From NCBI GenBank assembly GCA_030698495.1, contig JAUYKA010000007.1:1-60129 (forward strand): a stretch of DNA of 60,129 nucleotides, written 5' to 3'. The notes beneath the pieces are model-generated. The model did not search any database. It had not been told where the DNA came from and saw only the letters and a list, made by a program, of their open reading frames with translations. This stretch comes from a bacterium (GTDB lineage Bacteria > Patescibacteriota > Andersenbacteria > UBA10190). Shown here one piece after another: positions 1-60,129 of this stretch (positions within the stretch are counted from its first letter, which is position 1; each line of letters begins with the position of its first letter). The translations under genes and the position numbers were made by a program.

Positions 1-102
1 TTGATACGGCTGTAGTGGTCGGCCTGGCGGCAGAAGTTCTTCTTAATAAGAAGTACAAAAAGCCGGCTTGCCGGCCGTAGCTCCGCCAGAGGCGGAGCGG
101 AG

Positions 103-186
103 GCCGGGGTGGTGAAATTGGCAGACACGTACGGTTTAGGACCTTATGTCCGCAAGGACGTGCAGGTTCAAGTCCTGTCCCCGGCA
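103..186 (+). tRNA. tRNA-Leu (anticodon TAG), class II with long variable arm, CCA not encoded
   Basis: Acceptor GCCGGGG/CCCCGGC, anticodon loop TTTAGGA, variable hairpin GTCC-GCAA-GGAC and T-arm GCAGG-TTCAAGT-CCTGT. There is one C/U mismatch in the anticodon stem. Confidence 0.8.
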
Positions 187-189
187 CCC

Positions 190-218
190 TTGACAAAATC
201 TTGTTTTTAGTATATACA
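190..218 (+). promoter_or_regulatory. sigma70-like promoter, TTGACA-17 nt-TATACA
   Basis: TTGACA lies at 190-195 and TATACA at 213-218, about 50 nt upstream of the ORF that starts at 266. Confidence 0.4.
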
Positions 219-265
219 TAAGCAGATCGGTTCTGACTTTTTCTGGGTGCGCCCCGACGGCACTT

Positions 266-1636
266 TTGGCAATGAAATACGAGGAGATTGCGATGGAGAC
301 TATGCTTGTGACCGGGTTGGTATCAGTGTGTGTGGTGGCAGTCTTTTGGCTGCTGATCTTCATCATTTGGTATCCCCTGTTCTTTTCTTCGCCCTTGCTT
401 CTGCCTGATGACAAGGGAAAGAAGAAGAAGAAAAGGCACCTACGAGATGAGACGAGACTGAAAGATGACCTGGAGGGTACAAAAGCTACGGTGGGAGTGA
501 ATATCGTCAGGCTAATAACACCAGATTCATCCGGAAGGGAAGACCGGGAAATCCTGGTTAATCTTGGTGTGGCGGAAAACCGTCGCGCCGATAGGGAGGA
601 CAAACCCTTGGAGGGCGATCACTGGTTGTGCGACGGCCGGCCATTGTGGCTGGCTGCTTTCCAGTTGGTGCCAATGTTGGCTATTGCTATGCCATTGGCG
701 CTCATCTTCGATGCGTTCTTCACACCGCTGATCGTTTTTGTGGCGGTGACCTTGGCGTGGATCCCCTTTTCCTGGTGGTCAGTTGAGGAGAACACCCGTT
801 TCGGTGTCCGGCGATTCGGCCGGCAGCTGAACGGGTATCTTAGACCGGGGTTAGTCTTTCTTGTCCCTTGGTTTGAGGTCGGCTATGTTGTGACCCTGCA
901 GAATTTCGTGTGGGGTCCGCGTGGGGGCGAGGATCCGAACGACGCATTTCACATCGGCGGAGCCATGGGTGACGGGCAAGGAAACCCGGAACCTGGCGTC
1001 TTCAATGTGATGCTCTTAGGCCGGTGGTCAATAAAGGTGGTGATAGCAATCACCGCCAGAGTCCGCCGGGCCAGAAAGCTGGCGTGGTATCGCTGGCTCA
1101 ACGACTATTCCAGTCCGGAAGACCTCGGCGAGCAGTTCGCAGCCGTGGTGGGCTCAATTACGAGCACCAAGGCCAGGGAGGTAGACTCGGAAGGTAGTGG
1201 CGACAAGGATGATCCTCGGCAAGCGTTTGAAGCTTTTCTGCGCTTCCTCAATAGAACACCGGAGATTTCCGGCTCAAGTCTATTGGCTCTGCAAGAGCTG
1301 GGCAGGGAGAGACTGGGCGGCGTTTTGCCGGTCAGCGTGGCGTTTGCCAATGTGATTCCGGGACCGGAGCTGGCCGGATTGCTTCAGCGTGTGGACGAGT
1401 CCAGTGTCGGCCGTCTGCAGGATCAAATGGCCGGCAAAGGAGTTGCCTTGTTACTCGACGAGATCGATGAGGCGATTCGTCGCGTGACGGGCGGACCAAA
1501 TCCGGAATTGGTGGCGGAGGCTTATCGGTTGTATATCCAACAACAGTTTGCTGGACAACCGAGCGGCCTCGAAGCGGTTATTTCCAGTCTGGCTGCGCAA
1601 TGGAGCCGGGCTACAACACGAGGAGATACGACATGA
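266..1636 (+). CDS. Multi-TM membrane protein with a divergent SPFH/band-7-like segment (start codon uncertain)
   Basis: 456-aa ORF with hydrophobic N-terminal helices and a KKKKKR linker. The stretch VRRFGRQLNGYLRPGLVFLVPWFE resembles the start of SPFH/HflK-C domains. The region is GC-richer than its surroundings. Confidence 0.5.
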   Translation: MAMKYEEIAMETMLVTGLVSVCVVAVFWLLIFIIWYPLFFSSPLLLPDDKGKKKKKRHLRDETRLKDDLEGTKATVGVNIVRLITPDSSGREDREILVNLGVAENRRADREDKPLEGDHWLCDGRPLWLAAFQLVPMLAIAMPLALIFDAFFTPLIVFVAVTLAWIPFSWWSVEENTRFGVRRFGRQLNGYLRPGLVFLVPWFEVGYVVTLQNFVWGPRGGEDPNDAFHIGGAMGDGQGNPEPGVFNVMLLGRWSIKVVIAITARVRRARKLAWYRWLNDYSSPEDLGEQFAAVVGSITSTKAREVDSEGSGDKDDPRQAFEAFLRFLNRTPEISGSSLLALQELGRERLGGVLPVSVAFANVIPGPELAGLLQRVDESSVGRLQDQMAGKGVALLLDEIDEAIRRVTGGPNPELVAEAYRLYIQQQFAGQPSGLEAVISSLAAQWSRATTRGDTT

Positions 1637-2694
1637 TAAGACCAGGGCCTGCCGGAAAAGGACGAAGCGGGGGCAAGACGCCCTCGCAGCGGAAACCGTC
1701 ACCGGGTAATGCCGGTAGCGGTACGATGCCTCCGGCTGCGACGACGTCGACGTCCAAGAAGGTCTCGGTTGGCCAGGTGGCTATCTGGATCATGCTTTGT
1801 CCGTTGGTGCTGCTTGTGTCTGTGTTTTGTATGTGGGTTTTGTGGTTGTTTGTCCGCTGGATTTTTACGCCAGCGGCGGCTCCCACCAACCAACCGCAGC
1901 AAACGCAAGCGGCGGAGCAGCCGACGGCATCGGCGGTTCCCGCCAAGAAGGCGGATCCGGCGAAGTGCGTCGAGGAGGTTTGGCAGAAGCTGCGCTATGT
2001 CAGCAACTGCCGCCTGACGCGACTTCAGGAGGAAGTCACGGTGACGTACAATCCCAAGCGGGACGGTCAGATGAAGGCCGTCGACTTGGGAAGCTGCCTG
2101 AAGGCGACGGAGCAGATCGTGTCCGGCCGAAAGGGCAGCCACCTGGCAACGTTCTGCGAGCCGTATCCGCCGGCACAGTTGGAGTTGTGCAATCGGACCG
2201 GCGAAGGAGCGGTGTCACTTAAAGACAACTGGCGCTATGGGCTGACTGGCTGTGGGGAGCTGGTAGCGCTGCAATGGAATAGCAGTGCGCCATCTCCGGA
2301 CGTTACGTATCGTGTAAACATTTTGCACGTGATCTTGGATGATCATAGAGATGTTGTGCACGATAAAGCCGGTGGAGTGCCGGTGCTGCAGGTTATCTGC
2401 CACAATTTGCCGGCGGAGCGCATTTTCCATGTGCCGCTGCCGGCGAAAGTGGGTGACACCGCGGTCAGTTATGACATGGAAGTCAGGCTGATTGACCGCC
2501 ACGGCAGACACATTCCGCAGGAAGCGGGACACAGCCTTTTCGTGGCAGCGGGAAACAGTGTGGAGCTGGCTAACGGTCCACATTGGCGTGGTCACGTAGC
2601 GCCGGGTGACGGGATTTTTGTGGCAAAGATTGCCCACAACTACCCCGACGGCGTTGACGTGCTTCTGGCTGTCAGGCCAGAAATTGTACCTTGA
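1633..2694 (+). CDS. Hypothetical membrane-anchored, Cys-containing extracytoplasmic protein
   Basis: ATG at 1633 is preceded by AGGAGA (1621-1626) and overlaps the upstream stop as ATGA. The protein has a basic N-terminus, one TM helix and a Pro/Gln/Ala linker. I recognised no family motif. Confidence 0.55.
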   Translation: MIRPGPAGKGRSGGKTPSQRKPSPGNAGSGTMPPAATTSTSKKVSVGQVAIWIMLCPLVLLVSVFCMWVLWLFVRWIFTPAAAPTNQPQQTQAAEQPTASAVPAKKADPAKCVEEVWQKLRYVSNCRLTRLQEEVTVTYNPKRDGQMKAVDLGSCLKATEQIVSGRKGSHLATFCEPYPPAQLELCNRTGEGAVSLKDNWRYGLTGCGELVALQWNSSAPSPDVTYRVNILHVILDDHRDVVHDKAGGVPVLQVICHNLPAERIFHVPLPAKVGDTAVSYDMEVRLIDRHGRHIPQEAGHSLFVAAGNSVELANGPHWRGHVAPGDGIFVAKIAHNYPDGVDVLLAVRPEIVP

Positions 2695-2700
2695 GAGTTC

Positions 2701-2755
2701 AAGCCCCTTTTCTTTTTTGCAGCTTGCTGCGAAAGAGAGAGGGGCTTGTTTTTTA
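2701..2755. terminator. Long GC-clamped hairpin with T-run, positioned between convergent genes
   Basis: AAGCCCC...GCAGC-TT-GCTGC...GGGGCTT followed by TTTTTT. It sits between the + gene ending at 2694 and the - gene ending at 2753. Confidence 0.65.
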
Positions 2756-2980
2756 TCCGGTGAAGTATGGGGCGACAATGTTGAAGATGGAGGCGACCAG
2801 ACCGATGAAGACCAGGGCAACAAGTAAGCGCAACATGATCCATTGGAGACGGTCACGTACGGGCGTGTCGCCATAGTTATAGGCGTATTTGGCTCCGGCC
2901 TGCATCATCCAGATAACGATTATAAAAGAGAGAAGAAGCAGAATGGCGTTGACGATGATGTTTATGGATTCGAAGGACAT
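2753..2980 (-). CDS. Small two-TM protein, short relative of the pilin-like family (no signal peptide)
   Basis: 75 aa with two hydrophobic helices separated by the loop AGAKYAYNYGD. It lies at the distal end of the pilin-like array. Confidence 0.4.
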   Translation of the reverse strand: MSFESINIIVNAILLLLSFIIVIWMMQAGAKYAYNYGDTPVRDRLQWIMLRLLVALVFIGLVASIFNIVAPYFTG

Positions 2981-3307
2981 TTATTTAGTAGAAAGTAGAA
3001 AGTAGCAGGTAGTAAGCAGTAAGAATATTATGATTTTAGTATACTGGATTTTAGGTATTTTGACTGCGGGTAAAATAAGTGGCGATGCAAAAAATGATTT
3101 ATTATTTATCGAAGTCGTTGTAAGTTAATCTAGCGGCATACTTTATAGAGCTATGAATATTAGGAAGTTTGTGTACACATATGTCATGCCGGGCTCCGTA
3201 TCAAGTACGGGACAGGCCCGATCCGGCATCCAGTGCATACGTTCTGGATTCCGGATATTTTGCCACAAGCAAAATTCCGGAATGACGAAACTTAATATAA
3301 GTTCATC

Positions 3308-3338
3308 AAAAAAACTCCCGGAATTTGGGAGCTTTTTT
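3308..3338. terminator. Bidirectional intrinsic terminator
   Basis: AAAAAAA-CTCCC-GGAATTT-GGGAG-C-TTTTTT, immediately downstream of the minus-strand gene 3357-3704. Confidence 0.6.
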
Positions 3339-3356
3339 GATAATAATTCAATTCGA

Positions 3357-3704
3357 TTAAGCTCCTTGAATGGCGCCAACAACGAAGTTGACGACCGCAG
3401 CGGCCAAGCCGATAACGATTAAGCCGAGAACGGCATACAGAATGGTGTTTTTAGCTTGAGATGATTGATCTTCGTCACCTTGGGAAAAGATATAACGGAA
3501 GCCGCCAAGAATGAGGAACACGACCGCGGCTAAAGCTGCCAATATAAGTAAACCATTGAGCAGGAAGGTGACGGCGTTGACTAACGAGTTTTGCGCCGTG
3601 CCTTGCGGAGCGGGAACTGTGGTAAGACCTTGCGCCAGGACAATGCCCGGAAGGGCTAACAGAGAAACCGGCGATAAGTGTTTAATGGTTGAGCGGATGT
3701 TCAT
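3357..3704 (-). CDS. VirB2/TrbC-like (T4SS-pilin-like) small membrane protein
   Basis: 115 aa with a signal-like N-terminus, a TM helix, the loop GGFRYIFSQGDEDQ, a Lys-rich turn and a second TM helix. The 3' 75 nt are near-identical to 3828-3902. Confidence 0.7.
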   Translation of the reverse strand: MNIRSTIKHLSPVSLLALPGIVLAQGLTTVPAPQGTAQNSLVNAVTFLLNGLLILAALAAVVFLILGGFRYIFSQGDEDQSSQAKNTILYAVLGLIVIGLAAAVVNFVVGAIQGA

Positions 3705-3785
3705 GTGCTCCTCACCTCCTTTGAAGTTAGATTATTAAGTTTTACTTGTTTTATTATAAACGAAGTAGGAAATTTAGTCACTTAC

Positions 3786-4880
3786 TTATCCGTAAGGCAG
3801 ATTATTGCGAACAATCGCCCAGAGGACGAAGTTGACGACCGCGGCGGCCAAGCCGATAACGATTAAGCCGAGAACGGCATACAAAATGGTGTTTTTAGCT
3901 TGGGCGGAAGCCTGTTCATCGCCTTGAGAAGCGATGTAACGGGCGCCGCCGATTATAATAAAGACGATAGCCCCCAGGCCGACTAGAACCATCAGAACAT
4001 TAAGGGTTGTCCAGATGAGGCCGGGCAGATTGGTAACTCTACCGACTACAGCTTCGTTAACAAAGGCAACGATAGCGGCGGCAAAACCGGTAACGAGCAA
4101 ACCGAGCACGGCGTACAAAATGGTGCGTTTGGCGGTGGCGCTTTTCTGTTCATCGCCCTCGGATGTAATGTACTGGACGCCGCCGTAGATAATAGCTATC
4201 AGAGCAGCCAAGCTGACCAAAACCAAGAAGACGTTGATGATGGTTAGAATCATGTCGGGTAAGGCCATCGTTTCGCCTCGAATAGCGCCGGCGGTAAAGA
4301 CAACGATGGCGAAGGCCAGGCCGACAATGATAAGGCCGGCGACGGCATAGAGGACCGTGCGCTTCCCCTTGGCGGCTTGTTGTTCATCGCCGCCGGATAT
4401 CATATATTGCACGCCGCCATAGATAATGGCGGCGAGATCAATAACAGCAATGAGGGCCAAAAAGACTTTGATAATAGTGAATATCATGTCGGGGAGTTTT
4501 GTGGTTCTGCCTTTCAGGGCACCGCCGGTGAACTGAACAATAGCGGCAGCCAAACCAACGATAAGCAAGCCGACAACAGCAAATAAAACAGTACGTTTTC
4601 CCTTGGCGGCTTGTTGTTCATCGCCGCCGGATATCATATATTGCACGCCGCCATAGATAATGGCGGCGACAGCTATAACGGCTATTAAGGCTAGAAAAAC
4701 ATTAATAATAGTTTGCAGGATATTGGCGAGTGAGCTCGGTTGGCCGTCACCGCATTGCAGTCCCAGGGTGCCGCAGTCGGCATCAGGAAGAAGATCAAGT
4801 TGAGCGGCGGCGGGGAAAACAGTTATTGCTAGTGCGGTTACAGCCAGAGTGAAGATGGTGGATTTGACTATGAATTTCAT
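3786..4880 (-). CDS. Four tandem pilin-like modules fused in one 364-aa polypeptide
   Basis: Signal peptide plus four units of (TM - GGVQY[MI][IT]S[GE]GDEQ - KxKRT[VI]L - TM). The period is 234 nt, and a 69-nt block is identical at 4367-4435 and 4601-4669. Confidence 0.7.
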   Translation of the reverse strand: MKFIVKSTIFTLAVTALAITVFPAAAQLDLLPDADCGTLGLQCGDGQPSSLANILQTIINVFLALIAVIAVAAIIYGGVQYMISGGDEQQAAKGKRTVLFAVVGLLIVGLAAAIVQFTGGALKGRTTKLPDMIFTIIKVFLALIAVIDLAAIIYGGVQYMISGGDEQQAAKGKRTVLYAVAGLIIVGLAFAIVVFTAGAIRGETMALPDMILTIINVFLVLVSLAALIAIIYGGVQYITSEGDEQKSATAKRTILYAVLGLLVTGFAAAIVAFVNEAVVGRVTNLPGLIWTTLNVLMVLVGLGAIVFIIIGGARYIASQGDEQASAQAKNTILYAVLGLIVIGLAAAVVNFVLWAIVRNNLPYG

Positions 4881-4950
4881 GTTTGTGGTTAGGACTATAA
4901 TAAGATATTTTACACCCTTGCGCCTAAACGAGCGACACTACTTGATATAA

Positions 4951-5376
4951 TTATGGTGCTTCAAAGAAAATACCCAAGACAACGTTAACTACTATAGCAG
5001 AGATACCGATAATAATAATACCGGCAACGGCGTACATGATAATTTTTTTGGCGGTGGCGCTTTTTTGTTCATCGCCGAGAGATGTGACATACATCACGCC
5101 GCCCCAGATAACAGCGATGACAGCAACAAAGGCTATAACCGCCAACACAACTTTTATAATTTCTACGGCTAATTCGGAAAAACTGTTGAATTTTTTGACT
5201 TGCGCGTCCTGGGTTTGAAAAGTATCGACTTTGTCGAAGCCGGTACCGAAATCCACCGACAATTTTACCGGTGCGGTTGGTGCGGATAAAACTGGCTGGA
5301 CATTAAATACGCTGAATAAGAGAATAGTAATAATTATTTTGGCAAAAGCAACGTATGGTATAGTGGCGGCTTTCAT
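4951..5376 (-). CDS. VirB2/TrbC-like pilin-family protein
   Basis: 141 aa with a signal peptide, a divergent N-terminal part and the core WGGVMYVTSLGDEQKSATAKKIIMYA followed by a TM helix. Confidence 0.7.
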   Translation of the reverse strand: MKAATIPYVAFAKIIITILLFSVFNVQPVLSAPTAPVKLSVDFGTGFDKVDTFQTQDAQVKKFNSFSELAVEIIKVVLAVIAFVAVIAVIWGGVMYVTSLGDEQKSATAKKIIMYAVAGIIIIGISAIVVNVVLGIFFEAP

Positions 5377-5422
5377 GGAGTTTTATAAACCTAGCTAAGC
5401 ACGGTAAGAAGGATAACTATGA

Positions 5423-6001
5423 CTACTTGAGCGTTGGAAAGTCTTTGGTGGGGTCATAGTTTTTAAGCGGGTCGTTGTCATTGTTGATAGGAATATCTGG
5501 ATTGGCAACTTCTTCGGGACTGTATGGTTTAACAGAAGGCGATGGCGTAGAAGATGCAGCCGGCGTATTGCCGCTGCCAAGGAATATGGTAATCAACACA
5601 TTTACGGCAACGGCTGATATGCCGATGACAAGCAATCCTATGATTGCGTAAAATATAACTTTTTTGGCCGTCCCGCTTTTCTGGTCGTCGCCTAGCGATG
5701 TGATATACATGACTCCGCCCCAAACCAGAGCTCCGGTAGCAATAATGGCGACTACGGCCAAAGCGATTTTCAAGATAGCCACGGCCAGTTCGGCAAAATT
5801 GTTGTATTTTTTTATACCAGAAGAGGGTTGAAGATTACTGACGTTGTCGAATATTGAATTATAGGCAGATGATTGTTGTGCCGGTGCTGCAGCTTGTGCA
5901 GTAAAAGCCGGCAAAATTCTACTGACACAAAACACATCGGGAAATATTATAGCAGCTGTAATCGCAATAGAGATTAAAGTTGTGCGGCTGTAACCATTCA
6001 T
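5423..6001 (-). CDS. VirB2/TrbC-like pilin-family protein with a Pro/Ser-rich C-terminal tail
   Basis: 192 aa with the core WGGVMYITSLGDDQKSGTAKKVIFYA and an extra ~50-aa C-terminal extension. Confidence 0.65.
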   Translation of the reverse strand: MNGYSRTTLISIAITAAIIFPDVFCVSRILPAFTAQAAAPAQQSSAYNSIFDNVSNLQPSSGIKKYNNFAELAVAILKIALAVVAIIATGALVWGGVMYITSLGDDQKSGTAKKVIFYAIIGLLVIGISAVAVNVLITIFLGSGNTPAASSTPSPSVKPYSPEEVANPDIPINNDNDPLKNYDPTKDFPTLK

Positions 6002-6006
6002 AAGAA

Positions 6007-6369
6007 TTATGGATTAGCCAGAAGAGTTTTTAGGGTAGAGATTATCAAGAAGGACACCCCGACGACGACAACACCGATAATGGCATAAAAAATAATTTTT
6101 TTAGCCTTGGCGGCTTTGTTTTCGTCACCCAGAGAAGCAATATACATGATGCCGCCCCAGATTAGCGCGGCCAGGGCGATAATGGCGACTAGGGACAACA
6201 GCCAGTTGATGGCATTGCCGATAACGGTGATGGCGTCCAGTTCCGGTAACCCGAAGTTTAATTTATCGATACCCAGATTAGTTTGCGCAAAAACATCGCC
6301 GGCGGCAGATTCCAGAAGCGCAAGTACTGTAGTGGGGATGATGAATTTTTTAATTTTGGAAAAAGACAT
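6007..6369 (-). CDS. VirB2/TrbC-like pilin-family protein
   Basis: 120 aa with a signal peptide and the core WGGIMYIASLGDENKAAKAKKIIFYA plus a TM helix. Confidence 0.7.
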   Translation of the reverse strand: MSFSKIKKFIIPTTVLALLESAAGDVFAQTNLGIDKLNFGLPELDAITVIGNAINWLLSLVAIIALAALIWGGIMYIASLGDENKAAKAKKIIFYAIIGVVVVGVSFLIISTLKTLLANP

Positions 6370-6380
6370 AACTTATGAAT

Positions 6381-6767
6381 TTAGGGAGTGAAAATTTGTA
6401 ACATTTCGGTCAGTTCAATAATTATCGTGTAAGACAATGCGATGACAATAAGACCAACAATAGCCCAAAATATTATTTTTTTAGCGTGCTGGACGCGATT
6501 ATCGTCGCCTAGTGAAACAACATACATTATTCCTCCCCAAATCAGAGCCAGGAGTGCCAGAAGGCCGACCAGGCCGAGAAGCCAGTTAATAATGTTCTGC
6601 AAAAATAGCTCGATTTTAGTGACACTACCTAATGGATTAGTAAAGCCACTAGAAGATCCTGGCCCGCCTGGATCAACTACTGGTCCTGCCAAAACTATAT
6701 TTGAAGTCGTAATAAGGAAAAAAAACAAAGAAAAAAAGATGATACTGACAATACGTGTAGGTTTCAT
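6381..6767 (-). CDS. VirB2/TrbC-like pilin-family protein
   Basis: 128 aa with the core WGGIMYVVSLGDDNRVQHAKKIIFWA. Its start overlaps the stop of the upstream SBP gene as ATGA. Confidence 0.7.
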   Translation of the reverse strand: MKPTRIVSIIFFSLFFFLITTSNIVLAGPVVDPGGPGSSSGFTNPLGSVTKIELFLQNIINWLLGLVGLLALLALIWGGIMYVVSLGDDNRVQHAKKIIFWAIVGLIVIALSYTIIIELTEMLQIFTP

Positions 6768-8047
6768 TGGGCTGGGGTTAGGTTATTAATCTGCTCCTCG
6801 GCTTGGCGTAGGGCGTCTTCGCTAGTTGCGGCGCCGGTGACAACGTTGTCGATGGCGGCATTCAGGATGGTGTCAACAGCAGCGCTGTCGAAGCGCGGCC
6901 AGCTTTGGGCGGTGATAGCCTGTTCGGCGAAAACGCCGATACTAGCATCACGTTGTAATTCTACCACACTATCGCGGCGGGCGGGCGGAGTCAGAGCAGC
7001 GCGATTGATAGAATCGGACGGATTCTTGCTGGTCAAAAAGCGGACGAAATTCCAGGCCATGTTCGGTGAGCGCGAAGAGTTGGAAACAGCGAAAGGCCAG
7101 TAGGAGGCGAAATTCACGCGGTTGGAATCGGAGCTGCCGGCGATTTGGGGAATTTCGGCGACACCAAAATTAAGGCGGGGGTTTTTGGCTTTGATGGTGG
7201 GGACGCTGTAAGAGTAATTAAACATGACGGCGGTTTTGCCGGCGGCAAAGGCGTCGATGGAGTAATCTTGCTGGAGGTTCCAGGTGTAGACTTTCTTGGA
7301 CTTGTTAGCGAAGTCGGTATAAAAAGTCAGAGCGCGAGCGCCGATATCGTTATTGATGCTCACTTTGTTATTTTGGGCGTCAAAAATAGACAGCCCGCTT
7401 TGCATCATTAACAGCTGGAATATATCGGAGGCGCGATTAATATTGCCGGCGGTGCCAAGAGCGGCGGCGCTTTGTTGGATAGTGCCGAGGCGATTGACTT
7501 TGGTGACACGCTCAATCATTTGTTGAAAATCCGTCCAGGTGCGCGGGGGGCGGGCAATGCCGGCGGCGTTGAGCAGGTCTTTATTGTAATACATGGCCAA
7601 GGTGTCGACGGACGAAGGCAGGGCGTAAACTTGCCCGCCGCGAACCAAGTCGGCAGCGGCAACATCAACAAACTCATCGCGGACGGCGCGTTCGTCAATG
7701 ATGTTAGCGGGCGCCGGAGTCATAAGGCGCTGTTTGTCATTGACCCAGTTGTGATGAATAACAAAAACATCGGGACCGCGGCCTTCGGCTAAAGCGGATA
7801 GTAAGTCGCGTTCGTAGGTGGCGACGGAAGCGATTTTTTTATAGGTGACTTTAGTGCCGTATTGTTCGGCAAAGGCTTTAAGGACGGGTTCCATATCGGC
7901 GCTTTCCTGCCACAACCCCCACACAACCAGTTCTCCGGTGGATTGGTCGACAGCGGTGTTTTGACGGCAGCCAAAGCCGGATAAGGCAAAAACGCCGGTT
8001 AAAAGCAGGACAAGGGCGGGCAACTTAGATGATAATGCCTTGAACAT
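6764..8047 (-). CDS. Extracellular solute-binding protein (ABC-type, sugar-family like)
   Basis: 427 aa with an N-terminal signal/lipobox-like LSGFGC. The overall pattern (VWGLW..., YNKDL, FANKSKKVYTWN) is typical of family-1 SBPs. No permease or ATPase gene is adjacent. Confidence 0.75.
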   Translation of the reverse strand: MFKALSSKLPALVLLLTGVFALSGFGCRQNTAVDQSTGELVVWGLWQESADMEPVLKAFAEQYGTKVTYKKIASVATYERDLLSALAEGRGPDVFVIHHNWVNDKQRLMTPAPANIIDERAVRDEFVDVAAADLVRGGQVYALPSSVDTLAMYYNKDLLNAAGIARPPRTWTDFQQMIERVTKVNRLGTIQQSAAALGTAGNINRASDIFQLLMMQSGLSIFDAQNNKVSINNDIGARALTFYTDFANKSKKVYTWNLQQDYSIDAFAAGKTAVMFNYSYSVPTIKAKNPRLNFGVAEIPQIAGSSDSNRVNFASYWPFAVSNSSRSPNMAWNFVRFLTSKNPSDSINRAALTPPARRDSVVELQRDASIGVFAEQAITAQSWPRFDSAAVDTILNAAIDNVVTGAATSEDALRQAEEQINNLTPAQ

Positions 8048-8056
8048 AACAGAAGT

Positions 8057-8620
8057 TTATTCGGCTGATTTGCCGGTGACTTTAAGCACCAGGCTGTAGT
8101 GGTAGGGACTGGGAGCAAAGTCTTTGACTAAGCTCAAACCGACTGTTTGCGCGATCGACAACATGGTTTCTTTTGAAAAGCGCTGTCCCGCAGGCGGACC
8201 AAGCGGCGTGGCCACAACATCCCAAACAACCACTACCACACGGCCGTTCGGTTTTATCAAACGCTTGGCTTCGGTTAAGATTTTTGCCGGATCGGACTGG
8301 TGTAGTATGTTGGCAACTAACACCCAGTCGGCGTTGCCAGCAGGCAAGGTGCTGCCTTGGTTTTTTTCCAGGTCAGCGCGGACGGTATGAATGACACCGG
8401 CAACCTGTTCGCGCTGGGCGCGGTTTTCCGATTCGGATAATAGATGTGTCATGACATCGACACCAATAACGCTGCCGCTTTGGCCAACAATTTTGGCGGC
8501 GGGAATTAGATAAAATCCCGCCCCGGAGCCTAGATGAACCACACGCTGTCCGGCCTGCAAGCCAAGACGGCGCCAAAATTCTTCGGGACGAATGAAGGAA
8601 GAGGAGTTATTTACTGACAT
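8057..8620 (-). CDS. Class I SAM-dependent methyltransferase
   Basis: 187 aa with the motif I-like sequence VVHLGSGAGFY and an acidic post-I residue (IGVDV). Confidence 0.7.
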   Translation of the reverse strand: MSVNNSSSFIRPEEFWRRLGLQAGQRVVHLGSGAGFYLIPAAKIVGQSGSVIGVDVMTHLLSESENRAQREQVAGVIHTVRADLEKNQGSTLPAGNADWVLVANILHQSDPAKILTEAKRLIKPNGRVVVVVWDVVATPLGPPAGQRFSKETMLSIAQTVGLSLVKDFAPSPYHYSLVLKVTGKSAE

Positions 8621-8653
8621 ATTGGTTATCTGCTAATAGAATAGCATAAAAAA

Positions 8654-8786
8654 GCGAGAACAGTGAAGACAGTAAATACAGCGAGTACAGTAAATTAAGT
8701 AAATACAGTTACGACTACGACGACTATAAAATAGTAAATGCAGCTACTGTATTTACTGAATTTACTATTCTTGCTGTATTTACTGA
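8654..8786. repeat. Word-built intergenic palindrome, 'TAAATACAG' dialect
   Basis: The left arm is made of GTGAAGACAG / TAAATACAG / TAAATTAAG words and the right arm of their complements (CTGTATTTACTGAATTTAC...). Copies of the same dialect occur at 27247, 36079 and 57434. Confidence 0.7.
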
Positions 8787-11285
8787 CTACTCCCCTATCC
8801 AGCTGGTGAAGGCGGCGACTTTACCGCTTTGCGGTGTGGGGCGCATAACACGTACACCCTGGGTAGCACGACCGAGCGAGCTGACACCGGCGGCGTCAAT
8901 ACGAATGACTTGGCCTTTGCCGGAAATAATAAAGAGATCGGTGGTGCTTATCTTGTCGGAAGCCAATACGGAAGCGGTAACAATGGCACCGGTTTTGGCC
9001 GTTACTTTGGCGGTTTTTATGCCGGAGCCGCCGCGTTTTTGCCGGCGGTATTCGGTTAACTTAGTGCGTTTGCCGTAACCCTCTTCGGTAATCACTAGAA
9101 CTTCCTGGGCTTTAGCGACGTCGGCGGGAATAACATGCATAGATACAACGTTGTCATTTTTCTTTAAGTGGATGCCGCGTACACCGGCGGCGGTTCGCCC
9201 CATAGGACGAACGTCTTTTTCGGAAAACCGAACCGCTTGACCGGCGGCGGTAATCAGCAGGATTTCGTCTTTACCGGTGGAAATGGCGACCCATTCCAGC
9301 GTATCGTCGTTCTTGATGTTGATTGCTTTTAGACCGGAGCGGCGGATGTTAATAAAATTCTGCCGGGAAGTCTTTTTTACCAAACCTTGTTTGGTGGCCA
9401 TGAACAGGTATGCCCCCGATTCATCGGCACTGGGCAGAGCTTGAACGGCGGTGACTTTTTCGCTTGGTCCCAGCTCAAGAAAATTCTGCAGCGCCTGTCC
9501 TTTGGCGGTACGGGTGGTAGCGGGGATTTCATAAGCTTTGATAGAAAATACGCGTCCCTGATTGGTAAACAATAACAGCTCCTTATGAGTGGTAGTGGCC
9601 AAAAAAATCTCAACCACGTCTTCTTCTTTGGTGGTCATCCCCCTAACGCCTTTACCGCCGCGTCCTTGGACTTGGTAGGTGGAAGTAGACAGTCTCTTGA
9701 TGTAGCCGCCGCGGGTGACGGTAACGATAGTGGGGTCGTCGGGAACAAGATCTTCCTGGGAAAAGTCCCCGACTGGCTGACTAAAAACACGCGTGCGGCG
9801 ATCGTCGCCGTATTGAGCTGATAGGTCGGTATAGTCTTGCTTTATCATGCTTAGAACCTTTTTGGGGTCGCGCAAAATGCTTTCCAGTTCGTGAATAAGG
9901 CGGCGTTTTTCTTTCAGTTCGTCTTCTATTTTTTTCCTTTCCAAACCGGCCAATGTTTGCAGGCGCATTTCCAAAATAGCAGTCGCTTGAGCGTCGCTGA
10001 AACGAAATTGCTTGCGCAGGTTAATATGGGCGGTTTCTTTAGTGTGACTTTTCTTAATAGTGTCGATAACCCGATCGATATGATCAAGCGCCTTACTTAA
10101 GCCTTCCAATATATGCGCTCGGTCGCGCGCGCGGTCCAGTTCAAACTGGGTGCGGCGAGTGATGACAATTTGGCGATGATTGATGTGTTCCTGTAAAACT
10201 TCTTTAAGACTCAACACTTTGGGCTGCCGACCTTCATCCACGAGGGCAATCATATTGACGTGGAATGTTTTTTGCAGGTCGGTTATGGAAAATAGCCGGT
10301 TGAGAACTTTTTTGGGATAGGCTTCTTTTTTTAGCTCGATGACGACTCTAATACCATCTTTATCGGATTCATCGCGAATGTCTTTGATGCCTTCAATTTT
10401 TTTGTTTTTAACGGCGTCGGCGATTTTTATAATTAGCTGGGCCTTATTCACAAGATAAGGGATTTCCCGGACGATAATGCGATGCTGGCCGGTTTTGTAC
10501 TCTTCGATATCGGCTAAGGCACGCATTACTACACTGCCTTTGCCGGTAGCATAGGCTTGAAGGATCTCCTGTTTGTTATATATAGCCGCGCCAGTGGGAA
10601 AATCAGGACCCTTAATATATTGCATTAAGGTCTCAACAGTGGCATTCGGTTTGTCTATTAAATGAATGGCGGCGGCACAAACTTCGCGTAAATTGTGAGG
10701 GGGAACAGTGGTTGCCATGCCGACGGCAATACCCAGCGTGCCGTTAACGATGAATTGAGGGATAGCGGATGGCAACACCGCCGGTTCTTTTCTGGTGCCA
10801 TCGTAATTGTCGCGCATGTCTACCGTGTTTTTTTCAATGTCCAACATAATTTCGTCGGAAATTTTTGCCAGCTTAGCTTCTGTATAACGCATAGCCGCGG
10901 GTGAATCACCATCAATACTCCCCCAGTTGCCTTGGCCAGAAATGAGCTCGTAGCGCATGGAAAAATCTTGCGTTAAACGAGCCAGGGCATCATACACGGC
11001 AATGTCTCCGTGGGGGTGATATTTACCAAGAACGTCTCCGATAACGTGCGCTGATTTGCGGTACTTGGCTGTAGAACGAAGCCCTTGTTGCCACATAGAG
11101 TATAGGATACGTCGAGCGACTGGTTTCATACCGTCGCGTACATCCGGTAACGCGCGTTGGACAATGACGCTCATGGCATAGTCCAGGTAGCTTCGCTGTA
11201 TTTCAGCAGACAATCCTTGCTGAATTAATTTGCCAATATCAGAATGACTGCTGCGTTCCGGCGCCGGTTGAATCTTTTTAGGCAT
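8787..11285 (-). CDS. gyrA: DNA gyrase subunit A
   Basis: 832 aa. It has the N-terminal sequence ...AMSVIVQRALPDVRDGMKPVARRILY, the catalytic AAMRYTE motif and C-terminal beta-pinwheel repeats. Confidence 0.97.
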   Translation of the reverse strand: MPKKIQPAPERSSHSDIGKLIQQGLSAEIQRSYLDYAMSVIVQRALPDVRDGMKPVARRILYSMWQQGLRSTAKYRKSAHVIGDVLGKYHPHGDIAVYDALARLTQDFSMRYELISGQGNWGSIDGDSPAAMRYTEAKLAKISDEIMLDIEKNTVDMRDNYDGTRKEPAVLPSAIPQFIVNGTLGIAVGMATTVPPHNLREVCAAAIHLIDKPNATVETLMQYIKGPDFPTGAAIYNKQEILQAYATGKGSVVMRALADIEEYKTGQHRIIVREIPYLVNKAQLIIKIADAVKNKKIEGIKDIRDESDKDGIRVVIELKKEAYPKKVLNRLFSITDLQKTFHVNMIALVDEGRQPKVLSLKEVLQEHINHRQIVITRRTQFELDRARDRAHILEGLSKALDHIDRVIDTIKKSHTKETAHINLRKQFRFSDAQATAILEMRLQTLAGLERKKIEDELKEKRRLIHELESILRDPKKVLSMIKQDYTDLSAQYGDDRRTRVFSQPVGDFSQEDLVPDDPTIVTVTRGGYIKRLSTSTYQVQGRGGKGVRGMTTKEEDVVEIFLATTTHKELLLFTNQGRVFSIKAYEIPATTRTAKGQALQNFLELGPSEKVTAVQALPSADESGAYLFMATKQGLVKKTSRQNFINIRRSGLKAINIKNDDTLEWVAISTGKDEILLITAAGQAVRFSEKDVRPMGRTAAGVRGIHLKKNDNVVSMHVIPADVAKAQEVLVITEEGYGKRTKLTEYRRQKRGGSGIKTAKVTAKTGAIVTASVLASDKISTTDLFIISGKGQVIRIDAAGVSSLGRATQGVRVMRPTPQSGKVAAFTSWIGE

Positions 11286-11288
11286 ATT

Positions 11289-11696
11289 CTACTGATTACT
11301 ACTGGCTTCGTTAGAAGGCAATAGGTTATATAAGGAGTCGACAGAAAGTGTTGGCGTAACACTTGGTAGTAGCGGTGAAGCGGTTGGTATCATAAAGTAG
11401 TCATTATTAGGCGCGTTATTATTTGGATTCGCAATTGGAGAGGAAATAATACCGCCTACTTGCTCGTTATTATTTGAATTTTGATTCGTCGCGCTATTGC
11501 TTAACTCTCTGGTGGTCTGTTGACTATTCGATGAGGGATTATTCAGCTTAAGCTGAAAAGGCAGTAGCACGGTCAGCCAAATTACGGCGATAATCCCACC
11601 GGTTATCGCGGTTAACAATGTGACCGCGCGATATTTTACATGGTCCGGCTGACGGCGCAGATGCTTAATTTTATTTTTTACGGCTGTGATTATCAT
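11289..11696 (-). CDS. Hypothetical membrane-anchored Asn/Ser-rich protein
   Basis: 135 aa with one TM helix and a low-complexity tail. It is packed 3 nt upstream of gyrA. Confidence 0.45.
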   Translation of the reverse strand: MIITAVKNKIKHLRRQPDHVKYRAVTLLTAITGGIIAVIWLTVLLPFQLKLNNPSSNSQQTTRELSNSATNQNSNNNEQVGGIISSPIANPNNNAPNNDYFMIPTASPLLPSVTPTLSVDSLYNLLPSNEASSNQ

Positions 11697-11717
11697 TTAG
11701 ATATTATACTCCAATTA

Positions 11718-12344
11718 TTACGGCGTTAGAATGACGGTTGTCGTGTCCAACGGGAGCTTGTTGGCTTTGACAATTAATTTGGGTTGTTTATTTTTGGCGT
11801 TTATGCCCATTTCAGAAGCAAAGCTGTTAACGTTATCCAGTTTTTCTTTCAGACCGGGCAGAGCGAAATGAACGGGTATGGTAATACGCGGTTCAATAGT
11901 GGTAAGTAGGTGAATAGCTTTGGCTGGAGTTAAGCCATCATGCCCGCCGATAGGTAGAAACAGTATGTCGATATCCTTGCGTTCCAAAACTTGAAGTTCA
12001 GCATCAGTTAGATCGCGGTTTAACGCTCCAAGGTGGAGTAAAGTAATTTTTTCTATTTCCCATAGATGCAGTGAGTGCTCCGCTTTATCCTGATCGGTCC
12101 AGCCAAGCGCGTGCAGCATCATTCCCTTAATGGAATATTCCCCCGGGGTATTGATTAACTGGTATTCCCCTTGGATGCCGGCCAAGTGTGACATGCTACT
12201 GTCGCCGGGGCTTGAGAGCGCGACAACATCGGCTTTCGCTCGAAATGGATTTAACCCGCCATCGGGAGCGTAGGGGTCTATTACTAACGTAGTGGAGTCC
12301 GAAACTATCTTTATGGTGTATTGGCCATGCCAGGTTATATGCAT
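11718..12344 (-). CDS. Metallo-beta-lactamase-fold hydrolase (UPF0173-like)
   Basis: 208 aa. The pattern ITWHGQ...DPY...GGHDG... is typical of small MBL-fold hydrolases. Confidence 0.7.
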   Translation of the reverse strand: MHITWHGQYTIKIVSDSTTLVIDPYAPDGGLNPFRAKADVVALSSPGDSSMSHLAGIQGEYQLINTPGEYSIKGMMLHALGWTDQDKAEHSLHLWEIEKITLLHLGALNRDLTDAELQVLERKDIDILFLPIGGHDGLTPAKAIHLLTTIEPRITIPVHFALPGLKEKLDNVNSFASEMGINAKNKQPKLIVKANKLPLDTTTVILTP

Positions 12345-12532
12345 AATGTTATTTACTGGAAGAAATTATGTTAATGACAGTATAGGCTTTTTATCTGATT
12401 TGGAAAAGTGGGGATTTGATTGTCATGGCTTCGCCAGATCTTGCTTAGCTGTGATTAAATTGCTATATCGCCAAATTTTTGCCTTGGAATTCACTTGCAA
12501 TTGATGGGGTGTTATGTCATTATCTTGATTAT

Positions 12533-13828
12533 ATGAAAACAGATCTAACTGAAAAACCACAATCAGAAAAAATGGATGCTTTATTAAAGGAGCACGAGGA
12601 TTTAATAAATGTCCCGAACGAAGGTGATATCATAAACGGTCATATATTGGATAAGGGGCATAATATAATGTATGTAGATTTGGACATGCTTGGTTTGGGT
12701 GTGATATACAGCCGGGAACTTTTTGACGATTTGGATACGTATAAGAATGCGAAGATCGGTGATGTGGTACAAGCAACAATACAAGATTTAGAAAATGACG
12801 AGGGGTATGTGGAATTATCTTTGCGCAGCGCGTCACGCGAGAGAAGCTGGGAAGAATTGCAAAGAAAACTAGAACAGGGCGACATATTTAACGGTGAGAT
12901 ATTGGATGCAAATAAGGGAGGTTTGATTGTCCGCGTAAATGGAATTATGGGGTTTTTACCGGTGTCACAACTGGCACCTGATCATTATCCCAGAGTGGAG
13001 GGCGGAGATAAAAACCAAATTTTTGAACGACTAAAAAGCTACGTCGGCGATAAATTCAAAATTAAAGTAATTGCGGCGGCTAAGAACGAAGAGAAGCTGA
13101 TTGTTTCAGAAAAAGCGGCGGTGGGAGATGAGCTGAGTGAGACTTTGAGTAAGCTAGAGGCAGGAACAGTCATTAGCGGAATCGTAAGCGGAGTGGCCGA
13201 CTTCGGGGCGTTTGTAAAATTCAATGTTGACGATAAGGAGTTGGAAGGATTGGTTCATATTTCTGAGTTAGCATGGCAGAGAATTGATAACCCATCAGAT
13301 ATTGTAAAAGTAAATGAAAAGGTTGATGCAAAAGTAATTGGTGTGGACGGCTTGAGAATTTCACTTTCTATTCGTCAACTGCGAGATGATCCGTGGAAAA
13401 ATGTGGCGGATAAATATAAGGTTGGTGACGCTATCGAAGGAGAAATTTTGAAGGTTACACCGTTCGGAGGATTCATCAAACTTGATAATGATATTCATGG
13501 TTTAGTGCATATTTCCGAGCTGCCGCCTGGAACACAGTCCACTCCGGAAAGTGTGCTTAAGGTCGGTGAGATTATGAAGTTTAAAATCATTTCGCTTGAT
13601 CCGAAAGATCATAGATTGGGTTTGAGTTTAAACGCGTTAAAGACTAAGGACGATAAAAGGGGAGAAAAGAAAGTAGAAAAAGATAAGAAGATTACCAAAA
13701 ATAAAGAAGACAAAAAAGAGGAAAGCGATCCGGTAAAGAAAACTAAAGCAGCTGCGGAAAAAGACGCAAAAGAGAAGGAAAAGAAAGTAAAAACAAAGAA
13801 AAAGACCAAAGACGAAAAAAAGGAGTAG
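12533..13828 (+). CDS. rpsA: 30S ribosomal protein S1 with a Lys-rich C-terminal tail
   Basis: Repeated S1/OB modules (G.I..G.V......G..V.L...G..G.VHISEL) and a KKEKK-type tail. ATG at 12533 is preferred over the longer ORF that starts at 12479. Confidence 0.85.
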   Translation: MKTDLTEKPQSEKMDALLKEHEDLINVPNEGDIINGHILDKGHNIMYVDLDMLGLGVIYSRELFDDLDTYKNAKIGDVVQATIQDLENDEGYVELSLRSASRERSWEELQRKLEQGDIFNGEILDANKGGLIVRVNGIMGFLPVSQLAPDHYPRVEGGDKNQIFERLKSYVGDKFKIKVIAAAKNEEKLIVSEKAAVGDELSETLSKLEAGTVISGIVSGVADFGAFVKFNVDDKELEGLVHISELAWQRIDNPSDIVKVNEKVDAKVIGVDGLRISLSIRQLRDDPWKNVADKYKVGDAIEGEILKVTPFGGFIKLDNDIHGLVHISELPPGTQSTPESVLKVGEIMKFKIISLDPKDHRLGLSLNALKTKDDKRGEKKVEKDKKITKNKEDKKEESDPVKKTKAAAEKDAKEKEKKVKTKKKTKDEKKE

Positions 13829-13850
13829 TATAGTTTTTAGATAGAATCTT

Positions 13851-13883
13851 TAATAATGCCGGCAACTAATGCCGGCATTATTA
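13851..13883 (+). terminator. Perfect 14-bp hairpin after rpsA
   Basis: TAATAATGCCGGCA-ACTAA-TGCCGGCATTATTA. The downstream T-tract is weak. Confidence 0.55.
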
Positions 13884-13910
13884 GTGGTTGATTATGTTAT
13901 CATGTTTTAC

Positions 13911-13975
13911 TGGGTCGGAGCGGCGGGATTTGAACCCACGATCCCACTGCGCTAAAGCTACGCGGGACGAGAATA
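13911..13975 (-). pseudogene. Truncated tRNA-Pro-like copy (T-arm, 3' acceptor strand and part of the D region; no anticodon arm)
   Basis: 29 nt (GGTCGGAGCGGCGGGATTTGAACCCACGA) are identical to the 3' part of the tRNA-Pro gene 103 bp away. No 5' acceptor strand is present. Confidence 0.55.
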
Positions 13976-14013
13976 GCATCAACTATTTTTGAGTTATATA
14001 AAAAGTTTTTCTA

Positions 14014-14088
14014 TGGTCGGAGCGGCGGGATTTGAACCCACGACCTCATCGTCCCGAACGATGCGCGCTACCGCTGCGCTACGCTCCG
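14014..14088 (-). tRNA. tRNA-Pro (anticodon CGG), CCA encoded
   Basis: The reverse complement reads CGGAGCG-TA-GCGCAGCGGTAGCGC-G-CATCG-TTCGGGA-CGATG-AGGTC-GTGGG-TTCAAAT-CCCGC-CGCTCCG-A-CCA. Confidence 0.9.
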
Positions 14089-14159
14089 ATGTTATGTCTT
14101 GTATGATACATGTTTTTTGGTGGGAGTCTATAGATAGTGAATAAGTAATATCAAATTTT

Positions 14160-14396
14160 AAGGAAACGGATATTAGAAAGGTCGCTTACGCGACCGTTCA
14201 GTAGCCCTTCGAACCGACTCGCTGTTGCGAGTCTCTCTCAGGGTTCTTTGAAACAAGGAAACGGATATTAGAAAGGTCGCTTACGCGACCGTTCAAAGTA
14301 GCTCTTCGACTCCATGGCCTGTTGGCCATGTCGCTCAGAGTTCTTTGAATCAAGGAAACGGATATTAGAAAGGTCGCTTACGCGACCGTTCAAAGA
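14160..14396 (-). repeat. About 96-bp tandem repeat (2.5 units) of a structured element between tRNA-Ala and tRNA-Pro
   Basis: The block AAGGAAACGGATATTAGAAAGGTCGCTTACGCGACCGTTCA starts at 14160, 14255 and 14352. The intervening segments are homologous and their hairpin stems differ by compensatory changes. Confidence 0.85.
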
Positions 14397-14399
14397 GTG

Positions 14400-14470
14400 T
14401 GGACTCACCGGGAATCGAACCCGGGCCTCGGCAATGCGAATGCCGTGTAATACCACTTTACTATGAGCCC
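14400..14470 (-). tRNA. tRNA-Ala (anticodon CGC)
   Basis: Acceptor GGGCTCA/TGAGTCC with G3:U70, anticodon stem-loop CGGCA-TTCGCAT-TGCCG and T-arm CCGGG-TTCGATT-CCCGG. Confidence 0.85.
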
Positions 14471-14583
14471 TTAAAAATCTTTATGTATTCAACTATATAT
14501 CACCCAAGCAATGAACTGCAACGCGTACTTGTAGTGAACCTATTTGTTTTATGAGCGCGCTTAGGCTTTTAGGGTAGGGTGTT

Positions 14584-14820
14584 TTATGTTAACCGCTTTC
14601 GACGAAACGCAAAGCGGGAGGAGGATTTCAGATATCTTTCGAAAGATGTGGCTTTTTCTTCCGTTTTGAAAGCAGCATAGAAAATAAGATCGAATGGAAG
14701 TTTATTCTTTGTGGTAGCCACGTTGCCGCGTTTATCCTCAGCCACCCTCTTTTTTAAATCCTTGGCTGATCCTATGTATATCAGACCGGTTCGTAATTTA
14801 AGTATGTAAGTATAAAACAT
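14584..14820 (-). CDS. Small GIY-YIG nuclease-family protein
   Basis: 78 aa starting MFYTYIL...GLIYIGSAKDLKKR... (GIY...YIG, Arg, later Glu). It lies 172 nt downstream of tRNA-Ala(GGC) on the same strand. Confidence 0.75.
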   Translation of the reverse strand: MFYTYILKLRTGLIYIGSAKDLKKRVAEDKRGNVATTKNKLPFDLIFYAAFKTEEKATSFERYLKSSSRFAFRRKRLT

Positions 14821-14992
14821 ATTTCTTTATTGTAGCCGCACGCCGCTACACAACAAGTTGCGTAGCTATGCGGGGCATGCCACTTCGTTAAAACTACGCG
14901 GCACTCTGCACTTCGCTTCTGATGCAGTATTTTATCTACATCCCAAGGTGACCTGCCACGCGAAGCTCCTCGTGAAAACGAGGAGCGAAGTG

Positions 14993-15065
14993 TGGACCTG
15001 AGGAGGTTCGAACTCCTTGCCTCTTCCATGCCATGGAAGCGCTCTGCCAATTGAGCTACAGGCCC
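14993..15065 (-). tRNA. tRNA-Ala (anticodon GGC)
   Basis: Acceptor GGGCCTG/CAGGTCC with G3:U70, anticodon stem-loop CTTCC-ATGGCAT-GGAAG and T-arm GGAGT-TCGAACC-type. Confidence 0.85.
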
Positions 15066-15203
15066 TAGATATATATTTAAACAGCTTTGTCTCTCTTGGT
15101 AAAGTTCTTTTTACCCAATTTGTATCCTACAATATTAACACTTCTATGAATTTTGGTGAACGGTTAATAACGCACCACTTTTTATTATTTATGACAAGTC
15201 ATT

Positions 15204-16523
15204 TTGCGTGTTAGCAGTGAAAAATCAGGATGGATTATTTCTTTTTTTGCCGTGGCGCTATGTCTTTTAGCGTTGCGGAGATATTGTGTTTTTCTCCCTT
15301 TTAATGGCTTTTTTGGCAGTGAACCATGGAACTTTTTTGCTTTAGTTTCATCCGTCGTTCTCTTTTTCTTGTATGTATCTTATGTTGTACAAGCTTTGTG
15401 TCCGTTGAATAAACAGGTTTTATCGATCGTTGAACTTTTTAGTTTAATTTTGTTGATATGGTATTTTGCATCAGGCGAAAGAGATGATTTCATTATGATA
15501 TTTGGCTGGATAACTTTGCTTTGGAGTATCCCCTGGTTGGTGTATATACGCGGTCTTTTAGGGCGCAGGTATTTCATAGTTCTATTTGTTTTTATTGTTT
15601 TACTGCAAGGGTTGTGGGGAATAACGCAATTTATCGTGCAAAGGAACTTAAGTTTAAGTGAAATCGGAGAATCTGTACTGGCACCTAGTGTTGCCGGTGT
15701 GGCGAAGTTTAATTACCGGGACATAGGTTTCATCTCCCCGACTGAATCCGGTGAAAATTTTAGCAAGATTATTCGAGCATATGGTCCCTATCCGCATAGT
15801 AATAGTTTGGCGGGATCACTGATTTTGGCTCTTGGTGCTTTATTTTTATTAGCACGAGAACATCGTTCTCGGTTATGGAGTTATGCGGGATATTTTTTAA
15901 TGCTAGCGTTATTGGTGACTTTTTCGCGTACGGCTTGGGCGATGCTGGCGGGGCTGATAATTTGCTGTTGGTTAGTGGCGTATTACCAGCATAGGCGGTC
16001 TTGGCATGGTTTCATTAATGGTTTCATGGCCTTAACGTTAATAACACTATTGTTGTTCACTCCTTTGATCTGGTTGAGAGTAACCGATTCACAGGACAGG
16101 GGTGTTACCGATAGGTTATCAGGTTGGCAGACGGCGGTGGAGATTATTGGGCAACATAACTGGTGGGAAGGATCCGGACTGGGAAGATACGATGATTCTC
16201 TGCGAAACTTACTGCAGTCTGAACACTATATATACGAGCCTTGGCAGATAGAGCCGGTGCACTCGACGGGGCTGCTTATTATCGCCGAACAAGGAGTTTT
16301 GGCTTTTGTCTTCTGGCTGGTATTGGTTGGCTGGCTACTGAATAGATACTATCGAAAAACCTGGCCATGGCTGTTGCCGCTATTAGGCCTATTGGCGTTT
16401 GATCATTATTTTATAACGCAAGGTGGATCAGCGTTTATGCTGGTTGCCTGGTTAGTGGGGTTAGCTAATTACCCTCGGCGGGAGTTGACGACGAAGCGGG
16501 TAAGACCACAAAACGCTCTATAA
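15204..16523 (+). CDS. O-antigen ligase/Wzy-like polytopic membrane protein (TTG start, uncertain)
   Basis: 439 aa with about 10 TM helices. The FSRTAWAMLAG segment and a large external loop resemble the Wzy_C/O-antigen ligase family. Confidence 0.6.
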   Translation: MRVSSEKSGWIISFFAVALCLLALRRYCVFLPFNGFFGSEPWNFFALVSSVVLFFLYVSYVVQALCPLNKQVLSIVELFSLILLIWYFASGERDDFIMIFGWITLLWSIPWLVYIRGLLGRRYFIVLFVFIVLLQGLWGITQFIVQRNLSLSEIGESVLAPSVAGVAKFNYRDIGFISPTESGENFSKIIRAYGPYPHSNSLAGSLILALGALFLLAREHRSRLWSYAGYFLMLALLVTFSRTAWAMLAGLIICCWLVAYYQHRRSWHGFINGFMALTLITLLLFTPLIWLRVTDSQDRGVTDRLSGWQTAVEIIGQHNWWEGSGLGRYDDSLRNLLQSEHYIYEPWQIEPVHSTGLLIIAEQGVLAFVFWLVLVGWLLNRYYRKTWPWLLPLLGLLAFDHYFITQGGSAFMLVAWLVGLANYPRRELTTKRVRPQNAL

Positions 16524-16713
16524 TTTGATAGCGGCTCTCTATAAAAATAATGGCAGAAAGAAAAAGCGCAACTATGATAATCGTCACGGCCAGTCTGCTA
16601 AGGTCGGGGGTGATGCGGTAAACGTATTCGTGGTTATTTTGCTTGGCCATGATAAGATGAAGCATAGATTATTTGGTGAAATTTGCAAAATTGAACAGTA
16701 GGTTTTTAAAGTT

Positions 16714-19473
16714 ATGATTACACGGGAGGGTAAGGTGCAATCTAATAGTTTGGTAGACGGATATGTATTGCCGAAAGCGATGAGCGCGGCTTATTTAGAG
16801 CGTCAAGAAATGATAGCGCGGCAATTACGGGTACGCTTGGGGGAAGGATTGTCGGCGCGGGAGGCGAGGCGAAGGCTGATGTTAGGAGGTAATAACGAGA
16901 TACTGGAAAAGAAACGCTGGGTAGCGATGGAGATATTGTTTGATCGTCTGCGGGATCCATTGGTGCTTTTTTTGATGGCAGCCGTGCTTCTGTCGCTGTT
17001 GTTGCGGCACACGGGAGACGCGGTGGTAATAGCGGCGGCGATATTTGTTGATTTTATTTTAAGCTGGGTGCAGATTTGGCAAACGCAAAGGACATTGGCG
17101 CGATTAAACCAGCACACGCAGCAAACGGTGCGAGTATTGAGGGGTACTGTCATGAAAAAGGTGTACGCGCGTGACTTGGTCATAGGCGACGTGATTGAAT
17201 TAACGGATGGAGACCGGGTGCCGGCCGATGCGCGCGTAATCGCGTCCAGCGGTCTGCGCGTACGCGAAGCGGCATTAACGGGTGAAGCCGATGATGTTTT
17301 GAAGCAACCTCAATCGCTGAAAAGCCGAACGCCGTTAGGTAATCGAACGAATATGCTTTACTTGGGCACAACGGTGATGGCGGGCAGCGGCCGAGCTGTA
17401 GTTACGGCTACGGGAACGCGAACAGAGTTTGGGAAAATCGCCCAAATGCTTAAAACGCAGGAAGCGCCACCTTCTCCTTTGCGACGAAAATTGAGAACCA
17501 GCGGCTTAAAAATCGCCGGTTTAATTTTTATTAGCGTAGCGGCCATGGTGCTGCTGGATTTATGGCAGGGAGAATCTTTATTTAATAGTTTAAGAACGGC
17601 GGTGGCATTGATCGTAAGCGCTATTCCGGAAGATTTGACCATCATATTGACCATCGCTTTGACGGTGGGAGTAAACCGAATTTTGCGCAAAGGAGGACTA
17701 GTCAGGAACATGCAGGCTGGCGAGGCATTAGGAGCGGCAACCGTAATTTGCACCGATAAGACGGGGACACTGACAAGAGGAGACATGCGGGCGGAGGCTT
17801 TTTATATGCCGCAGGGAGAGCAAGTGACTTTAAATCAGCCGCCGCGCGGACCGGTGCAAGCACTGGCTTTAATCGGTTTGGCGTTGGCTTCGGACGCACA
17901 TCGGGCGCGACCGGATGCACTGAAGTATCTCGGTTCGGCTACCGAGAGGAGCGCGCTGGAATTCGTGGAGAAGTTTGGTTTTAATCAACAAAAATTACGG
18001 GAGAAATGGCGGCGGCGGGATTCCATTACGTTTAGCTCGGTATGGAAATACAGGGCATCTTTGCATGACCATCCGACTAACGAAACCAGAACTCTCTTTG
18101 TCAGCGGAGCGCCGGACGTGCTTTTAGCCAGAAGCAGTCAGACGATAAACGATAGGGATGAAATAGTCGGTATATCGGGTAAGTGCCGGCAGGAGTTGGA
18201 GGCGGAAATCAAAAAAATGGCGGCCGCGGGTACACGGATTTTGGCGGTGGCGTTGCGCAGCAACATGCGCAAAGACAACATTACACACCGGGATGTGAAT
18301 AATTTAACATTCGCGGGAGTACTCACTATTACCGACCCGATACGCGAGGAAGTCCGGCAGGCAGTGTGGGAAACCAAGTCGGCCGGCATAGCGGTTAAGC
18401 TGGTGACAGGTGATTATGAACCCACGGCAAGAGGAGTAGCACACCAGTTGGGCTTGGGAGCGACTGATGAAGAAGTACTGTCGGGAGAAATATTGGAATC
18501 TTTGAGCGACCAGGAGCTGGCGGAGGCGGTTGGTGCAGTAAATGTTTTCGCCCGGGTAAGCCCGCTTGATAAGAAGCGCATCGTCAGAGCATTGCAAAAA
18601 CAGGGGGAAGTAGTGGCAATGACGGGCGACGGCGTAAATGATGCCGTGGCTCTTAAAACGGCCGATATAGGGGTGGCAATGGGATCGGGTAAGGATGTTG
18701 CCAAGGACGCGGCCGATTTGGTGTTACTGGATGATAATTTCGCTACGATCGTGGCGGCAATAAAAGAGGGACGAGTGGTGCGGGACAACATTAGAAAAGT
18801 GATCGCTTTTTTGTTGTCCACCAATATGGCAGAGGTGGCTATATTCATCGCGAGCTTTTTAGCGCGAATGCCGCTGCCCCTGCTGCCGGCGCAAATTTTG
18901 TGGATTAATCTGGTGACGGACGGAACCAGCGACATGGCGCTGGCGCTGGAGAAACAGGAAAGCGACGTGATGAAGCGGGGGCCGGAACGTCCGGACGCGC
19001 CGCTGATCGACAGAGAGCTTTTTTTAAGAATCTTTTGGGCGGGTCTGGCTCTAACCGCGGCTACGATGGGTATTTATTGGTATCTATGGCACGTCATGCA
19101 AGCCGATTTGGCTTATGTGCGGACAATGACGTTTACTTTTCTGGCGGTGGCTTCCCTGCTTTCCACATGGAGCTATCGCTCTTTAAAAGGTTCTATGTTT
19201 AAGAAGGGATTGAGGCATAACTGGTGGCTGTTTGTCTCCGCCGGGTTTTCCATAAGCCTGCAGTTGGCGGCCATATACGTACCGGCGTTGCAGAAGTTTT
19301 TCGGCACGGTGCCGCTCTACAGAAATGATTGGCTGGTGGTGCTGGCTGTGGCTGTTATGACGGTAATTTTGATTGAATCGCGAAAATTGATAAAGGTTCC
19401 GGATAAACGACTGCCACGATTAAGACTTTGGCCAAGGATGCGACCGCATCGGACTAGTCATAATTATGACTAG
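16714..19473 (+). CDS. P-type cation-transporting ATPase (type II, Ca2+/Mg2+-like)
   Basis: 919 aa with the motifs TGE, the phosphorylation site CTDKTGTLT, TGDGVNDAVALK, and N- and C-terminal TM bundles. Confidence 0.92.
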   Translation: MITREGKVQSNSLVDGYVLPKAMSAAYLERQEMIARQLRVRLGEGLSAREARRRLMLGGNNEILEKKRWVAMEILFDRLRDPLVLFLMAAVLLSLLLRHTGDAVVIAAAIFVDFILSWVQIWQTQRTLARLNQHTQQTVRVLRGTVMKKVYARDLVIGDVIELTDGDRVPADARVIASSGLRVREAALTGEADDVLKQPQSLKSRTPLGNRTNMLYLGTTVMAGSGRAVVTATGTRTEFGKIAQMLKTQEAPPSPLRRKLRTSGLKIAGLIFISVAAMVLLDLWQGESLFNSLRTAVALIVSAIPEDLTIILTIALTVGVNRILRKGGLVRNMQAGEALGAATVICTDKTGTLTRGDMRAEAFYMPQGEQVTLNQPPRGPVQALALIGLALASDAHRARPDALKYLGSATERSALEFVEKFGFNQQKLREKWRRRDSITFSSVWKYRASLHDHPTNETRTLFVSGAPDVLLARSSQTINDRDEIVGISGKCRQELEAEIKKMAAAGTRILAVALRSNMRKDNITHRDVNNLTFAGVLTITDPIREEVRQAVWETKSAGIAVKLVTGDYEPTARGVAHQLGLGATDEEVLSGEILESLSDQELAEAVGAVNVFARVSPLDKKRIVRALQKQGEVVAMTGDGVNDAVALKTADIGVAMGSGKDVAKDAADLVLLDDNFATIVAAIKEGRVVRDNIRKVIAFLLSTNMAEVAIFIASFLARMPLPLLPAQILWINLVTDGTSDMALALEKQESDVMKRGPERPDAPLIDRELFLRIFWAGLALTAATMGIYWYLWHVMQADLAYVRTMTFTFLAVASLLSTWSYRSLKGSMFKKGLRHNWWLFVSAGFSISLQLAAIYVPALQKFFGTVPLYRNDWLVVLAVAVMTVILIESRKLIKVPDKRLPRLRLWPRMRPHRTSHNYD

Positions 19474-19831
19474 TCCGGCCAAAAAACAGGGTGATTTAGG
19501 CGAAGCATTGGCGCGACGCCATCTGGAAAATAAGGGAATGAGGTTTGTGCAGGCCAACTGGGGATGCAAGACGGGCGAGATTGATTTGATTATGAAAGAT
19601 GGTTCCACCTTGGTGTTCGTGGAAGTGAGGTTGCGTGCCGAGACTAAATATGGCGAAGGAGACGAAACGGTAGCGTGGCAGAAAATACGTAAGCTGATTC
19701 GGACGGCGCAATTTTGGCAGCAGGTAAACGATTATTGGGGAGATATTAGATTTGATGTGGTTTCTATCGGTGTAAAGACCGACGGCGGTTATGGCTTAAA
19801 ACACATTGAAGCGGCGTTTATGGAGGAGTAA
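19466..19831 (+). CDS. YraN-family (UPF0102) endonuclease-like protein
   Basis: 121 aa with G..GE..A...L...G........C..GEIDLIM.D...LVFVEV. It overlaps the ATPase stop by 8 nt. Confidence 0.8.
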   Translation: MTSPAKKQGDLGEALARRHLENKGMRFVQANWGCKTGEIDLIMKDGSTLVFVEVRLRAETKYGEGDETVAWQKIRKLIRTAQFWQQVNDYWGDIRFDVVSIGVKTDGGYGLKHIEAAFMEE

Positions 19832-19965
19832 ATTTATTACAGCCCAAAGAAGACTTGACGGTGAGGGGGCAGATGTAATACGATAAGAGTATCAGATTCC
19901 GCGGCGAGACCGCGGAATTGTTGTAAGGGGACGGGTAAAGGAATATTTATTGATAAAACAAAATC

Positions 19966-21168
19966 ATGGAAGAAGAATTGAATTTCGGGACAGCGGTAGA
20001 GCAGTTAATTGCCGAGAAGGGAATTAGCAAGGAAAAAGTGCTGGAAACTATTGAAGCGGCTCTAGCGGCGGCTTACCGCAAAGATTACGGCGAACGCGGT
20101 CAGGATATCCGGGCCGAATTTAACGAAGATGACGGCTCCGCGCGAGTGTTTAAGGTAATGACAGTAACGGCCGATGAGGAGATAGAGAATTTGGCGGCGC
20201 AGGTGGCTTTATCCGAAGCGAAGAAAAATGATAAGGAAGCGGAGGTTGGAAAAGAATACGTGGAAGAGGTAACGCCGGATGATCCGCACTACGGACGGGT
20301 GGCGGCGCAAACGGCTAAGCAGGTGATTATCCAGCGCATCAGGGAAGCGGAGCGGGAAGCGGTATTTGAGGAGTACAAAGACAAAGAAGGAGAAATTATT
20401 TCCGGAATCGTACAGCGCATTGAAGGCGATATGGTTTTTGTTGATATCGGGCGAACGACCGGCATCCTATTTCCCAGCGAACAAGTGCGCGGCGAGCGTT
20501 ATCGTGTTAATCAGCGCATTAGAGTTTACGTGGTGAAGGTGGAATTGAGCAGTCGCGGACCGGAGATTTTGTTATCCCGCAGTCATCCGGGCATGCTGCG
20601 CCGGCTGTTTGAATTGGAGGTGCCGGAAATTTTTGCCGGCAGCGTGGAAATTAAAGGTATTGCCCGCGAAGCGGCAGAACGCTCTAAAGTGGCGGTTTGG
20701 GCCAAGGAAGAAGGTATTGATCCGGTAGGAGCGTGTATCGGCCAGCGAGGAACCCGTATTCAGACAATTATTGCGGAGTTGTCGGGAGAAAAAATTGACA
20801 TTATCCAGTGGGACGAGGATCCGGCCAGGTATGTAGCTAATTCTTTGTCGCCGGCGCGGGTGATTGCGGTTGATATTTTTGAGGGAGAAAAGCGAGCGGT
20901 GGCACACGTGGACGAGATGCAGTTGAGTTTGGCTATCGGCAAGCGTGGACAAAATGTGCGTTTGGCGGCGAAGCTGACCGGCTGGCGGATTGATATCGTC
21001 AAGGCGGGCAATGAGGAGGCCGTGGAAGCGGGAGCCAGCCCGGAGGAAGCAGATGCCCCAAAAACAGAGACCGAACAAGAGATTAAGAAAGAAGCAACAG
21101 TAACGGAAGAGAAGGCAGAAGAAGCTGTTGAGGAAGATGTTTCTGAAGATTCGGAGAAAAAGAGCTAG
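19966..21168 (+). CDS. nusA: Transcription termination/antitermination factor NusA with an acidic tail
   Basis: N-terminal domain, S1 domain (GEIISGIVQRIEGDMVFVDIG) and two KH domains (GACIGQRGTRIQ, AIGKRGQNVRLA). Confidence 0.92.
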   Translation: MEEELNFGTAVEQLIAEKGISKEKVLETIEAALAAAYRKDYGERGQDIRAEFNEDDGSARVFKVMTVTADEEIENLAAQVALSEAKKNDKEAEVGKEYVEEVTPDDPHYGRVAAQTAKQVIIQRIREAEREAVFEEYKDKEGEIISGIVQRIEGDMVFVDIGRTTGILFPSEQVRGERYRVNQRIRVYVVKVELSSRGPEILLSRSHPGMLRRLFELEVPEIFAGSVEIKGIAREAAERSKVAVWAKEEGIDPVGACIGQRGTRIQTIIAELSGEKIDIIQWDEDPARYVANSLSPARVIAVDIFEGEKRAVAHVDEMQLSLAIGKRGQNVRLAAKLTGWRIDIVKAGNEEAVEAGASPEEADAPKTETEQEIKKEATVTEEKAEEAVEEDVSEDSEKKS

Positions 21169-21270
21169 TCATAACCTTCCCTTTTGCGGAGTACATTGGC
21201 TTGCCTAAATATCATTTCTGGCTTACAAAATAGGAAATAATACTTTTCTTATTTTTTCATACTAAATATT

Positions 21271-23259
21271 ATGCAGTACGAATATTGGGTGATTGGCGCG
21301 GCTGTGCTGGCGCTGGCGTATGCGGCCTGGCAAGCGCGGTTAATTGCTGTCAAGCAAGTAACTGATAAAAAGGCCGGCGAAATTGCTCAAGCGATCAGAG
21401 AAGGGGCGATGGCTTTTCTGGCGCGCGAATATCGAGTGCTGGCGATTGTGGTGGTGATTGTGGCTTTTTTGATGTGGCTGACACGCTTTGTTGGATCAAC
21501 CGAGCAAACTATCGCGCCGCAGACAATTATGGCGTTTATAATCGGTGCAGTGCTGTCGGTGGCGGCCGGTAATATGGGAATGAGGATAGCTACGCTGGCT
21601 AATGTTAGAACAGCGGAAGCAGTTAAAAAGAGTATGGGCAACGGCTTGGCGGTGGCCTTTTCTTCGGGAGCCGTAATGGGGATGACAGTGGTTGGTCTGG
21701 GACTACTTGGCGTTACGCTGTTGTGGCTTTGGTTTGGTAATCCCACTTTAATTTACGGATTTGGTTTTGGCGCGTCAGCGGTTGCTCTGTTTGCCCGAGT
21801 AGGCGGCGGAATTTACACCAAGGCGGCTGACGTGGGCGCTGATTTGGTCGGAAAGATAGAACAGAACATACCGGAAGATGATCCTAGAAATCCGGCGGTA
21901 ATTGCTGATAACGTAGGTGATAATGTCGGCGACGTGGCCGGTATGGGCGCTGATCTGTTTGAAAGCTACGTGGATACGTTAATTGCCGCTATGGTACTGG
22001 GACTAGTGGCGTTGCCTACTTTTGGCAGTTACGGCGTTATCTATCCTTTGGGCTTGGCGGCAATCGGCATTATAGCCAGCTTGGTTGGTGTTAACGCGGT
22101 GCGTACCAATGATGAAAGTAAGATTAGCAGCAGTTTCAATCGCGGTATTTTTCTAGCCGGAGGCTTAATGGTTGTTGGTTCTTGGTTTTGGACAAATTAT
22201 TTGTTCCGGGCACTGCCTCTGTTTTGGACGGTAGTTACAGGATTAGTGGCGGGCATTATTATCGGATTAGTTACGGAATACTACACGAGTCACGATAAGG
22301 CGCCAACACGTCAAGTGGCGCACGCGGCTAAAACCGGAGCGGCTACGAACATTATCAGCGGCTTGTCGCTGGGAATGTTTTCTACGGCAGTGCCGGTTTT
22401 AGTAGTAGCGGCCGCGATATTAATCTCTTATTGGCTGGCGGGTATTTACGGTATTGCCATTGCGGCTGTGGGAATGTTATCGACGCTGGGAATTACACTG
22501 GCGAGCGATACTTACGGTCCGGTGGCCGATAACGCGGCAGGCATTGCGGAGATGGCCGGTATGGGGGAAGAAACCAGAAAGAGGGCGGAGTCTTTGGACG
22601 CAGTTGGAAACACCACGGCGGCTATCGGTAAAGGCTTCGCGATAGGATCGGCGGCACTGACAGCCTTGGCATTGTTAGTCAGTTATATAACAGTAGCGAA
22701 GATAGGCAGCGTTGATGTAATCCATCCTAAAGTGATGGTGGGGTTGTTTATCGGCGGCGCTTTACCTTTTTTGTTTTCCGCTTTCTCGATGCAAGCGGTC
22801 GGCAAGTCGGCAATGAAAATGGTTGAGGAAGTACGCCGACAATTTAAAGAAATTCCCGGATTGATGGCGGGTACGGCCAAGCCGGATTATAAGAGAAGCG
22901 TGGACATTGCCACGACAGCGGCTCTGCATGAGATGGTTCTTCCGGGAATATTGGTGATTGCCGTGCCGATTGTGGTTGGCTTTACGTTGGGAGCAGAAGC
23001 TTTGGGCGGACTTTTGGCCGGCAGTATTGTGACGGGGTTCCTGCTGGCAGTAATGATGGCAAATGCCGGCGGAGCCTGGGATAACGCGAAGAAATATATA
23101 GAAGCGGGTAATTTGGGCGGCAAGGGATCAGATACGCATAAGGCAGCGGTTATAGGCGATACGGTTGGCGATCCGTTTAAGGATACGTCGGGACCGAGCC
23201 TGAACATTCTGATTAAGTTAATGTCCATTGTGGCGTTGATTATAGCGCCGCTGTTGTAA
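21271..23259 (+). CDS. hppA: Membrane-bound proton/sodium-translocating pyrophosphatase
   Basis: 662 aa, polytopic, with the motifs [27 protein letters not shown] and [11 protein letters not shown]. Confidence 0.93.
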
Positions 23260-23377
23260 ATGCAAAATGCAAAAATCAAAAATCAAAATGATATTTTAAA
23301 ATTTGCATTGTCGTAAAAATAATATTTTTTATTTGTCATTTTGCGTTTTGCAGTTTACATTTTGAATTACTGTATTT

Positions 23378-24688
23378 ATGAACGTTGAAATTAAACCAAT
23401 TAAAGAGAAGTCGCAGGTGGAGCTTAAAATTAAGGCTTCGGCGGACGAGTTAAAGCCTTATTTGACGCGAGCGGCGAGTAAGCTGTCCCAGGATAAGCCT
23501 TTGAAGGGATTTCGGCCGGGCAAGGCGCCGCTAAAAGTAGTAATGGAGGTTATGGGTAAGGAGAGAGTGCTGTCAGAGGCGCTGGATAGGGCTCTACCAC
23601 GATTTTTTGTGGAAGCGCTGTTGGATCATGATATTGAGGCTTTGGGACGTCCGGCGACTACAATTGATGAGCTGGATATGGATAAGGGATTGGCTTTTAC
23701 GGCGATTGTGGACGTGATGCCCGAAGTCACGGCCGGGGATGTTAGTGTCATAAAAGCCCAGCGGCACAGGGTGGAAGTGACTGATGGGGCACTTGATAAA
23801 GAGTTGAAGTATTTAGCCAAAACGCGCAGTACTTTTTTGGAAGTAGCGCGGCCGGCGCAAGAGGGTGATACGGTGACGGTTGATTTTAAGGTTAGTATGG
23901 ACGGCCAGGCCATGAAGGGCGGCGAAAGTAAAAATCATCCCGTTCACATCGGTGAAGGGCATTTCGTACCCGGTTTCGAGGAGAAAATAAAGGGAATACA
24001 GGCCGGCGACGAACGAGAGTTTGATATTACTTTCCCGCCGGACTTTTCTAATAAAGAGTTGCAAGGTAAACAAGCGCACGTGTGGGTAAAAGCGCACGCG
24101 GTGCAAAAACGGGTTATACCGGCAATTAACGACGAGTTCGCGAAGAAAGTGGGGAAGTTTACCGGTTTGGATAATTTAAAAGAGGAGATGAAGAAGAACT
24201 TGTTAGCGGAGAAAGAGCGCAAGGAGCGAGAGAGGATTTGGGGTGAATTAATGCAGCAACTGGCGATGTCATCCAGCTTCGGCGCTATTCCGGAGAGTTT
24301 AATTGAAAGAGAGATAGACCATCGCCTGGAAGAGCTGGCGCAACTGTTGTCTTACCAAAATAAGACTGTCGCGGATTATTTGAGCGAGCAGAAAAAAGAT
24401 ATAAAGCAGGTAAGAGACGAGTTGCGCGAGGAGGCGGTCAAAAGCGTTAAAACCAGTTTGGCTCTGCGCGCTTTTGCCGACCAAGAAAAGATTGAGGCGA
24501 CGGATGAGGAGATAGAACGCGAAGTGCAAAATTATCTGAACAGATACCCGTCGGCGGAAGAGGCGAAGAAGCAAGTAAACGAGGAGCGTCTGCGGCAGGA
24601 AGTTAAAAGCTTACTGCGCAATCAAAAGACCTTGCAACTGTTAGAAGAGAAGGCGGAGATTACGGATATAAATAAAGTCTCTGAATAA
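23378..24688 (+). CDS. tig: Trigger factor
   Basis: 436 aa with an N-terminal ribosome-binding motif (GFRPGKAP), a central FKBP-like PPIase segment and a C-terminal helical arm. Confidence 0.9.
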   Translation: MNVEIKPIKEKSQVELKIKASADELKPYLTRAASKLSQDKPLKGFRPGKAPLKVVMEVMGKERVLSEALDRALPRFFVEALLDHDIEALGRPATTIDELDMDKGLAFTAIVDVMPEVTAGDVSVIKAQRHRVEVTDGALDKELKYLAKTRSTFLEVARPAQEGDTVTVDFKVSMDGQAMKGGESKNHPVHIGEGHFVPGFEEKIKGIQAGDEREFDITFPPDFSNKELQGKQAHVWVKAHAVQKRVIPAINDEFAKKVGKFTGLDNLKEEMKKNLLAEKERKERERIWGELMQQLAMSSSFGAIPESLIEREIDHRLEELAQLLSYQNKTVADYLSEQKKDIKQVRDELREEAVKSVKTSLALRAFADQEKIEATDEEIEREVQNYLNRYPSAEEAKKQVNEERLRQEVKSLLRNQKTLQLLEEKAEITDINKVSE

Positions 24689-24737
24689 AATTTTGAAGTT
24701 GTGAATTGGATAAGGTTGGGCTATGGGCAAGGTTAAT

Positions 24738-24796
24738 AATTTTCAATTATCCAGCCGTCGCTTAGGAGCTATGGCCGGCGCGGCAATTTCCAATTT
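24738..24796. repeat. 59-nt hairpin repeat (intergenic copy) with the CGTCGCT-N-GCTATGG core
   Basis: AATTTTCAAT..TCCAGCCGTCGCTTAGGAGCTATGGCCGGCGCGGCAATTTCCAATTT. A near-identical copy lies at 27733-27791 inside nfo. Confidence 0.85.
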
Positions 24797-25007
24797 TCAT
24801 TGAAATTTCAATGATTCAATTGGCAAACATTACAACCGATGTTATGAGGCTTATGGCATGTATTAGTTAATATTTGATTATTGAAAATTGGTAATTAAAT
24901 GGAAATTGAAAATTGTAAATTGGAAATTTTGTCAGCTGATTACTCTCCACTTCAAGTGATTTTGCGGTATATTAATATAAGAAGATTGTTTATCTATAAT
25001 TTTTATT

Positions 25008-25592
25008 ATGAGTTATCTAATACCCACGGTTTTGGAAAAATCGCAATACGGCGAGCGGGCTTATGATATTTATTCCCGTTTGCTGAAAGAGAGAATTATT
25101 TTCATCGGCGGAGCGATTAATGATGAGGTGGCCAATGTTATTATCGCCCAGCTGATCTTTTTGGAACATGAGGATCCTAAAAAAGACATTAGGCTTTATA
25201 TCAACTCCCCCGGTGGCGTAGTGACGGCCGGATTGGCAATTTACGATACGATGCAATTTATTCAACCGGCCGTATCGACAATTTGCGTGGGTATGGCGGC
25301 CAGTATGGGAGCGGTTTTACTGGCCGGCGGCGCGAAGGGCAAACGCTTGATTTTACCGAATGCGGAAGTAATGGTGCATCAGGTTATGGGCGGTGCCGAG
25401 GGGCAGGCTTCGGATATAGAAATAAGCGCCCGCCATATTTTGCAAATGAAAGACCGACTGAACAAGATTTTAGCCGCACATACCGGACAGCCACTAAAAA
25501 AAGTGGAAAAAGATACGGATCGGGATTATTATATGTCTGCAGAGGAAGCGAAAGAATACAAGATTATTGATGATATTGTTAAAAAGGCTTAA
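25008..25592 (+). CDS. clpP: ATP-dependent Clp protease proteolytic subunit
   Basis: 194 aa with [14 protein letters not shown], the Ser-His-Asp context GMAASMG and MVHQ. Confidence 0.96.
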
Positions 25593-25715
25593 GTAGAGCT
25601 ATTTCTTAGCTGACTCGGGGCAAAATCTGTTTGGGTTTTGCCTGGAAGTTTAATTGATAATACCCTTTCTAAAGCATGGTAAGAACAGCTTGGGGGGAAC
25701 AAAGGAATATGAGAT

Positions 25716-27245
25716 ATGTCAGTAGTGTTTATAATTTTGGCCGCAGTAGCTGCGGCCGTACTTGGCGCGGTAGGCGGATACGCTTTTCGGCGACAGTATG
25801 GCGCCAGGCAAGCACAGTCGCTTGAACAAAAAATTGAGCACAAGCTCAAAGCGGCTAAGGAAAAATTAACGGAATTACGCCAACAGGCCGAGAAGGAAAC
25901 GGCTAAATTCCGTGCGGACAGCGAACAAGAGTTGGACAGGCGCCGTAAGCAAATTATAGAGCTGGAGCAAAGAGTGGCGGATCGCGAGGAACAGCTGTCG
26001 GCCAAGCTGGAGCAAATAGAGAAAGAAGACCGCGAGATTAAAGAACATACCCAGAACCTAAAAACCAAGGAAGAAAAACTGGATAGCTTGCGAGCGGAAG
26101 AGGAGAAAAAAATGGCGGAGATTTCAGGGCTAACCAGCGATCAGGCGGCTGCCAGAGTGATGGAGTTGGCTGAACAGCGTACTAAAGAGGAGATTGTGCG
26201 GCGGGTGCGTAAAATGGAACAGGAAGGCGAAAAGCAACTGGAAGAAAAAGCTAAGGGGATTTTGGCTACCATTATTCAGCGCTATGCTTCTTCCCATGTG
26301 GCGGAAACAAGCACGTCGCACGTGACGGTTAACGACGAAAGTATGATTGGTCGGGTTATAGGAAAAGAAGGGCGTAATATTCAGCACCTGGAACGCCTAA
26401 CGGGCTGTGAAATAATTATCGACGAGGCGCCGAATTCGATTACTATTTCCTGTTTTTCGCCGATAAGGCGGCAGGTGGCAAAGAACGCCCTGGAACAGCT
26501 GTTGCGTGATGGGCGCATTCATCCGGGCCGGATTGAAGAAGTGGTAGAGGAAGCTAAAAAACATATTAACGAGGATATTCGTGAAGCCGGCGAAGCGGTG
26601 GTTTATGATCTTGGTATTATCGATTTCCCGGAGAAGCTGGTACAGCTTTTGGGGCGATTAAAATACCGCACCAGCTACAGGCAAAATATGCTCAAGCACA
26701 GCTGGGAAGCGGCGCACATTGCCACTATGCTGGCGGAAGAGCTGGGAGCGGATCCGATGATTGCTAAGAAGGCGACATTGCTGCACGATATCGGCAAAGC
26801 GATTGACCATGACGTGGAAGGCACCCATGTGGAAATAGGCGAGAAAGTAATGCGCAAATTCGGCATTGATGAGAAGATAATAAGAGCGGCATCGGCACAC
26901 CATGGCGACTACCCGTTTGATACAGCCGAGGCTATTATCGTACAAGTGGCAGACGCGGTGTCGGCGGCGCGGCCGGGAGCCAGGCGGGAGAGTTTGGAAC
27001 AATATGTTAAACGAATGGAAGATTTGGAAAATATCGCGACGGCTCAACCGGGGGTGGAAAAGGCGTATGCCATTCACGCCGGCAGAGAAATTCGGGTTTT
27101 TGTGACGCCAACAGAGATAGATGATTTGGCAGCGATAAAGATGGCGCAGGAAATAGCCCGGCAGATTGAGGCGGAAATGACTTATCCGGGGGATATAAAG
27201 GTTAATGTTATTAGGGAGACACGAGCGGAAGCGAAAGCGCGCTAA
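25716..27245 (+). CDS. rny: Ribonuclease Y
   Basis: N-terminal TM helix, a long coiled coil, a KH domain (GRVIGKEGRNIQ) and an HD domain (LLHDIGKA...). Confidence 0.92.
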   Translation: MSVVFIILAAVAAAVLGAVGGYAFRRQYGARQAQSLEQKIEHKLKAAKEKLTELRQQAEKETAKFRADSEQELDRRRKQIIELEQRVADREEQLSAKLEQIEKEDREIKEHTQNLKTKEEKLDSLRAEEEKKMAEISGLTSDQAAARVMELAEQRTKEEIVRRVRKMEQEGEKQLEEKAKGILATIIQRYASSHVAETSTSHVTVNDESMIGRVIGKEGRNIQHLERLTGCEIIIDEAPNSITISCFSPIRRQVAKNALEQLLRDGRIHPGRIEEVVEEAKKHINEDIREAGEAVVYDLGIIDFPEKLVQLLGRLKYRTSYRQNMLKHSWEAAHIATMLAEELGADPMIAKKATLLHDIGKAIDHDVEGTHVEIGEKVMRKFGIDEKIIRAASAHHGDYPFDTAEAIIVQVADAVSAARPGARRESLEQYVKRMEDLENIATAQPGVEKAYAIHAGREIRVFVTPTEIDDLAAIKMAQEIARQIEAEMTYPGDIKVNVIRETRAEAKAR

Positions 27246-27246
27246 T

Positions 27247-27364
27247 CAGCGAGGACAGTGAATACAGTAAATACAGCAAGGTCAGCCCATTAATATATTG
27301 AGGGGCGAGGAAAGTGAATACAGTGACTGTATTTACTGAATTTACTGTATTTACTGTTCTCGCT
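27247..27364. repeat. Word-built intergenic palindrome, 'TAAATACAG' dialect
   Basis: CAGCGAGGACAGTGAATACAGTAAATACAG ... CTGTATTTACTGAATTTACTGTATTTACTGTTCTCGCT, between rny and nfo. Confidence 0.7.
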
Positions 27365-27375
27365 ATTATTTAGAT

Positions 27376-28332
27376 ATGGCAAAGTATCAGAGAATAGGGT
27401 TGCATGTGTCGGCAGCGGGAGGGGTAGAGAACGCGCCAGAGCGCGCAAAAGAGCTGGGCGCAGAGTGCTTTCAGTTTTTCTCGCGCAGTCCGCGGGGCGG
27501 CAAGGCACCGGAGATCGGCGATGAACAAGCACGGCAATTTCAAGAACGATGCGAGAAATACGGTATGGCCAGCTATATTCATACACCCTATTACATAAAT
27601 TTCGCGTCGAAAAAAAACAGCTTGGCCAAGGCGGCGCCGCGGATTGTGCGGGAGGAATTGGAGCGTGGCAGTAAGTTGGGGGTTAAGTACGTGATGACGC
27701 ATTTGGGAAGCGCGCGAGACTGGGACAAAGACAATTTTCAATCTTCCAGCCGTCGCTTAGGAGCTATGGCCGGCGCGGCAATTTCCAATTTCCAAAAACC
27801 GCGGAATGCTTTGAATCAGGTTATTGCTGGTTTGAAGGAAATATATAGTGATTGGCCCCCCGCCGCTTCGCCTACGGCGAAGACTATGGGGGGCGATAAG
27901 AAGTTCTTTACAGAACTTCTTATCGAGATATCGGCGGGGGCCGGGGCGGTTATCGGCGATTCTTTCGAGGAACTCGGATATATCCTGAAAGAGCTGGGTC
28001 GAAGCGATGTGCATGTTTGTTTGGATACCTGCCATATGTTTGCTTCCGGGTATGATATTCGTACGGTTGGAGCGATAGATGAAACCATGCGGCAATTTCA
28101 TAAACACATTGGCATAAACCGATTAAAGCTAGTGCATGTTAATGATTCCAAGGCCGATTTGGGAGAGCATAAGGACAGGCATGAACATATCGGCAAAGGA
28201 AAAATAGGTGAGGCGGGATTTAAGGTGTTGCTGGCACATAAGGATTGGCAAAAGGTTAATTTTATTTTGGAGACAAAACACGATAGTTTGATAAAACATG
28301 ATATGCAGTTTTTGAAGGAGAATAGGAGATAA
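27376..28332 (+). CDS. nfo: Endonuclease IV (AP endonuclease) carrying two in-frame repeat insertions
   Basis: 318 aa with GLHVSAAGG, THLGS, EISAGAG, CLDTCHMFASGYD, VHVNDSK and ILET. The HLGS-to-EISAG spacer is roughly 35 aa longer than in E. coli Nfo as I recall it. Confidence 0.88.
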   Translation: MAKYQRIGLHVSAAGGVENAPERAKELGAECFQFFSRSPRGGKAPEIGDEQARQFQERCEKYGMASYIHTPYYINFASKKNSLAKAAPRIVREELERGSKLGVKYVMTHLGSARDWDKDNFQSSSRRLGAMAGAAISNFQKPRNALNQVIAGLKEIYSDWPPAASPTAKTMGGDKKFFTELLIEISAGAGAVIGDSFEELGYILKELGRSDVHVCLDTCHMFASGYDIRTVGAIDETMRQFHKHIGINRLKLVHVNDSKADLGEHKDRHEHIGKGKIGEAGFKVLLAHKDWQKVNFILETKHDSLIKHDMQFLKENRR

Positions 28333-28411
28333 ATCAAAATGCAAAAATCAAAATGCAAAATGACAAATTAAAATTCAAAAAGATTACTCCGACATATCAG
28401 GTAATTCAAAT

Positions 28412-29044
28412 ATGAATAAGCAAGAAAAAGAGATGGCTTTAGTCAAGCTAAACGATGAATGGGGCAGAAAAGACCTTCCGCTTAAAAGTGTCGCTACTCA
28501 TGCTGTGCCGGGGGAGGGAAATCCGGATACGGATATTTTGTTTATCGGCGAGGCGCCGGGGAAAAACGAGGATGAGCAAGGACGGCCGTTTGTAGGGGCG
28601 GCAGGAAAGTTTTTGGACCAATTAATAGCAGGGATAGGCTATAAACGCGAAGACGTATTTATTGCCAATGTAATCAAGCACCGTCCGCCGGGCAATCGCG
28701 ATCCGCTGCCGGAGGAGATAGAAGCGTATCGGCCGTGGTTGGAGGGACAAATAGAGATTATCAAGGCACACTTGATAATTACGTTAGGGCGCTTTTCCAT
28801 GGAGTTTTTGCTGGGACCAGGTTTTTCCATTACCAAAATACACGGGCAGCCGAAACGTCGTAATGGACGGGTGATAATACCGATGTATCATCCGGCGGCG
28901 GCGCTTTACCGGGGAGATTTAAGGCCGGTGCTGGCGGCGGATTTTGCCAAGATACCAAAGGTGTTGAAATTGATTCGGGAGGGCGAGGCGGTAAGCGAGG
29001 AAAAGAAGAAAGAAGAACAGAAATCACAGAAGTCATTGTTTTAG
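28412..29044 (+). CDS. Uracil-DNA glycosylase, family 4-like
   Basis: 210 aa with the motifs GEAPGKNEDEQGRPFVGAAGKFL and HP(A/S)A near the C-terminus. Confidence 0.85.
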   Translation: MNKQEKEMALVKLNDEWGRKDLPLKSVATHAVPGEGNPDTDILFIGEAPGKNEDEQGRPFVGAAGKFLDQLIAGIGYKREDVFIANVIKHRPPGNRDPLPEEIEAYRPWLEGQIEIIKAHLIITLGRFSMEFLLGPGFSITKIHGQPKRRNGRVIIPMYHPAAALYRGDLRPVLAADFAKIPKVLKLIREGEAVSEEKKKEEQKSQKSLF

Positions 29045-29100
29045 AATTAGAACAAAAGTAGTACAATAATGTTGATATTATACTACTAGTAATATAGATA

Positions 29101-29814
29101 ATGGGTAGGAGATGGCCAAGACTAAAGAGAGCAGAAAATCAGAAGTGGACGGTGGATTTGGCTTATGCTTGCGGTCTTCTGGCTACGGACGGTTCTTTAT
29201 CCAAAGATGGCCGACATATAAACTTGACCTCAAAAGATATCGAACAATTAGAAACATTCAAGCGCTGTCTTGGGCTAACAAATAAGATTGGCTGGAAAAT
29301 AAGCGGGTATACCGGAAAGATGAATTCGCAAGTTCAATTTGGAAATGTTGTTTTATACAGATGGTTGGTTTCGATAGGTATTGGCCCTCATAAAACAAAA
29401 AGTATTGGCGTTGTGAGGATTCCTGATGAATATTTTTTTGATTTTCTGCGGGGTGAATTTGATGGAGATGGATCCTCTCATGCTTATTGGGATACGCGTT
29501 GGCATAGTAGTGTTTCGTTATATATTCAGTTTGTCTGTGCTAGTAAGTGCCATTTAGAGTGGCTACGTACCACCGTTTTTCGTTTAATTGGGTCACGTGG
29601 CGTAATGGGCAAAAGCCGTAGTATTTTTCAATTAAAATTTGCGAAGACACAAGCGCTTCCTTTGTTTGAATCTATGTATTACAGCGGAGATATCCCATAT
29701 TTATCTCGAAAGAAAGAAAAATTAGATCGTCAATGGACGGCATTAAAACAGTCCAAATTGGGAATACTCCCCGAAGGATTTAATCGTAATGGTTCAATTA
29801 TCAAGATAGCTTGA
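29101..29814 (+). CDS. LAGLIDADG homing endonuclease (double-motif)
   Basis: 237 aa with the motifs LAYACGLLATDGS and FLRGEFDGDGS. It ends 35 nt before tRNA-Leu(GAG). Confidence 0.8.
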   Translation: MGRRWPRLKRAENQKWTVDLAYACGLLATDGSLSKDGRHINLTSKDIEQLETFKRCLGLTNKIGWKISGYTGKMNSQVQFGNVVLYRWLVSIGIGPHKTKSIGVVRIPDEYFFDFLRGEFDGDGSSHAYWDTRWHSSVSLYIQFVCASKCHLEWLRTTVFRLIGSRGVMGKSRSIFQLKFAKTQALPLFESMYYSGDIPYLSRKKEKLDRQWTALKQSKLGILPEGFNRNGSIIKIA

Positions 29815-29848
29815 TTTGTACTTGCTATACATATATGCTCCCTAAAGA

Positions 29849-29933
29849 GCGGACGTGCGGAAACCGGTAGACCGGCATGCTTGAGGGGCATGTGAGCTTA
29901 TTGCTCGTGTGGGTTCGAGTCCCACCGTCCGCA
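29849..29933 (+). tRNA. tRNA-Leu (anticodon GAG), class II
   Basis: Acceptor GCGGACG/CGTCCGC, anticodon stem-loop CATGC-TTGAGGG-GCATG, a long variable arm and T-arm GTGGG-TTCGAGT-CCCAC. Confidence 0.88.
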
Positions 29934-29952
29934 CTGAAAGGGCGGTTAGCTT

Positions 29953-29977
29953 CCCCCGTCGCTAAATCTATGGGGGA
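29953..29977. repeat. Short hairpin repeat CCCCC-GTCGCTAAATCTAT-GGGGG
   Basis: It shares the loop core with 55027-55051 (inside rnhB). Related cores lie at 24751, 27746 and 27856. Confidence 0.7.
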
Positions 29978-30006
29978 CACGGCAGTGGTAGGGTTTATTA
30001 AAATAG

Positions 30007-30078
30007 GGGTGAGTAGCTTAGTGGTAGAGCATTCGGCTTACATCCGAAAGGTCGCAGGTTCGATCCCTGCCTCACCCA
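30007..30078 (+). tRNA. tRNA-Val (anticodon TAC)
   Basis: Acceptor GGGTGAG/CTCACCC, anticodon stem-loop TTCGG-CTTACAT-CCGAA and T-arm GCAGG-TTCGATC-CCTGC. Confidence 0.9.
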
Positions 30079-30199
30079 CAAAGTAACTAACTTATGTAGT
30101 ATTGGGTTCGCCCGCCATCACGGCGGGCGGCCGCTGTGTTAGCGGCCGAGTCCCTCACCGCCCACTCTTAGAAATTTGGTTAACTATGAAGTTTGTCTG

Positions 30200-30997
30200 C
30201 TAGTTTTTCTTTTTCGCAACGGCCGCGATGATTTCGGGAGGAGTGAAGTTAATAGGCTTAGTTTTTAGTTGTTCAATGAGTTCCGCGATAGATTGAGCTA
30301 ATTTTTCGTCCTTGAGCATGTTTAGCGCGGCCGAATGAAAACCGGGTAAAACTTGCAGTAATTCGTTGGAATTTGTTTTATTTTCGCTGCGCTGGAAATG
30401 GCGGATTGTATATCGAAGGGGCGTTGGAGACTGATTTAATAGAGTGGGTAATTTTTGCCCCATGTAAGGATCGGTGGAGAAGCGTGAAAAGATGGTAAAG
30501 GCTATTTGCCGAAAACGCTCGATAGTTTCCGGATCGTTGGTACTGTGGAGGGTTTCCCAGTTGTATTCAAGCAACAGCATGTCTTCTTTAGTAACCCTAG
30601 TCAGTTCGGCAAGAATGGGGGCGTGTTTTTCGGACGCGACATTCATAAAAACAAAACGCTGATGAGTAATATCAAAAGCATTATCACTAAAGGGAAGCTG
30701 ACTGGCGTCGGCTTGGACGCCAAGAAAAGGCAGGTTTTGTTCTTGGAGTGATGCTCTCATGTTTTTTAAAACATCTCCTCTGATATCGGCAGGTATATAG
30801 GTGCCTCCCTTTTTGGTAATAAAGGCAGCCAGTTTGTCATTGGGGCCGGCGCCGGCATCAAGTACTTTTCTGTCTTTTAAATCGTAGTCGGTCAGTAATG
30901 CTTCCGAGGCGTGATTGGGATAGTCGATTTGTTTTAGGCGCTTGATTTCTTCCTCGGAAATGGCGGTTTGACGATAGAATTCTTTGTTTTCTGACAT
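30200..30997 (-). CDS. Class I SAM-dependent methyltransferase
   Basis: 265 aa with the motif I-like sequence VLDAGAGPND, an acidic post-I residue (PADI) and QADASQLPF. Confidence 0.7.
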   Translation of the reverse strand: MSENKEFYRQTAISEEEIKRLKQIDYPNHASEALLTDYDLKDRKVLDAGAGPNDKLAAFITKKGGTYIPADIRGDVLKNMRASLQEQNLPFLGVQADASQLPFSDNAFDITHQRFVFMNVASEKHAPILAELTRVTKEDMLLLEYNWETLHSTNDPETIERFRQIAFTIFSRFSTDPYMGQKLPTLLNQSPTPLRYTIRHFQRSENKTNSNELLQVLPGFHSAALNMLKDEKLAQSIAELIEQLKTKPINFTPPEIIAAVAKKKN

Positions 30998-31100
30998 AAG
31001 GTCTACTTAAATATTCTCATTAATATTTGAATCAGACAATACCTAGCGTTGATTTATCTAGTGATATACATCAAGCGAACAAAAATGATATAATAATTTT

Positions 31101-31790
31101 GTGAGTCCCAAAAAACTAATTAACGTGATTAATACTAAATGGTCTCCTCGTCTAGCTTATGGGGTTGGCCTTATTGCTTCAGATGGCTGTTTATCAAAAA
31201 CAACTAAGTTAATAAGTTTTGTTTCAAAAGACTTGGAGCTTGTTTTGTTATTTCAGCGGGCGTTAGATGTTGATAAAAATATAAGAAAAGGACGTAACGG
31301 TAGCTCAAAAGTAAAACGTTATTTTGTAACAGGTTTTAAAAGCAGGTAGTTTCATGATTATTTAATTAGTATTGGAATAACGCCAGCTAAATCAAAAACG
31401 ATCCATTCAGTAAATGTTCCTGATTTTTGTTTTAGCCATTTTTTACGCGGTCTTTTTGATGGGGATGGTACTTTTTGGACAACTTGGGATAAAAGGTGGC
31501 CAAATAGTTTTGTTTATTATCTAGGATATAGTTCTGCCAGTCTGATGTTTACAAAATGGCTGAAAAATGAGTTAACTAGGCTGTATAGCGTAAAGGGTTA
31601 TATTCATGAAGGAAAGGGAGCTTATACAATTAGGTATGTAAAAGGTGATACAAGAAAGTTGTATAGGGTAATGTATTCTGATGCCAAGGATCTTTATTTG
31701 GCCCGCAAGCACGATAAAATTAAACAAGCACTTGATTTTGATTGGCAATTGCACCACAGTAAACCACAAGCCACGGTAGCTCAGTGGTAG
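31101..31790 (+). pseudogene. LAGLIDADG homing endonuclease interrupted by a single in-frame TAG (31347-31349)
   Basis: ORFs 31101-31349 and 31545-31790 share one frame and are read-through-contiguous. The motifs are LAYGVGLIASDGC and FLRGLFDGDGT. The 3' end overlaps tRNA-Phe by 21 nt. Confidence 0.7.
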
Positions 31791-31842
31791 TAGCGCGGCC
31801 CTGAAGAGGCCGGCGTCGTCGGTTCGATTCCGACCCGTGGCA
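31770..31842 (+). tRNA. tRNA-Phe (anticodon GAA)
   Basis: Acceptor GCCACGG/CCGTGGC, anticodon stem-loop CGGCC-CTGAAGA-GGCCG and T-arm GTCGG-TTCGATT-CCGAC. Confidence 0.9.
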
Positions 31843-32026
31843 CAACCTAAATTCAAAGTGCAAAACGAAAAAGGCAAAATAATAGTGTCGCCTAGCGGCG
31901 AAATTTTCTTGCCCTTTGGGACAAAATTGGCTACAAATAATTTACACGACTTAACGCTGAAGCGGGCTTGCCCGCCGACTGTGTCCCTCCGTAGCCTTGT
32001 GCGAAGGGGGAAGCTTAAAAGCGTAG

Positions 32027-32098
32027 GCGGGTATCGTATAGTGGCTTTTACACCTCGTTGCCAACGAGGAAACACGGGTTCGACTCCCGTTACCCGCT
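32027..32098 (+). tRNA. tRNA-Gly (anticodon GCC), discriminator U
   Basis: Acceptor GCGGGTA/TACCCGC, anticodon stem-loop CCTCG-TTGCCAA-CGAGG and T-arm ACGGG-TTCGACT-CCCGT. Confidence 0.88.
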
Positions 32099-32202
32099 CA
32101 CCTAAAAAGTTGCTACATTGAGCGATTGGAAATTCTAAATTGACTACCACTAAATGGAAAGTCGAACTTTCTTTCTAGTTCCTAGAATGAGACAATAAAT
32201 CC

Positions 32203-33096
32203 ATGGATAAAGAAGTCATTAATCACTATTTGGAGTTTGGCATCTATACAAACCCTGGCTTTTACAGGGAAGCCCTTGAAGCACTATCTGATGACATTAA
32301 AGCAACCGGCAATCTTGTTAGAAGTAGCTTTATTCACCGCACGACTCTAGCAATTGGAAATACTGGCACGAATGAAGATTTGAGATTTGGTGATATGAAC
32401 CAGATGCCTTGGTATCGCCAGCCCGAAGACGATGTATTGGTTACTACTCCTGCAATGCTTGCTGAGCTGTATAGACGAGACTCCCGAGGTTTTATAGAAG
32501 ATAGAGCGCCTGAAAATAAACTAGTACTAACTTGTAGGTATGTGGCTGTACTGATGGCATCTATCCTTAAATCAAAAGGTATACCGACTCGTGTGCGTGC
32601 TGGTCATGCTCCATATTTTGATATGGGAGAATTGGGAAAAGTAAGTACCGACCATTGGATTAACCAGTATTGGGATAGCGAGAAAAACCACTGGATTACA
32701 ATTGATGTAGACGGAAGCTGGAGCCTGAATGAAAAGTTTAACCCTTACGATATTCCAGATAATGCTTTTGACTTTGCTGCTGATGCTTGGATAAAGGTTC
32801 GCAGCGGAGATGTTGACCCGGATTATTTCTACAACGCGAAACCAGAGAGAGGAACTATTGTCGTACTATGGTCACTGTTTTATGACTTTCATTGCCTCAT
32901 GAACAATGAGATTCCCTACATACATATTCCTAAATATGGAAGATACGATACCTTTAAGACGCTAGGTGATACAGAATACGCAAAAATTGATAGGCTCGCT
33001 GAATTAATGGTGAAGCCAGATGATAACCTTCAAGAACTAAAGCAGGTTTGGGAGGCTGACAGAGATTTTCGCCTCCTTACAGGTGGGTTGCTTTAA
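32203..33096 (+). CDS. Transglutaminase-like cysteine protease-fold protein
   Basis: 297 aa with a candidate Cys-His-Asp triad (CRYVAVLMASILKSKGIPTR, DHWINQYW, ITIDVD). Confidence 0.65.
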   Translation: MDKEVINHYLEFGIYTNPGFYREALEALSDDIKATGNLVRSSFIHRTTLAIGNTGTNEDLRFGDMNQMPWYRQPEDDVLVTTPAMLAELYRRDSRGFIEDRAPENKLVLTCRYVAVLMASILKSKGIPTRVRAGHAPYFDMGELGKVSTDHWINQYWDSEKNHWITIDVDGSWSLNEKFNPYDIPDNAFDFAADAWIKVRSGDVDPDYFYNAKPERGTIVVLWSLFYDFHCLMNNEIPYIHIPKYGRYDTFKTLGDTEYAKIDRLAELMVKPDDNLQELKQVWEADRDFRLLTGGLL

Positions 33097-33309
33097 GAAT
33101 AGTTGGCAATAACTAACCTGTTTTCCGATACAAAAAAGGTTCGAATGCGGTCCACAAAGAAGCTCTAATTAAGTAATCGCAGACGCGATTATTTATATAG
33201 AAGCCTCCTTGTCTTGATTATAACTTTGAGGTATCCCCGCCCGAGGCGGGGCTAAGCCGTAGCGCAAACTCTAAGCGCACGAAGAGTGGACCGAAGAGCT
33301 ACCAAGATG

Positions 33310-34062
33310 TTAATTTTCTCCCAGAGCCTGGTTATATTGCTCTTGGGCCTGATTGACTTGAGCGCGGGTATTATTGAGATTGTTGTTTAGTCTTTCGCTG
33401 CGCAGTTTGATTAGTTGGTCGCGATTTTGCTCGCGCCGGGTTTGAATATTGTTTAGGGTTTCTTGGCGCCTTTGAATCGCTTCGGCGCGGTTTTCTTCCC
33501 GCTGGCGCAGTCTTTCTTCTGAATTAGCCGTATTCGTTGCTTTGTTGTTACGAAATTGCTGCAGGAGTTCTGTGCGATGTTGGCGCCAGGCTTGGATTCG
33601 TTCCAGCGCAGCTTGTCCCAATTCTTGCTGCTTGGCGATGTAAGCCTCGGTACGCTGCTGCAGCTGTTTTTGCGCGGCTTGGATTTTGTCGACGCATTTT
33701 TCATCGCCAAGATCGGCGCAAGCGGCCATTTTCCGGTCCAGTTCGTGCAGGCGGAAGCGGTAGAAGGCGGCTTTTTTCTCGGCGTTGAAAGTGAAAACAC
33801 TAATAACATTATTGCGTAAGTTCTCCCACCAGTAAGCGATGGGGTTGGCGGTAGGGAGCGCTTCCGCTTCCAGGTCAGTGGCGAGATCTTCATCGGTTAA
33901 ACCTTCGCTGTCAAAAACAGATGCCGCTGTCTGTTCGTCTGATGCTGTGTTTTCCGTGGCGTCATCAGTGGAGGACGGAGTAGACGTAACAACGGCGCCA
34001 GCGGAAGCGGACGGCAGCAAAAGGACAGCTAAAAGCAAGGAGAAGGCCAAAATTGAGCGCAT
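33310..34062 (-). CDS. Secreted acidic and coiled-coil protein, function unknown
   Basis: 250 aa with a signal peptide, an Asp/Glu/Thr-rich segment and a Gln/Arg-rich helical C-terminal half. Confidence 0.55.
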   Translation of the reverse strand: MRSILAFSLLLAVLLLPSASAGAVVTSTPSSTDDATENTASDEQTAASVFDSEGLTDEDLATDLEAEALPTANPIAYWWENLRNNVISVFTFNAEKKAAFYRFRLHELDRKMAACADLGDEKCVDKIQAAQKQLQQRTEAYIAKQQELGQAALERIQAWRQHRTELLQQFRNNKATNTANSEERLRQREENRAEAIQRRQETLNNIQTRREQNRDQLIKLRSERLNNNLNNTRAQVNQAQEQYNQALGEN

Positions 34063-34181
34063 AGATGAAGATTGAAGGATAATTTATTTAATTATATCAC
34101 TGAAGGATGTAAGCTCATAATATGTATTTTATAGCTATTTATAGCCATTATTATCTATTGACAAGAGGTCGGAAATGGTGC

Positions 34182-34210
34182 TTGACATAATATAGCCCCT
34201 GTGCTATAGT
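34182..34210 (+). promoter_or_regulatory. Strong sigma70-like promoter, TTGACA-17 nt-TATAGT
   Basis: TTGACA lies at 34182-34187 and TATAGT at 34205-34210. A second TTGACA lies at 34158. Confidence 0.6.
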
Positions 34211-34221
34211 GTTCGGTTTTA

Positions 34222-34255
34222 AGCCTGACAGCGTAATAACCTGCCAGGCTTTTTT
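34222..34255 (+). promoter_or_regulatory. 5'-proximal stem-loop plus U-run directly after the predicted transcription start
   Basis: AGCCTGACAG-CGTAATAAC-CTGCCAGGCT-TTTTT starts about 5 nt after the expected +1 and lies 60 nt before the ATG at 34314. Confidence 0.45.
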
Positions 34256-34313
34256 GTTGGCCGCAAAAGGTCAATTCCGGTTGATTAGCCGGGTTTACAA
34301 GTGATCACCTTCT

Positions 34314-35006
34314 ATGATTTCAGGCATTTTAGCCCGAAACCAACATAACAATGTGAAATTAGTGTGGCTGGCGGCTCTGATTGTTTTCGTAGTCAGCACA
34401 TTAATGCCGAATAACGTTTTGGCCTTTGAGGCAAAGCTGCCCTTGGCTGTGACGCCTAAATTTGTAGCCCAGACACATCTGGCTGGTACCGCAAGGACTA
34501 AGCTGGATCCGTATTTGGCAAAAGCGATTAACGGCTTACCTGATTATCAATATATGCAAAGCGGCAGTGCGTTGGGCGCCAGTTCCCCCATTACTGAAAA
34601 GGGTAATTGGCCGGCAGCGCCGGTTAAGGTTAAAAAGGTGGCCTACAATGTCCCCAAAGGACCCTTGCCTACTTCCGGGAATCTATTAGTTATGGAAGGC
34701 CAGGCCAGCTTTTACAGTCGGGAAGGGTGCTTGGGTTGCAACCCCTTGCGCATTATGGCCAACGGACAGCCTTTGAACGATAACGCTCTAACTATGGCAA
34801 TTGGCGCTGATAAAGTGCATCTGGTGGGCCATAGGGCGCGTGTAACCAGTTTGGCCACGGGTAAGTCGGTTGAGGTGTTGATTACGGACACGGGCGGGTT
34901 TTACCGAGATAAGTACGGTAACCGCGTGGCCGATCTTACTATTGCTACCAAACAGGCTATTGGCATGAACGGAGGGTTGGGCCAGGTGAGAGTGGAAGTG
35001 TTTTAA
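34314..35006 (+). CDS. RlpA-like double-psi beta-barrel (lytic transglycosylase-like) secreted protein
   Basis: 230 aa with a signal/TM segment. The C-terminal sequence GQASFYS...ANGQPLNDNALTMA...VTSLATGKSVEVLITDTGGF...VADLT matches the RlpA/DPBB pattern. Confidence 0.72.
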   Translation: MISGILARNQHNNVKLVWLAALIVFVVSTLMPNNVLAFEAKLPLAVTPKFVAQTHLAGTARTKLDPYLAKAINGLPDYQYMQSGSALGASSPITEKGNWPAAPVKVKKVAYNVPKGPLPTSGNLLVMEGQASFYSREGCLGCNPLRIMANGQPLNDNALTMAIGADKVHLVGHRARVTSLATGKSVEVLITDTGGFYRDKYGNRVADLTIATKQAIGMNGGLGQVRVEVF

Positions 35007-35012
35007 GGAAAA

Positions 35013-35038
35013 CAGCCCCTTAATCAGGGGCTGTTTTT
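35013..35038. terminator. Intrinsic terminator
   Basis: CAGCCCCT-TAATC-AGGGGCTG-TTTTT, 7 nt after the stop at 35006. An A-run on the other side allows bidirectional use. Confidence 0.7.
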
Positions 35039-35045
35039 AAGTAAT

Positions 35046-35235
35046 GTTTTTCTCGCCGGGTGATGCTTCTCGCGATACCTACTCTTGGCGGCATACTTGT
35101 CCAGCCCAGCGGCTGGACTGCGCTCGACTAAAAGCCTGCCGCTCCGCCCTCTAGGCGGAGACCATGCCGGCAGGCTTTTAGACGACCGCCGAGAGTAGGC
35201 ACCGCGAGCATCACCCGACGCCCCGTTCTGTCTCA
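35046..35235. ncRNA. Candidate structured RNA/element 'L1' (three-way junction; homolog at 53731-53920), strand unresolved
   Basis: A long closing helix pairs 35056-35091 with 35186-35220. It encloses hairpin A (TCCAGCC-CAGC-GGCTGGA), the conserved single-stranded GCGCTCGACT and a 50-nt hairpin B. The stems covary with the second copy. Confidence 0.45.
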
Positions 35236-35336
35236 AAAAACAATACCGATAATTAGGTTAGATAGGTGAAGTTGTTATTAATTTCATAACACTCTCACGC
35301 TGGCAGAGAAGAGAGAAGGGGAGAGAGGAGTGGGTA

Positions 35337-35365
35337 TTGACGGATTTTGATATGTGTGATACAAT
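35337..35365 (+). promoter_or_regulatory. Strong sigma70-like promoter with extended -10, TTGACG-17 nt-(TGA)TACAAT
   Basis: TTGACG lies at 35337-35342 and TG-A-TACAAT at 35357-35365. Confidence 0.6.
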
Positions 35366-35373
35366 GAAGATGT

Positions 35374-35401
35374 AGCTTGATTCATCCCAATCAAGCTTTT
35401 T
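35374..35401 (+). promoter_or_regulatory. 5'-proximal stem-loop plus U-run directly after the predicted transcription start
   Basis: AGCTTGATT-CATCCC-AATCAAGCT-TTTT begins about 2-3 nt after the expected +1. The layout matches 34222-34255. Confidence 0.45.
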
Positions 35402-35464
35402 AGTACCTGGGGTTGACCGCATTAGGGCGGCGCCTTAAAGGGAAATGTTCTTCTTCGTGACTAT

Positions 35465-36082
35465 ATGAATAACCACCCGTCGGGGGTTAAACGAATAGGA
35501 GATTATCTGGCTGCCTTCTGGAAGGCGGTGCGCGAGATGTCTTGGGACACGTTGCATCTTATTCCTGTGGCGGCTTTTTTGTTTGTCAGTAGTGTGCCGA
35601 GTGAGTCTCTGGCTTTCGCGGAACAAGTGGAGTTAGCCCAGAAGCCTTTGATTTTTGAGCGCGATCCCAGCCTGGCCAGTACGGCGATTGTCGGGATTGA
35701 GGCTTGGCCGAAACAGCGTACGGCAGGAGGAGTGCTGGGATCCGGTGTTTCCCGCATACCCGACGCGGCTAAGGAGATTAAAGAAGGCACGGCAATTCGG
35801 GTGTTGTCCACGGCGTATTCTTCTACTTACGATCAAACCGATGCTAATCCTTGGGGGACAGCTTCCGGGACACGCGTACATATGGGCACAATGGCAGCCA
35901 ATTTTCTGCCGTTTGGCACCAAGGTGAGAATCGGCAACACGGTCTATACGGTGGAGGATCGCCTGAACGCGCGCTATAACGGGAAATATATCATTGATAT
36001 CTGGCAGCCTAGTCGGGAAGCGGCGTTGAGGTATGGCGTGCGTGTGGTGGAGATAGAAGTTGTATCGGTGCCATCAGAGTAA
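35465..36082 (+). CDS. 3D-domain (MltA/YabE-like) cell-wall-active protein
   Basis: 205 aa. The C-terminal sequence STAYSS...DANPWGTASGTRV..GT.AAN.LPFGTKVRIGN.VYTVEDR...IDIW is typical of 3D domains. An alternative start lies at 35537. Confidence 0.72.
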   Translation: MNNHPSGVKRIGDYLAAFWKAVREMSWDTLHLIPVAAFLFVSSVPSESLAFAEQVELAQKPLIFERDPSLASTAIVGIEAWPKQRTAGGVLGSGVSRIPDAAKEIKEGTAIRVLSTAYSSTYDQTDANPWGTASGTRVHMGTMAANFLPFGTKVRIGNTVYTVEDRLNARYNGKYIIDIWQPSREAALRYGVRVVEIEVVSVPSE

Positions 36083-36156
36083 ATACAGTAAATTAAGTAA
36101 ATACAGTGAATACAGTTGCTGTACTCGCTGAATTTACTGTATTAACTGTACTCGCT
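36079..36156. repeat. Word-built palindrome, 'TAAATACAG' dialect, overlapping the stop codon of the 3D-domain gene
   Basis: G-TAA-ATACAGTAAATTAAGTAAATACAGTGAATACAG ... CTGAATTTACTGTATTAACTGTACTCGCT. The TAA stop at 36080-36082 is part of the first word. Confidence 0.7.
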
Positions 36157-36224
36157 GGTATGGCCTTGCTATTTTCGTGATATTCGCTATACTTGCTTTT
36201 ACCTTTAGCTAATAGTGCTCTGAT

Positions 36225-36743
36225 ATGGACCTGATCAGATATTTTGAAAAAAAGCAGATTGATAATATTGATCGTCCGCGTTTGCGAGCGGGTGATGTGG
36301 TGCGCGTGGAAACAAAGATACAGGAAGGCGAAAAAGCGCGGTTGCAGACGTTCGAAGGCACCGTATTGGGGGTACGCGGCAGTGGACCTTCGCGGACATT
36401 TACAGTCAGGCGGGAGATCGGCAAGTTTGGTGTGGAGCGTATATTCCCGCTTTTTAGCCCGTTGATTACCAATATCGAAATTACCAGACGACAGAAAGTG
36501 CGTCGGGCTAAGTTGAATTACTTGCGGGAAGTCGGCAAGCGGCGCGTTAAAGAAGACGAGCTGTCCATGCAAAGATACGTGAAGGAAGAAGGGGATAAGA
36601 AGCGGCTGGCGGAGGAGGCTGTCCGACGGGAAGAGGAAGAGAAAATAAAAGCGGAAGCGGAAGTAAAGAAGCAAGTGGAAGCGGTAAAAGAGCAGCCAGA
36701 AAACGAAACTCAAATCGAAAAAGACGCGCCTCCTAAAGAATAA
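36225..36743 (+). CDS. rplS: 50S ribosomal protein L19 with a Glu/Lys-rich C-terminal extension
   Basis: The sequence ...RPRLRAGDVVRVETKIQEGEKARLQTFEGTVLGVRGSG..RTFTVRR...GVERIFPLFSP is followed by about 55 extra residues. Confidence 0.92.
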   Translation: MDLIRYFEKKQIDNIDRPRLRAGDVVRVETKIQEGEKARLQTFEGTVLGVRGSGPSRTFTVRREIGKFGVERIFPLFSPLITNIEITRRQKVRRAKLNYLREVGKRRVKEDELSMQRYVKEEGDKKRLAEEAVRREEEEKIKAEAEVKKQVEAVKEQPENETQIEKDAPPKE

Positions 36744-36776
36744 TTGTCGAACTTATAAATTGATAAATGTTATGTA

Positions 36777-36805
36777 AGCGCCGGTTGTAGATACCGGCGC
36801 TTTCT
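36777..36805 (+). terminator. Intrinsic terminator after rplS
   Basis: AGCGCCGGT-TGTAGAT-ACCGGCGCT-TTCT. Confidence 0.6.
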
Positions 36806-36823
36806 GGTATTACATGAAGACAA

Positions 36824-36898
36824 GGCGCGGTGGCGATGTAGCTAACGCGACGGTTTGTCTCGCTACGCGGGATCTGGCGTAACCATGACAAAACCTTA
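36824..36898 (+). other. 5' portion of a tRNA-like gene (copy A of a duplicated segment)
   Basis: GGCGCGG at 36824-36830 can pair with CTGCGCC at 37304-37310. Positions 36856-36895 repeat at 37240-37279 with 39 of 40 nt identical. Confidence 0.4.
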
Positions 36899-36910
36899 AT
36901 CTTTGTAGAT

Positions 36911-37153
36911 ATGCCCTATTATGTGTATATTCTTAAAAGTCTAAAGAATAATGATTTATATGTAGGTAGTACGGAGAATGTTGAGCAACGTCTATTCTTA
37001 AAGGGTAGTGTAAAATCAACAAAAGGATATCGTCCATGGGTACTTCTTGAATGCTATACTTACTACACTAGAAGTGACGCCGTGAAGCAAGAGAGGCACT
37101 TTAAACAACATCAACAAAAAGAATTGTTGAGAGCAAAACATAAGGCCGAGTAG
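36911..37153 (+). CDS. Small GIY-YIG nuclease-family protein
   Basis: 80 aa starting MPYYVYILKS..NDLYVGSTENVEQR... The stop codon lies 10 nt inside tRNA-Cys. Confidence 0.75.
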   Translation: MPYYVYILKSLKNNDLYVGSTENVEQRLFLKGSVKSTKGYRPWVLLECYTYYTRSDAVKQERHFKQHQQKELLRAKHKAE

Positions 37154-37215
37154 CCAAGTAGTAAGGCAGAGGTCTGCAAAACCTCTATACGCGAGTGCAA
37201 TTCTCGCCTCGGCCT
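37144..37215 (+). tRNA. tRNA-Cys (anticodon GCA), discriminator U73, unusual T-loop TGCAATT
   Basis: Acceptor GGCCGAG/CTCGGCC, anticodon stem-loop GAGGT-CTGCAAA-ACCTC and T-arm GCGAG-TGCAATT-CTCGC. Confidence 0.8.
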
Positions 37216-37217
37216 CA

Positions 37218-37313
37218 AGGTGATGGTAAGGCGGGGGTCTGTCTCGCTACGCGGGATCTGGCGTAGCCATGACAAAACCCTTATACATGGGTGCAAATCC
37301 CATCTGCGCCCCA
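37218..37313 (+). other. 3' portion of a tRNA-like gene (copy B of the duplicated segment plus T-arm and acceptor 3' strand)
   Basis: The repeat copy lies at 37240-37279, followed by ATGGG-TGCAAAT-CCCAT and CTGCGCC-C-CA. I could not fold a convincing anticodon arm. Confidence 0.4.
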
Positions 37314-37368
37314 ATAAAACTTATAGGGTATACGTTTAGGATTATGAATAATGTACTATTACCTTTTA

Positions 37369-37377
37369 TGGTATAAT
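37369..37377 (+). promoter_or_regulatory. Extended -10 element TGG-TATAAT, 7 nt upstream of the HNH gene's ATG
   Basis: TG lies at 37369-37370, TATAAT at 37372-37377 and ATG at 37384. This implies a leaderless transcript. Confidence 0.45.
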
Positions 37378-37383
37378 TTAAAG

Positions 37384-37863
37384 ATGGGTAGTCGAAGATC
37401 TTGGACAGCTAGCCAACTTAAAAGCGCTGTAAAAACATCATTGAGTTACCGTCAAGTAATAGAAAAACTTGGTCTTCGCCCAGCGGGTGGTAATTATTAT
37501 CAACTTCAAAAGTATGTTAAGGAATATGGACTTGATACTTCTCACTTTAAGGGTAGCGCTTGGAATAAGGGGTTGAAAGGAATTGGGAAGCCGCGTATAA
37601 AGATTAAAGATATCTTAGTTAAGGGAAGTACTTTCCAAAGCTATAAGCTAAAACAAAGGCTATTTAAAGAAAATCTTAAGCCTCAAAAATGTGAAATTTG
37701 TGGCTGGTCAGAACGAACATCTACTGGTCATTTGCCACTTGAAGTTGATCATATTAATGGTGATAGAACAGATCACAGGCTTAAAAACCTGAGAATTCTT
37801 TGCCCTAATTGTCACAGTTTGACTCCTAACTATAGATATCGTAGAGGTAAGAGTAAAAAATAA
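37384..37863 (+). CDS. HNH homing-type endonuclease
   Basis: CEICGW...LEVDHINGDRTDHRLKNLRILCPNCH (an HNH/zinc motif). The ORF could extend to 37351, but the -10 box lies inside that extension. It ends 3 nt before tRNA-Leu(TAA). Confidence 0.8.
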   Translation: MGSRRSWTASQLKSAVKTSLSYRQVIEKLGLRPAGGNYYQLQKYVKEYGLDTSHFKGSAWNKGLKGIGKPRIKIKDILVKGSTFQSYKLKQRLFKENLKPQKCEICGWSERTSTGHLPLEVDHINGDRTDHRLKNLRILCPNCHSLTPNYRYRRGKSKK

Positions 37864-37866
37864 CTT

Positions 37867-37948
37867 GCCCGGGTGGTGGAACTGGTTTACACGCACGACT
37901 TAAGATCGTGTGCCGCAAGGCATGTGGGTTCGAATCCCACTCCGGGCA
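37867..37948 (+). tRNA. tRNA-Leu (anticodon TAA), class II
   Basis: Acceptor GCCCGGG/TCCGGGC, anticodon stem-loop CACGA-CTTAAGA-TCGTG, variable arm GCC-GCAA-GGC and T-arm GTGGG-TTCGAAT-CCCAC. Confidence 0.88.
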
Positions 37949-38157
37949 CAGTGATCCGTACCCCATAAAGTAGACACGGAGGTACAATGTCCATGATTTC
38001 TTTTGTTAGAATTAATCATTAACAAAAGAACATGAGAACAATATTTTCAAATAAACAAATCGCGCGGTTAAAAAAGAATCCGTGCGTATGGCACGTTAGC
38101 GAACGCTCGATTACATCAATCGCAACCGCGCGGCGTAAGAAAACGCAAAAGGTAAAA

Positions 38158-38463
38158 CTAAAAATGCAAAACTATGGCATCGCCTTTGGCGATCTCTTGA
38201 AAATTAGATAATTTAGCGCTTTGGTTGGTTAAGAGTTGCTTGGCTGTTTTGGCACGAGGTAAGCGGTATAGCTTAAGTGTTTTGGTGTTGAAGGGCAGTT
38301 TTACGCGCAGGAGATAAATTGATTTATCGTCCCATTTTTCCCATAGTTCTACGCCTTTTTCACGGGTTTCGGTTGAAAAAATATCAAGCAGACGATCGTC
38401 TTTTTCGACGCGCACATAATCGTTGATGAAAAGTGATTTTAACAGACTGATGTAAGTGGTCAT
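38158..38463 (-). CDS. Hypothetical protein
   Basis: 101-aa ORF with no recognisable motif. It is followed upstream by a palindromic spacer. Confidence 0.4.
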   Translation of the reverse strand: MTTYISLLKSLFINDYVRVEKDDRLLDIFSTETREKGVELWEKWDDKSIYLLRVKLPFNTKTLKLYRLPRAKTAKQLLTNQSAKLSNFQEIAKGDAIVLHF

Positions 38464-38480
38464 GGGTTTGTAAATATTAT

Positions 38481-38553
38481 AGTAGTAAGCAGCAAGTAGT
38501 AAGTAGTCAGGGGATATTCGGCGTAGTTTCTTGCTACGTGCTACTTGCTACTA
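38481..38553. repeat. Word-built palindrome, 'GTAGTAAGCAG' dialect, overlapping the 3' end of the pseudouridine synthase gene
   Basis: AGTAGTAAGCAGCAAGTAGTAAGTAG ... CTACGTGCTACTTGCTACTA. Related copies lie at 2987-3035 and 50935-51030. Confidence 0.65.
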
Positions 38554-39493
38554 ATGTATCGAGTATATACTCAAAATCAGCGGGCAGTGGTGCTGCTACG
38601 GTTTTCTTTTTGCCTGTCGGCAGGGCAAAGGTTATTTTTTCGGCATGGAGAAGTTGATGCGTTACACCGGCAGGCGGGCGCTGACGCTTGAAAACGTAGA
38701 GAGCATCACCGACAATAGGAAAGCCCAGAAAGTGCAGGTGAGCGCGGATCTGGTGGGTGCGTCCGGTAAGAGGATAAACACGCAAAAGAGCAAATTTACC
38801 GAACTTTTTTTCCAGACGCCATTCGGTAACGGCGGGTTTACCTTGCTCGTCTATAGTACGACGTAAGGGATTGCGCTTACTGCGTATTAAGGGGCGGGTA
38901 ATGCGTCCGTCGGTACCACCGGGAACGCCGAATACCAGCGCCAGATATTCTTTTTTAACTCGTCTTTTTTTGAATTGCTCTTTGAGATCAAGAAAGGCTT
39001 TTTGGGTTTTGGCAATGATTAAAGCACCGCTGGTGTCTTTATCAAGACGGTGAACGATGCCGGGTCGAGCGGGGTCGTCACCGACTGACGCGGCGGCGGG
39101 ATAGCGCGCGGCAAACCAGGAGGAGATGGTTGACTTTTGTTCATTGCCCGCGCCGGGATGGACGGAAATTCCGGCGGGCTTGTTAATAACAACCACATCA
39201 GAGTCTTCAAAAAGTATGGACGGGTTGATGGCGGGCAGGGGAGAAAGGGGGTGTTTAGCCGGCGGATTTATGTTGATACTGACGCTGTCTCCGGTTTTGA
39301 TAATTTGACGGGGTTTGACGATTTTACCGTTTAACAGAACATCTCCGACTTTAACGGCGCGTTGAATGACGGCTCTGGATAAATTGGGGGTGAGGCTGAC
39401 ACAAAAAAGATCAAGACGCTGGCCGGCTTGAGTGTCCGCCACAATAATCGGTGCTACTTTTCCACTGTCCGGCTCTTGACTTGTCGGTGACAT
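38534..39493 (-). CDS. RluA-family (RluD-like) 23S rRNA pseudouridine synthase
   Basis: An S4-like N-terminus and the catalytic motifs GIVHRLDKDTSG and HQIRAHL. Confidence 0.88.
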   Translation of the reverse strand: MSPTSQEPDSGKVAPIIVADTQAGQRLDLFCVSLTPNLSRAVIQRAVKVGDVLLNGKIVKPRQIIKTGDSVSININPPAKHPLSPLPAINPSILFEDSDVVVINKPAGISVHPGAGNEQKSTISSWFAARYPAAASVGDDPARPGIVHRLDKDTSGALIIAKTQKAFLDLKEQFKKRRVKKEYLALVFGVPGGTDGRITRPLIRSKRNPLRRTIDEQGKPAVTEWRLEKKFGKFALLRVYPLTGRTHQIRAHLHFLGFPIVGDALYVFKRQRPPAGVTHQLLHAEKITFALPTGKKKTVAAPLPADFEYILDTLVASST

Positions 39494-39527
39494 AGAGAGA
39501 AGCTAATTAAAATGTCTAAAGAATTTC

Positions 39528-39765
39528 ACCCAGTAATACAACCCCGCCAAGCCTTGCCTTGTTGGGGGCAAGCGTGGGGTAAGTTTGCAAGAAGTTGTTT
39601 ATATCAATTGAGCTTATTCTTAAGTAAAACCTTGGCGGCAAGCCATAAGTTTGACCGGGCGGGGTTGATATACTGGGTTATAACACCTTGTTAGCAGAAA
39701 CACCAATTTTATTGCTCTATCTCGACCTCTGGAGAAAACGACCAGCGTAAGCTGGTCGTTTTTTT
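39528..39765 (+). ncRNA. Candidate structured leader or small RNA ending in a GNRA-capped intrinsic terminator
   Basis: A 21-bp closing helix pairs 39528-39548 with 39658-39678. An alternative pairing joins CCGCCAAG (39544) to CTTGGCGG (39631). The terminator is CGACCAGC-GTAA-GCTGGTCG-TTTTTTT at 39739-39765. Confidence 0.35.
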
Positions 39766-39818
39766 GAGAGGTGAAAAGAGAGTAGTTGTACTTTACAACC
39801 AAATCAGGGGGTGGCTAA

Positions 39819-40373
39819 ATGAGCGCTTCGCTTGCGTGTTCCATGGTCGGACATTGGGAGGCAAAACAAGTGGTCGCGGTAGCAACCAGAAACCGCGGCG
39901 GTGATGACTGTAACGGCTTTGGGCTGTTACCGGTCTGGATGACATTCCCCGAGGCTTTTGCCATGGTAAGCAGCCTGCTGCCACTCTTGAAGCAGGAAGA
40001 GGCCTTGGGCATGATCATGCGGGTGGAAGAGGTGGCCTTTCGTTTGGTCAATCAAAAAGTTTTCGATCGTGACGGCTTGCCCAAGATGATTGCCCGGGCT
40101 TTTAATTGGCGGGTGATGGAGGCGGCTTACCTGGTCATGCGGAGAAAGCAAGGCGAAGATTTTACGTTCCGCGTCTGGGTAATACGGTCTGACGGCCGGA
40201 CAAGAATCAGGCGTGTTCATAGCAGCTGGTTGCTGGGACACGGCGCCGACCAACACATCAAAACGGTTGAGAAGGCCGAGGAGATGCTGCAAGAGCGTTT
40301 TGCTTACTTTGCCCTGAATGACTGCGGAGAGCCGGTGCTGGAGAACAAGCAAGGGGTTTCCTGCTTGGTTTAG
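39819..40373 (+). CDS. Hypothetical protein
   Basis: 184 aa. The ATG is preceded by AGGGGGTGG. I recognised no family. Confidence 0.5.
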   Translation: MSASLACSMVGHWEAKQVVAVATRNRGGDDCNGFGLLPVWMTFPEAFAMVSSLLPLLKQEEALGMIMRVEEVAFRLVNQKVFDRDGLPKMIARAFNWRVMEAAYLVMRRKQGEDFTFRVWVIRSDGRTRIRRVHSSWLLGHGADQHIKTVEKAEEMLQERFAYFALNDCGEPVLENKQGVSCLV

Positions 40374-40381
40374 GCATACAC

Positions 40382-40416
40382 GAGGTTGCGTTACAATACG
40401 CAACCTCATTTCTTTT
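40382..40416 (+). terminator. Intrinsic terminator
   Basis: GAGGTTGCG-TTACAATA-CGCAACCTC-ATTTCTTTT. Confidence 0.65.
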
Positions 40417-40426
40417 GTGTGATGTG

Positions 40427-40498
40427 TGGGCCCGGCAGGGGTCGAACCTGCGACCACGCGCTTATAAGACGCGCGCTCTACCACTGAGCTACGGACCC
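40427..40498 (-). tRNA. tRNA-Ile (anticodon TAT)
   Basis: The reverse complement reads GGGTCCG...GAGC-G-CGCGT-CTTATAA-GCGCG-TGGTC-GCAGG-TTCGACC-CCTGC-CGGGCCC-A. Confidence 0.82.
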
Positions 40499-40559
40499 AA
40501 TTCTCGTATACTCTTTATTGCACCTTTTAATTATTTTGGCTATAGTTTTTTTGTTTCCA

Positions 40560-40632
40560 GCGCGTGTAGCTCAGTGGTTAGAGCGCCACATTGACATTGT
40601 GGAGGCCGGTGGTTCGATCCCACCCTCGCGCA
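40560..40632 (+). tRNA. tRNA-Val (anticodon GAC)
   Basis: Acceptor GCGCGTG/CTCGCGC (one U-U mismatch), anticodon stem-loop CCACA-TTGACAT-TGTGG and T-arm GGTGG-TTCGATC-CCACC. Confidence 0.85.
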
Positions 40633-40639
40633 CAGATAG

Positions 40640-40758
40640 AGTCAGGGCAACAGAGGATTGATGTGGTGGAGCTTCAAAAGTTTGCGAAGATGTATGAGAA
40701 AGATGTCAGTTATTTTTTAAACAGATTCAACTATAATTTCAATAACCGGCGTTTATGA
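40640..40758 (+). pseudogene. Start-less 3' remnant of an XRE/HTH-type gene abutting tRNA-Val
   Basis: The frame reads ...GQQRIDVVELQKFAKMYEKDVSYFLNRFNYNFNNRRL*. It has no start codon because the frame runs back into the tRNA. Its stop overlaps the ATG at 40755 as ATGA. Confidence 0.3.
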
Positions 40759-41333
40759 TTACAGATTCGCAAATTTTCATAGTGGTTGATATCGAGGCAG
40801 ACGGACCGGCAGTTGGCCTTAATTCGATGCTCAGTCTTGCGGCGGTAGCCACGACTACCGACAAGGAAGTGTCTCATTTTTATCGAAAAATCACACCGCT
40901 ACCCGGCGCATCCGCTGACCCCGGTACGACTCTGTGGTGGAAGGAACATCCAGATGCATGGAAAGAAGCGACTTCTGACTCTGAGGAACCTGAACGCGTT
41001 ATGGTCGACTTCTTTCGTTGGGTAATAGAGCTAGGACGCGAGCCGATATTCGTTTCAAATCCCACGAGTCTCGACTACACTTTTGTCAGTTGGTATTTAT
41101 TCCGCTTCGCGCAGGGCAATCCTTTCAAGAATGAAAAAAACAGTATTCGCGCCCTCGATCTTAAATCCTACGTGGCCGGAAAATATAGTTTAACGTTCGA
41201 CAAGGCAAGGCGTGTATATTGGCCCGAAGAATTAATCAAGGGCATGCCGAATCATACGCATAATGCGCTTGACGACGCAAAAGGATATGCTGTAGTATTG
41301 CGCAACCTTATCGCTATGCGCGATAAGTCTTGA
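40755..41333 (+). CDS. DEDDh (DnaQ-like) 3'-5' exonuclease domain protein
   Basis: 192 aa with Exo I VVDIEADGP and Exo III HNALDDAKGYA. Confidence 0.68.
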   Translation: MITDSQIFIVVDIEADGPAVGLNSMLSLAAVATTTDKEVSHFYRKITPLPGASADPGTTLWWKEHPDAWKEATSDSEEPERVMVDFFRWVIELGREPIFVSNPTSLDYTFVSWYLFRFAQGNPFKNEKNSIRALDLKSYVAGKYSLTFDKARRVYWPEELIKGMPNHTHNALDDAKGYAVVLRNLIAMRDKS

Positions 41334-41354
41334 TCTTTGAAAAAGGAGCGCCAG

Positions 41355-42059
41355 ATGCGAAAGACAATTGTCACTGCGGCCGGGCCTAATATGGCTCCGG
41401 TTCTTACTACGTTCGCCCTTCCGTTATTCGCTTCGTTTGCGGACCGTCACAGCTATAGGATGCAGGTGACGTATGTGACGGAAGATGACGCAGACCGATG
41501 GAGCGCAACCGCAAAAAGCGTCCGATGGCAAAAACTGCGTCTGATTAGGTCGGCCCTAGAACAAAGCGATGTCGTCGTATGGTTCGACGCGGATGTGCTG
41601 ATTTGTCGATCTGATACGGATATCGTTGATTTACTCGGCACGACCGACTACCAAGGCCTCGTACTCCACTCGGTACCATCCGAAAACCGAATTAATCCCA
41701 ACACTGGAGTATGGGTGATCAGAAATACCGAGAAAGCTTTTCGGTTTCTGGATACTGCCATGGAAATCGGTATACCGGCAGGCCGTTGGGCTGATCAAGG
41801 GGCAGTATTACGAGCACTCGGGTGGGTTCTCGGTAACGAGCACTATGACGGTGCGCGAATGCCCGATAAACCGACCGAATTTATGCACGGCACCACGTGG
41901 CTACCGATCGGCTGGAATCAGCCGTACTTGGAAAAGTATCTTTGCCGGCCAATGGATCCGAATCCGTTTGCCGTCCACTTCATGGGAATGTCTATTGCCG
42001 ATCGCATGAAATACATGCGGGAGGTCGCAGACCGTTATGCAAACCAGAGACCCGAATAG
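41355..42059 (+). CDS. Nucleotide-diphospho-sugar (GT-A, GMA12/MNN10- or DUF273-like) glycosyltransferase
   Basis: ATG at 41355 follows AAGGAG. The motifs are a DxD in VVWFDADVLI and NTGVWVIRN. The assignment rests on resemblance only. Confidence 0.55.
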   Translation: MRKTIVTAAGPNMAPVLTTFALPLFASFADRHSYRMQVTYVTEDDADRWSATAKSVRWQKLRLIRSALEQSDVVVWFDADVLICRSDTDIVDLLGTTDYQGLVLHSVPSENRINPNTGVWVIRNTEKAFRFLDTAMEIGIPAGRWADQGAVLRALGWVLGNEHYDGARMPDKPTEFMHGTTWLPIGWNQPYLEKYLCRPMDPNPFAVHFMGMSIADRMKYMREVADRYANQRPE

Positions 42060-42068
42060 GAGGGCAAG

Positions 42069-42851
42069 ATGTCAAACCAATCCGCAAAACGTCTCGTGCT
42101 TGGATTTAAGGTTCTCAAGAAAGTTCCAGCGGTTCTTCGTCCGCTGACAGATCATGTTGTGGCATGTTATCGTCGCCACCACGCTGACCTGCAATCAGTC
42201 TTCGTCATAGGTAGTGTTGCTGTAGGAGAATGGACGGAAGGAGTGAGTGACGTGGATGTCGTCGGCGTGGTGGATCACGCGTTCACAACCGAAGATGAGG
42301 ATCCACGACGGCACGAATTGACAGAGCTTGGAAAATCTTTTCCTCAGGTGTCGTTCATCAACAATTCGACACTCAGTCTAGAAGCGCTGCAGGAGAAAAA
42401 TCCCGACGCGATGTCAATCGATCGAGCGAGAATTATAGCAGTGACAGGGCTGCTCGTATCGGGCCAGAAACTGGACTTCCACGATTACCTTCCGACGGTC
42501 GAAGCAATGGCCTACGGACGCGCAGCTCGCGCTAAGATACTGATGGGGAGATATCGACTCGGTATCATCAACGAACCGTTTCGAAGCAACCCTAAGTTAC
42601 TCGCGCGTTCGTGCGCAAAAGCGGCTATTCGCGTGCTGTCAGGCATAACCATTCTTCGTGGCGCGATATTTTATGCTTCTCCCCATAAAACAGCCGCAAT
42701 GGTCACGAGATATGCACCAGAGGCAGTGCCTCTCGCATACAGAGCTCTCGCAATCGTGGATGGTGCCGTGTCAGAACCGAACGAGGCGATGGGTATTGCC
42801 GAGCAAGCCGTAGAGATGTTCTACGAGCTGTACCCTGAACCTTTGGCTTGA
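42069..42851 (+). CDS. Nucleotidyltransferase-fold protein (AadA/ANT-like architecture)
   Basis: 260 aa with AGGAGG 6 nt upstream, the NTase motif VFVIGSVAVGEWTEGVSDVDVVGVVD and a helical C-terminal domain. Confidence 0.6.
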   Translation: MSNQSAKRLVLGFKVLKKVPAVLRPLTDHVVACYRRHHADLQSVFVIGSVAVGEWTEGVSDVDVVGVVDHAFTTEDEDPRRHELTELGKSFPQVSFINNSTLSLEALQEKNPDAMSIDRARIIAVTGLLVSGQKLDFHDYLPTVEAMAYGRAARAKILMGRYRLGIINEPFRSNPKLLARSCAKAAIRVLSGITILRGAIFYASPHKTAAMVTRYAPEAVPLAYRALAIVDGAVSEPNEAMGIAEQAVEMFYELYPEPLA

Positions 42852-42855
42852 ACAA

Positions 42856-42889
42856 CCTCCGCGCACACAATTGTGCGGAGGCCTTTTTT
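42856..42889 (+). terminator. Intrinsic terminator of the three-gene operon
   Basis: CCTCCGCGCACA-CAAT-TGTGCGGAGG-CCTTTTTT. Confidence 0.72.
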
Positions 42890-43429
42890 ATATTTGTTCA
42901 AACGCCGAGATCACTGAGCGAACACGAAGTCCGCACCGGAGAGGCTCGCGAACGAATGCGAGCGGCCCATGCGAGATGTGGGCGTAGTGTGAGCGGATGT
43001 TAAAATTACCACGCACTCTCGCTACGGGAGCGCCTCGGGCCGCCACGAGGACGGAGAAAGCGGAGATTGGGAATGAAGCAATGCTGAATGACCTTTCGAC
43101 TCTTTTGGAGGACGAAGTGGCGGCAGCAGACCGCGCCGTTTCCTTTGCATTTTTGTGCGGCTCCTCCTCCCATCCCCCTCCACCGCAAAAATTGAAAGGA
43201 AAAGGAAACGGCGCGGGATGCGGCGCGCGAGTCCGCGAGCGCGCACCGAGGCGCATTGGTTCGCGTTGGCAGGAAATCGGAGCGTACGCTTCAGTCCCGA
43301 GCCACCACGCACGCGGAGCGTGCGTCAGTCCTTCTCGCGGCTTCGCCGCTCGAAAAAGGTTCGCGCAAAGGTTAGAATGTCAGCACTGAATATAAAGTTC
43401 TAAAGGATGATTTTTTATGTGCGCTCTAG

Positions 43430-43855
43430 TTACAGATCGTCTCGCTTGATTAGGTTCTGGCGCATAATTGTTTTGATCGCATCAACGGTCTGGTCTTTTA
43501 CTTTGGGGTTGCTGGCGGCTACCCAGGTCGCGAAGTTGTATAGTTCTTGATTATCAATGCGCAGCCACTTGCCATTTTTATACAGGAAGTAGAAGAGAGT
43601 CATGATGGCCACTCGCTTGTTGCCGTTTTGAAAAGGGTGATTTTTAATCATCACATATAACAGCATTGAAGCTTGTGCTACCAAACCGGGATATAAAGAT
43701 TTTTTGTCATAGCGGGCGGTAGGTACAGCCAGACATTGCTCAAGTACACCGGGGAAGCGAGTGTTAAAAGAAGGGATTGGCTCGTTCCAGCGCATTAATT
43801 CCCTGGCTAGTTGGTGGGCGACGTATTCTACTTCTTGGATGCTAAGATAGTACAT
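43430..43855 (-). CDS. doc: Doc/Fic-family toxin
   Basis: 141 aa with the motif HPFQNGNKRVA (Doc-type HxFx[DN]GNKR). Confidence 0.8.
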   Translation of the reverse strand: MYYLSIQEVEYVAHQLARELMRWNEPIPSFNTRFPGVLEQCLAVPTARYDKKSLYPGLVAQASMLLYVMIKNHPFQNGNKRVAIMTLFYFLYKNGKWLRIDNQELYNFATWVAASNPKVKDQTVDAIKTIMRQNLIKRDDL

Positions 43856-43858
43856 AAA

Positions 43859-44140
43859 TTACTCTTGAGCTAATTTTTCAAACACTTCACGATATTCTTT
43901 AATGGCTTGGTGCACAGCGGTTTCCACCTCCCGTTTCTGTGCCTCGGATATCTTGCCGCCGGTCAGTTTTTGTAGATCTTGCTTAGTTATGACGTAATTA
44001 CGCCCCGCTTTCTCGGCAGGTAGAATACCGGCTTTAATCTTTTTAAAGACAGCCGTACGACTGATGCCCAAGATTTCGGCTACTTCAGTGGTAGAATAGT
44101 GTTGTTTATTTATGTTAACCATATGTACATATGTTAACAC
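43859..44140 (-). CDS. Excisionase/MerR-like HTH protein, putative antitoxin and autorepressor (start at 44140 GTG or 44122 ATG)
   Basis: YSTTEVAEILGISRTAVFKKIKAGILPAEKAGRNYVITKQDL. It ends 3 nt before the doc start. Confidence 0.68.
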   Translation of the reverse strand: MLTYVHMVNINKQHYSTTEVAEILGISRTAVFKKIKAGILPAEKAGRNYVITKQDLQKLTGGKISEAQKREVETAVHQAIKEYREVFEKLAQE

Positions 44141-44168
44141 TTGTTAACCCATTATGCAAGTGGTTAAC
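44112..44168. promoter_or_regulatory. Operator-like array of four GTTAAC hexamers including a 29-nt near-palindrome
   Basis: GTTAAC lies at 44114, 44133, 44143 and 44163. ATGTTAACCATATGTACATATGTTAACA spans the putative start codons of the HTH gene. Confidence 0.5.
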
Positions 44169-44336
44169 GTGGTGAGACTGATCTGGTACATGTTAGCGTC
44201 AATCATCGGGACGGGCGCTTTTTTGTATGAAAAAACCGCGGATGGCGGCGGTTTTCTTTTGGGCTTGGATTCCCAATTGGTTTAGTTGGGTTATTATAAT
44301 GTGTGGAAAAGCGCCTCGGGGGGCGCTTGGGGGTTG

Positions 44337-44762
44337 TTACAGGATTCGGCCGGCGGCGCGGAGTTCTGCTTCCAGCTTTAGGTATTCTATCGCGCTTATT
44401 GCCCGGGCATATTGCCTGGGAGGAACGGGTGCGGGCGGTTTGACTTTGCCGGCGGCCAAGGATTTTTTGTATTGTCTGATGTTTGGTCTCTTTCGACGGG
44501 GAAGCGGCGGTCTGGGCGTGGAGACTTCCGGCGGTATTTCTGCCTTTTTCTTTTCGGCCTTTTCTTCGGCTTCGATCAGAGACAGAGCCTCATCGTCAGG
44601 CTCTTCTTCAACCTTTCCGTGAAAGATATGAATGTCGCCGGGATAGTCCATCGGCTGGCGCTTGCGTATCCGCGCCGCGATAATGGCTAATTTCCGGCGA
44701 GAGCCCGGTTCCGCCGTGGTGGGACACGAGATGAAATCTTCTGGCTTTTTGCGCTTACTCAT
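44337..44762 (-). CDS. Hypothetical Lys/Pro/Glu-rich protein
   Basis: 141 aa with AGGAGG 6 nt upstream of the ATG. A GC hairpin (AAGCGCC-CCCCGA-GGCGCTT) lies just downstream. Confidence 0.5.
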   Translation of the reverse strand: MSKRKKPEDFISCPTTAEPGSRRKLAIIAARIRKRQPMDYPGDIHIFHGKVEEEPDDEALSLIEAEEKAEKKKAEIPPEVSTPRPPLPRRKRPNIRQYKKSLAAGKVKPPAPVPPRQYARAISAIEYLKLEAELRAAGRIL

Positions 44763-44870
44763 GTTTTTCCTCCTGAAAAGAACGGTCCGTTAGACTCCTG
44801 CCTTTAATTTATCTAAAAACTAGGATTGTCTACAAGGTGCATCTTATGGAAAATTTTTTGCGGCGATCAA

Positions 44871-46379
44871 CTATCCGGTTATTACGGCAAAAAAGCGCTG
44901 AATTGCTACTGCCCATAAAAAAAGAACGACGACTGAAACGGTACCATATTCAAAAAATAAGTTACGATCCGGCACAAGACGGTGATAGTGGTTTTTTATT
45001 AAATAATCGTACTTAACCTTAAACCAGTAAAAATGGGCGATAAAACGGCACAGGCATTTAAACAGGCCATATAAGGGCATAAGCAAAATCAGAAAAAATG
45101 ACGTTGCGTGGCGGCTGGCGCGCCAGGCAATTGTGTTAAGTAGAAGATAAAATAAGTAAAAAGTTAGAAGATGAAGCGGGTTAAGAAGAATCAACCACCA
45201 AAGCAAGATGCGCAGGGGGTCGGTGAAAAAAATAAATAATTGGAGGGATTTTTCCAACTTGAGCAGGAAGGGCGTATGACGACTGGCTATAATTGACCAG
45301 CATAAAAAGAAATTCTCTTGGATTGAGCGACTCCATTTGAATGAGCGCTGGCGCCATAGAGCACGCCAAGTATTGGGCACGAGAGTATAGGCGGAAGATT
45401 CAATATAAGTAACTCCGCGTCCGAATGAATGTAAATATGTAAATAGCGTACGTTGCTGATCCTCACCGCCATGCTGGCCGCTATGCCGGCGCGCTTGCAA
45501 TTTTAATAAATCGGTACGATATAAACCAATGGCGCCAGAGATGTTGCTGACTGCTCCTATGGATTTTCGAGATGCCTTGCCAAAAAAAATGGTTTTGCCA
45601 TATTCAAATTGCTGCAGTTTGTTTACCAATGAAGGATAGGGCAATGGCATTATCCGAAAAGCAACTGCCGACCAGCCATCGTCAAGTAGACTGGTGGGAA
45701 TAAATGTTTGGCCTATTCTGGTGTCATCGTCAAGCACCAGTACGTATGGCGTAAAGACCCGATTAATAACCTGGTTAATACTTAACCCTTTGTTGATGTT
45801 TCGACTATTGATAAAAACACGTACTCCAAAAGATTTGGCAATGGTTTCGGTTTTATCGACCGAAGCATCGGAAACAAGAATAAGCTGCTTTGGCGGAACA
45901 TGATGAAGCGCCTGACGTAATGTTTTTTGTAAAACATGCTCGCCGTTGTGACAGATAATAACAATGGTCAACTTCGCAGGATCAAACCTAAGGTTAGTGT
46001 GTTTTGTGCGCGGCTGTATGAGATTCAAAAAAAGAATTAGGCCGTCAGTAGTGATGGACAACATAAGCCCGCTTAAAATAATAGGCTGATGCCAAACATC
46101 ATTAATGTAGGCATAGCAATAAAAACCGGCGCTTAATATGACTATCAAATAAGTCAGTGGCGACAATATGCCTATTATCACCTTATGCAAAAACGCGTTA
46201 TTGATGCTAGAAATGGCCGAGGAAGACCATGATGAGGGGGGCTTTGAAAGCGCCTTACGAGGCGGGTGAATATCATCAATTACAGTAATGGGCGATTGAT
46301 AAGTAATTTGTTCAATATCATTATTGAAGTGCGTCATAATGGCAGTGTCCTCACCATTACAAAAACAAACCCCTCCCAC
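44871..46379 (-). CDS. Family-2 processive glycosyltransferase, polytopic membrane protein (start 46379 GTG or 46337 ATG)
   Basis: A GT-A core (IVIICHNGE..., VSDASVDKT, VLVLDDDT, GAIGLYR), a Q-x-x-R/K-W-like motif (RQRSFKWSRS), and N- and C-terminal TM helices. Confidence 0.78.
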   Translation of the reverse strand: MGGVCFCNGEDTAIMTHFNNDIEQITYQSPITVIDDIHPPRKALSKPPSSWSSSAISSINNAFLHKVIIGILSPLTYLIVILSAGFYCYAYINDVWHQPIILSGLMLSITTDGLILFLNLIQPRTKHTNLRFDPAKLTIVIICHNGEHVLQKTLRQALHHVPPKQLILVSDASVDKTETIAKSFGVRVFINSRNINKGLSINQVINRVFTPYVLVLDDDTRIGQTFIPTSLLDDGWSAVAFRIMPLPYPSLVNKLQQFEYGKTIFFGKASRKSIGAVSNISGAIGLYRTDLLKLQARRHSGQHGGEDQQRTLFTYLHSFGRGVTYIESSAYTLVPNTWRALWRQRSFKWSRSIQENFFLCWSIIASRHTPFLLKLEKSLQLFIFFTDPLRILLWWLILLNPLHLLTFYLFYLLLNTIAWRASRHATSFFLILLMPLYGLFKCLCRFIAHFYWFKVKYDYLIKNHYHRLVPDRNLFFEYGTVSVVVLFLWAVAIQRFFAVITG

Positions 46380-46404
46380 AAGATAAGAATATAGGGGTTT
46401 AGCC

Positions 46405-47517
46405 TTACTTGTATTTACTGCCTACAACCTCCGATATGTTATTAAAACCGTCTTTTTTGAGCAGTTTGGCCAAGTCTTGATTTATTTGAGCTACCAGTTG
46501 GGGGCCTTCAAAAATAAGGCCGGTAATGAGTTGGACAAGTGAGGCACCACATTTAATCTTTTCATAAGCGTCGGCAGCGGAGAAAATACCGCCGACACCG
46601 ATGATAGTAAGTTTATCGCCAAACGCTTGGTATGTTTGGCTGATTAAGTTGTTGCTTAAATCCCAAGTGGGCTTGCCGCTAAAGTGGCCGGGACCAGCTT
46701 TTTTTACTTCGGCGGGATTAAGTTTTGGATTTTGGCGGTCGGTAGCTAGGTTGCCGATAGTAACGGCCGCGACACGGTGCTGGATGATTATATCCAGAAG
46801 TTGTTTTGTCTGTGTCCAATCGGTGTCAATGGGCATTTTGACCACTAACGGTTTTTGGAGAGACAGTTGGTCAAGTTGGCTTAAGAGTGTTTCCAGGCTG
46901 TCGGGACGGGCGAGAGTGCCGGCGCCGAGGACATTAGGGCAACTAACGTTTAATTCAAAATAAGTGAAGCGCCGATCCTGATTGATTATTTGAAAAGATT
47001 TAATAATGTCGGCAATTTGGGCGGTGGCGGCGGAGGTAGCGGGAGAGTTGGTGGCGCCGATACTGATGCCGGTAGGGAAGCCGGTGTTAAATACTATGCG
47101 GTCGAGAACTGTTTTGAGGCCGTCGTTTTTAAATCCTTTATTTACCAGAATGGAACGGGATTTAATGAGGCGCGACAGACGCGGTTTGGGATTACCGGCA
47201 TAGGAAGAGTGGGTGACGGTGCCGACAGATTCAAAACCAAAACCGAGATAAGGGATAATACCGGTGAGATAGCCGTTGTAGTCGAAACCGGCGGAGAGGC
47301 CGACGGGAGAAGCGAAGTTTGTATTGAAATGACGGCTGGCGAGAGCGGGATCGCGGCGATTAAAGACGGCGGAGAATATTTTTTTAATTAAGCGTGAGCG
47401 AGTGCAAACGGCCCCTATTTTAGTGACGGCGTCATGGATATATTCGGAGTCGAAACGAAAAAGAATCGGGCGGAGAAGGCGATAAAAAAGTTTTAATAGT
47501 TTTAACTGAATGGACAT
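46405..47517 (-). CDS. pyrD: Dihydroorotate dehydrogenase (quinone-type, class 2)
   Basis: An N-terminal membrane-association helix, GLSAGFD, IGVGGI and the overall PyrD pattern. The ATG at 47517 is preferred over the longer ORF. Confidence 0.86.
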   Translation of the reverse strand: MSIQLKLLKLFYRLLRPILFRFDSEYIHDAVTKIGAVCTRSRLIKKIFSAVFNRRDPALASRHFNTNFASPVGLSAGFDYNGYLTGIIPYLGFGFESVGTVTHSSYAGNPKPRLSRLIKSRSILVNKGFKNDGLKTVLDRIVFNTGFPTGISIGATNSPATSAATAQIADIIKSFQIINQDRRFTYFELNVSCPNVLGAGTLARPDSLETLLSQLDQLSLQKPLVVKMPIDTDWTQTKQLLDIIIQHRVAAVTIGNLATDRQNPKLNPAEVKKAGPGHFSGKPTWDLSNNLISQTYQAFGDKLTIIGVGGIFSAADAYEKIKCGASLVQLITGLIFEGPQLVAQINQDLAKLLKKDGFNNISEVVGSKYK

Positions 47518-47528
47518 GGGCACATTAT

Positions 47529-47644
47529 AAACGCAAAACGTAAAACGAAAAATGCAAAGGAACAATATAAAACCCAAAAGAACGACGGCGTTATTTTATT
47601 TTTTCTTGTTGTTTTTAGTTTTGCGTTTTAAGTTTTTCGTTTTC
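47529..47644. repeat. About 115-bp palindromic element, 'AAAACGCAAAA' dialect
   Basis: AAACGCAAAACGTAAAACGAAAAATGCAAA...AAAACCCAAAAGAACGAC...TTTGCGTTTTAAGTTTTTCGTTTT. Homologous copies lie at 56041-56152 and 56636-56757. Confidence 0.75.
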
Positions 47645-48889
47645 CTATTCGTGTCTTAAGGCGTCAATGGGGTCCTTTTTGGCGGCCTGGCGGGCGGGAT
47701 AGAGTCCAAAGAGCAAGCCTACACTAACAGCCATACCAACGCCAAGAGCGATAGCCCCGAGGGGGATCGTCAATGGCCAGTCCAGGTTGTATTGCGTACG
47801 GATGACGACGACTATCAGCAAGGAAATACTTATGGCGATAATCGTGCCAATCAGTCCGCCGGAGAAGGTGAGAAAAACGGCTTCGAGCAGAAACTGCTGC
47901 ATAATATCGCGTTGGCTGGCGCCGACGGCTTTGCGTAAGCCGATTTCCTTTATTCTTTCCGTGACGGAGACCAACATAATATTCATAATACCCACACCGC
48001 CGACCAGTAGGGAAATGGCGGCGATGGAAACCAGAAAAATAGTCAGAACTTGAGTGACGGTGCTGATGCGATCAACAATGTCCTGCTGGGTTAAAACAAA
48101 GAAGTCATCTTTGGCGGGGTCGGTAATGTTGTGCATCTCGCGCAGCGTGGCTTTGACGTCGGCGGCTACTTGATTGATGTCGGCGCCGGGTTTGGCTTTG
48201 GCAATAACTTCCTGAAAGTAATCGATGCCGAGAATTTCTTTTTGAGCGGTGGTGTAGGGCAGAATGACGATATCGTCCACGTTAAATCCGGACAATTGTC
48301 CGGTTTTGGGCAAAACGGCCACTACCCGCATTTTTTGCTGATGAACGGTGACCAGCTGATTAATAGCGGGGGATTCGCCGAATAATTGGTCTTTGACGTG
48401 CCAGCCGATGATGGCTACTTTGGCGTTTTGCTTGATGTCATCGTTAGTAAAATAGCTGCCGGTAGCAGGATAGATATTAAATATTTCCGCCATGGCATCG
48501 GCGGTCCAACCAAAAATGAGGGGGCGGAATATGTTGTTTTGGTAAGAAACGTTACCGGGAACAATAACGGCCGGATCAATAGAGGCAAGCCCGGGGACAT
48601 TATTGGGGTTAGAGAGAGCTATTATGTCTTTGTCTTTCAAACTATCGGAGTAAACGGTATTGGCGATGTCGGCGGCCCCGGTGGGCTGACGGCCGGGGCG
48701 AATCACCAGAGCGTTGCCGCCAATACTTTCCACCTGGCTTAAGATAAGACTCTGCGCTCCCTGACCGATGGCGACAACAAGAACAATGGCGACAATACCA
48801 ATGACAATGCCAAGGATTGTCAGCAGAGAGCGCCCCAGGTTTCCCCGGAGGGCAGCTAGAGCGGTTTTGGCGGCAATAGATAGTCTCAT
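47645..48889 (-). CDS. ABC transporter permease, MacB/FtsX family
   Basis: 414 aa with an N-terminal TM helix, a large extracytoplasmic domain and a C-terminal FtsX-like 3-TM bundle. Confidence 0.88.
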   Translation of the reverse strand: MRLSIAAKTALAALRGNLGRSLLTILGIVIGIVAIVLVVAIGQGAQSLILSQVESIGGNALVIRPGRQPTGAADIANTVYSDSLKDKDIIALSNPNNVPGLASIDPAVIVPGNVSYQNNIFRPLIFGWTADAMAEIFNIYPATGSYFTNDDIKQNAKVAIIGWHVKDQLFGESPAINQLVTVHQQKMRVVAVLPKTGQLSGFNVDDIVILPYTTAQKEILGIDYFQEVIAKAKPGADINQVAADVKATLREMHNITDPAKDDFFVLTQQDIVDRISTVTQVLTIFLVSIAAISLLVGGVGIMNIMLVSVTERIKEIGLRKAVGASQRDIMQQFLLEAVFLTFSGGLIGTIIAISISLLIVVVIRTQYNLDWPLTIPLGAIALGVGMAVSVGLLFGLYPARQAAKKDPIDALRHE

Positions 48890-49600
48890 TTATTTAGTGT
48901 AATGCTGGTGAGTGTGTTCGGCCGGTGCGTCGGAAACGATGCGGCCGTCATAAAGCTTGATAATGCGTCCGGCATATTCGGCGGTGGGGGTTTCATGGGT
49001 AATAACAATGACGGTGTGGCCTTGTTCGTGCAGCTCGTCGATTAAATCCATAACCATCTTGCCGTTTTGGGAATCAAGATTGCCGGTAGGTTCGTCGGCC
49101 AGGACAAGACTGGGTTCGTTAATAAGGGCACGGGCGATAGCGACACGCTGTCTTTCGCCGCCGGAGAGCTGGTAGGGAAGGTGACGCAAACGGTGAGACA
49201 TACCAATCTGCTCCAGAACCGCTTGAGCGCGGTGGTGATATTCACGGGGGGAAACCGAGGAGTAGTAGAGAGGCAGCATGACGTTTTCCATGACGGTGGC
49301 GCGGGGCAGTAAGTGAAAAGCCTGAAAGATAAAGCCTATTTTTTGATTACGCAAGCGGGTCAGTTCTTGATCGGAGAAATCAGCAACGTCTTCACCGCCG
49401 AAAAAATATTGTCCACTGGTGGGGCGATCAAGCAGGCCGATCAGATTAAGCAGGGTTGATTTACCGGAGCCGGAGGGACCCATAATGGAAACAAATTCAC
49501 CCGGTTGGATAGTAAAGTTCGCCTCGATCAGAGCATTGGTGGCGACTCCTTCCACATTATAAATCTTGGTTAGGCGGCGGGCATCAATGAGAGAGCTCAT
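48890..49600 (-). CDS. ABC transporter ATP-binding protein, MacB/LolD-like
   Basis: Walker [10 protein letters not shown], signature [15 protein letters not shown] and Walker [13 protein letters not shown]. Confidence 0.94.
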
Positions 49601-50886
49601 GAATTTTCCGACAAGGTTTCGGTGATTACTTTTTCGCCTTCGTTTATACCACTGGTGACTTCGGTGGTGCCGTCCGATCCGTCCAGGCCGGTAGTAATGG
49701 CTTGCTCGGTAATGGAGCCGTCATCATGCAAAATACGGACATATTGTTTGTCGTCGCGGGTAATGATAGCACGGCGCGGCACGGCGATAACATTATCACG
49801 CCGGCCGGAATGAACGGTGACGTTGGCGGTAAGTCCGGGTTTTAATCGGGTCGGATCAGTAATAGAAAGAGTGACTTCGTAGGTAGGAACACCTTCAATA
49901 ACCACGGCGGCGGGAGCTATTTTGCTGACTTTGGTATCAATAGAAAAAGTGCCCGGAATAGCGTCAAAAGTGATTGAGGCCGGCTGACTGACAGCCAGTT
50001 TCAGAGCGTCGGTTTCCGAAACCTGGGCGGTAATTTTGAGACTGTCAACGGTGGCAATGGAGAATACGGACGCGCCGGCCACTGCCAGCTCACCTGTTTT
50101 TACCTGACGCGCGGTAACAACGCCGTCAAAAGGGGCGGTGAGGCGGCTTTTGGCGAGTTTGACTTGAGACAGGCCGGTAAGAGCCTGGAGAGAAGATAGA
50201 CCGGATTGAGTGGGTGATTTTTGCACCTTGTTCTGGTATTGGGCGTAAGCGAGATCGGCGGCAGAACGAGCAGTGTCATTGCTTTTCTCGGTTGTCTTTA
50301 TATTCTCACTTAGGGTTGTTTGGGCTAAGTTATAAGCCGTCTCGGCGGCTACAACGGCCGAGTAGGCGGTTTGAGAAGTGGAGGAGTCGTCATCATATTC
50401 CCGTACAGTTTGTTCCCAGACGTCTTTTTTTTGGTCATAAGCAGCCTTGGCGTCTCGGACAGCTTGTTTAAGCCGTTCAATAGTTTTCTGATTGACGGCA
50501 ATAGTGTTAGTGTAGTCGGCTTGGGCTTTTTGCCAGGAGATTTTGGCTTCGGCGGCGCCAGCGGCTTCATCGGCCTGGGACTTGGCCAACTCGAGTTCAA
50601 TACTGCGGGGATCCATTTCGGCCAGAAGCTGGCCGGCCGTAACGTGGTCGCCGACATCGACCAGGGTGTTGCTAATAGCGCCGGTGAACTCAAAGCCGAG
50701 GTTAACAGAATCAACAGCGTTAACATTGCCGGTGAAAGTAACCTCCTGGATAATCGTGCCGAGCGCGGTGGTGATAGTGCGGGGTGGGACAGGGCGGCCG
50801 GATTTATTGATCAGAAATATCCCAAGAGCCGCTAAGATTATCACGCAAATAATGACTATTACGATGATTATCAGGCGTTTACTCAT
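49597..50886 (-). CDS. HlyD/MacA-family membrane-fusion (periplasmic adaptor-like) protein
   Basis: An N-terminal TM helix, a lipoyl-like sequence (GDHVTAGQLLAEMD), a coiled-coil hairpin and a beta-barrel C-terminus. It has a 4-nt overlap with the ATPase gene. Confidence 0.8.
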   Translation of the reverse strand: MSKRLIIIVIVIICVIILAALGIFLINKSGRPVPPRTITTALGTIIQEVTFTGNVNAVDSVNLGFEFTGAISNTLVDVGDHVTAGQLLAEMDPRSIELELAKSQADEAAGAAEAKISWQKAQADYTNTIAVNQKTIERLKQAVRDAKAAYDQKKDVWEQTVREYDDDSSTSQTAYSAVVAAETAYNLAQTTLSENIKTTEKSNDTARSAADLAYAQYQNKVQKSPTQSGLSSLQALTGLSQVKLAKSRLTAPFDGVVTARQVKTGELAVAGASVFSIATVDSLKITAQVSETDALKLAVSQPASITFDAIPGTFSIDTKVSKIAPAAVVIEGVPTYEVTLSITDPTRLKPGLTANVTVHSGRRDNVIAVPRRAIITRDDKQYVRILHDDGSITEQAITTGLDGSDGTTEVTSGINEGEKVITETLSENS

Positions 50887-50934
50887 GTTGTTATATTATG
50901 GCAGAGGCGACAGAAATGGAAACAGTTTTCCCGA

Positions 50935-51030
50935 GTAGCAAGTAGTAAGTAGTAAGCAGCAAGGACGTTTACAAATTAAGTTATAACGTGTGTTGTCGTC
51001 CCTTACTACATATTACTTACTGCCTGCTGC
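50935..51030. repeat. Word-built palindrome, 'GTAGTAAGCAG' dialect
   Basis: GTAGCAAGTAGTAAGTAGTAAGCAGCAAGGACG ... CGTCCCTTACTACATATTACTTACTGCCTGCTGC. Confidence 0.7.
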
Positions 51031-51078
51031 TTTGTAACCAGTGACACTATTGTTATTTCCATTTATAATTCAAGTGAG

Positions 51079-51666
51079 ATGATTGGTGCTTTTAAAAAAA
51101 TAAATCAGCGGGGTGCGATGGAAATGTCGGCAACCATTTGGACCGCGGTGGGATTGGGTATAGTCGTGATCGCGATAATAGTTTTCTTTTCCTGGGTAGG
51201 TTCGCAGTTATCCGCTTCTTTAATCAGTCAGGATAATACAAGTTTGTACGTGCCGCTGGTGCGGCATGAATTGGATAACGGCAGGCATTGCTACGACAAT
51301 GGTAATGGCTTTTGTCAGGATTATTTTCAGCCGACGCGTGATTTTCAGCTGACTATCGGGTATTTGCCCGCGATAGCCGAGTCGGACAAGAACAGCGTAT
51401 CTTTGTATGAATGCGCTAATAAGAATAGCGAGGGATTATCCCAACAAATTACTTTTAACGCGAGCGATTGCCGTCAATGGGGGCGTCACACCGAGAAGCT
51501 GGGCGAAGTTTTACAATTGCCGGATACGAGTGCCCCGGCAATTCTGTATGGTTGCCGCAACACCAACACGCAAGACGTTTTGCTAACCGTTAATAGCGGT
51601 GAGTGCGCCCGGGGAGAATACGGCAACGCTGATAAATTAGGCTATATTGCCACCGTGGGCAATTAA
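51079..51666 (+). CDS. Hypothetical membrane-anchored Cys-rich secreted protein (start 51079 or 51118)
   Basis: 195 aa with one TM helix and six Cys in the extracytoplasmic part. No motif recognised. Confidence 0.5.
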   Translation: MIGAFKKINQRGAMEMSATIWTAVGLGIVVIAIIVFFSWVGSQLSASLISQDNTSLYVPLVRHELDNGRHCYDNGNGFCQDYFQPTRDFQLTIGYLPAIAESDKNSVSLYECANKNSEGLSQQITFNASDCRQWGRHTEKLGEVLQLPDTSAPAILYGCRNTNTQDVLLTVNSGECARGEYGNADKLGYIATVGN

Positions 51667-53612
51667 GCGGCGGCGCCGGATGGTTGGGTGGATACCGCCG
51701 GCGAGGCGGTTTTTTCGCCGGGAGGCGATTGGTTGCTGTCGTCGGAAACAGGGGAGACGGCAGGTTGTCCGGACATCAACTCGGCAAATTCAACTTGCTC
51801 GATTGTTTCCTGTTTGATAAGAGTTTGAGCGATAAGCTCCAGTTTCTCGCTATATTTGTTGAGAATTTCTGCCGCTTGGTCGCACGCTTGGCTGATAAAC
51901 TTGGAGATAGCGGCGTCAATTTTAGTGGCGGTATCTTCAGAATAGTTGCGTGATTCGTGCAGATCTCTACCCAGAAAAACGAACTCATCTTTATGGCCGA
52001 AAGTTATAGGACCAAGATCGGACATACCCCATTCGGTAACAATGCGGCGCGCCAGGGCGGTAGCTTTGCTAAGGTCGTTACTGGCGCCGGTGGTAATGTC
52101 TTGGAATGTTTTCTGCTCGGCAGTGAAGCCGCCCATTAACGTAGCCAGCTCACCAATGAATTCGGTTTTAGTGTGCAGGTGACGATCCTGTTCGGGCAGT
52201 TTGAGGGTATAGCCGCCGGCATGGCCGCGAGAGATGATGGATATTTTGCGTACCGGATCGGTGTGAGGCATGTAATAGGCAACCACGGCGTGGCCGGCCT
52301 CGTGATAGGCGGTAACTTTCTTCTCGTGGTCGGAGAACACGCGACTGCGCCGTTCGGGGCCAAGCATGACTTTTTCAATACTTTCGGTCATGTCGCTCTG
52401 TAACACTTGGTTGCGGTTATGGCGGGCGGCAAAAATAGCCGCTTCGTTGATGAGGTTGGCCAGATCAGCGCCGGAAAATCCGGGGGTGCGTTCGGCGATA
52501 TTGCGCAGGTTGGAATCATCAGCCAGAGGAACATGGCGCGAATGAATTTTCATGATTTCCTCACGCTCGCGAATATCGGGTAATTCCATGGTCACCTGAC
52601 GGTCGAAGCGTCCCGGGCGCAACAGAGCGGGATCAAGAACGTCCGGACGATTGGTGGCGGCCAATACGATAACATTGTCGTTTTGTTCAAAGCCGTCCAT
52701 TTCGACGAGGATCTGGTTGAGAGTTTGCTCACGTTCGTCGTGGCCACCGCCTAGTCCTGTGCCACGTTGGCGGCCGACGGCGTCGAGCTCGTCAATAAAT
52801 AGAATAGCGGGCGAGCGATGTTTAACTTTACGGAAAAGGTCGCGCACGCGGGAAGCGCCGACGCCGACAAACATTTCGACGAAGTCGGAACCGGAGATAC
52901 TAAAGAAAGGCACGCCCGTTTCGCCGGCCACGGCGCGGGCAATTAAAGTTTTGCCGGTGCCGGGAGGCCCGATTAAGAGGACGCCTTTGGGAATGCGCGC
53001 GCCCAGACGCAGGAATTTCTTTGGCGTTTTCAAAAACTCAACCACTTCTTCCAGTTCATGTTTGGCTTCCAGATTGCCGGCAACATCTTTGAAGGTGACT
53101 CGTTTCTTGCCGTCTTTTTGTTCAACTGGCCGTTGGGTTGTTTGTCCGAAAGTCATAGCGCGATTAGAAGCAGATTGGGCGCTGCGCATCATGAACCAGA
53201 GGAAACCGCCCAGCAGTAGGAAGGGAAGCAGAATAGGCAGAAGAGAATTCATCCAATACGAAAGGCCGGAGGGCCTTTCAAAAGTTAAGTTGAGATTCTT
53301 AAGCTGGTTATCGGTTATGCCGAGGTTATGAAGAGTATCGGTGATGGAGGCATCGGTTTCTTTTTGGGTGATGAGTTCGGTGTCGGAGTTTTTGATTTTA
53401 ACGTCAACTTCGTCCTGCTTGACGGTGATACTGTCAACGTTGTTAGCTTGAATTTCATCAACGATGCGCGTTATAGAGACGTCTTCGGTTGTTTGTAAAG
53501 GGCGGCCGTAAATGCCGACAATGGAAAGCACTACTAACAGAATCAGCAGGGCGATACCGATGTTTTTGAGGAAGCCGTCGCGACGAAAGGAGGGGAGAGT
53601 GGGTTTGGGCAT
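51663..53612 (-). CDS. ftsH: ATP-dependent zinc metalloprotease FtsH
   Basis: Two TM helices, an AAA+ domain ([16 protein letters not shown]), the SRH and the zinc motif HEAGH. Confidence 0.97.
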
Positions 53613-53730
53613 AGAATATTTTAAGCGTTAGTTTAGCCTACCTTAAATGATAGCGTATGGGTAGGATGTGCGTCGAGAATGCCCCAAAGTGAGGATAAAA
53701 TCAAGGGGATTTGTGTTCTGGGCTAGCATA

Positions 53731-53920
53731 GTTTTTCTCCGGCGGGGAAATTCTGCCCTCTATCATTTTTTACTTCTGGCGGCACACTTGCTCGCCCCAG
53801 CGGCGAGCCGCGCTCGACTCACGGCCTTGCCACTTTGCCCATAAGGCAAAGACCAGGCTGGCAAGGCCGTGAGACGGCCGCCAAGAGCAAATACAGCTAA
53901 CACCACCCGCCGTGTTAGTC
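53731..53920. ncRNA. Candidate structured RNA/element 'L2' (homolog of 35046-35235), strand unresolved
   Basis: It has the same three-way junction as L1: GGCGGC/GCCGCC closing helix, hairpin A CTCGCC-CCAGC-GGCGAG, the conserved GCGCTCGACT and hairpin B CACGGCCTTGCCA...TGGCAAGGCCGTG with a conserved ACCAGGC bulge. Confidence 0.45.
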
Positions 53921-53984
53921 CATAATTAACCTAGAGAATTTGTTCCCTTAGATTTTATTGGGAGGAGAAGAGGGGAGAAACGGC

Positions 53985-54620
53985 TCAGGCGACGCTTGAG
54001 CCGTTTGTAGGGGCTTTTTTGGGGGTGGCGGCTGTGTTGGTCGGGGTAAGGGATTTAATGGTGCCGTCGGGGTTTAGGTTGGTTTCGATAATGACTATTT
54101 CACCTTTATCTTGGCCGGGGAGGGTTAGGTCTTGGCCGGCCAGTTTGGCGAGTTGTTGGAGCCAGCCGGAGTGGGTGACGCAGGCTACGGTCATATTGGG
54201 GTAGCGGTTAGCCAGTTCTTTTAGGGTTTGCTTAACGCGCCGGACGACGTCTTCATCAGACTCGCCGCCGAGCGGACGGTAGTCGTATTCGGTTTGATGT
54301 CTGGTTTTTTGAAAATCGGCCGGCGTGGCTGACCAGCGCATGCCTTCGTAGAAACCCAGGTTTTTTTCGCGCAGGAGAGGTTGATTGGCTTCTTTTATAC
54401 CGGACGGAAAAAATTTGGCTAATATGTGACTGGTTTCTTGAGCGCGGGCTAAATCGGAAGAGAGTAATAGTTGAACTTTTTGGGCGCGCAGCAGGGGCGC
54501 CACGGCGGCGGCGTAGCGTTCGGTTTGGGGCGGGAGAATAGTGCCGTGGTGTTGGCCAAGCAGGCGTCCTTCCTGGGATTCGAGCGTGGGACCGTGGCGA
54601 AGGAAAAATACATTAGTCAT
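53985..54620 (-). CDS. Histidine phosphatase (phosphoglycerate mutase-like) family protein
   Basis: The sequence starts FFLRHGPT (the RHG motif) and has a downstream His in VTHSGW. Confidence 0.78.
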   Translation of the reverse strand: MTNVFFLRHGPTLESQEGRLLGQHHGTILPPQTERYAAAVAPLLRAQKVQLLLSSDLARAQETSHILAKFFPSGIKEANQPLLREKNLGFYEGMRWSATPADFQKTRHQTEYDYRPLGGESDEDVVRRVKQTLKELANRYPNMTVACVTHSGWLQQLAKLAGQDLTLPGQDKGEIVIIETNLNPDGTIKSLTPTNTAATPKKAPTNGSSVA

Positions 54621-54791
54621 ATTGATAGTATATAGTATTTAGTGTGTAGTATTTAGTATATTACATTAGCTTTTTGCCCTCGTAGCTCCCCACTTCGCTC
54701 AATCCATGATTGAGCTTCGCGGGGCAAGCATCTAAATTTGAAAAGTATGCTTGTCTAGCGTAGCTTTGTCAGAATAACAAAGCTGGATCCA

Positions 54792-54866
54792 GCCCTCGTA
54801 GCTCAGCGGATTAGAGCACCACCGTCCTAAGGTGGGTTGTCGCAGGTTCGATTCCTGCCGAGGGCA
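54792..54866 (+). tRNA. tRNA-Arg (anticodon CCT)
   Basis: Acceptor GCCCTCG/CGAGGGC, anticodon stem-loop CCACC-GTCCTAA-GGTGG and T-arm GCAGG-TTCGATT-CCTGC. Confidence 0.86.
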
Positions 54867-54869
54867 CTA

Positions 54870-55625
54870 ATGAAGACACAGACACCTACGTTTAAATATG
54901 AGCAGCAGTATTGGCAACAGGGGATTGATTTGATTGCCGGGGTTGATGAGGTGGGGATGGGGGCGCTGGCGGGACCTGTTTGTGCTGCCGCCGTAATATT
55001 TGGCAGCGGCAAAACGCAAAACGCATCCCCCGTCGCTAAAGCTATGGGGGACAAGGAAATCAAAAGGCAAAATATTGGTATCCCGCTTACGCGGGACAAG
55101 ATTTTCATTAGAGATAGCAAAACTTTGTCGGCTAAACAGCGAGAGATGGCGGAGAAGTGGATTCGTGAAAATGCTTTGGCTTGGGCGGTGGGGGAGGCTT
55201 CGGTGGAGGAGATTACGGTTTTGAATATTCGCCGGGCGTCGCATTTGGCGATGCGGCGGGCGGTTGACGCGCTGTCTCAAAAGCCGGAGATGTTGTTGGT
55301 TGACGGCAATCCGGCACAGCCGCATGAGACAGTACCGAGCGTTAATATTCTGGACGGAGATGCTTTGTCTTTTTCAATAGCGGCGGCGAGTATTGTGGCG
55401 AAAGTCTATCGGGATAATCTAATGGTTGAGCTGGATAAGAAATATCCGGCGTATGGGTTCGCGGCACATAAGGGTTACGGCAGTCAGTTTCATTTGGGGG
55501 CGTTGAAAGAACACGGCGCGTGCGCAATTCACCGGCCGACTTACGCGCCCATAGCAAAACTTAAAAGGCAAAACGAATCCCACTTCGCCCCGCCCAAGGC
55601 TGGGCTACGCGGGACAAGAAACTAA
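54870..55625 (+). CDS. rnhB: Ribonuclease HII carrying in-frame repeat insertions
   Basis: GVDEVGMGALAGPV, DSKTLS, SIVAKVYRD, GYGS..H and HRPTYAP. The ATG at 54870 is 4 nt after tRNA-Arg. About 27 extra aa sit between the AAVIF and DSK motifs. Confidence 0.88.
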   Translation: MKTQTPTFKYEQQYWQQGIDLIAGVDEVGMGALAGPVCAAAVIFGSGKTQNASPVAKAMGDKEIKRQNIGIPLTRDKIFIRDSKTLSAKQREMAEKWIRENALAWAVGEASVEEITVLNIRRASHLAMRRAVDALSQKPEMLLVDGNPAQPHETVPSVNILDGDALSFSIAAASIVAKVYRDNLMVELDKKYPAYGFAAHKGYGSQFHLGALKEHGACAIHRPTYAPIAKLKRQNESHFAPPKAGLRGTRN

Positions 55626-55782
55626 AAACAACAAGATAAAACTTAAAAGAGACTGCTGTGACGCGGTTTTTTCTTGCCTAGGGTTGACGAAATTGCTTGG
55701 TTGTTATAGTTTCTATAAATCGTCCTGCGATAGCAGGACTCCAATATTTTGCATTTTGATTTTTGAATTTTAAATTTGTTTT

Positions 55783-56040
55783 ATGGCCGTTCCCAAGAAG
55801 AAAACCTCAAGAACCAAGCGCAACATGCGGCGCAGCCATCACGGCCGAAGCCGGTTGCAGTTGTCGACTTGTCCGCGCTGTCATTATACTGTGCCGGCGC
55901 ATACGGCTTGTCCAAATTGCGGCACTTATCATGGCCGGGAAGTTATTGACGTACTGAAGAAGCTGGAGAAGAAGGAGCGCAAGGCTAAGGAGAAGGAATT
56001 GGAAGAGCAGGAGCACGAACACGAGCACAACGAAACGTAG
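55783..56040 (+). CDS. rpmF: 50S ribosomal protein L32 with a Glu/Lys/His-rich tail
   Basis: MAVPKKKTSRTKRNMRRSH... with a C-x2-C...C-x2-C zinc ribbon. Confidence 0.9.
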   Translation: MAVPKKKTSRTKRNMRRSHHGRSRLQLSTCPRCHYTVPAHTACPNCGTYHGREVIDVLKKLEKKERKAKEKELEEQEHEHEHNET

Positions 56041-56152
56041 AACTAAAAACTAAAAGTGAAAAACTATAACCTAAAACCCAAAAGAACGACCACGACATTG
56101 TTTTGAGTTTTTAGTTGTTCTTTTGCATTTTTCGTTTTGCCTTTTACGTTTA
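56041..56152. repeat. About 115-bp palindromic element, 'AAAACGCAAAA' dialect
   Basis: It shares the central AAAACCCAAAAGAACGAC block and the right arm TTTTGCATTTTTCGTTTTGCCTTTTACGTTT with 47529-47644. Confidence 0.75.
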
Positions 56153-56197
56153 AAAGGGTTATAACTGTATCAAGATTATTTACTGTACTTTACCGTT

Positions 56198-56635
56198 ATG
56201 GCCAATCGTCACTTAAGCCGTTCTGTAGCGTTGCAGGCCCTGTTTGAATGGGACTTTAAGGGCAAGGCTAAAGGCCAGCTTAAAGAAGTGGCAAAACGTG
56301 TCGTGGTGGATTTCGCGCCGGGCATGGACGGTACCGACTTTTTGTACGATCTGCTGTTCGGGGTGGAAAAAAACCTGAAGAGTATTGACGGACTGATTAC
56401 TAAGTCAGCGCCGGATTGGCCGCTGGAGCAAATAACCAATGTCGATCGCAATGTGTTGCGCATCGGTATTTATGAGCTGAAGTTCGGCGGCAGCGATGAC
56501 GTGCCGCCGAAGGTGGCGATAAACGAAGCGATTGAGCTGGCGAAAACATTCGGCGGCGCCAGTTCGGGAAAGTTCGTTAACGGCGTGCTGGGAACGATCT
56601 ATAAGGAGATGGGAGAGCCACGTAAAAATGAATAG
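56198..56635 (+). CDS. nusB: Transcription antitermination factor NusB
   Basis: 145 aa with R..A.QALF..DF... and LRIGIYEL...[17 protein letters not shown]. Confidence 0.88.
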
Positions 56636-56757
56636 AAAAACGTAAAAGGTAAAACGAAAAATGCAAAAGAACAACATAAAAATCAAAAGTTTTACGACGG
56701 TAATGTTTTAGGTTTTGAGTTGTTATTTTTCGTTTTTCGCTTTAAGTTTTTAGTTTT
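56636..56757. repeat. About 120-bp palindromic element, 'AAAACGCAAAA' dialect
   Basis: AAAAACGTAAAAGGTAAAACGAAAAATGCAAAAGAACAAC...GTTGTTATTTTTCGTTTTTCGCTTTAAGTTTTT. Confidence 0.75.
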
Positions 56758-56758
56758 T

Positions 56759-57442
56759 ATGCCAGATTTATCGGAATTAGAAAAAACACTGGGGGTTGAA
56801 TTCAAGAACAAGGATTTAGTGGAAACGGCGCTGACGCATCGTTCTTATTTAAATGAGAATCCGAGGTTTAACCTGCCGCATAACGAGCGGCTGGAGTTTT
56901 TGGGCGACGCGGTGCTGGAATTGATTGTGACGGATCACCTTTATCATCACTACAATTTACCGGAAGGAGAGTTAACTAATTTGCGGGCGGCGGTGGTACG
57001 CGGAGAAATGTTATCGGTGGTGGCGGAGGAGCTGGGCCTTGACGATTTTCTGCTTCTTTCGCGCGGGGAAAAGAAAGATACGGGTAAGGCCAGACAATAT
57101 ATTTGGGCTAATGCAGTGGAAGCGGTGATTGGCGCGATATATTTGGATGCGGGATATGAGGCGGCCGCCGGGTTCATAGAAAGAAATATTATTAAGAGGC
57201 TGCCGGAAGTAATAGAGCAGGGATTGCATATTGACAGCAAAAGCAAGTTTCAGGAATTGGCACAGGAAAAATATCGCGCAACGCCTTCTTATAAGGTTTT
57301 GAGTGAAGAGGGTCTGGATCACGCCAAACAGTTTGTGGTTGGTGTTTTTGTCGGTAAGGAACAGATGGGAGAGGGTAAGGGGACCAGTAAACAAGAGGCA
57401 CAGCAGAATGCGGCGAAAGAAGCGTTGGAGAAGATACAGTGA
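56759..57442 (+). CDS. rnc: Ribonuclease III
   Basis: The signature NERLEFLGDAVL and a C-terminal dsRBD (GKGTSKQEAQQNAAKEAL). The ATG at 56759 is preferred over the longer ORF. Confidence 0.92.
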   Translation: MPDLSELEKTLGVEFKNKDLVETALTHRSYLNENPRFNLPHNERLEFLGDAVLELIVTDHLYHHYNLPEGELTNLRAAVVRGEMLSVVAEELGLDDFLLLSRGEKKDTGKARQYIWANAVEAVIGAIYLDAGYEAAAGFIERNIIKRLPEVIEQGLHIDSKSKFQELAQEKYRATPSYKVLSEEGLDHAKQFVVGVFVGKEQMGEGKGTSKQEAQQNAAKEALEKIQ

Positions 57443-57506
57443 ATTCAGTAAATACAGTAAATTAAGTAAATACAGCCGCTGAATTTACTGTTTTTACTGT
57501 ATTCAC
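57434..57506. repeat. Word-built palindrome, 'TAAATACAG' dialect, overlapping the rnc stop codon
   Basis: ATACAG-TGA-ATTCAGTAAATACAGTAAATTAAGTAAATACAG...CTGAATTTACTGTTTTTACTGTATTCAC. Confidence 0.7.
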
Positions 57507-57519
57507 TTAAAATAAGGCA

Positions 57520-59823
57520 ATGCAGTTACTGGAACTTGAAGTAGTTGGTTTCAAATCCTTCGCAACAAGAGCGCGGCTGAAATTTGGTCCCGGCATTACG
57601 GCGGTTATCGGACCGAACGGCAGCGGCAAAAGCAATCTGGCGGAAGCGGTGCGTTGGGTGCTGGGAGAGCAGTCGTTGAAGTCATTGCGCGGGCGTAAAA
57701 CAGAGGACGTTATTTTTTCCGGCAACGATAAACGGCGCGGCAGCGGCCAGGCCAGAGTGTCTTTGCTATTAAGTAATGAAGTAAAAAGAATGACGGTGGA
57801 GGCGGAGGAAGTTGATTTGACCCGCTTGGTTACCCGGTCGGGGGACAGCGAATATTTATTGAACGGCGATCCGATGCGACTGGTTGATATTCAACAAATG
57901 CTGGCGGAGGCCGGGTTAGGCACAAAGAGTTATTCAGTGATATCACAAGGCACGGTTGATCAATATTTAACAGCATCGCCGACGGCGAGGCGGGAATTGT
58001 TTGATGAGGCGTGCGGCATTAAAAGCTTACAGATAAAAATGCGCCGGGCCGAGCAGAAGCTGGCGCAGGCTGATTTGCGTATTCACGATTTACAAACGGT
58101 TTTGCAAGAGCTGGAGCCAAAATTGAAAGTGTTGAGACGGCAGGCCAAGCGGCTGGAGCAAAGAGAGGATACAGCTAAGCGATACGAACGAGCGCAGGCG
58201 GGCTGGTATCGGCAAGCGTGGCACGAAATGGCGGCGGCGGTACAGAGAGTGCAAAGCCAGGCGGAAGAAGATGAGCAAAAACTGGCCGTGGCCAGGCAGG
58301 AGCGCAAAAAAGCGGAAGCGGCGTTATTCGCAGCTTTGACAGCGGGGGAAGAGAACAAAGAAGCTTCGTTATGGCAGAGGCGGCAGACACTGGAACAGGA
58401 GTTATTGCAAGCAGAGCAAGAATACGAGAGAAATACACGACTGTATGAACAAAACAAAGAGCAGAAGCGTGAGTTGACGGCATCGTTGGAGCAAGTGCGA
58501 CAAGCTTTAAGGAGCGCGCAGCAAAAACTGGCACGAGCGCGGGAGGAGGTACGGCAGGATGACATTATGTCCTTTATCGGCCAGCTGCTGCGCCGTTGTC
58601 ACAGTGCCTTGGCGTCCTGGCTGGCCGGTAATCAGCCGGACAGCGATGATATCAGACAATTGAACAACCAACTGGCACAAGCAATGGAGCAGTTGAACAG
58701 TGAGGGAACTAGCGTGGCAGCGGCACAGACATTAATGCGAAAATTGGAAGAGCCGTTGCAGGCGGTAGCGCGTTTGCAGGCAGTGGAACACGAGAGGCAA
58801 GCGCAGTTAAAAAAAATACCGCAGCTAATGCCGCCGGATCATGGAAGGCTAGTGCAATTGCGACGAGTGTATGAATCCGCCGACACAGGCCAGGATGGCT
58901 GGGAAGCCAAGAAGCTGGAAAAACTATTAGCACAGTCTAGAGACGAGGAGTTGTTGGCCGAAAGGAACAACAGTGCCGGCGCGGCGGCTATGAGCCAGGC
59001 ACGCGGGGAGCTGGCGGCGCTGGAGAGCGAAATCAGGCGAGAGCGAGGCACACAGTTTTTAGTTGAAACACAGCACAGCATACCCGACAAAGAAGATTTG
59101 GCAACCAGTCAGGAATTGGTGCGGCGTTTGTCGGCTAGGTTGGCGGCGCTAGGCGAGCCGGATCCGTTAATCGCACGGGAATATCAAGAGACAGCGGCCC
59201 GTTTTGCCGGACTGGAGAAACAGCGTGATGATATTTTGGCGGCAAGGCACAATACCGACAAACTTATTAAGTCGCTAAAGAGGGAGACGGAGCATAAATT
59301 CCGTCAGCAGTTTGCCGCTATCCAAAAAGCTTTTCAGGATAATTTTACCAGGCTGTTTGGCGGCGGAGCGGCTCAACTTGAGATTGTCGATTGCACTGTT
59401 GACGAGCTCGAAGAAGGGCAGACAGAGGAGGCGGAAAGCAGACCGGTGCAGGGCATAGAGATAATGGCACATCCGCCCGGTAAGCGCCCCCGACATATTA
59501 ATTTGCTATCCGGCGGAGAGAAAGCGCTGACTTCTTTGGCTCTGCTGTTAGCGATACTGCAGGTGCAAAAACCGCCGTTTTTGGTGCTGGATGAAGTTGA
59601 TGCCGCGCTGGATGAGGCAAATTCGGTGCGTTTCGGCGGGATGCTGAAATTGATGAGCGAGCACACACAATGCGTGGTTATTACCCATAACCGGGCAATT
59701 ATGGCGGAAGCGGACGTATTGTATGGGGTCACAATGGGGGGAGATGGGGTTTCTAAGGTTTATTCGGTGAAAATGGCGGATATAGAGGAGGCGGAAGAAT
59801 TTAGTGAGACAATGGAAGTTTAA
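57520..59823 (+). CDS. smc: SMC-family chromosome segregation ATPase, unusually short (767 aa), no recognisable hinge
   Basis: Walker [10 protein letters not shown], the C-terminal [16 protein letters not shown] signature, Walker [12 protein letters not shown] and ...LYGVTM. The middle part is continuous coiled-coil-like sequence. Confidence 0.85.
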
Positions 59824-59995
59824 ATATGAATTTCCAATCTTCAATTTCCAAAATTGTTTGTCATTGCGAACCCAGCACCTTTTTGCAAAAAGGGGGCTGG
59901 GTGCGGCAATCTTAACGTCGTGTTTGAAAATTGAAACATTGGGTCTTCAATGGAAATTGGAAATTGAGCATTGAAAATTGGCGCTTGCCAGTCTT
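59824..59995. repeat. Word-built palindromic spacer, 'GGAAATTGAAAATTG' dialect
   Basis: AATTTCCAATCTTCAATTTCCAAAATTG ... CAATGGAAATTGGAAATTGAGCATTGAAAATTGG with a central GC hairpin. The same dialect occurs at 24690-24960. Confidence 0.65.
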
Positions 59996-60129
59996 TTCTA
60001 ATCCGAAAACCGGCCTGAACGAGCGTCCGTAACAGTAGGAATATTAACGAGAATTAATGGTAGAAAAGAGCTTCCTTTTAGCTAAGTTCATCTGAGTGGC
60101 AAACTCAGTGTCACTTTGAGCATAGGCCA

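Follow-up and report, generated by a model that had tools for sequence, protein, structure and literature searches.

A VirB2-like pilin paralogue array with a fused four-module member behind a sugar-binding lipoprotein gene in Candidatus Andersenbacteria

The small two-helix membrane proteins encoded at one end of the 60,129-nucleotide stretch analysed here (the window) are, as a whole, probably best explained as a chromosomal array of VirB2-like pilin paralogues (PF18895) that serves a type IV secretion system (T4SS) encoded elsewhere in an Andersenbacteria-type Patescibacterium. Such an array is of a kind already known for Patescibacteria and not a novel class, with 441 VirB2-like pilin arrays of 2-11 genes each described in 383 Patescibacteria assemblies (Quinonero-Coronel et al. 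2025, PMC12102498). By the published definition, an array in Patescibacteria consists of at least two PF18895 or PF04956 genes placed in tandem or one gene apart, and the window has six consecutive genes together with one divergent gene. Less well described so far are the conserved gene block in which the array lies, the adjacency of its pilins to a solute-binding protein (SBP), and the common occurrence of multi-module poly-pilins. As regards the host, the best named matches of the window GyrA (70-75% identity) all come from Candidatus Andersenbacteria (Patescibacteria), to which we assign the window on this sequence basis, in agreement with the CPR-type cell originally predicted.

Seven minus-strand open reading frames occupy positions 2753-6767, at the coordinates given in the original prediction, and hold 10 hairpin modules, since the 364-aa gene is a tandem fusion of four. 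On the same strand, the 5' context of the array comprises gyrA, the gene for a class I SAM-dependent methyltransferase (8057..8620, 187 aa; Pfam Methyltransf_31/11/25), and, just 3' of the latter, the gene for a MalE-like carbohydrate SBP (6764..8047, 427 aa; SBP_bac_1/SBP_bac_8), whose stop codon overlaps the start codon of pilin 1 (ATGA). This SBP is a probable lipoprotein with a G-x-G-C sequence at residues 24-27 that is invariant in five orthologues, and among proteins of solved structure it comes closest to trehalose/maltose- and acarbose/maltose-binding proteins. Following on are pilin 1 (6381..6767, 128 aa), pilin 2 (6007..6369, 120 aa), pilin 3 (5423..6001, 192 aa), pilin 4 (4951..5376, 141 aa), the four-module poly-pilin (3786..4880, 364 aa), and, as the last canonical pilin, pilin 6 (3357..3704, 115 aa), which is preceded by a strong Shine-Dalgarno sequence (AAGGAGG). 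Directly 3' of the pilin 6 gene sits a terminator-like hairpin on the minus strand (3303..3343; a 17-pair stem and then a T run, as a consensus match only), with the gene for a divergent 75-aa protein (2753..2980) found beyond it.

The hairpin module itself is recognizable from hydropathy segments that mark two hydrophobic helices per module and from the motif GGxxY[IMV]xSxGD[DE], of which five genes have a single copy apiece and the 364-aa protein has four, making nine in all. With an HMM built from these nine modules, the scores are 102-112 bits and no other open reading frame in the 60 kb matches, so that the resemblance among the array genes is far beyond chance. Residues G31, G32, Y35, S38, G40, D41, K49, A55, and G58 of the hairpin core are invariant, whereas the exposed N-terminal segments and C-terminal tails vary in both length and sequence, one instance being the 50-residue Pro/Asn/Asp-rich tail of pilin 3. 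A conserved core with divergent exposed parts is thus what had been originally predicted. The AlphaFold2 model of pilin 6 (mean pLDDT of 87.1) places helices at residues 41-72 and 78-114 around a 5-residue SQGD turn, and each module is accordingly predicted to be an α-helical hairpin with the conserved motif as its short turn. Two other parts of the prediction hold in amended form. While the seven genes do share one hairpin, the 364-aa open reading frame is not a single module but four fused ones, and the signal-like N-terminus expected of every gene is present (with an AxA-type site at residues 24-37, by a rule-based scan) in the six longer proteins, though not in the leaderless 75-aa protein.

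For membership in a pilin family, we relied on the gathering cut-offs of PF18895 (T4SS_pilin; 26.6 bits) and PF04956 (TrbC/VirB2; 27.9 bits). The six longer genes, with their nine modules, reach the first of these, at 46.3 (pilin 1), 42.9 (pilin 2), 29.4 (pilin 3), 31.6 (pilin 4), 127.7 (poly-pilin, in four stretches), and 46.1 bits (pilin 6), though there was no PF18895 match for the 75-aa gene. The T4SS-pilin type originally proposed is therefore borne out by sequence family, but with the qualification that the TrbC/VirB2 scores of pilins 1, 6, and 2 (26.6, 25.3, and 21.7 bits; E of 7e-6 to 2e-4) fall just under the cut-off. Among the close relatives, all 85 match PF18895, 49 of the 85 also match TrbC/VirB2 at E<=1e-3 (the strongest at 5e-8), and T4SS_CagC is matched by one. 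With the NCBIfam model NF045849 (Mbov_0395 pilin-like; cut-off of 40), the four-module protein passes at 91.9 bits, whereas the single-module window proteins remain below at 18.7-36.9 bits. Structural comparison was less telling. A profile of the 85 relatives searched against all PDB chains found no solved T4SS pilin and only Stannin (E=0.43), and a Foldseek search of the PDB gave no match at E<0.25 and no T4SS pilin (the solved ones being those of F, pED208, and T pili) in the top 50, its top matches being generic helical hairpins (e.g., ATP synthase c subunit and ESCRT-III), none of them significant. Foldseek is uninformative on a T4SS-pilin fold because the helical hairpin is too simple to discriminate.

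Two other identities were considered for these proteins and rejected. Type IV pilus pilins carry a class III signal peptide (G|F/M-x-x-x-E), which is lacking here, and have one N-terminal hydrophobic helix and the partners PilB, PilC, and PilD, whereas the window proteins have two helices per module; moreover, no type IV pilus Pfam family was matched in the array or the rest of the window. A rotary ATPase c-subunit was weighed because of the multi-hairpin fusions, but there is no PF00137 match even at E<=1, the conserved acidic residues lie in the GD[DE] turn and not in helix 2, and the Foldseek match to 1a91 (E=0.98) is not significant.

The poly-pilin consists of a single predicted signal peptide and then four hairpin modules, with the motif recurring at residues 77, 155, 233, and 311, which amounts to a period of 78 residues or 234 nt. 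These modules lie at approximately 4509-4742, 4275-4508, 4041-4274, and 3807-4040, and the corresponding 234-nt DNA repeats are 60-80% identical. In the AlphaFold2 model (mean pLDDT of 72.7), the protein is a signal helix followed by eight long helices. There is no exact match to the 364-aa protein in the assembly index, but four-module relatives were also found elsewhere, and multi-module pilins are common among the relatives, at 2-10 hairpins per chain. Within the array, the modules share 28-74% identity, with adjacent ones the most similar (for instance, 60% between the pilin 4 and pilin 3 modules and 63% between pilin 6 and module 4 of the poly-pilin), and each has its closest counterpart among its window paralogues, ahead of all orthologues. 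This pattern marks the array genes as products of tandem duplication, with one lineage-specific amplification fused into the four-module protein. In each relative, the gene that best matches pilin 1 is the first of the array (48-52% identity), and the two are positional orthologues. The junctions between poly-pilin modules contain AGA|IRG-like sites. We did not adopt a polyprotein cut by signal peptidase, as the linkers of 16 related multi-module proteins (8-35 aa, rich in G/P/A/S/T) share no common cleavage motif.

To place the array in its genomic setting, look-ups were seeded with pilin, GyrA, and SBP, and all three agree on the order LactB3-GyrA-MTase-SBP-[3 to 7 pilins]-small hairpin, in which the array size of relatives ranges from 3 to 7 pilin genes. 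The array is hence kept in relatives, and the gyrA-methyltransferase-SBP-pilin block is deeply conserved. A single-protein scan of genome contigs gave five loci, and in an SBP-seeded metagenome scan a pilin module lay within 600 nt downstream of the SBP in 51 of 64 independent loci, with none in the 346 kb of upstream flank. In 48 of 52 SBP-seeded metagenome loci, a methyltransferase homologue immediately precedes the SBP (median gap of 75 nt), and the SBP-pilin pair persists with other upstream contexts as well, such as an NTP_transferase in place of gyrA and the methyltransferase. An SBP-alignment profile search of the protein database matched only close Andersenbacteria SBPs. The one new point here is that such arrays consistently sit behind the gene of a sugar-binding lipoprotein. 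Neither this close pairing with an SBP in place of VirB4 nor the fusions of 2-10 hairpins is as the classical pilin model predicts.

Such observations lend themselves to a different reading, albeit one that we consider unlikely, in which the hairpins and the co-transcribed MalE-like lipoprotein form a T4SS-independent device of the envelope, a membrane-embedded ring, pore, or anchor that would capture or import glycans and would not be an extracellular pilus. The overlapping stop and start codons, the downstream placement of pilin modules, and the endurance of the SBP-pilin pair where the upstream context changes are all in its favour, as are the lack of an ABC permease adjoining the SBP in the window or related loci, the lack of VirB4, PrgI, or VirB6-like matches in the SBP-seeded loci, and the frequent covalent joining of hairpins, which recalls the fused c-subunits of rotary ATPases. 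However, the functionally unrelated LactB3 and gyrA are kept in the same block, and therefore much of the SBP-pilin adjacency may be inherited gene order. Moreover, the pilin family is homologous to TrbC/VirB2, its Saccharibacteria members lie inside an essential T4SS cluster that has no SBP, and no ATP-synthase c or transporter family reaches its Pfam cut-off. A related possibility, which we also consider unlikely, is that PF18895 arrays outside Saccharimonadia belong to a conserved module of three parts (SAM-methyltransferase, MalE-like glycan-binding lipoprotein, and pilins), and not to a virB4 cluster. If so, the lipoprotein would supply the adhesin or receptor that has been missing for the Patescibacterial pilus, binding host cell-wall glycans or capturing imported sugars, and each fused poly-pilin would be a ready-made block of a filament or conduit.

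The preferred reading, an array that serves a T4SS, raises the matter of where its machinery is encoded. As originally predicted, none lies nearby: Pfam searches of the roughly 50 open reading frames in the 60-kb window found only housekeeping genes and no T4SS or type IV pilus genes, and tblastn with Saccharibacterial VirB4, PrgI, and VirB6-like protein gave no match there. In seven related Andersenbacteria loci, too, the sequence up to 10 kb from the array contained no such machinery. From its absence in the window, and from the variable exposed segments, the original prediction had raised a surface filament or adhesion system that assembles autonomously from variable subunits, without T4SS or type IV pilus machinery. 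We regard this as very unlikely, and unsupported because detached pilins are common and VirB4 occurs in most of the Andersenbacteria genomes examined. In fact, among 1,948 Patescibacteria assemblies having both, pilins are distant from virB4 in 813 (~40%) and near it in 1,135 (PMC12102498), and VirB4 is recorded for six of the nine Andersenbacteria genomes taken from Table S1 of that study, the remaining three being draft MAGs without it. One genome for which that table lists VirB4 is GCA_001817055.1, and its GyrA protein also occurs on contigs that bear the same detached array. In Saccharibacteria (locus L006), a homologous array physically adjoins a VirB4-like ATPase, PrgI, and a TrbL/VirB6-like protein. 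Further against an autonomous filament, we know of no mechanism that polymerises two-helix membrane hairpins without the VirB4-type ATPase of VirB2/TraA systems. Based on these relatives, and with the window covering 60 kb, the secretion machinery of the array most likely has its genes in another part of the genome.

Under the preferred reading, then, the precursor of each pilin would be exported by Sec and have its signal peptide removed, and the mature protein would adopt the membrane topology of VirB2, TrbC, and TraA, in which both ends face outwards and the basic turn faces inwards. The pilins would form a subunit pool for the pilus or conduit of a monoderm-type (MPF-FATA-like) T4SS located elsewhere on the chromosome, and their variable exposed segments may offer alternative surfaces for host-cell contact. 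The idea of a host-contact apparatus is speculative, as are the current published proposals with which it agrees. The pilin array of Southlakia epibionticum is essential (PMC10633639; PMC12857230), with six pilins in strain ML1 (Wang et al. 2023), and the Patescibacteria T4SS with VirB2-like pilins belongs to the small set of systems that epibiotic growth has been shown to require (PMC11665869), though no pilus has been reported for any PF18895 protein (PMC12857230; PMC10633639). It is scarcely plausible that a T4SS instead releases the small proteins, once exported by Sec, as its substrates or effectors, an early proposal for the array of TM7x (Nanosynbacter lyticus) that drew on an analogy with pertussis toxin subunits. 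Despite their signal peptides, their arrangement as an array of small genes, and the description of a 'Sec-secreted array' in TM7x by McLean et al. 2020 (PMC7427843), the mature proteins consist of little else than two long hydrophobic helices and have no soluble domain, they belong by sequence to a pilin family, and the TM7x array was later reinterpreted as VirB2-like pilins (PMC12102498).

Compared with the published Patescibacteria arrays, the window array is alike in its PF18895 and weaker TrbC/VirB2 signals, its tandem divergent small genes with signal peptides, its phylum, and a gene count within the published range. Yet it is situated in a gyrA-methyltransferase-SBP operon and not in a T4SS cluster, its modules are more alike, at 28-74% identity, than the published paralogues, which average 25% and reach 54% at most, it includes a four-module fusion gene, and it ends with a leaderless hairpin gene; Microgenomatia and Saccharimonadia are the groups named for arrays, Andersenbacteria not being singled out (PMC12102498). 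With VirB2/TrbC/TraA (PF04956), the window proteins have in common the signal peptide, two hydrophobic helices, and short charged turn, and sub-threshold to significant matches span nearly the whole TrbC model. In contrast, they score under the Pfam cut-off and show no detectable similarity to solved pilins by profile or Foldseek, their host is monoderm, and no VirB4, VirB5, or VirB6 adjoins the array. The tandem virB2 genes of Bartonella and Anaplasma are likewise an amplified and diversified pilin gene, proposed to vary the exposed surface (as cited in PMC12102498). These, however, lie within or beside the virB operons of diderm intracellular pathogens, with no reports of fused multi-module pilins or an SBP partner in those arrays. 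The mycoplasma proteins Mbov_0395 and MMCAP2_0565 share the small two-helix module and likewise come from a wall-less or monoderm context, but are ICE-borne and accompany a conjugation system.

Patescibacteria account for much of the bacterial diversity that has yet to be cultured. The window adds an example from Andersenbacteria to the arrays of the detached type, and bears on how the T4SS of these bacteria functions. A dedicated sugar-binding lipoprotein gene translationally coupled to pilins in many lineages gives one handle on this question and the conserved gyrA-methyltransferase-SBP-pilin block a second, while natural fusions of 2-10 modules constrain how the subunits pack. These features suggest testable pilin partners beyond VirB4.

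Lastly, the 75-aa protein at the end of the array has neither a leader nor the exact motif, but scores 21.6 bits over its whole length (aa 6-72) with the HMM of the nine window modules, and E=0.002, under the cut-off, with the NCBIfam Mbov_0395 pilin-like model. Its gene is set apart from the other array genes by 376 nt, a gap with only chance-level Rfam matches (tRNAs were the only Rfam families found in the window), and has no evident Shine-Dalgarno sequence. Orthologues of 72-86 aa (37-43% identity) occupy the same array end in relatives, and the protein is a divergent, leaderless member of the family. A second terminator-like hairpin (2705..2744, no strand assigned; an 18-pair stem and then a T run, again by consensus match only) is placed between this gene and the convergent ORF 1600-2694. 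The latter and ORF 266-1636, both conserved neighbours on the other strand without a Pfam family, are not T4SS parts. Their counterparts in relatives encode an SPFH/Band_7 protein and an uncharacterised membrane protein.

Seven minus-strand ORFs in head-to-tail order occupy 2753-6767, the six upstream ones spaced by 5-81 nt and the last, of 75 aa, set apart by a 376-nt gap. The coordinates of this array and its common motif bear out the original observation of seven genes with one pilin-like module. Here, we found nine copies of GGxxY[IMV]xSxGD[DE], one in each of five genes and four in a 364-aa ORF (3786-4880), where they recur at a strict 78-aa (234-nt) period, and so this gene, overlooked in the earlier reading, consists of four fused hairpin modules behind one signal peptide. 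In an in-register alignment of the nine modules, the residues G31, G32, Y35, S38, G40, D41, K49, A55, and G58 are invariant. In pairwise comparison, likeness is highest between DNA neighbors, with identities of 50% for the 128- and 120-aa proteins, 60% for the 192- and 141-aa proteins, 74% for fusion modules 1 and 2, and 63% for fusion module 4 and the 115-aa product of the last canonical pilin gene (3357-3704). DNA identity between the repeats is only 60-80%; the copies are diverged tandem duplicates rather than an assembly artefact.

The array is closed by the 75-aa gene (2753-2980), a leaderless, divergent hairpin gene lacking an evident Shine-Dalgarno sequence. Its product has neither a leader nor the exact motif, yet an HMM of all nine modules matches it over its full length with 21.6 bits, and no further ORF in the window beyond the array was matched. 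Orthologs of 72-86 aa hold the same terminal position in Andersenbacteria relatives. A terminator-like hairpin is found 3′ of the last canonical pilin gene; the 75-aa gene is placed after this hairpin and the AT-rich gap, and another such hairpin lies on its own 3′ side.

The T4SS-pilin-like identity originally proposed was borne out by Pfam, as the six longer proteins all pass the PF18895 (T4SS_pilin) cut-off of 26.6 bits with scores of 29-128 bits. Three of the window proteins also match TrbC/VirB2 (PF04956) with near-complete model coverage, albeit at 21.7-26.6 bits, slightly below the cut-off of 27.9 bits, and NCBIfam points to a related model from mycoplasma ICEs, ‘Mbov_0395 pilin-like’, whose cut-off is passed by the four-module protein. 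Among 85 close relatives, PF18895 is matched by all 85, TrbC/VirB2 (E ≤ 1e-3) by 49 with a best value of 5e-8, and the Helicobacter CagC pilin family by one. In the AlphaFold2 model of the 115-aa protein (mean pLDDT of 87.1), a signal helix is followed by helices 41-72 and 78-114 with the SQGD turn between them, and therefore the conserved motif runs from the end of helix 1 through the turn into the start of helix 2. Moreover, rule-based inspection located AxA-type signal-peptidase sites within residues 24-37 of all six longer proteins. The structural check originally suggested was uninformative: Foldseek against the PDB gave generic hairpins and bundles only, none of them reaching E ≤ 0.001 and none a T4SS pilin, and a solved relative was likewise not found with the family sequence profile. 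Membership in PF18895 is therefore solid, and homology with classical VirB2/TrbC has family-level support but is borderline for the window proteins themselves, for which ‘pilin’ is a putative annotation.

About 50 ORFs spread over the 60 kb were scanned with Pfam, which identified housekeeping and envelope genes only, among them GyrA, S1 protein, P-type ATPase, NusA, H+-PPase, trigger factor, ClpP, RNase Y, FtsH, and SMC, as well as a MacB/HlyD efflux set. In agreement with the earlier reading, VirB4, VirD4, VirB6, a relaxase, and a type IV pilus ATPase were not found by these scans, and tblastn with Saccharibacterial VirB4, PrgI, and VirB6-like queries gave no match in the window. Upstream of the array and on its strand are gyrA (8787-11285), a SAM-methyltransferase gene (8057-8620), and, directly adjacent, the gene for a MalE-like solute-binding protein (SBP; 6764-8047), whose stop codon overlaps the start codon of the first pilin gene (6381-6767) as ATGA. 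An invariant G-x-G-C in its N-terminal region suggests that the SBP is a lipoprotein; among solved structures, it is closest to trehalose/maltose- and acarbose/maltose-binding proteins, and no ABC permease lies beside it. At the other end, region 1-2700 has a G+C content of 0.56 versus about 0.47 in the array and holds two overlapping plus-strand ORFs (266-1636 and 1600-2694), neither with a Pfam family. The latter ORF is kept beside the array in a related locus (L002), and the corresponding gene position in relatives is SPFH/Band_7-like.

The best named GyrA matches are all from Candidatus Andersenbacteria, a class of Patescibacteria/CPR, at 70-75% identity. Look-ups seeded with pilin, GyrA, and SBP sequences gave one shared gene order in relatives, namely LactB3, a small ORF, GyrA, methyltransferase, SBP, three to seven pilin genes, and a small hairpin gene, beyond which are two or three uncharacterized genes on the opposite strand, and the synteny originally suggested as a check is thus kept. 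No T4SS families were found within 10 kb of the relatives' arrays in these look-ups. The first pilin is a positional ortholog across genomes (48-52% identity), and the best match of the four fused modules and the last window pilin is the relatives' last pilin, while each window module is nearer to a window paralog than to any ortholog. This pattern of orthology and paralogy indicates that the ancestral array, with about four pilins and one leaderless hairpin, grew to nine modules plus one in the window lineage.

Tandem hairpins, 2-10 per polypeptide, are widespread (window 3786-4880 and related proteins P0245-P0393). When the 364-aa protein was scanned against 1.84 billion representative proteins, 20,728 clusters were matched at E ≤ 1e-3, the best 150 of which have 1-10 modules per protein, most commonly three, in a ranking skewed to multi-module proteins by the four-module query. 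Close relatives include four- and six-module ORFs at the same locus (L017, 3023-4174; L018, 3468-5174). Linkers in the relatives' multi-module proteins are short and variable with no common cleavage motif, and the chains may well stay intact. No mention of pilin-module fusions was found in the literature searched.

The reading in which the absent machinery points to an independent surface filament is not supported, as detached arrays are common. Quinonero-Coronel et al. (PMC12102498) screened 3,035 genomes of Patescibacteria for PF04956 and PF18895 and reported 1,948 assemblies with VirB2-like pilins plus VirB4, in just 1,135 of which the pilins are near virB4, and 441 arrays of 2-11 pilin genes across 383 assemblies. 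In their Table S1, VirB4 is recorded for six of the nine Andersenbacteria assemblies examined, including GCA_001817055.1, whose GyrA protein occurs on contigs that bear this detached array. The linked form is seen in a locus from Saccharibacteria (L006), where genes for a VirB4-like ATPase, PrgI, and a TrbL/VirB6-like protein adjoin a pilin array that has a two-module protein among its members. The missing machinery therefore represents a common detached arrangement and gives no evidence that the system works without machinery. Flanking the L006 pilin array region are huge paralogous VirB6-like proteins of 1163 and 1227 aa (6428-9919 and 16842-20525), with 34-36% identity across about 350 aa. 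An array of this sort in TM7x was first described as Sec-exported small proteins (McLean et al., PMC7427843), and the six-pilin array of Southlakia epibionticum, inside a T4SS cluster, is essential, with the pilus not yet seen (Wang et al., PMC10633639; 2025 review, PMC12857230).

That the window array is of this known Patescibacterial kind is very likely, and it is a further member of the type. Family membership, the hairpin fold, and signal-like leaders are firm ground, as are tandem duplication, conservation, and the operon-like packing of the array with the SBP gene; the array probably supplies a pilin pool for a VirB4-type T4SS encoded elsewhere. Precursors would be exported by Sec, lose their leaders, and insert into the membrane such that the two termini lie outside and the basic turn inside, after which the T4SS would take up the hairpins into a pilus or conduit, with alternative exposed surfaces offered by the variable N-terminal segments and C-tails. 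The chances that a pilus is really formed seem about even. The SBP and methyltransferase coupling, the poly-pilins, and the leaderless terminal hairpin are secondary features worth follow-up that leave the category of the array unchanged.

Two features fit this picture less well, namely the frequency of multi-module proteins and a strong link with the SBP. A metagenome scan seeded with SBP sequences only gave 80 loci (SBP identity of 35-63%). Among the 64 with at least 600 bp downstream, a pilin module starts within 600 nt of the SBP on the same strand in 51, and in a further eight at 1.2-5.1 kb, some of these modules forming the C-terminus of large proteins; the upstream flanks (346 kb in total) have none in any of the 80. 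In 48 of 52 loci, the gene immediately upstream of the SBP encodes a methyltransferase, at identities down to 29%, and gyrA is upstream in 39. Since these GyrA proteins are only 52-59% identical to that of the window, the gyrA-methyltransferase-SBP-pilin block is old. Part of the SBP-pilin adjacency may be inherited gene order, as unrelated gyrA and LactB3 are kept in the block. The gyrA-methyltransferase context is missing from about nine loci, six of which have an NTP-transferase gene there, and pilins still come right after the SBP in all with enough downstream sequence; that the pair is kept in another setting speaks for a functional link. No mention of the link was found in the literature searched. 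Saccharibacterial VirB4, PrgI, and VirB6-like queries had no match in the SBP-seeded loci, where very divergent homologs may escape them.

In some arrays, the leading proteins are large (348-872 aa), with one C-terminal pilin module and a long N-terminal region without Pfam match (L005, 4064-6682 and 6686-7732; L021, 9089-10411 and 11027-12889; L076, 9370-10899; the ORFs of L021 and L076 measure 441-621 codons between stops). Such proteins could be pilins that display a domain. One contig titled ‘uncultured Gammaproteobacteria bacterium’ (L008, CAZHXI010000004.1) holds a Patescibacteria-type SBP-pilin array with its neighbors, and its bin may be misclassified. Elsewhere in the window, free-standing homing-endonuclease-like ORFs lie among tRNA genes (29101-29814 and 37351-37863), with a LAGLIDADG-type ORF immediately ahead of tRNA-Leu and tRNA-Val and an HNH-type ORF between tRNA-Cys and tRNA-Leu. 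A small Fic/DOC-family ORF of 141 aa (43430-43855) has short family-less ORFs on both sides, with which it could form a toxin-antitoxin-like pair, and a tRNA-Ile gene with anticodon TAT (40426-40498) adjoins a divergent tRNA-Val gene.

Follow-up and report, generated by a model that had tools for sequence, protein, structure and literature searches.

The window that we analyse is a stretch of 60,129 nucleotides of Candidatus Andersenbacteria DNA (Patescibacteriota), whose GyrA is 70-78% identical to the GyrA proteins of that group. On its minus strand lies an operon of pilin genes in which one gene encodes four pilin units in a single reading frame; we refer to this gene as the poly-pilin gene. 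In the direction of reading, the order is gyrA, a methyltransferase, a solute-binding protein, four single pilins, the poly-pilin as the next-to-last gene, and one more single pilin. The features of this part of the window are the following.

8787-11285, minus strand (the strand of the poly-pilin gene): gyrA, an open reading frame
8057..8620, minus strand: class I methyltransferase gene between gyrA and the solute-binding protein gene, syntenic in relatives
6764..8047, minus strand: SBP_bac_1 solute-binding protein gene, heading the pilin genes and syntenic in all relatives
6381..6767, minus strand: first single-module pilin gene, 128 aa (Pfam), its start overlapping the stop of the solute-binding protein gene
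6007..6369, minus strand: single-module pilin gene, 120 aa (Pfam)
5423..6001, minus strand: single-module pilin gene, 192 aa (Pfam)
4951..5376, minus strand: single-module pilin gene, 141 aa (Pfam)
3786..4880, minus strand: poly-pilin gene, 364 aa, with signal peptide, Cys-loop head and four PF18895 modules (Pfam, NCBIfam)
3357..3704, minus strand: last single-module pilin gene, 115 aa, the closest paralogue of poly-pilin module 4 (Pfam, tree)
3303..3343, minus strand: terminator-like hairpin of 17 pairs and a run of T, just behind the last pilin gene
2753..2980, minus strand: leaderless pilin-like module, 75 aa, kept downstream of the array in relatives

The six PF18895 genes at 3357-6767 thus share one strand and carry nine modules, with the leaderless seventh further downstream, and the hairpin at 3303..3343 probably marks the end of the operon. 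Shine-Dalgarno sequences are missing from most genes of the pilin array. The large open reading frames of the window, scanned with Pfam, encode mostly housekeeping functions and an ABC export system; none of them is a T4SS component, and in particular we find no T4SS ATPase or channel gene among the open reading frames of these 60 kb. An exact-sequence look-up finds the window's poly-pilin on no other contig.

The poly-pilin and its four modules

The frame at 3786..4880 is intact in the ORF listing, with 364 codons and no interruption. The earlier note on this DNA described it as a single gene in which one signal peptide precedes four complete two-TM pilin modules that repeat every 234 nt (78 aa), and both parts of that description hold. 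Pfam PF18895 (T4SS_pilin) matches the protein in four separate stretches (127.7 bits against a gathering cut-off of 26.6, E 1.8e-37), as does NCBIfam NF045849 (91.9 bits, where the cut-off is 40), and hydropathy gives one hydrophobic N-terminal leader followed by eight TM-length segments. The anchor motif I[YI]GG[VA][QR]Y occurs at aa 75, 153, 231 and 309, so that the period is exactly 78 aa, and a repeat search returns the same spacing in the DNA. The parts of the gene are as follows.

4803..4880, minus strand: predicted Sec signal peptide, aa 1-26, MKFIVKSTIFTLAVTALAITVFPAAA, followed by Q (hydropathy and orthologue alignment)
4734..4802, minus strand: N-terminal head with a C-x6-C loop (DCGTLGLQCG), unique (alignment)
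4500..4733, minus strand: module 1, aa 50-127, a two-helix hairpin (anchor motif; AlphaFold2 pLDDT 96.4)
4266..4499, minus strand: module 2, aa 128-205 (anchor motif spacing)
4032..4265, minus strand: module 3, aa 206-283 (anchor motif spacing)
3789..4031, minus strand: module 4, aa 284-364, in one group with the last modules of other poly-pilins and the single pilin downstream

We place the signal-peptide cleavage site before the Gln because an A-x-A pattern followed by Q is kept in the orthologues, and we infer that the leader is cleaved after A-x-A, ahead of this conserved residue. The Cys-loop head is present only ahead of module 1 and does not recur in the linkers. By alignment, all four modules retain the residues conserved in the family (GG..Y..S.GD...AK...YA..G), and the loop between the two helices of each hairpin reads GGDEQ..AKGKR, with an acidic stretch (GGDEQ), in all four copies.

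An AlphaFold2 model of one module, built from an alignment of 37 module sequences, is a confident helical hairpin (pLDDT 96.4) with helices at residues 2-30 and 36-69. For the whole protein, where the alignment holds eight sequences and an extra profile search for homologues added only two, the model has a leader helix and eight long helices arranged as four hairpins; the packing of the hairpins is unreliable at pLDDT 55 and pTM 0.35, so from this model we take the secondary structure alone. The structure prediction proposed in the earlier note thus recovers the four hairpins without fixing how they are arranged. A sequence-profile search of the PDB gives no match, and Foldseek with the single-module model finds nothing in the PDB at E<=0.001; its matches are generic helical hairpins, a fold that does not discriminate, and neither search singles out VirB2.

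Family assignment comes from the profiles, and "pilin" is used here as a homology label for PF18895 proteins. The NF045849 match, too, we read as homology only, since the "equivalog" label of that model cannot hold for a four-module protein of another phylum. For PF04956, the profile of VirB2/TrbC/TraA, pilins that neighbour the poly-pilin in the window score 25.3 and 26.6 bits, just under the cut-off of 27.9, and multi-module relatives pass it (P0058 with 144.6, P0107 with 109 and P0121 with 98.9 bits). Pfam matches to DctQ, cytochrome and other TM families lie under their cut-offs and reflect hydrophobic composition.

Orthologues, gene conversion and the origin of the fusion

How old is the array, and how did it come about? 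At the protein level modules 1 and 2 are 76% identical, module 3 is 58% identical to each of the other three, and module 4 is 41-44% identical to modules 1 and 2. In DNA, identity among the modules is 54-73%, and Tandem Repeats Finder missed the 234-nt array, its copies being less than 75% alike. Three tracts stand out from this background.

4600..4669, minus strand: gene-conversion tract, module 1 copy, 70 nt exact, encoding VAAIIYGGVQYMISGGDEQQAAKG (repeat comparison)
4366..4435, minus strand: gene-conversion tract, module 2 copy, 70 nt exact (repeat comparison)
3826..3902, minus strand: near-identical module 4 tract of 77 nt, differing at 2 positions from 3382-3458 in the downstream pilin gene (repeat search)

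The identical block shared by modules 1 and 2 had been given as 69 nt, which is exact, and its full extent is 70 nt (4366-4435 = 4600-4669). It had been taken to mean that the expansion is recent or is being homogenised, and only the second of these readings survives. Outside the block modules 1 and 2 are 62% identical and their synonymous sites are saturated (pS 0.74), and the chance of a 70-nt exact block on a 62% background is about 0.62^70, or less than 1e-13. Given such flanks, the block is a gene-conversion tract within an old duplication, and a recent duplication of the modules is ruled out. Gene conversion also occurs with the neighbouring pilin gene (3826-3902 against 3382-3458). Among the modules dN/dS is 0.2-0.4, so each of them is under purifying selection.

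A 70-nt exact repeat could mislead a short-k assembler, and if the array were a repeat expansion or a chimera of the assembly the true copy number might even exceed four. At the divergence given above, though, the modules are too different to collapse or expand, their junctions are unique sequence (that of the right side of module 1 with the left side of module 2 included), and independent assemblies from other samples carry genes of four or five modules in the same synteny. We regard an artefact as extremely improbable.

These syntenic genes lie at the same next-to-last position in four other contigs and are 42-48% identical to the window's protein.

L001, syntenic position: P0002, 5 modules
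L002, syntenic position: P0007, 4 modules
L008, syntenic position: P0005, 4 modules
L012, syntenic position: P0004, 4 modules

On all four contigs the methyltransferase is followed by the solute-binding protein, the single pilins, the poly-pilin and a final single pilin. Three other Andersenbacteria genomes (L009, L010 and L011) have the synteny of gyrA, methyltransferase and solute-binding protein but no poly-pilin: the arrays of L009 and L010 have 2+1+1+1 modules, and that of L011 consists of five single-module genes. One of these, L011_g4 (123 aa, one module), occupies the position equivalent to that of the poly-pilin and has a similar signal peptide (…AVATLSLAVFPVSAQL). Counted upstream of the leaderless module, arrays without a poly-pilin have 5 modules and arrays with one have 9-10. 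The gene of this Candidatus Andersenbacteria genome is real and conserved and encodes a covalent tetramer of VirB2-like units, in an architecture that is stable rather than transient. Five loci from a locus search with the single protein are not true poly-pilins, tblastn having merged adjacent genes: in L003, L004, L006 and L007 the genes of the array are separate and have one or two modules each, and the L005 contig ends inside the match, with only single-module ORFs seen there.

In a tree of modules, every poly-pilin module falls into one clade together with the last single pilin. Within it the terminal modules are positionally orthologous and the internal modules group by protein, which indicates concerted evolution of the latter as judged from the tree. 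In sequence the linkers are like the short tail at the N-terminus of a mature single pilin, and no remnant of a signal peptide is left in them; they therefore point to multiplication of the mature-pilin unit within a single gene. Comparison of the arrays thus shows an origin by tandem amplification of this unit followed by concerted evolution, with the signal peptide and the Cys-loop head staying single while the unit multiplied, and gene conversion still exchanges sequence among the internal modules. The rival origin, a fusion of four genes by loss of their stops, is ruled out by the lack of leader remnants in the linkers and by the similar leader of L011_g4; the four separate genes that the earlier note thought related genomes might show are never found, the relatives having either a 4-5-module gene or a one-module gene at the position. 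Internal starts at the Met codons of the junctions (DM-IFTII and DM-ILTII) were considered and rejected, as they are not conserved in the orthologues.

Could the array serve mainly to donate sequence to nearby pilin genes, and so generate antigenic or host-range variation? The exact tract of modules 1 and 2, the tract shared between module 4 and the downstream gene, and the grouping of internal modules within proteins are what such a reservoir would leave behind. Silent cassettes, however, normally lack expression signals, while this gene is a complete open reading frame that begins at a start codon, encodes a signal peptide and runs on without a stop; both the position and the architecture of the gene persist at the low identities given above, under purifying selection, and in orthologous poly-pilins exact internal repeats do not exceed 23 nt. 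Gene conversion does take place, and the pure donor cassette that the earlier note had listed among its three implications is disfavoured, to the point that we give it very little weight.

Linkers, extensions and the fate of the chain

Fused pilins extend well beyond this operon. Searched exhaustively with HMMER, 1.84 billion representatives yield 20,728 relatives at E<=1e-3, and among the best 150 of these (50%-identity representatives) 125 have between 2 and 11 modules, 41 of them four or more. The largest number among these best 150 is found in P0058 (1147 aa), in which Pfam confirms 11 stretches. From 133 multi-module proteins we collected 325 linkers, which are 4 to 114 aa long with a median of 14.

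The proteolytic maturation into subunits considered in the earlier note calls for a place to cut, and it was suggested there that conserved cleavage motifs be sought at the junctions. None is common to the 325 linkers. The junctions of the window's poly-pilin read KLPDM, ALPDM and NLPGL (a segment spanning one of its module junctions is GALKGRTTKLPDMIF), and junctions differ even between syntenic orthologues, with SSGL, SGGL and TGGL in P0004 and GLPGGNNLP in P0007. A sortase LPXTG reading of linkers such as "LPTGL" or "LPGG" is rejected, as the spacing does not fit and the linkers of the window's poly-pilin lack the motif. Small-residue motifs that signal peptidase could in principle use do follow TM2 in modules 1 and 2 (TGG before A, and AGA before I).

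Eleven multi-module proteins have C-terminal extensions, with a length of 60-578 aa in some relatives. In two of these eleven, P0148 and P0157, four modules are followed by an SLT lytic-transglycosylase (VirB1-like) domain. Such a domain must be extracytoplasmic, which supports the predicted topology with the C-terminus outside, and these fusions tie poly-pilins to T4SS biology. Locus L003 encodes proteins of 872 and 348 aa that each have one C-terminal module, and in the Saccharibacteria locus L004 a two-module pilin heads the pilin array, adjacent to and divergent from genes for PrgI/VirB3 and a VirB4-like ATPase. L007 is a second case of Saccharibacteria with a two-module gene beside the T4SS.

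We consider it somewhat probable that the poly-pilin is an intact, covalently linked string of four pilin units within a T4SS-associated structure. The Sec signal peptide would be removed and the eight helices would enter the membrane as four hairpins, leaving the N-terminus, three short linkers and the C-terminus outside and the four GGDEQ..AKGKR loops in the cytoplasm. The chain would stay uncut, with its four non-identical pilin subunits already joined in a row, and would act jointly with the five single-module paralogues, joining a pilus-like or conduit structure of a patescibacterial T4SS encoded elsewhere in the genome. There the covalent links would set the order of neighbours and a 1:1:1:1 stoichiometry, and the string might serve, for example, as a protofilament segment, a nucleus or an adaptor. 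We favour an intact chain because no junction motif is common even to syntenic orthologues, because some linkers have only 4-5 residues, because the chain is polar (a unique Cys-loop head at one end and an orthologous terminal module at the other), because some relatives fuse extracellular domains to the string of modules, and because, across the loci compared, the synteny block contains no conserved protease gene. Against this reading stand the proteolytic maturation and the cyclisation known from VirB2/TrbC pilins, the small residues behind TM2 of modules 1 and 2, and the absence of genes for T4SS machinery from the 60-kb window. Among the three implications drawn in the earlier note, the pre-assembled 8-TM protomer is the best supported, with proteolytic maturation as the less probable alternative; a ring of fixed stoichiometry does not explain poly-pilins, whose module number ranges between 2 and 11.

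If the chain were instead cut at its extracellular linkers, and perhaps cyclised, each event of translation and export would yield four monomeric pilin variants in equimolar amounts. C-terminal trimming and head-to-tail cyclisation are established for VirB2/TrbC pilins, each repeat unit corresponds to a mature pilin minus its signal peptide, and TM2 has the in-to-out orientation of a signal peptide, with small residues behind it in modules 1 and 2; a polyprotein is also compatible with any number of modules. The unconserved junctions and the shortest linkers speak against it, as do the absence of a conserved peptidase beside the arrays, the hydrophobic cores of TM2 (which at about 20 residues exceed the usual h-region of a signal peptide) and the modules themselves, which are diverged and position-specific rather than equivalent. 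We hold such a polyprotein to be unlikely, though it is the rival that we take most seriously.

The extensions raise another reading, in which the concatemer is a polytopic membrane anchor made of pilin-like hairpins that is never drawn into a filament, and might be a platform for single pilins or for extracellular domains. Relatives that use the string of modules as the N-terminal membrane part of SLT and other extensions fit this scaffold, as do the two L003 proteins and the lack of T4SS genes in the window, and pulling an 8-TM chain out of the membrane would presumably be mechanically demanding. Every module, however, keeps the full set of family-conserved residues, as expected for pilin-type contacts, and the gene is located in a pilin operon every time, so that a mere anchor seems to us quite improbable.

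Known systems and the meaning of fused pilins

Conjugative pili have five-fold layer symmetry, and VirB2-type pilins are thought to be pulled from the membrane one by one and then polymerised by the T4SS. With these in mind, the intact string can be carried one step further: concatenated pilins of 2-11 hairpins may enter the T4SS pilus or conduit intact, either as protofilament segments or, after head-to-tail ligation, as closed rings. We advance this only tentatively; if it is true, the order of subunits would be genetically hard-wired and the machine would extract multi-hairpin chains, not single pilins. The pattern of 5 against 9-10 modules per array hints, as speculation, at a link with the five-fold layers. 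Pilin arrays are essential to the epibiotic way of life of Patescibacteria, yet we know of no pilus observed for the PF18895 family or in this phylum.

Both the family and its arrays are already known. Patescibacteria have been described with arrays of 2-11 divergent VirB2-like pilin genes (Quinonero-Coronel et al. 2025, PMC12102498), S. epibionticum cannot do without such arrays (Wang et al. 2023, PMC10633639), and they have been reviewed (PMC12857230). The available portions of these three sources make no mention of a fused multi-module pilin, and we find no description of fused pilins in the searchable literature, in agreement with the earlier note, which knew of no described poly-pilin. 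The published arrays resemble that of the window in family (PF18895/PF04956 profiles), in phylum and in their tandem divergent genes, but they consist of separate genes, whereas the window fuses four units in one frame behind one signal peptide and, unlike them, has no virB4 within 60 kb. What is new is the fused architecture and its wide distribution, with 2-11 units per protein.

Three other groups of proteins bear comparison. Like VirB2/TrbC/TraA (PF04956), the poly-pilin has a signal peptide and then two-helix hydrophobic hairpins with, as predicted, both termini outside, but it differs from these diderm proteins in its monoderm host, its acidic loops (GGDEQ) and its multiple modules. The "Mbov_0395 family pilin-like conjugal transfer protein" of Mycoplasma ICEs (NF045849) matches each of the four modules and belongs to a system of monoderm conjugation; its model, with 80 positions, covers one module, it comes from a different phylum, and the window has no ICE context. 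The Bartonella and Anaplasma T4SS loci carry tandem VirB2 paralogues with a proposed role in surface-interaction variation, as cited in PMC12102498, and there too pilins have been amplified and diversified, although as separate genes of diderm pathogens and not as intragenic concatemers.

The closest functional analogy lies outside secretion, in the fused-hairpin proteolipids (c/K subunits) of A/V-type ATPases, in which an oligomerising two-helix hairpin is likewise duplicated within one polypeptide and the copy number varies by lineage. In the A-ATPase proteolipid of Methanopyrus kandleri 13 hairpins are fused (PMC3639240). There is no detectable homology and the machine is a different one: neither the Pfam nor the NCBIfam ATP-synt_C profile matches the poly-pilin, and a Foldseek match to subunit c (1a91) has E 3.1 and is not significant. 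ATPase rings, moreover, have a fixed stoichiometry, in contrast to pilin strings of 2 to 11 modules.

For annotation, the consequence is that gene counts underestimate the number of pilin units, as in the window, where six genes stand against nine modules. For the study of the machine, fused pilins are a natural experiment on the neighbours of a subunit, in which linker length limits the pairs that can be joined and module order gives polarity, and the fusions to VirB1-like transglycosylases support the topology assumed in reading it. If the chains are cleaved, they would represent, as far as we know, an undescribed kind of pilin polyprotein. If they stay intact, they would place a constraint on the architecture and assembly of the T4SS in monoderm, ultra-small bacteria.

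Multi-module pilins and module totals

Pilin modules joined in one protein are found in related loci at array positions that differ from that of the poly-pilin, in genes where two modules are separated by a linker of roughly 40-60 aa:

L009 14379-15104, two-module pilin with a long linker (syntenic Andersenbacteria locus)
L010 14393-15067, two-module pilin with a long linker (syntenic Andersenbacteria locus)
L002 1700-2479, two-module pilin with a long linker (related locus with a poly-pilin)

The modules of these proteins are of different pilin types, so multi-module pilins have more than one origin; the two-module genes perhaps took a different route, namely gene fusion. Modules are also joined to other domains. 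In two database relatives of the poly-pilin, P0148 (618 aa) and P0157 (612 aa), four pilin modules are followed by an SLT lytic transglycosylase (VirB1-like) domain at the C-terminus, which makes these proteins VirB2xN-VirB1 fusions. Two proteins of the Parcubacteria locus L003, 872 and 348 aa long (4064-6682 and 6686-7732), each have a single pilin module at the C-terminus, and here the hairpin appears to serve as the anchor of large extracellular domains.

Counting the pilin genes and leaving out the small leaderless module described below, we find 5 modules in each array that lacks a poly-pilin (L009, L010, L011), versus 9 in the window, L002 and L008 and 10 in L001, the arrays that have one. 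Five-fold layers are a feature of conjugative pili, and the resemblance of these totals to such layers may be a coincidence.

Surroundings of the array

The first part of the window (1-3000) has a G+C content of 54-59%, compared with about 45-50% in the adjoining pilin operon (3-7 kb), and it holds:

266-1636, plus strand, ORF overlapping the next
1600-2694, plus strand, ORF overlapping the previous
2753-2980, minus strand, 75-aa ORF with no signal peptide, a divergent, pilin-like two-helix module

Neither of the first two ORFs has a Pfam match; they are probably conserved neighbours of the array, because in L009-L012 similarly sized genes are oriented convergently with it, one of them (in L012) with a Band_7 match. 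The 75-aa ORF matches the module HMM (E 6e-7) and NF045849 (E 0.002), and counterparts equal in size and position follow the arrays of L010, L011 and L012. A pilin module without a leader is unusual.

Among the 13 tRNA genes of the 60-kb window is a tRNA-Ile with anticodon TAT (40426-40498, minus strand; ARAGORN), which is uncommon among bacteria.

Solute-binding partner and wider family

At the other end of the array lie:

6764-8047, minus strand, MalE-like SBP_bac_1 solute-binding protein
6381-6767, minus strand, first pilin gene, its start overlapped by the SBP_bac_1 stop codon

No ABC permease or ATPase gene adjoins the SBP_bac_1 gene. Its pairing with pilins recurs in every Andersenbacteria locus examined (L001, L009-L011), and this conservation suggests that substrate binding and the pilin system are functionally linked.

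L006 (CAZHXI010000004.1), labelled 'uncultured Gammaproteobacteria bacterium', has three PF18895-like genes in an array of patescibacterial type; the contig may be mis-binned.

The window pilins (3786-4880 and neighbours) match NF045849, the NCBIfam family of mycoplasma ICE pilin-like conjugal transfer proteins, and weakly the NCBIfam conjugation membrane proteins pLS20_p028 and MMCAP2_0566. These matches suggest that VirB2-like hairpins are more widely spread in monoderm conjugation systems than usual accounts hold.

Follow-up and report, generated by a model that had tools for sequence, protein, structure and literature searches.

What fills the space between two tRNA genes of this genome, and whether the hairpins repeated there work as RNA, descend from tRNA, or belong to a repeat family, is the question that the locus raises. 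The window, that is, the whole stretch of 60,129 nucleotides that was analyzed, comes from a bacterium of the candidate phyla radiation that lives in groundwater and is placed near Candidatus Andersenbacteria. Tandem Repeats Finder placed an array with a period of 97 (2.5 copies, 88% matches) at 14160-14395, on the minus strand between tRNA-Ala(CGC) and tRNA-Pro(CGG), in agreement with an earlier note that had described 2.5 tandem units of about 96 bp between these genes. The array consists of two kinds of module, T and V, in the order T1-V1-T2-V2-T3. The features of the region, in minus-strand order, are as follows.

14992-15065, minus strand: tRNA-Ala(GGC), the first gene of the region in this order.
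14584-14820, minus strand: ORF of 78 amino acids with a GIY-YIG nuclease domain (Pfam PF01541), between the two tRNA-Ala genes.
14399-14470, minus strand: tRNA-Ala(CGC), found by ARAGORN and by the Rfam tRNA model (66.8 bits).
14352-14397, minus strand: T1 module, with the trailer CUCUUUGAAC, the hairpin GGUCGC-GUAA-GCGACC (14372-14387), and the U-rich tail and linker UUUCUAAUAUCCGUUUCCUU.
14299-14351, minus strand: V1 module, with UUCAAAG (14343-14349), the outer stem CUCU/AGAG (14337-14340 with 14302-14305), the internal loop GAGCGA / GAGUCGA, the top hairpin CAUGGCC-AACA-GGCCAUG (14313-14330), and the 3' end CUA.
14255-14298, minus strand: T2 module, the same as T1 minus the first CU, with the hairpin at 14275-14290.
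14202-14254, minus strand: V2 module, with UUCAAAG (14246-14252), the outer stem CCCU/AGGG (14240-14243 with 14205-14208), the internal loop GAGAGA / GGUUCGA, and the top hairpin GACUCGC-AACA-GCGAGUC (14216-14233).
14160-14201, minus strand: T3 module, with CUGAAC, the hairpin at 14180-14195, and the linker; it is the last element of the array, with no V after it.
14089-14159, minus strand: AT-rich stretch of 71 nt from the array to tRNA-Pro, with the promoter-like site TTGATA-18-TAGACT (14125-14154).
14014-14088, minus strand: tRNA-Pro(CGG), found by ARAGORN and Rfam.

The array starts 3 to 4 bases past the discriminator A of tRNA-Ala(CGC), where the 3' flank reads ...GUCC-A-C-A-CUCUUUGAAC, and this is the only one of the 13 tRNA genes within the 60-kb window that carries the repeat. 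These genes mostly have A and then C after the acceptor stem (U-C in tRNA-Gly and tRNA-Cys), none of the 13 encodes the full CCA, and several are followed 5 to 25 nt downstream by strong hairpins without U runs. The intact tRNA-Pro(CGG) gene is followed, 40 nt downstream, by a truncated copy (about 13923-13975, minus strand); this copy keeps the D-arm region, the T-arm, and the 3' strand of the acceptor but lacks the anticodon arm, and it is followed by a hairpin at about 13860-13895 that is common to the convergent S1-domain gene.

The T module is composed of CUCUUUGAAC, then GGUCGC-GUAA-GCGACC, and then UUUCUAAUAUCCGUUUCCUU, and its hairpin is GC rich with a GNRA loop. The V module is an imperfect hairpin of about 60 nt that reads G(A/U)UUCAAAGAAC, (C/U)CU, GAG(C/A)GA, a 7-bp stem with an AACA loop, G(A/G)(G/U)UCGA, AG(A/G)G, and CUA. 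The 16-nt T hairpin, GGTCGCGTAAGCGACC, was present in three exact copies on the minus strand (14372-14387, 14275-14290, and 14180-14195) and is thus invariant, as the earlier note had held; shuffled sequences gave an expectation of 0.28 matches with up to 3 mismatches allowed. The 20 nt following this hairpin were identical at all three T copies and occurred nowhere else in the window. When the two full units were compared, mismatches were found at 1 of 56 positions in the first part of the unit and at 15 of 41 in the last. A long-range helix is predicted between UUCAAAG of V1 (14343-14349) and CUUUGAA of T1 (14389-14395). One tandem variant bears on this CUUUGAA/UUCAAAG helix: AAGAGAAU replaces CUUUGAAC, the partner region has 7 mismatches in 20 nt, and AUUCUCUU is the partner expected for AAGAGAAU if the helix is real.

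The top stems of the two V modules differ in sequence and stay paired, as do the outer stems CCCU/AGGG and CUCU/AGAG, and the corresponding statement of the earlier note gained support from a third top stem, AUCCCGC-AACA-GCGGGAU, read at the ends of Logan contigs from the same groundwater metagenomes. A fourth, AUCGCGC/GCGCGAU, is probably present as well, as implied by the indel pattern of an incompletely read 77-nt contig. All 24 proposed pairs were standard in every sequence, the third variant included. Seven pairs (6 of the 7 in the top stem and 1 in the outer stem) showed two-sided changes, and none showed a one-sided change; in comparisons among the three stem variants that were read completely, two-sided changes affected 3, 5, and 6 of the 7 pairs and one-sided changes again none. 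Seven two-sided changes were reached in 1 of 500 shuffles and the covariation score in none, and the signal was lost when partners were slid by 1 to 3 columns. The minus strand of the array folded at −91.6 kcal/mol (z = −5.65 versus shuffles). A fixed loop, fixed junction bases, and swapped stems next to a linker variable in length and sequence mean that hairpin formation has been kept; plain duplication would not give swapped paired stems.

To this extent the earlier reading of the covariation as selection on structure is supported; that this selection acts at the level of RNA is one possibility among others. No G-U pairs were found among the proposed pairs, all of which were Watson-Crick, and the plus strand folded as well as the minus strand (−92.6 versus −91.6 kcal/mol), so that an RNA hairpin is indistinguishable here from a DNA hairpin. 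A DNA hairpin, or template switching from arm to arm within a palindrome, fits the matched changes equally well.

The T hairpin lies about 10 nt past the tRNA and looks like a putative intrinsic terminator. All three copies passed a consensus scan for terminators (6 pairs, 5 of them GC, a loop of 4, and the tail TTTCTAATAT), and the same scan found 4 terminator-like sites in the region versus 1.8 expected; the U tract (UUUCUAAUAU) is weak. The V/T units have no promoter of their own. Cotranscription of the units with the tRNA would fit their orientation, but a terminator-like hairpin opens every unit. Searches of RNA runs, none of which includes this organism, matched tRNA words only.

Copies of the repeat outside the window came from sequencing runs. 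Among the indexed runs, 31-mers of the repeat occurred only in two groundwater runs of one study (X1 and X2) and in one lake-water run. Contigs with other copies measured 9428, 4377, 574, 81, and 77 nt in X1 and 3798, 2746, and 98 nt in X2, and the lake contig measured 188 nt. On other groundwater contigs, T was joined in sense orientation to the 3' ends of three further tRNAs, each time at an unchanged offset, with contig ends that read ...GCAGGUUCGAAUCCUGCCAAGCGC-A-C-U-CUUUGAAC, ...GCAGGUUCGAAUCCUGCAUCGUCC-A-C-U-CUUUGAAC, and ...GUAGGUUCGAAUCCUACCGGGCGU-A-C-U-CUUUGAAC. The acceptor strands of these tRNAs are CAAGCGC, AUCGUCC, and CGGGCGU, each preceded by a T-arm, GGUUCGAAUCC. At least four different tRNA genes thus share a constant junction, consisting of the discriminator A, C, and then UCUUUGAAC, always in the sense direction. 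In X1, depth over the T core was 286 versus 16 over the flanks (about 18-fold, or about 18 copies per genome equivalent, short-contig depth being a rough proxy for copy number that may mix strains), and in X2 it was 36 over the T core; other blocks had depths of 130 (the V2 block), 77 (a contig with the third variant), and 49 (another variant). Logan contig depth therefore showed a copy number well above one per genome. One short contig consisted of tandem units that all had the third stem, and the far ends of arrays were ragged, lying after the linker in the window, inside the linker in a 574-nt contig, after V in a 4377-nt contig, and before the T hairpin in a 9428-nt contig. Arrays were thereby shown to vary by locus and sample in length, unit order, and distal end. 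The lake-water copy had the same V1 stem and a linker of 14 nt versus 22 nt; since this stem is shared between groundwater and lake, the stems look like stable types rather than products of free drift.

These contigs also bear on how far the arrangement in the window can be relied upon. The junction of tRNA-Ala with T and the T2-V2-T3 block were exact contigs in both groundwater runs, and two runs had a 125-nt Logan contig that matched 14171-14295 exactly. The exact unit 1 linker of the window was absent from the Logan contigs of both groundwater runs, neither run had a contig over 14096-14170 although both contain the flanks exactly, and 14075-14175, which connects the array with tRNA-Pro, was absent from every indexed public run. 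The window's copy number and order of units consequently lack independent confirmation, and strains or samples seem to vary at this locus. We consider it rather improbable that the 2.5-unit array is in part an artefact of assembly, in which a collapsed or mixed repeat was threaded and the real order or number differs. In favor of an artefact, Logan contigs break throughout the repeat, the unit 1 linker and 14096-14170 are missing from both runs that contain the flanks, and 14075-14175 is missing from every indexed run; but the tRNA-Ala-T junction and T2-V2-T3 were exact in two independent runs, and variants of the unit were found on contigs of 2.7 to 9.4 kb. The family is therefore real, and the doubt is limited to the arrangement in the window.

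The age of the repeat was assessed in a sister set of three relatives with an S1 protein 70 to 75% identical to that of the window (L002, on a 698-kb NCBI contig; L005; and L149/L151). Gene order is kept in the relatives, from gyrA through a beta-lactamase-fold gene, S1, the tRNA cluster, and Wzy to an ATPase and NusA. In all three sisters, the genes for Ala(GGC), Ala(CGC), and Pro(CGG) are spaced by 0 to 67 nt, with tRNA-Pro(CGG) 0 to 14 nt after tRNA-Ala(CGC), and both the repeat and the GIY-YIG gene were absent from the tRNA cluster; the syntenic loci of S1 homologues likewise had no repeat. Given the kept synteny, this absence indicates a recent insertion of the repeat into an old tRNA operon that was split by it, and the comparison showed that the family entered the lineage after divergence from its nearest sampled relatives. 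It may thereby have cut tRNA-Pro from the old operon, with the promoter-like site now preceding tRNA-Pro. The GIY-YIG ORF, being absent at this place in the sisters, is a second lineage-specific insertion in the tRNA cluster; its homologues were at most 60% identical and lay in other gene contexts, with the repeat at none of those loci.

Several other features of the window were recorded. An ORF for an HNH endonuclease (Pfam HNH and HNH_3; 37351-37863, plus strand) lies between tRNA-Cys (37144-37216) and tRNA-Leu (37867-37949) and is a second free-standing nuclease gene within a tRNA cluster here. The intergenic regions also contain a further repeat, unrelated to the first, in which a 9-nt unit (ACAGTAAAT and variants) recurs in a run and the reverse complement of the run comes next, giving long hairpins; it was found in at least four places (8650-8790, 27255-27360, 36078-36160, and 57434-57500); the presence of two unrelated hairpin repeat families suggests that such elements thrive in this genome. 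There are also an ORF of the Fic/DOC family (43430-43855, minus strand) and two ORFs with type IV secretion pilin domains (4951-6001, minus strand), the pilin genes being syntenic in the relatives.

Judged from sequence comparison, the repeat family matches no known RNA family. Rfam, at the gathering score and at an E value of ≤10, returned only tRNAs and noise (isrK and SpF41), the noise arising because a tRNA is followed by a terminator-like hairpin. Matches of blastn against phage and plasmid records were at chance level. Among 185,579 species genomes, the exact pattern GAACGGTCGCGTAAGCGACC matched twice, inside coding regions of high-GC genomes; the pattern TCGCGTAAGCGAN{12,33}TCAAAGAAC gave six chance matches in JGI metagenomes, and three exact patterns gave only chance matches in IMG/VR, exact-word scans being of a kind that would miss diverged copies. 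An nhmmer profile found nothing real among 148 loci, and a search with the peptides of all six frames of the repeat, combined into one query and aimed at spurious ORFs on other copies, found no match.

We tentatively favor, at somewhat less than an even chance, the explanation that the array belongs to a young, lineage-restricted, noncoding hairpin repeat family that is tied to tRNA 3' flanks. New loci would be seeded by a process that targets the tRNA 3' end, and arrays would grow and shrink through unequal recombination or slippage between identical T modules. Persistence of the element would need formation of the hairpin, in the transcript or in single-stranded DNA, so that stems would be replaced only as matched pairs. 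The repeat would act on the cell at most as a trailer or terminator, and its main effect would be to end or stabilize the tRNA precursor. This explanation has to accommodate a carriage of one tRNA gene in 13 within the 60-kb window and the lack of a mobilizing enzyme (among ten small ORFs), of terminal inverted repeats, and of target duplications. Moreover, the stems look like stable types (V1 in both groundwater and lake), and swapped stems around constant loop and junction bases are also a classic mark of functional RNA. That the units are functional structured RNAs, made within the tRNA precursor, is the main rival, unlikely but to be reckoned with; they could be released as small hairpin RNAs whose stem sets specificity or could act in cis on the upstream tRNA, for example in 3' end processing, folding, or docking at the elbow. 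Such a role would fit the sense orientation at a fixed offset after four tRNAs, the constancy of AACA, GAGNGA, UCGAAG, and CUA around stems swapped with full compensation, and the linker that varies in length and sequence. V modules, moreover, end in A-C like the tRNA genes here and are followed by T as a tRNA is, AGCGA/AGAGA fits the AGNNA half of an elbow docking module (PMC3664808), and theta ribozymes set a precedent for the processing of tRNA trailers in cis (PMC10879173). A conserved part of tRNA biology would, however, not be absent from the sisters, nor do the absence of G-U pairs, the lack of strand bias in folding, the terminator-like hairpin that opens each unit without a promoter of its own, the unmet UGNNA half of the docking module, the failure to match a ribozyme family, and a copy number several-fold different between samples speak for RNA function.

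The remaining explanations are less probable still. The array might be the remnant of a tRNA gene that was tandemly duplicated together with its terminator, as at tyrT, with V a heavily deleted tRNA copy; V stands in the place of a tRNA before each T and ends in A-C like the tRNAs here, a T-loop-like GGUUCGA occurs in unit 2, and the truncated tRNA-Pro copy nearby means that partial tRNA duplication happens at this locus. The earlier note had likewise pointed to a T-loop-like sequence in one copy, which is correct (GGUUCGAAGGG, 14204-14214, in unit 2 only), and had proposed descent from a tRNA, which was not borne out. On 13850-14650 the Rfam tRNA model matched only the two real tRNAs, even at an E value of ≤10, and ARAGORN, relaxed to thresholds of 70% and 50%, called tRNA-Ala and spurious sites without seeing the units. 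The heptamer GGUUCGA is confined to V2, with GAGUCGA at this place in the other variants, a 4-nt loop on perfect 7-bp stems of unrelated sequence is not expected from decay, and T follows four unrelated tRNAs, beyond the reach of local duplication; we regard this origin as highly improbable. Slightly less remote, though still quite unlikely, is a new type of element at tRNA 3' ends, which would be either a trailer RNA that acts on tRNAs, the swapped stem then defining distinct types, or a noncoding mobile element that copies itself onto tRNA ends, through template switching or through priming from the 3' end of the tRNA. The mobile option would account at once for a junction that always lies after A73-C74, an orientation that is always sense, and far ends that are ragged; a constant tRNA-side junction with ragged far ends is not explained by simple duplication.

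If the units are only selfish repeats, the locus shows that small genomes of the candidate phyla radiation can gain noncoding repeats at the 3' ends of tRNA genes and amplify them over no more than the divergence between close species and that a conserved tRNA operon is broken by them. If they are working RNAs or self-copying tRNA-end elements, they would constitute a new class with a link to tRNA maturation, in a radiation about whose RNA processing little is known. In both cases, short-read assembly is easily misled at this locus, and paired stem changes between two adjacent copies alone do not prove selection at the level of RNA.

Comparison with known systems began with self-cleaving RNAs. 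An HDV-like ribozyme has the layout of a nested double pseudoknot (P1, P2, P3, P1.1, and P4) and cleaves at the 5' end of P1. Here, the sole long-range helix, CUUUGAA/UUCAAAG, encloses a plain hairpin and an unpaired linker, so that this layout cannot be drawn; on inspection, the sequence lacks the space for P2 or P3 and a GG that could form P1.1, and cmscan of 801 nt on both strands at an E value of ≤10 matched no HDV family. The same scan, on both strands and at the same threshold, found no hammerhead, twister, twister-sister, pistol, hatchet, or hairpin ribozyme. CUGAG(C/A)GA...CGAAG bears only a loose likeness to the hammerhead core: it has one base too many and a spacing of 5 nt from the stem to GAA. 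Theta ribozymes are minimal HDV-like ribozymes next to phage tRNA genes and act as cis elements that process tRNA 3' trailers (PMC10879173). The likeness is that a cis RNA element abuts the tRNA 3' end, which makes trailer processing a natural guess for the function of the unit; the hosts differ, gut phage there and a candidate phyla radiation bacterium here. The double T-loop module that docks on the tRNA elbow has six invariant bases, AGNNA ... UGNNA (PMC3664808). In all three variants AGCGA or AGAGA lies on the 5' strand of the internal loop, which likewise flanks a variable hairpin and has a U...A pentamer on its 3' strand, but in this second pentamer (UCGAA/UUCGA) the invariant G at position 2 is replaced by C or U, and consecutive G-A and Watson-Crick pairs give an equally good drawing of the internal loop. 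Readings of this loop as a kink-turn or a bulge-helix-bulge failed across the variants. The boxA core, NGCUCUUUR, is bound as a single strand by NusB-NusE, with G2, C5, and U6 of importance (PMC3177189). The junction of tRNA with T, A-CUCUUUG-AAC, matches it at positions 3 to 9, has A at position 2, and lies in a predicted helix; in internal T units the boxA-like motif is without CU, and YTCTTTRAA occurred 7 times in the window versus 4 expected.

Other tandem or palindromic elements were compared as well. The units are alike along their full length, unlike CRISPR arrays, their candidate core sites misfit the RYYYAAC/GTTRRRY of integron attC sites, and no reverse transcriptase lies nearby as for a retron. 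In type III toxin-antitoxin systems, tandem RNA repeats lie just upstream of the gene for a toxin endoribonuclease; here, instead, the array is followed by tRNA-Pro and then by the convergent S1-domain gene. A MITE or palindrome-associated transposable element would have defined ends, with terminal inverted repeats or end hairpins, and an unvarying target site on either side; here the tRNA-side end did not vary among four loci, the far end was ragged, and no target duplication was seen. REP/BIME elements of enterobacteria are short palindromes at the 3' ends of transcription units, where they can serve as terminators or RNA stabilizers; they occupy hundreds of intergenic sites, can form tandem mosaics of two alternating hairpin types, and are accompanied by a RAYT transposase. 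Our array resembles them as a set of noncoding palindromes with two alternating hairpin types in tandem whose stems keep pairing, but it was found at one locus in 60 kb, with a fixed-base link to the tRNA 3' end, and neither an HUH transposase nor another mobilizing enzyme was found among the ten small window ORFs scanned, nor were terminal inverted repeats seen. E. coli tyrT (tRNA-Tyr) is followed by distal tandem repeats of 178 bp, each of which opens with a copy of the tRNA 3' end; they are present at a single locus and are thought to have arisen by unequal recombination. Both arrays consist of tandem noncoding units directly after a tRNA, on the tRNA strand, where transcription ends. Here, only the 7-nt GGUUCGA, in unit 2 alone, recalls a tRNA, no tRNA copy is detectable, T follows at least four tRNAs, and the unit has a hairpin with swapped stems. 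Finally, T shares with intrinsic terminators and the 3' spacers of tRNA operons a GC-rich stem of 6 bp, a loop of 4 nt, and a U-rich tail and differs from them in that its sequence is reused at several loci and tandemly repeated.

Follow-up and report, generated by a model that had tools for sequence, protein, structure and literature searches.

The window, by which we mean the whole stretch of 60,129 nt that was analysed, comes from a groundwater CPR (Andersenbacteria-like) bacterium. It carries nfo in the gene order nusA-tig-clpP-rny-nfo-udg, which is also that of the orthologous loci. The nfo product matches Pfam AP_endonuc_2 (E 1e-44) and Nfo structures in the PDB (E 1e-37), and residues H69, H109, E184, D217, H220, H254, D267, H269 and E299 are invariant across 120 orthologs. 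These positions fit the metal ligands of E. coli Nfo (H69, H109, E145, D179, H182, H216, D229, H231 and E261), with a constant offset of +38/39 after an enlarged loop region. The host gene is thus endonuclease IV, an AP_endonuc_2 TIM barrel with its nine metal-ligand residues. The features discussed below are collected in Table 1.

Table 1. Repeat-derived features and their host genes in the window
Feature	Coordinates	Strand	Evidence or context
Family member, two-tier	71..107	-	overlaps 5' end of tRNA-Leu
Family member TCCCAC-TGC-GC-TAAA-GC-TAC-GCGGGA	13944..13969	+	beside tRNA-Pro; D14
Family member TGCCAC-TTC-GT-TAAA-AC-TAC-GCGGCA	14878..14903	+	compensatory changes in both stems; D14
Family member, two-tier	14956..14995	-	abuts 3' end of tRNA-Ala
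Intergenic twin of insert 1	24738..24799	+	between tig and clpP; repeat matches (D16, I11)
nfo (endonuclease IV), host of both inserts	27376..28332	+	ORF, 318 aa
Insert 1, 62-nt repeat module	27733..27794	+	repeat match (family D16), unitigs
Insert 2, two-tier hairpin	27856..27893	+	shared frame, DNA fold
Family member, simple form TCCCCC-GTC-GC-TAAA-TC-TAT-GGGGGA	29952..29977	+	intergenic, tRNA-Leu/tRNA-Val; D14
Diverged two-tier relative of insert 2 (...GC-TCCGCC-CTCTA-GGCGGA-GAC-CAT...)	35134..35175	+	intergenic
Family member, two-tier	54688..54724	+	intergenic, upstream of tRNA-Arg
rnhB (RNase HII), second host gene	54870..55625	+	251 aa vs modal 211-215 aa
rnhB loop insert	55002..55106	+	blastn to intergenic repeats, fold z = -3.2
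rnhB C-terminal tail, intergenic-type module with family hairpin 55578-55614	55557..55614	+	repeat match, ortholog lengths

Two in-frame inserts in endonuclease IV

The segment between the HLGS and EISAG motifs of this Nfo exceeds that of the solved T. maritima enzyme by ~40 aa and that of the clade's modal ortholog by ~31 aa, which bears out the lengthened loop that an earlier, sequence-only reading of this DNA had described. Two inserts lie in it. Insert 1 adds ~17 residues and insert 2 adds ~14, and both are in frame as had been claimed, with the ORF translation giving the same peptides: NFQSSSRRLGAMAGAAISNFQ at aa 120-140 for insert 1, and PPAASPTAKTMGG at aa 161-173 for insert 2. Predicted tryptic peptides of the insert-bearing protein are LGAMAGAAISNFQK and DWPPAASPTAK.

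Mapping the inserts on the structure had also been proposed. In the AF2 model, a TIM barrel with a mean pLDDT of 90.4, confidence drops only at aa ~120-140 and ~160-175, which are the two inserts (pLDDT about 51-55 for insert 1 and below 50 at aa 167-174 for insert 2). They are placed in the loops before and after helix alpha4, beta4-to-alpha4 and alpha4-to-beta5, so the model predicts insertion positions in loops that are compatible with the Nfo fold.

Insert 1 matches its twin between tig and clpP over 62 nt with three mismatches (95%), including an exact 33-nt core for which none is expected in shuffles. The sequence-only reading had reported a 59-nt match with three mismatches; the match is real, with a slightly different count, as the 59 nt hold two mismatches and the third falls at 27792, within the 62-nt match. 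Insert 1 is laid out as a heptamer unit, a hairpin core at 27746-27773 (CCAGCC-GTC-GC-TTAGGA-GC-TAT-GGCCGG), and two further heptamer units, and the twin sits at the left-hand end of a long palindromic module built of (CAATTTY)n / (RAAATTG)n. The AATTTYCAA direct repeats that had been taken to bracket the insert are present; they lie inside the segment common to both copies and are part of the (CAATTTY)n heptamer array, and are therefore not target-site duplications. Insert 1 combines heptamer units with a weak hairpin, and with its flanking units it resembles a copied piece of the intergenic module rather than a discrete element. Among GTDB representatives, which do not include the source genome, its core matched in just one place, a hairpin between genes of an Opitutaceae MAG.

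Insert 2 reads CCCCCC-GCC-GCTTCGCC-TAC-GGCGAAG(A)C-TAT-GGGGGG. It has no other copy in the window at up to three mismatches, and shares the frame C5-6 / GYCGCT / ... / CTAT / G5-6 with 29952-29977 and 55026-55051, the two elements with which the sequence-only reading had grouped it. The description of both inserts as palindromic is apt for insert 2, which folds far better than shuffled sequence (DNA z = -3.9 and -3.5), and generous for insert 1, whose hairpin is no stabler than shuffles (z = -0.7 and -0.35).

Further family members in the window

The family core is ~26-40 nt long, often accompanied by AT-rich 7-nt units. A C/G-rich outer stem of 5-6 bp leads through a 3x3 internal loop to an inner stem whose first two pairs are G-C and C-G, in that order, and the structure ends in an apical loop or in an additional stem. 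About 12 members lie within the 60 kb, and a structural regex with a shuffle control found the motif nine times against 0.61 expected. At gathering thresholds, Rfam matched only tRNAs in the window.

Only two coding sequences of the window, nfo and rnhB, are clearly similar to intergenic repeats; two others have borderline 15-nt matches only. In rnhB, Pfam RNase_HII is matched in two stretches, and orthologs have a hypervariable loop after AAAVIF. The loop insert of this copy consists of AAAACGC heptamers, a family hairpin (55026-55051), A-rich units, and a second hairpin at 55081-55096 (TCCCGC-TTAC-GCGGGA); by blastn it matches intergenic sequence at 29952-29979 (96%) and 55762-55741 (95%), and the window also holds an inverted copy (I19). 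The C-terminal tail, longer than that of orthologs, carries a further hairpin of the form TCCCAC-TTC-GC...GC-TAC-GCGGGA.

Filled and empty sites in Nfo orthologs

We compared nfo with its 120 nearest relatives, which are named Andersenbacteria/Patescibacteria, have conserved synteny, and are 58-66% identical. Insert-free orthologs, which the sequence-only reading had suggested looking for, predominate: of the 120, 93 show the modal 7 aa at site 2 and 70 show 13-14 aa at site 1, and most of the set is without both inserts. The rival outcome named there, homologous residues shared throughout the clade with no nucleotide likeness to intergenic repeats, is not what was found, as the residues are not shared and the likeness is present. 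These alignments point to in-frame insertion in a conserved protein. An empty-site allele of the source organism's own nfo was not found and the nearest orthologs are only ~65% identical, so the two insertion events are deduced by comparison and were not seen directly.

Among the 120 orthologs, 21 have an expanded site 1 and 22 an expanded site 2, and ~18% of orthologs have other hairpin or AT-rich-repeat inserts at these sites, in both orientations. Three of them (L002, L005 and L006) carry GCCCCAC-TCC-GC-CAAG-GC-TWC-GCGGGGC at site 2, L003 has a two-tier hairpin there in the opposite orientation, and L004 has CCAGCC-TTC-GC-CAAG-GC-TTC-GGCCGG at site 1. In a related lineage, two proteins that are 97% identical outside the loop (P0005 and P0028) are a clean 30-nt hairpin indel apart. 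Both Nfo sites are insertion hot spots, and they have been occupied recurrently and independently, opposite orientations included.

A hairpin family across metagenome contigs

An exact-pattern metagenome scan for one 24-nt variant of the hairpin found it in at least 120 contigs. This core is near-invariant across CPR classes and in contigs of 31-67% GC. In a logo of 112 copies the conserved span runs from -1 to +28, with sharp boundaries and unconserved flanks; it opens with Y at position -1 and closes with R-YAAG on the 3' side, and GWAG and its complement CTWC are located in the internal loop. The hairpin consensus can be written Y-CCCAC-TNC-GC-YAAR-GC-TWC-GCGGG-R-YAAG, plus stem variants. 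Flanking k-mer identity in the 112 copies was not above background, giving no sign of a target-site duplication.

Of 80 copies that could be judged, 47 (59%) fall within ORFs of 150 aa or more, compared with 71% of random windows. All ten host ORFs that were tested are housekeeping proteins, and hosts include UvrC, MnmA, Fpg, RadA, aminoacyl-tRNA synthetases, and RecJ, the last of which has the same filled/empty pattern in Kaiserbacteria/Paceibacterota. Intragenic copies of the 24-nt variant use all six reading frames, and the family accordingly encodes several peptides (PHSAKASRG, PTSLKLRG, TPLRQGFAG, APRSLGEVG, and others). With copies between genes, beside tRNAs, in rnhB, and in metagenome contigs, mostly inside ORFs, and with the twin and a third context of insert 1, this is a dispersed repeat family, as the sequence-only reading had supposed from a handful of members. 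Excision of the hairpin as a bulge-helix-bulge or mini-intron was considered and rejected for want of support, as the indel length is divisible by three, copies in ORFs contain no stop codon, and TAA variants are missing from the affected frame.

The sequence is also hairpin-forming, on the strength of the fold of insert 2 and of stem covariation in 15 members, and weakly so in insert 1 alone. Five to six of the eight stem pairs change on both sides, in an alignment that was trimmed by hand and whose members came from a scan allowing one stem mismatch only. On one strand 99.2% of stem cells pair, with G·T/G·U pairs included, and on the other 90.0%; the unpaired cells of the poorer strand are A·C in all but one case. 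Mutation bias as the origin of this A·C asymmetry was set aside as unlikely, since the strong positive GC skew would lead one to expect the opposite direction.

Comparison with known repeats

The likeness to Rickettsia palindromic elements (RPEs) that had been noted from the sequence is supported by the insert-free orthologs, the loop placement, and the dispersed family. Elements of the RPE-1 type are ~100-150 bp long and encode a conserved peptide (Ogata et al. 2000, summarised in PMC10969869). RPEs and the CPR hairpins are alike in being dispersed palindromes found between genes and in frame in unrelated housekeeping genes, in adding peptide segments at fold-compatible positions, and in having about half of their copies in ORFs and no known transposase (PMC10969869). 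Unlike RPEs, the CPR hairpin has a core of ~26-40 nt, uses six frames, encodes several peptides, and resides in CPR hosts, with no sequence relationship to RPEs apparent. The Nfo inserts, at 26-62 nt and in an Andersenbacteria/Patescibacteria host, are set apart by description from the Rickettsia families proper (RPE-1 to RPE-10).

Intragenic repeats are also known among GTAG/CGTC-tagged REPs, including R. conorii RPE-4/RPE-6 and the REPs of Opitutus terrae (Di Nocera et al. 2013, PMC3733652). Like the CPR hairpins, these are 20-40-nt stem-loops with G·T stem pairing and no target duplications, and some sit in DNA-repair genes and tRNA synthetases, where they add 10-30 residues (PMC3733652). 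They have a terminal tetranucleotide tag and mostly extragenic copies (PMC3733652), whereas the CPR hairpin has no terminal GTAG/CGTC tag in the 112-copy logo: its GWAG/CGTC-like motifs are in the internal loop, its tail is YAAG, and the copies inside ORFs (59% of those judged) are not those of a predominantly extragenic repeat. Target-site duplications, which would be expected of a MITE, are missing both from the 112 copies and from insert 1, where AATTTYCAA is internal, and neither the window nor the other loci yielded an IS.

Uptake sequences of Pasteurellaceae and Neisseriaceae (USS/DUS) share with the CPR hairpins that they are short cross-species motifs found in coding sequence, in several frames and at tolerant positions. 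They accumulate by substitution and biased uptake, with no indels, whereas the CPR hairpins are discrete ~30-nt insertions whose presence coincides with indels of 30 nt or ~9-10 codons. In heterocystous cyanobacteria, small, mobile-looking dispersed repeats of tens of nt, reportedly described by Elhai et al. in Genome Res in 2008, are said to have conserved secondary structure with compensatory changes, to be nested in other repeats, and to be sometimes intragenic. By that account they resemble the CPR hairpins in these respects, and differ in phylum and in sequence.

The phenomenon had been put forward as undescribed for this kind of genome. This holds for the CPR lineage in the papers covered: our searches of the literature on CPR, Patescibacteria, or Parcubacteria with palindromic, REP, MITE, or intragenic repeats, and for the element and peptide strings, returned nothing relevant. 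In-frame palindromic repeats within genes are already known beyond Rickettsia (PMC3733652), so what is new here is the host lineage and the family of elements; the phenomenon itself is not.

Discussion

We consider it probable that tiny hairpin repeats have entered nfo on two occasions, both from a dispersed family that CPR/Patescibacteria genomes commonly carry, and the best reading of this family is as CPR-wide REP/RPE-like hairpin repeats tolerated in surface loops. Copies would land between genes, beside tRNAs, and inside genes, and selection would leave as intragenic survivors those that keep the frame, are stop-free, and sit in structurally tolerant loops. In Nfo the extra residues, judging by the conserved reading frame, would be translated and probably disordered, with the nine metal-ligand positions intact, and they would be neutral passengers. 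By analogy with REP/RAYT or IS200/IS605-type HUH enzymes, the family may spread by copy-and-paste on a single-stranded hairpin; as for a mobilising enzyme, tblastn with two Y1 transposases as approximate queries gave no match in 825 kb of fragmentary DNA. Insert 1 is probably a recent copy, made by transposition or by ectopic conversion or template switching, given its 95% identity to the module 3 kb upstream.

On that last point, it is possible, though somewhat unlikely, that insert 1 is a local copying accident, in which conversion or a template switch pasted ~60 nt of the tig-clpP module into a loop of nfo that was already receptive to inserts of this kind. The short distance, the same orientation, and the high identity of the two segments all favour this, as does the inclusion of flanking heptamer units rather than a bare hairpin, and a CCAGCC...GGCCGG hairpin such as that at the same site in L004 could have anchored the homology. 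However, the source metagenomes (runs X1 and X2) hold the module in a third, unlinked context and in further diverged copies, giving at least three contexts overall, and similar NFQ-heptamer-plus-hairpin modules occur in RNase HII of other organisms. The module of insert 1 is therefore dispersed, and not a one-off local duplication. A local route is also compatible with colonisation by the family, since it concerns only how the copy was made.

A functional, selected CPR signal, kept in genes because it is useful, like the uptake sequences of Pasteurellaceae and Neisseria, would not be selfish DNA at all. It could be a site bound by a conserved protein, a hairpin that acts in RNA stability or processing, or a signal for DNA uptake or recombination. 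Both the GNA/GNA internal loop and the CUUG tetraloop are stable motifs in RNA, and on the fully pairing strand the common variant is CCCGC-GAA-GC-CUUG-GC-GAA-GUGGG. The near-invariant core in contigs of such different GC content and from several CPR classes, the conserved internal-loop nucleotides, the strand-specific pairing, the only mild depletion of copies in coding sequence, and the several copies that directly adjoin tRNA genes would all suit a signal. Yet the better-pairing strand is antisense to the mRNA in 36 of the 47 ORF copies, the hairpins can point either way with respect to genes and tRNAs, and where a copy is present it is as a clean ~30-nt insertion, not as existing sequence brought towards a motif by substitution. 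Close orthologs that lack the insert do well, neither a partner protein nor a phenotype is known, and we regard this explanation as quite unlikely.

The family reading also has to be set against an ordinary lineage-specific expansion of the loops, with the intergenic likeness arising by chance, composition, or low-complexity slippage. Both Nfo loops do vary in length across the clade, and the short-period repeats in the inserts could grow by slippage, but neither the exact 33-nt and the 62-nt matches to the twin, with zero expected in shuffles, nor the nine occurrences of the structured frame in the window, nor the same sharply bounded 24-nt core in more than 100 unrelated contexts would follow from it, and it is very improbable. 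That the assembler collapsed a repeat into nfo has a negligible probability: De Bruijn unitigs do break exactly at the shared 47-nt stretch, but Logan unitigs from two separate runs (X1 and X2) tie each half of insert 1 to unique nfo sequence, an independent NCBI MAG contig has the same join with 99.97% identity across the region, and the Nfo reading frame and fold are preserved across it. The nfo insert is no assembly artefact.

CPR/Patescibacteria genomes are small and streamlined, and are usually thought to be repeat-poor. A family of hairpin repeats in them raises the mechanistic question of what copies a 30-nt hairpin with neither a target duplication nor a cognate transposase in evidence. 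Going beyond the passenger reading, we propose, as an unlikely and speculative idea, that the ~30-nt hairpin is a CPR-wide strand-specific recognition element of a conserved machine. Candidates for such a machine are a new single-strand transposase or recombinase, a DNA-uptake or repair signal, or an RNA-binding factor. If this were true, the near-random occupancy of housekeeping ORFs would make the element a major unrecognised driver of protein-length evolution in reduced Patescibacteria genomes.

Within Nfo, the inserts point out two places where the TIM barrel tolerates added sequence. In-frame 30-nt hairpins are found in DNA-repair and tRNA-modifying enzymes, aminoacyl-tRNA synthetases, and GTPases of several CPR classes, and their filled and empty sites offer natural markers for strain typing in metagenomes. 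For annotation and structure prediction they are also a warning that segments of this kind derive from repeats, and the hairpin family would account for many of the additional loops and differences in length that have lacked an explanation in CPR proteins.

Two in-frame repeats in nfo

The endonuclease IV gene (nfo) of the window carries two repeats within its reading frame, and the sequence-only reading, which likened them to the palindromic elements of Rickettsia, is supported with minor corrections. The near-identity of insert 1 to DNA between tig and clpP stands: the central 33 nt are identical, and shuffles of the window never yield such a match. The count of three mismatches in 59 nt does not stand, as those 59 nt hold two and the third lies at 27792. 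The AATTTYCAA direct repeats noted around insert 1 are present, but they occur in both copies, within a (CAATTTY)n heptamer array making up the arms of a long intergenic palindrome, and are therefore part of the copied module rather than target duplications. This neighbouring module may be the recent source of insert 1. Its hairpin is weak (DNA fold z = -0.7 and -0.35); that of insert 2 is strong (z = -3.9 on the sense strand, -3.5 on the other) and has the frame C5-6/GYCGCT...CTAT/G5-6 in common with the hairpins at 29952-29977 and 55026-55051, the kinship previously proposed.

An assembly artefact is ruled out by an independent NCBI MAG contig (JAXMKP010000035.1, GCA_034372665.1), 99.97% identical across 6.1 kb with both inserts included, and by Logan unitigs from two groundwater runs, in both of which each half of insert 1 runs into unique nfo sequence; these unitigs break at a shared 47-nt stretch, as expected for a two-copy repeat in a k=31 graph. 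In these runs the insert 1 module is also found in a third genomic context, next to another hairpin in tandem, and as several further, more diverged copies.

Features of the window discussed in the text
Feature	Position	Strand	Description
Tandem 234-nt repeats	3369-4690		75-80% identity; within ORF 3786-4880; no relation to the hairpin family
ORF	3786-4880	-	Among consecutive small ORFs with signal-peptide-like N-termini
Tandem units	14160-14393		Three, ~95-97 nt each, between tRNA-Pro and tRNA-Ala; identical 41-nt terminal block with hairpin GGTCGC-TTAC-GCGACC, variable parts with differing hairpins
nfo	27376-28332	+	318-aa endonuclease IV; Pfam AP_endonuc_2 E 1e-44, solved Nfo structures E ~1e-37
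Insert 1	27733-27794		Within nfo; 62-nt match, three mismatches, to tig-clpP intergenic 24738-24799
Insert 2	27856-27893		Within nfo; two-tier hairpin, unique string
LAGLIDADG-type ORF	29101-29814		Free-standing, between udg and tRNA-Leu; faint Pfam LAGLIDADG_3 match (MAG copy); missing from syntenic loci L002-L005
rnhB	54870-55625		RNase HII, 251 aa (modal 211-215 in orthologs)
rnhB loop after AAAVIF	55002-55106		AAAACGC heptamers, family hairpin 55026-55051, more A-rich units, second hairpin
rnhB C-terminal tail	55557-55614		Continues into a further module bearing family hairpin
Spacer palindromes	8653-8788, 23257-23376, 24784-24930, 27247-27365, 28329-28381, 36069-36160, 47528-47650, 56032-56152, 56636-56757, 57430-57510, 59830-59980		Long, imperfect

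Filled and empty sites in Nfo orthologs

The 120 nearest Nfo homologues are 58-66% identical, those named belong to Candidatus Andersenbacteria or Patescibacteria, and the loci that were fetched have the context nusA-tig-clpP-rny-nfo-udg in common. Insertion-free alleles are frequent, most orthologs being at or near modal length. Site 1, after HLGS, has a modal 13 aa against 30 aa here and is expanded (at least 5 aa above the mode) in 21/120; site 2, before LLxEISAG, has a modal 7 aa (93/120) against 21 aa here and is expanded in 22/120; five orthologs are expanded at both. The window Nfo thus stands ~31 aa above the clade norm, and its HLGS-to-EISAG segment is ~40 aa longer than in T. maritima Nfo, in line with the longer loop originally described.

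Hairpins fill expanded orthologs as well. Three loci (L002, L005, L006) carry GCCCCAC-TCC-GC-CAAG-GC-TWC-GCGGGGC at site 2, translated PHSAKASRG, and L003 a two-tier hairpin in reversed orientation; at site 1, L004 has CCAGCC-TTC-GC-CAAG-GC-TTC-GGCCGG, flanked by A-rich heptamers and with the outer stem of insert 1. Two orthologs with 97% protein identity outside the loop (~92% DNA identity) are separated by one clean indel of 30 nt, which corresponds exactly to such a hairpin. Gain or loss is thus recurrent at both sites, with site 2 struck by at least two independent events.

An AlphaFold2 model from the 120-sequence alignment reaches a mean pLDDT of 90.4 and is poorly predicted only at residues ~120-140 (insert 1, beta4-to-alpha4 loop) and ~160-175 (insert 2, alpha4-to-beta5 loop), placing both inserts in low-confidence loops around alpha4 of the TIM barrel. 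Residues H69, H109, E184, D217, H220, H254, D267, H269 and E299 are invariant across the alignment; at a constant offset of +38/39 after the loop, these nine match the metal ligands of E. coli Nfo. With its inserts, nfo looks functional.

Other copies in the window

Where dinucleotide shuffles lead one to expect 0.61 occurrences of the family motif, the window has 9, and further members adjoin tRNA genes or lie within spacers. When all window CDSs were compared with all intergenic DNA by blastn, clear matches were found for nfo and rnhB only, two further CDSs giving borderline matches of 15 nt. RNase HII loops of orthologs likewise hold inserts of NFQ heptamers and hairpins, such as NFQFLIFPAAVGLGCGRRNFQS in locus L008. 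Among RNase HII orthologs P0135, P0168, P0177, P0187, P0189, P0200 and P0215, several have 344-362 aa and a DUF559 (PF04480) endonuclease domain, which shorter orthologs lack; at L003 a free-standing DUF559 gene lies immediately upstream of nfo.

Most spacers between genes take the form of long, imperfect palindromes of short-period AT-rich units, 7-mers (e.g. AAAAYGC or CAATTTY) or 9-mers (e.g. AGTAAATAC), with reverse-complementary arms. At some, such as 24768-25035 and 28252-28385, Logan depth reaches ~115-220 in a run without this organism (X3), so similar spacer modules are common in the community.

Stem covariation and strand asymmetry

In an alignment of 15 members, hand-trimmed to the outer stem, internal loop and first two inner pairs, both partners have changed in five to six of the eight pairs, far beyond what shuffled and slid controls give. 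Paired cells make up 90.0% on the strand that has the nfo sense reading, where 11 of 12 departures are A·C, and 99.2% on the complementary strand, where G·U or G·T replaces A·C; the constraint on the hairpin thus falls on one specific strand. The better-pairing strand is antisense to the mRNA for nfo, rnhB and 36/47 ORF copies among the metagenome matches listed. This asymmetry would favour a single-stranded DNA intermediate or antisense RNA over mRNA structure. GC skew is strongly positive in all 5-kb bins (+0.08 to +0.27) with genes on both strands, and the whole window is probably part of one replichore; 10/12 of its hairpin-family members have the same orientation, which would fit a replication-linked process, albeit in a small sample. 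The main rival explanation, in which the hairpin would be a functional signal kept by selection, we consider unlikely.

Distribution across metagenomes

JGI/ENA metagenome contigs were scanned for a single 24-nt variant, CCCACTNCGCYAARGCTWCGCGGG, which was found in at least 120 contigs of 31-67% GC. In 112 distinct contexts among the matches listed, conservation spans -1 to +28 (Y-CCCAC-TNC-GC-YAAR-GC-TWC-GCGGG-R-YAAG) and is at background beyond, indicating an element with sharp ends; no target-site duplication was detectable around these copies. The coding ratio and phase, proposed earlier as a check, could be read from listed copies far enough from contig ends: 47/80 (59%) fall within ORFs of 150 aa or more, compared with 71% for randomly placed windows at the same loci. 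ORF copies occur in all six frames, three sense and three antisense, the frame reading TAA being occupied solely by variants without TAA. Each of the ten host ORFs that were tested encodes a genuine housekeeping protein (UvrC, MiaB-MiaA, MnmA, class II aaRS, Fpg with two copies, RadA, Ile/Val-RS, TypA, LeuRS, GDH). A RecJ host, from a contig of 60% GC, is of Kaiserbacteria/Paceibacterota origin, so the family spans CPR classes, and RecJ orthologs of 75-80% identity show a filled/empty pattern like that of Nfo.

Some contigs hold two copies: both within a single Fpg gene (L046, 6484-6699), 37 nt apart in differing frames of one ORF (L061, 2597-2657), or in two separate large ORFs (L024, 1399 and 8758). 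Among GTDB representatives the insert 1 core has a sole match, CCAGCC-GTC-GC-TCTTGA-GC-TAT-GGCCGG, which lies between genes of a verrucomicrobial Opitutaceae MAG (L009, JAQTYQ010000016.1, 5018-5043; chance expectation ~0.02-0.1). Intragenic GTAG REPs are reported to be most numerous in Opitutus terrae (PMC3733652).

Comparison with known repeat families

Rickettsia RPEs are established in-frame palindromic repeats within genes (PMC10969869), and intragenic GTAG/CGTC-tagged REPs are known from several phyla, with DNA-repair genes and tRNA synthetases as notable hosts (PMC3733652). The CPR hairpin family behaves like both, yet it differs from RPEs in size and host, from tagged REPs in having no terminal GTAG or CGTC tag and in not being mainly extragenic, and from MITEs in the absence of target-site duplication. 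No RAYT match was obtained in a weak test (tblastn, two Y1 transposase queries, 825 kb of fragmentary DNA). The sequence-only reading knew of no description in such genomes, and a literature search, with most subscription journals beyond its reach, found no report of in-frame palindromic repeats in CPR/Patescibacteria.

The reading we favour, and think probable, is that these very small hairpin repeats form a REP/RPE-like family found throughout the CPR, whose members would insert without duplicating their target and, within genes, would persist only in tolerant loops. Its importance rests on the breadth of hairpin inserts across CPR proteomes.
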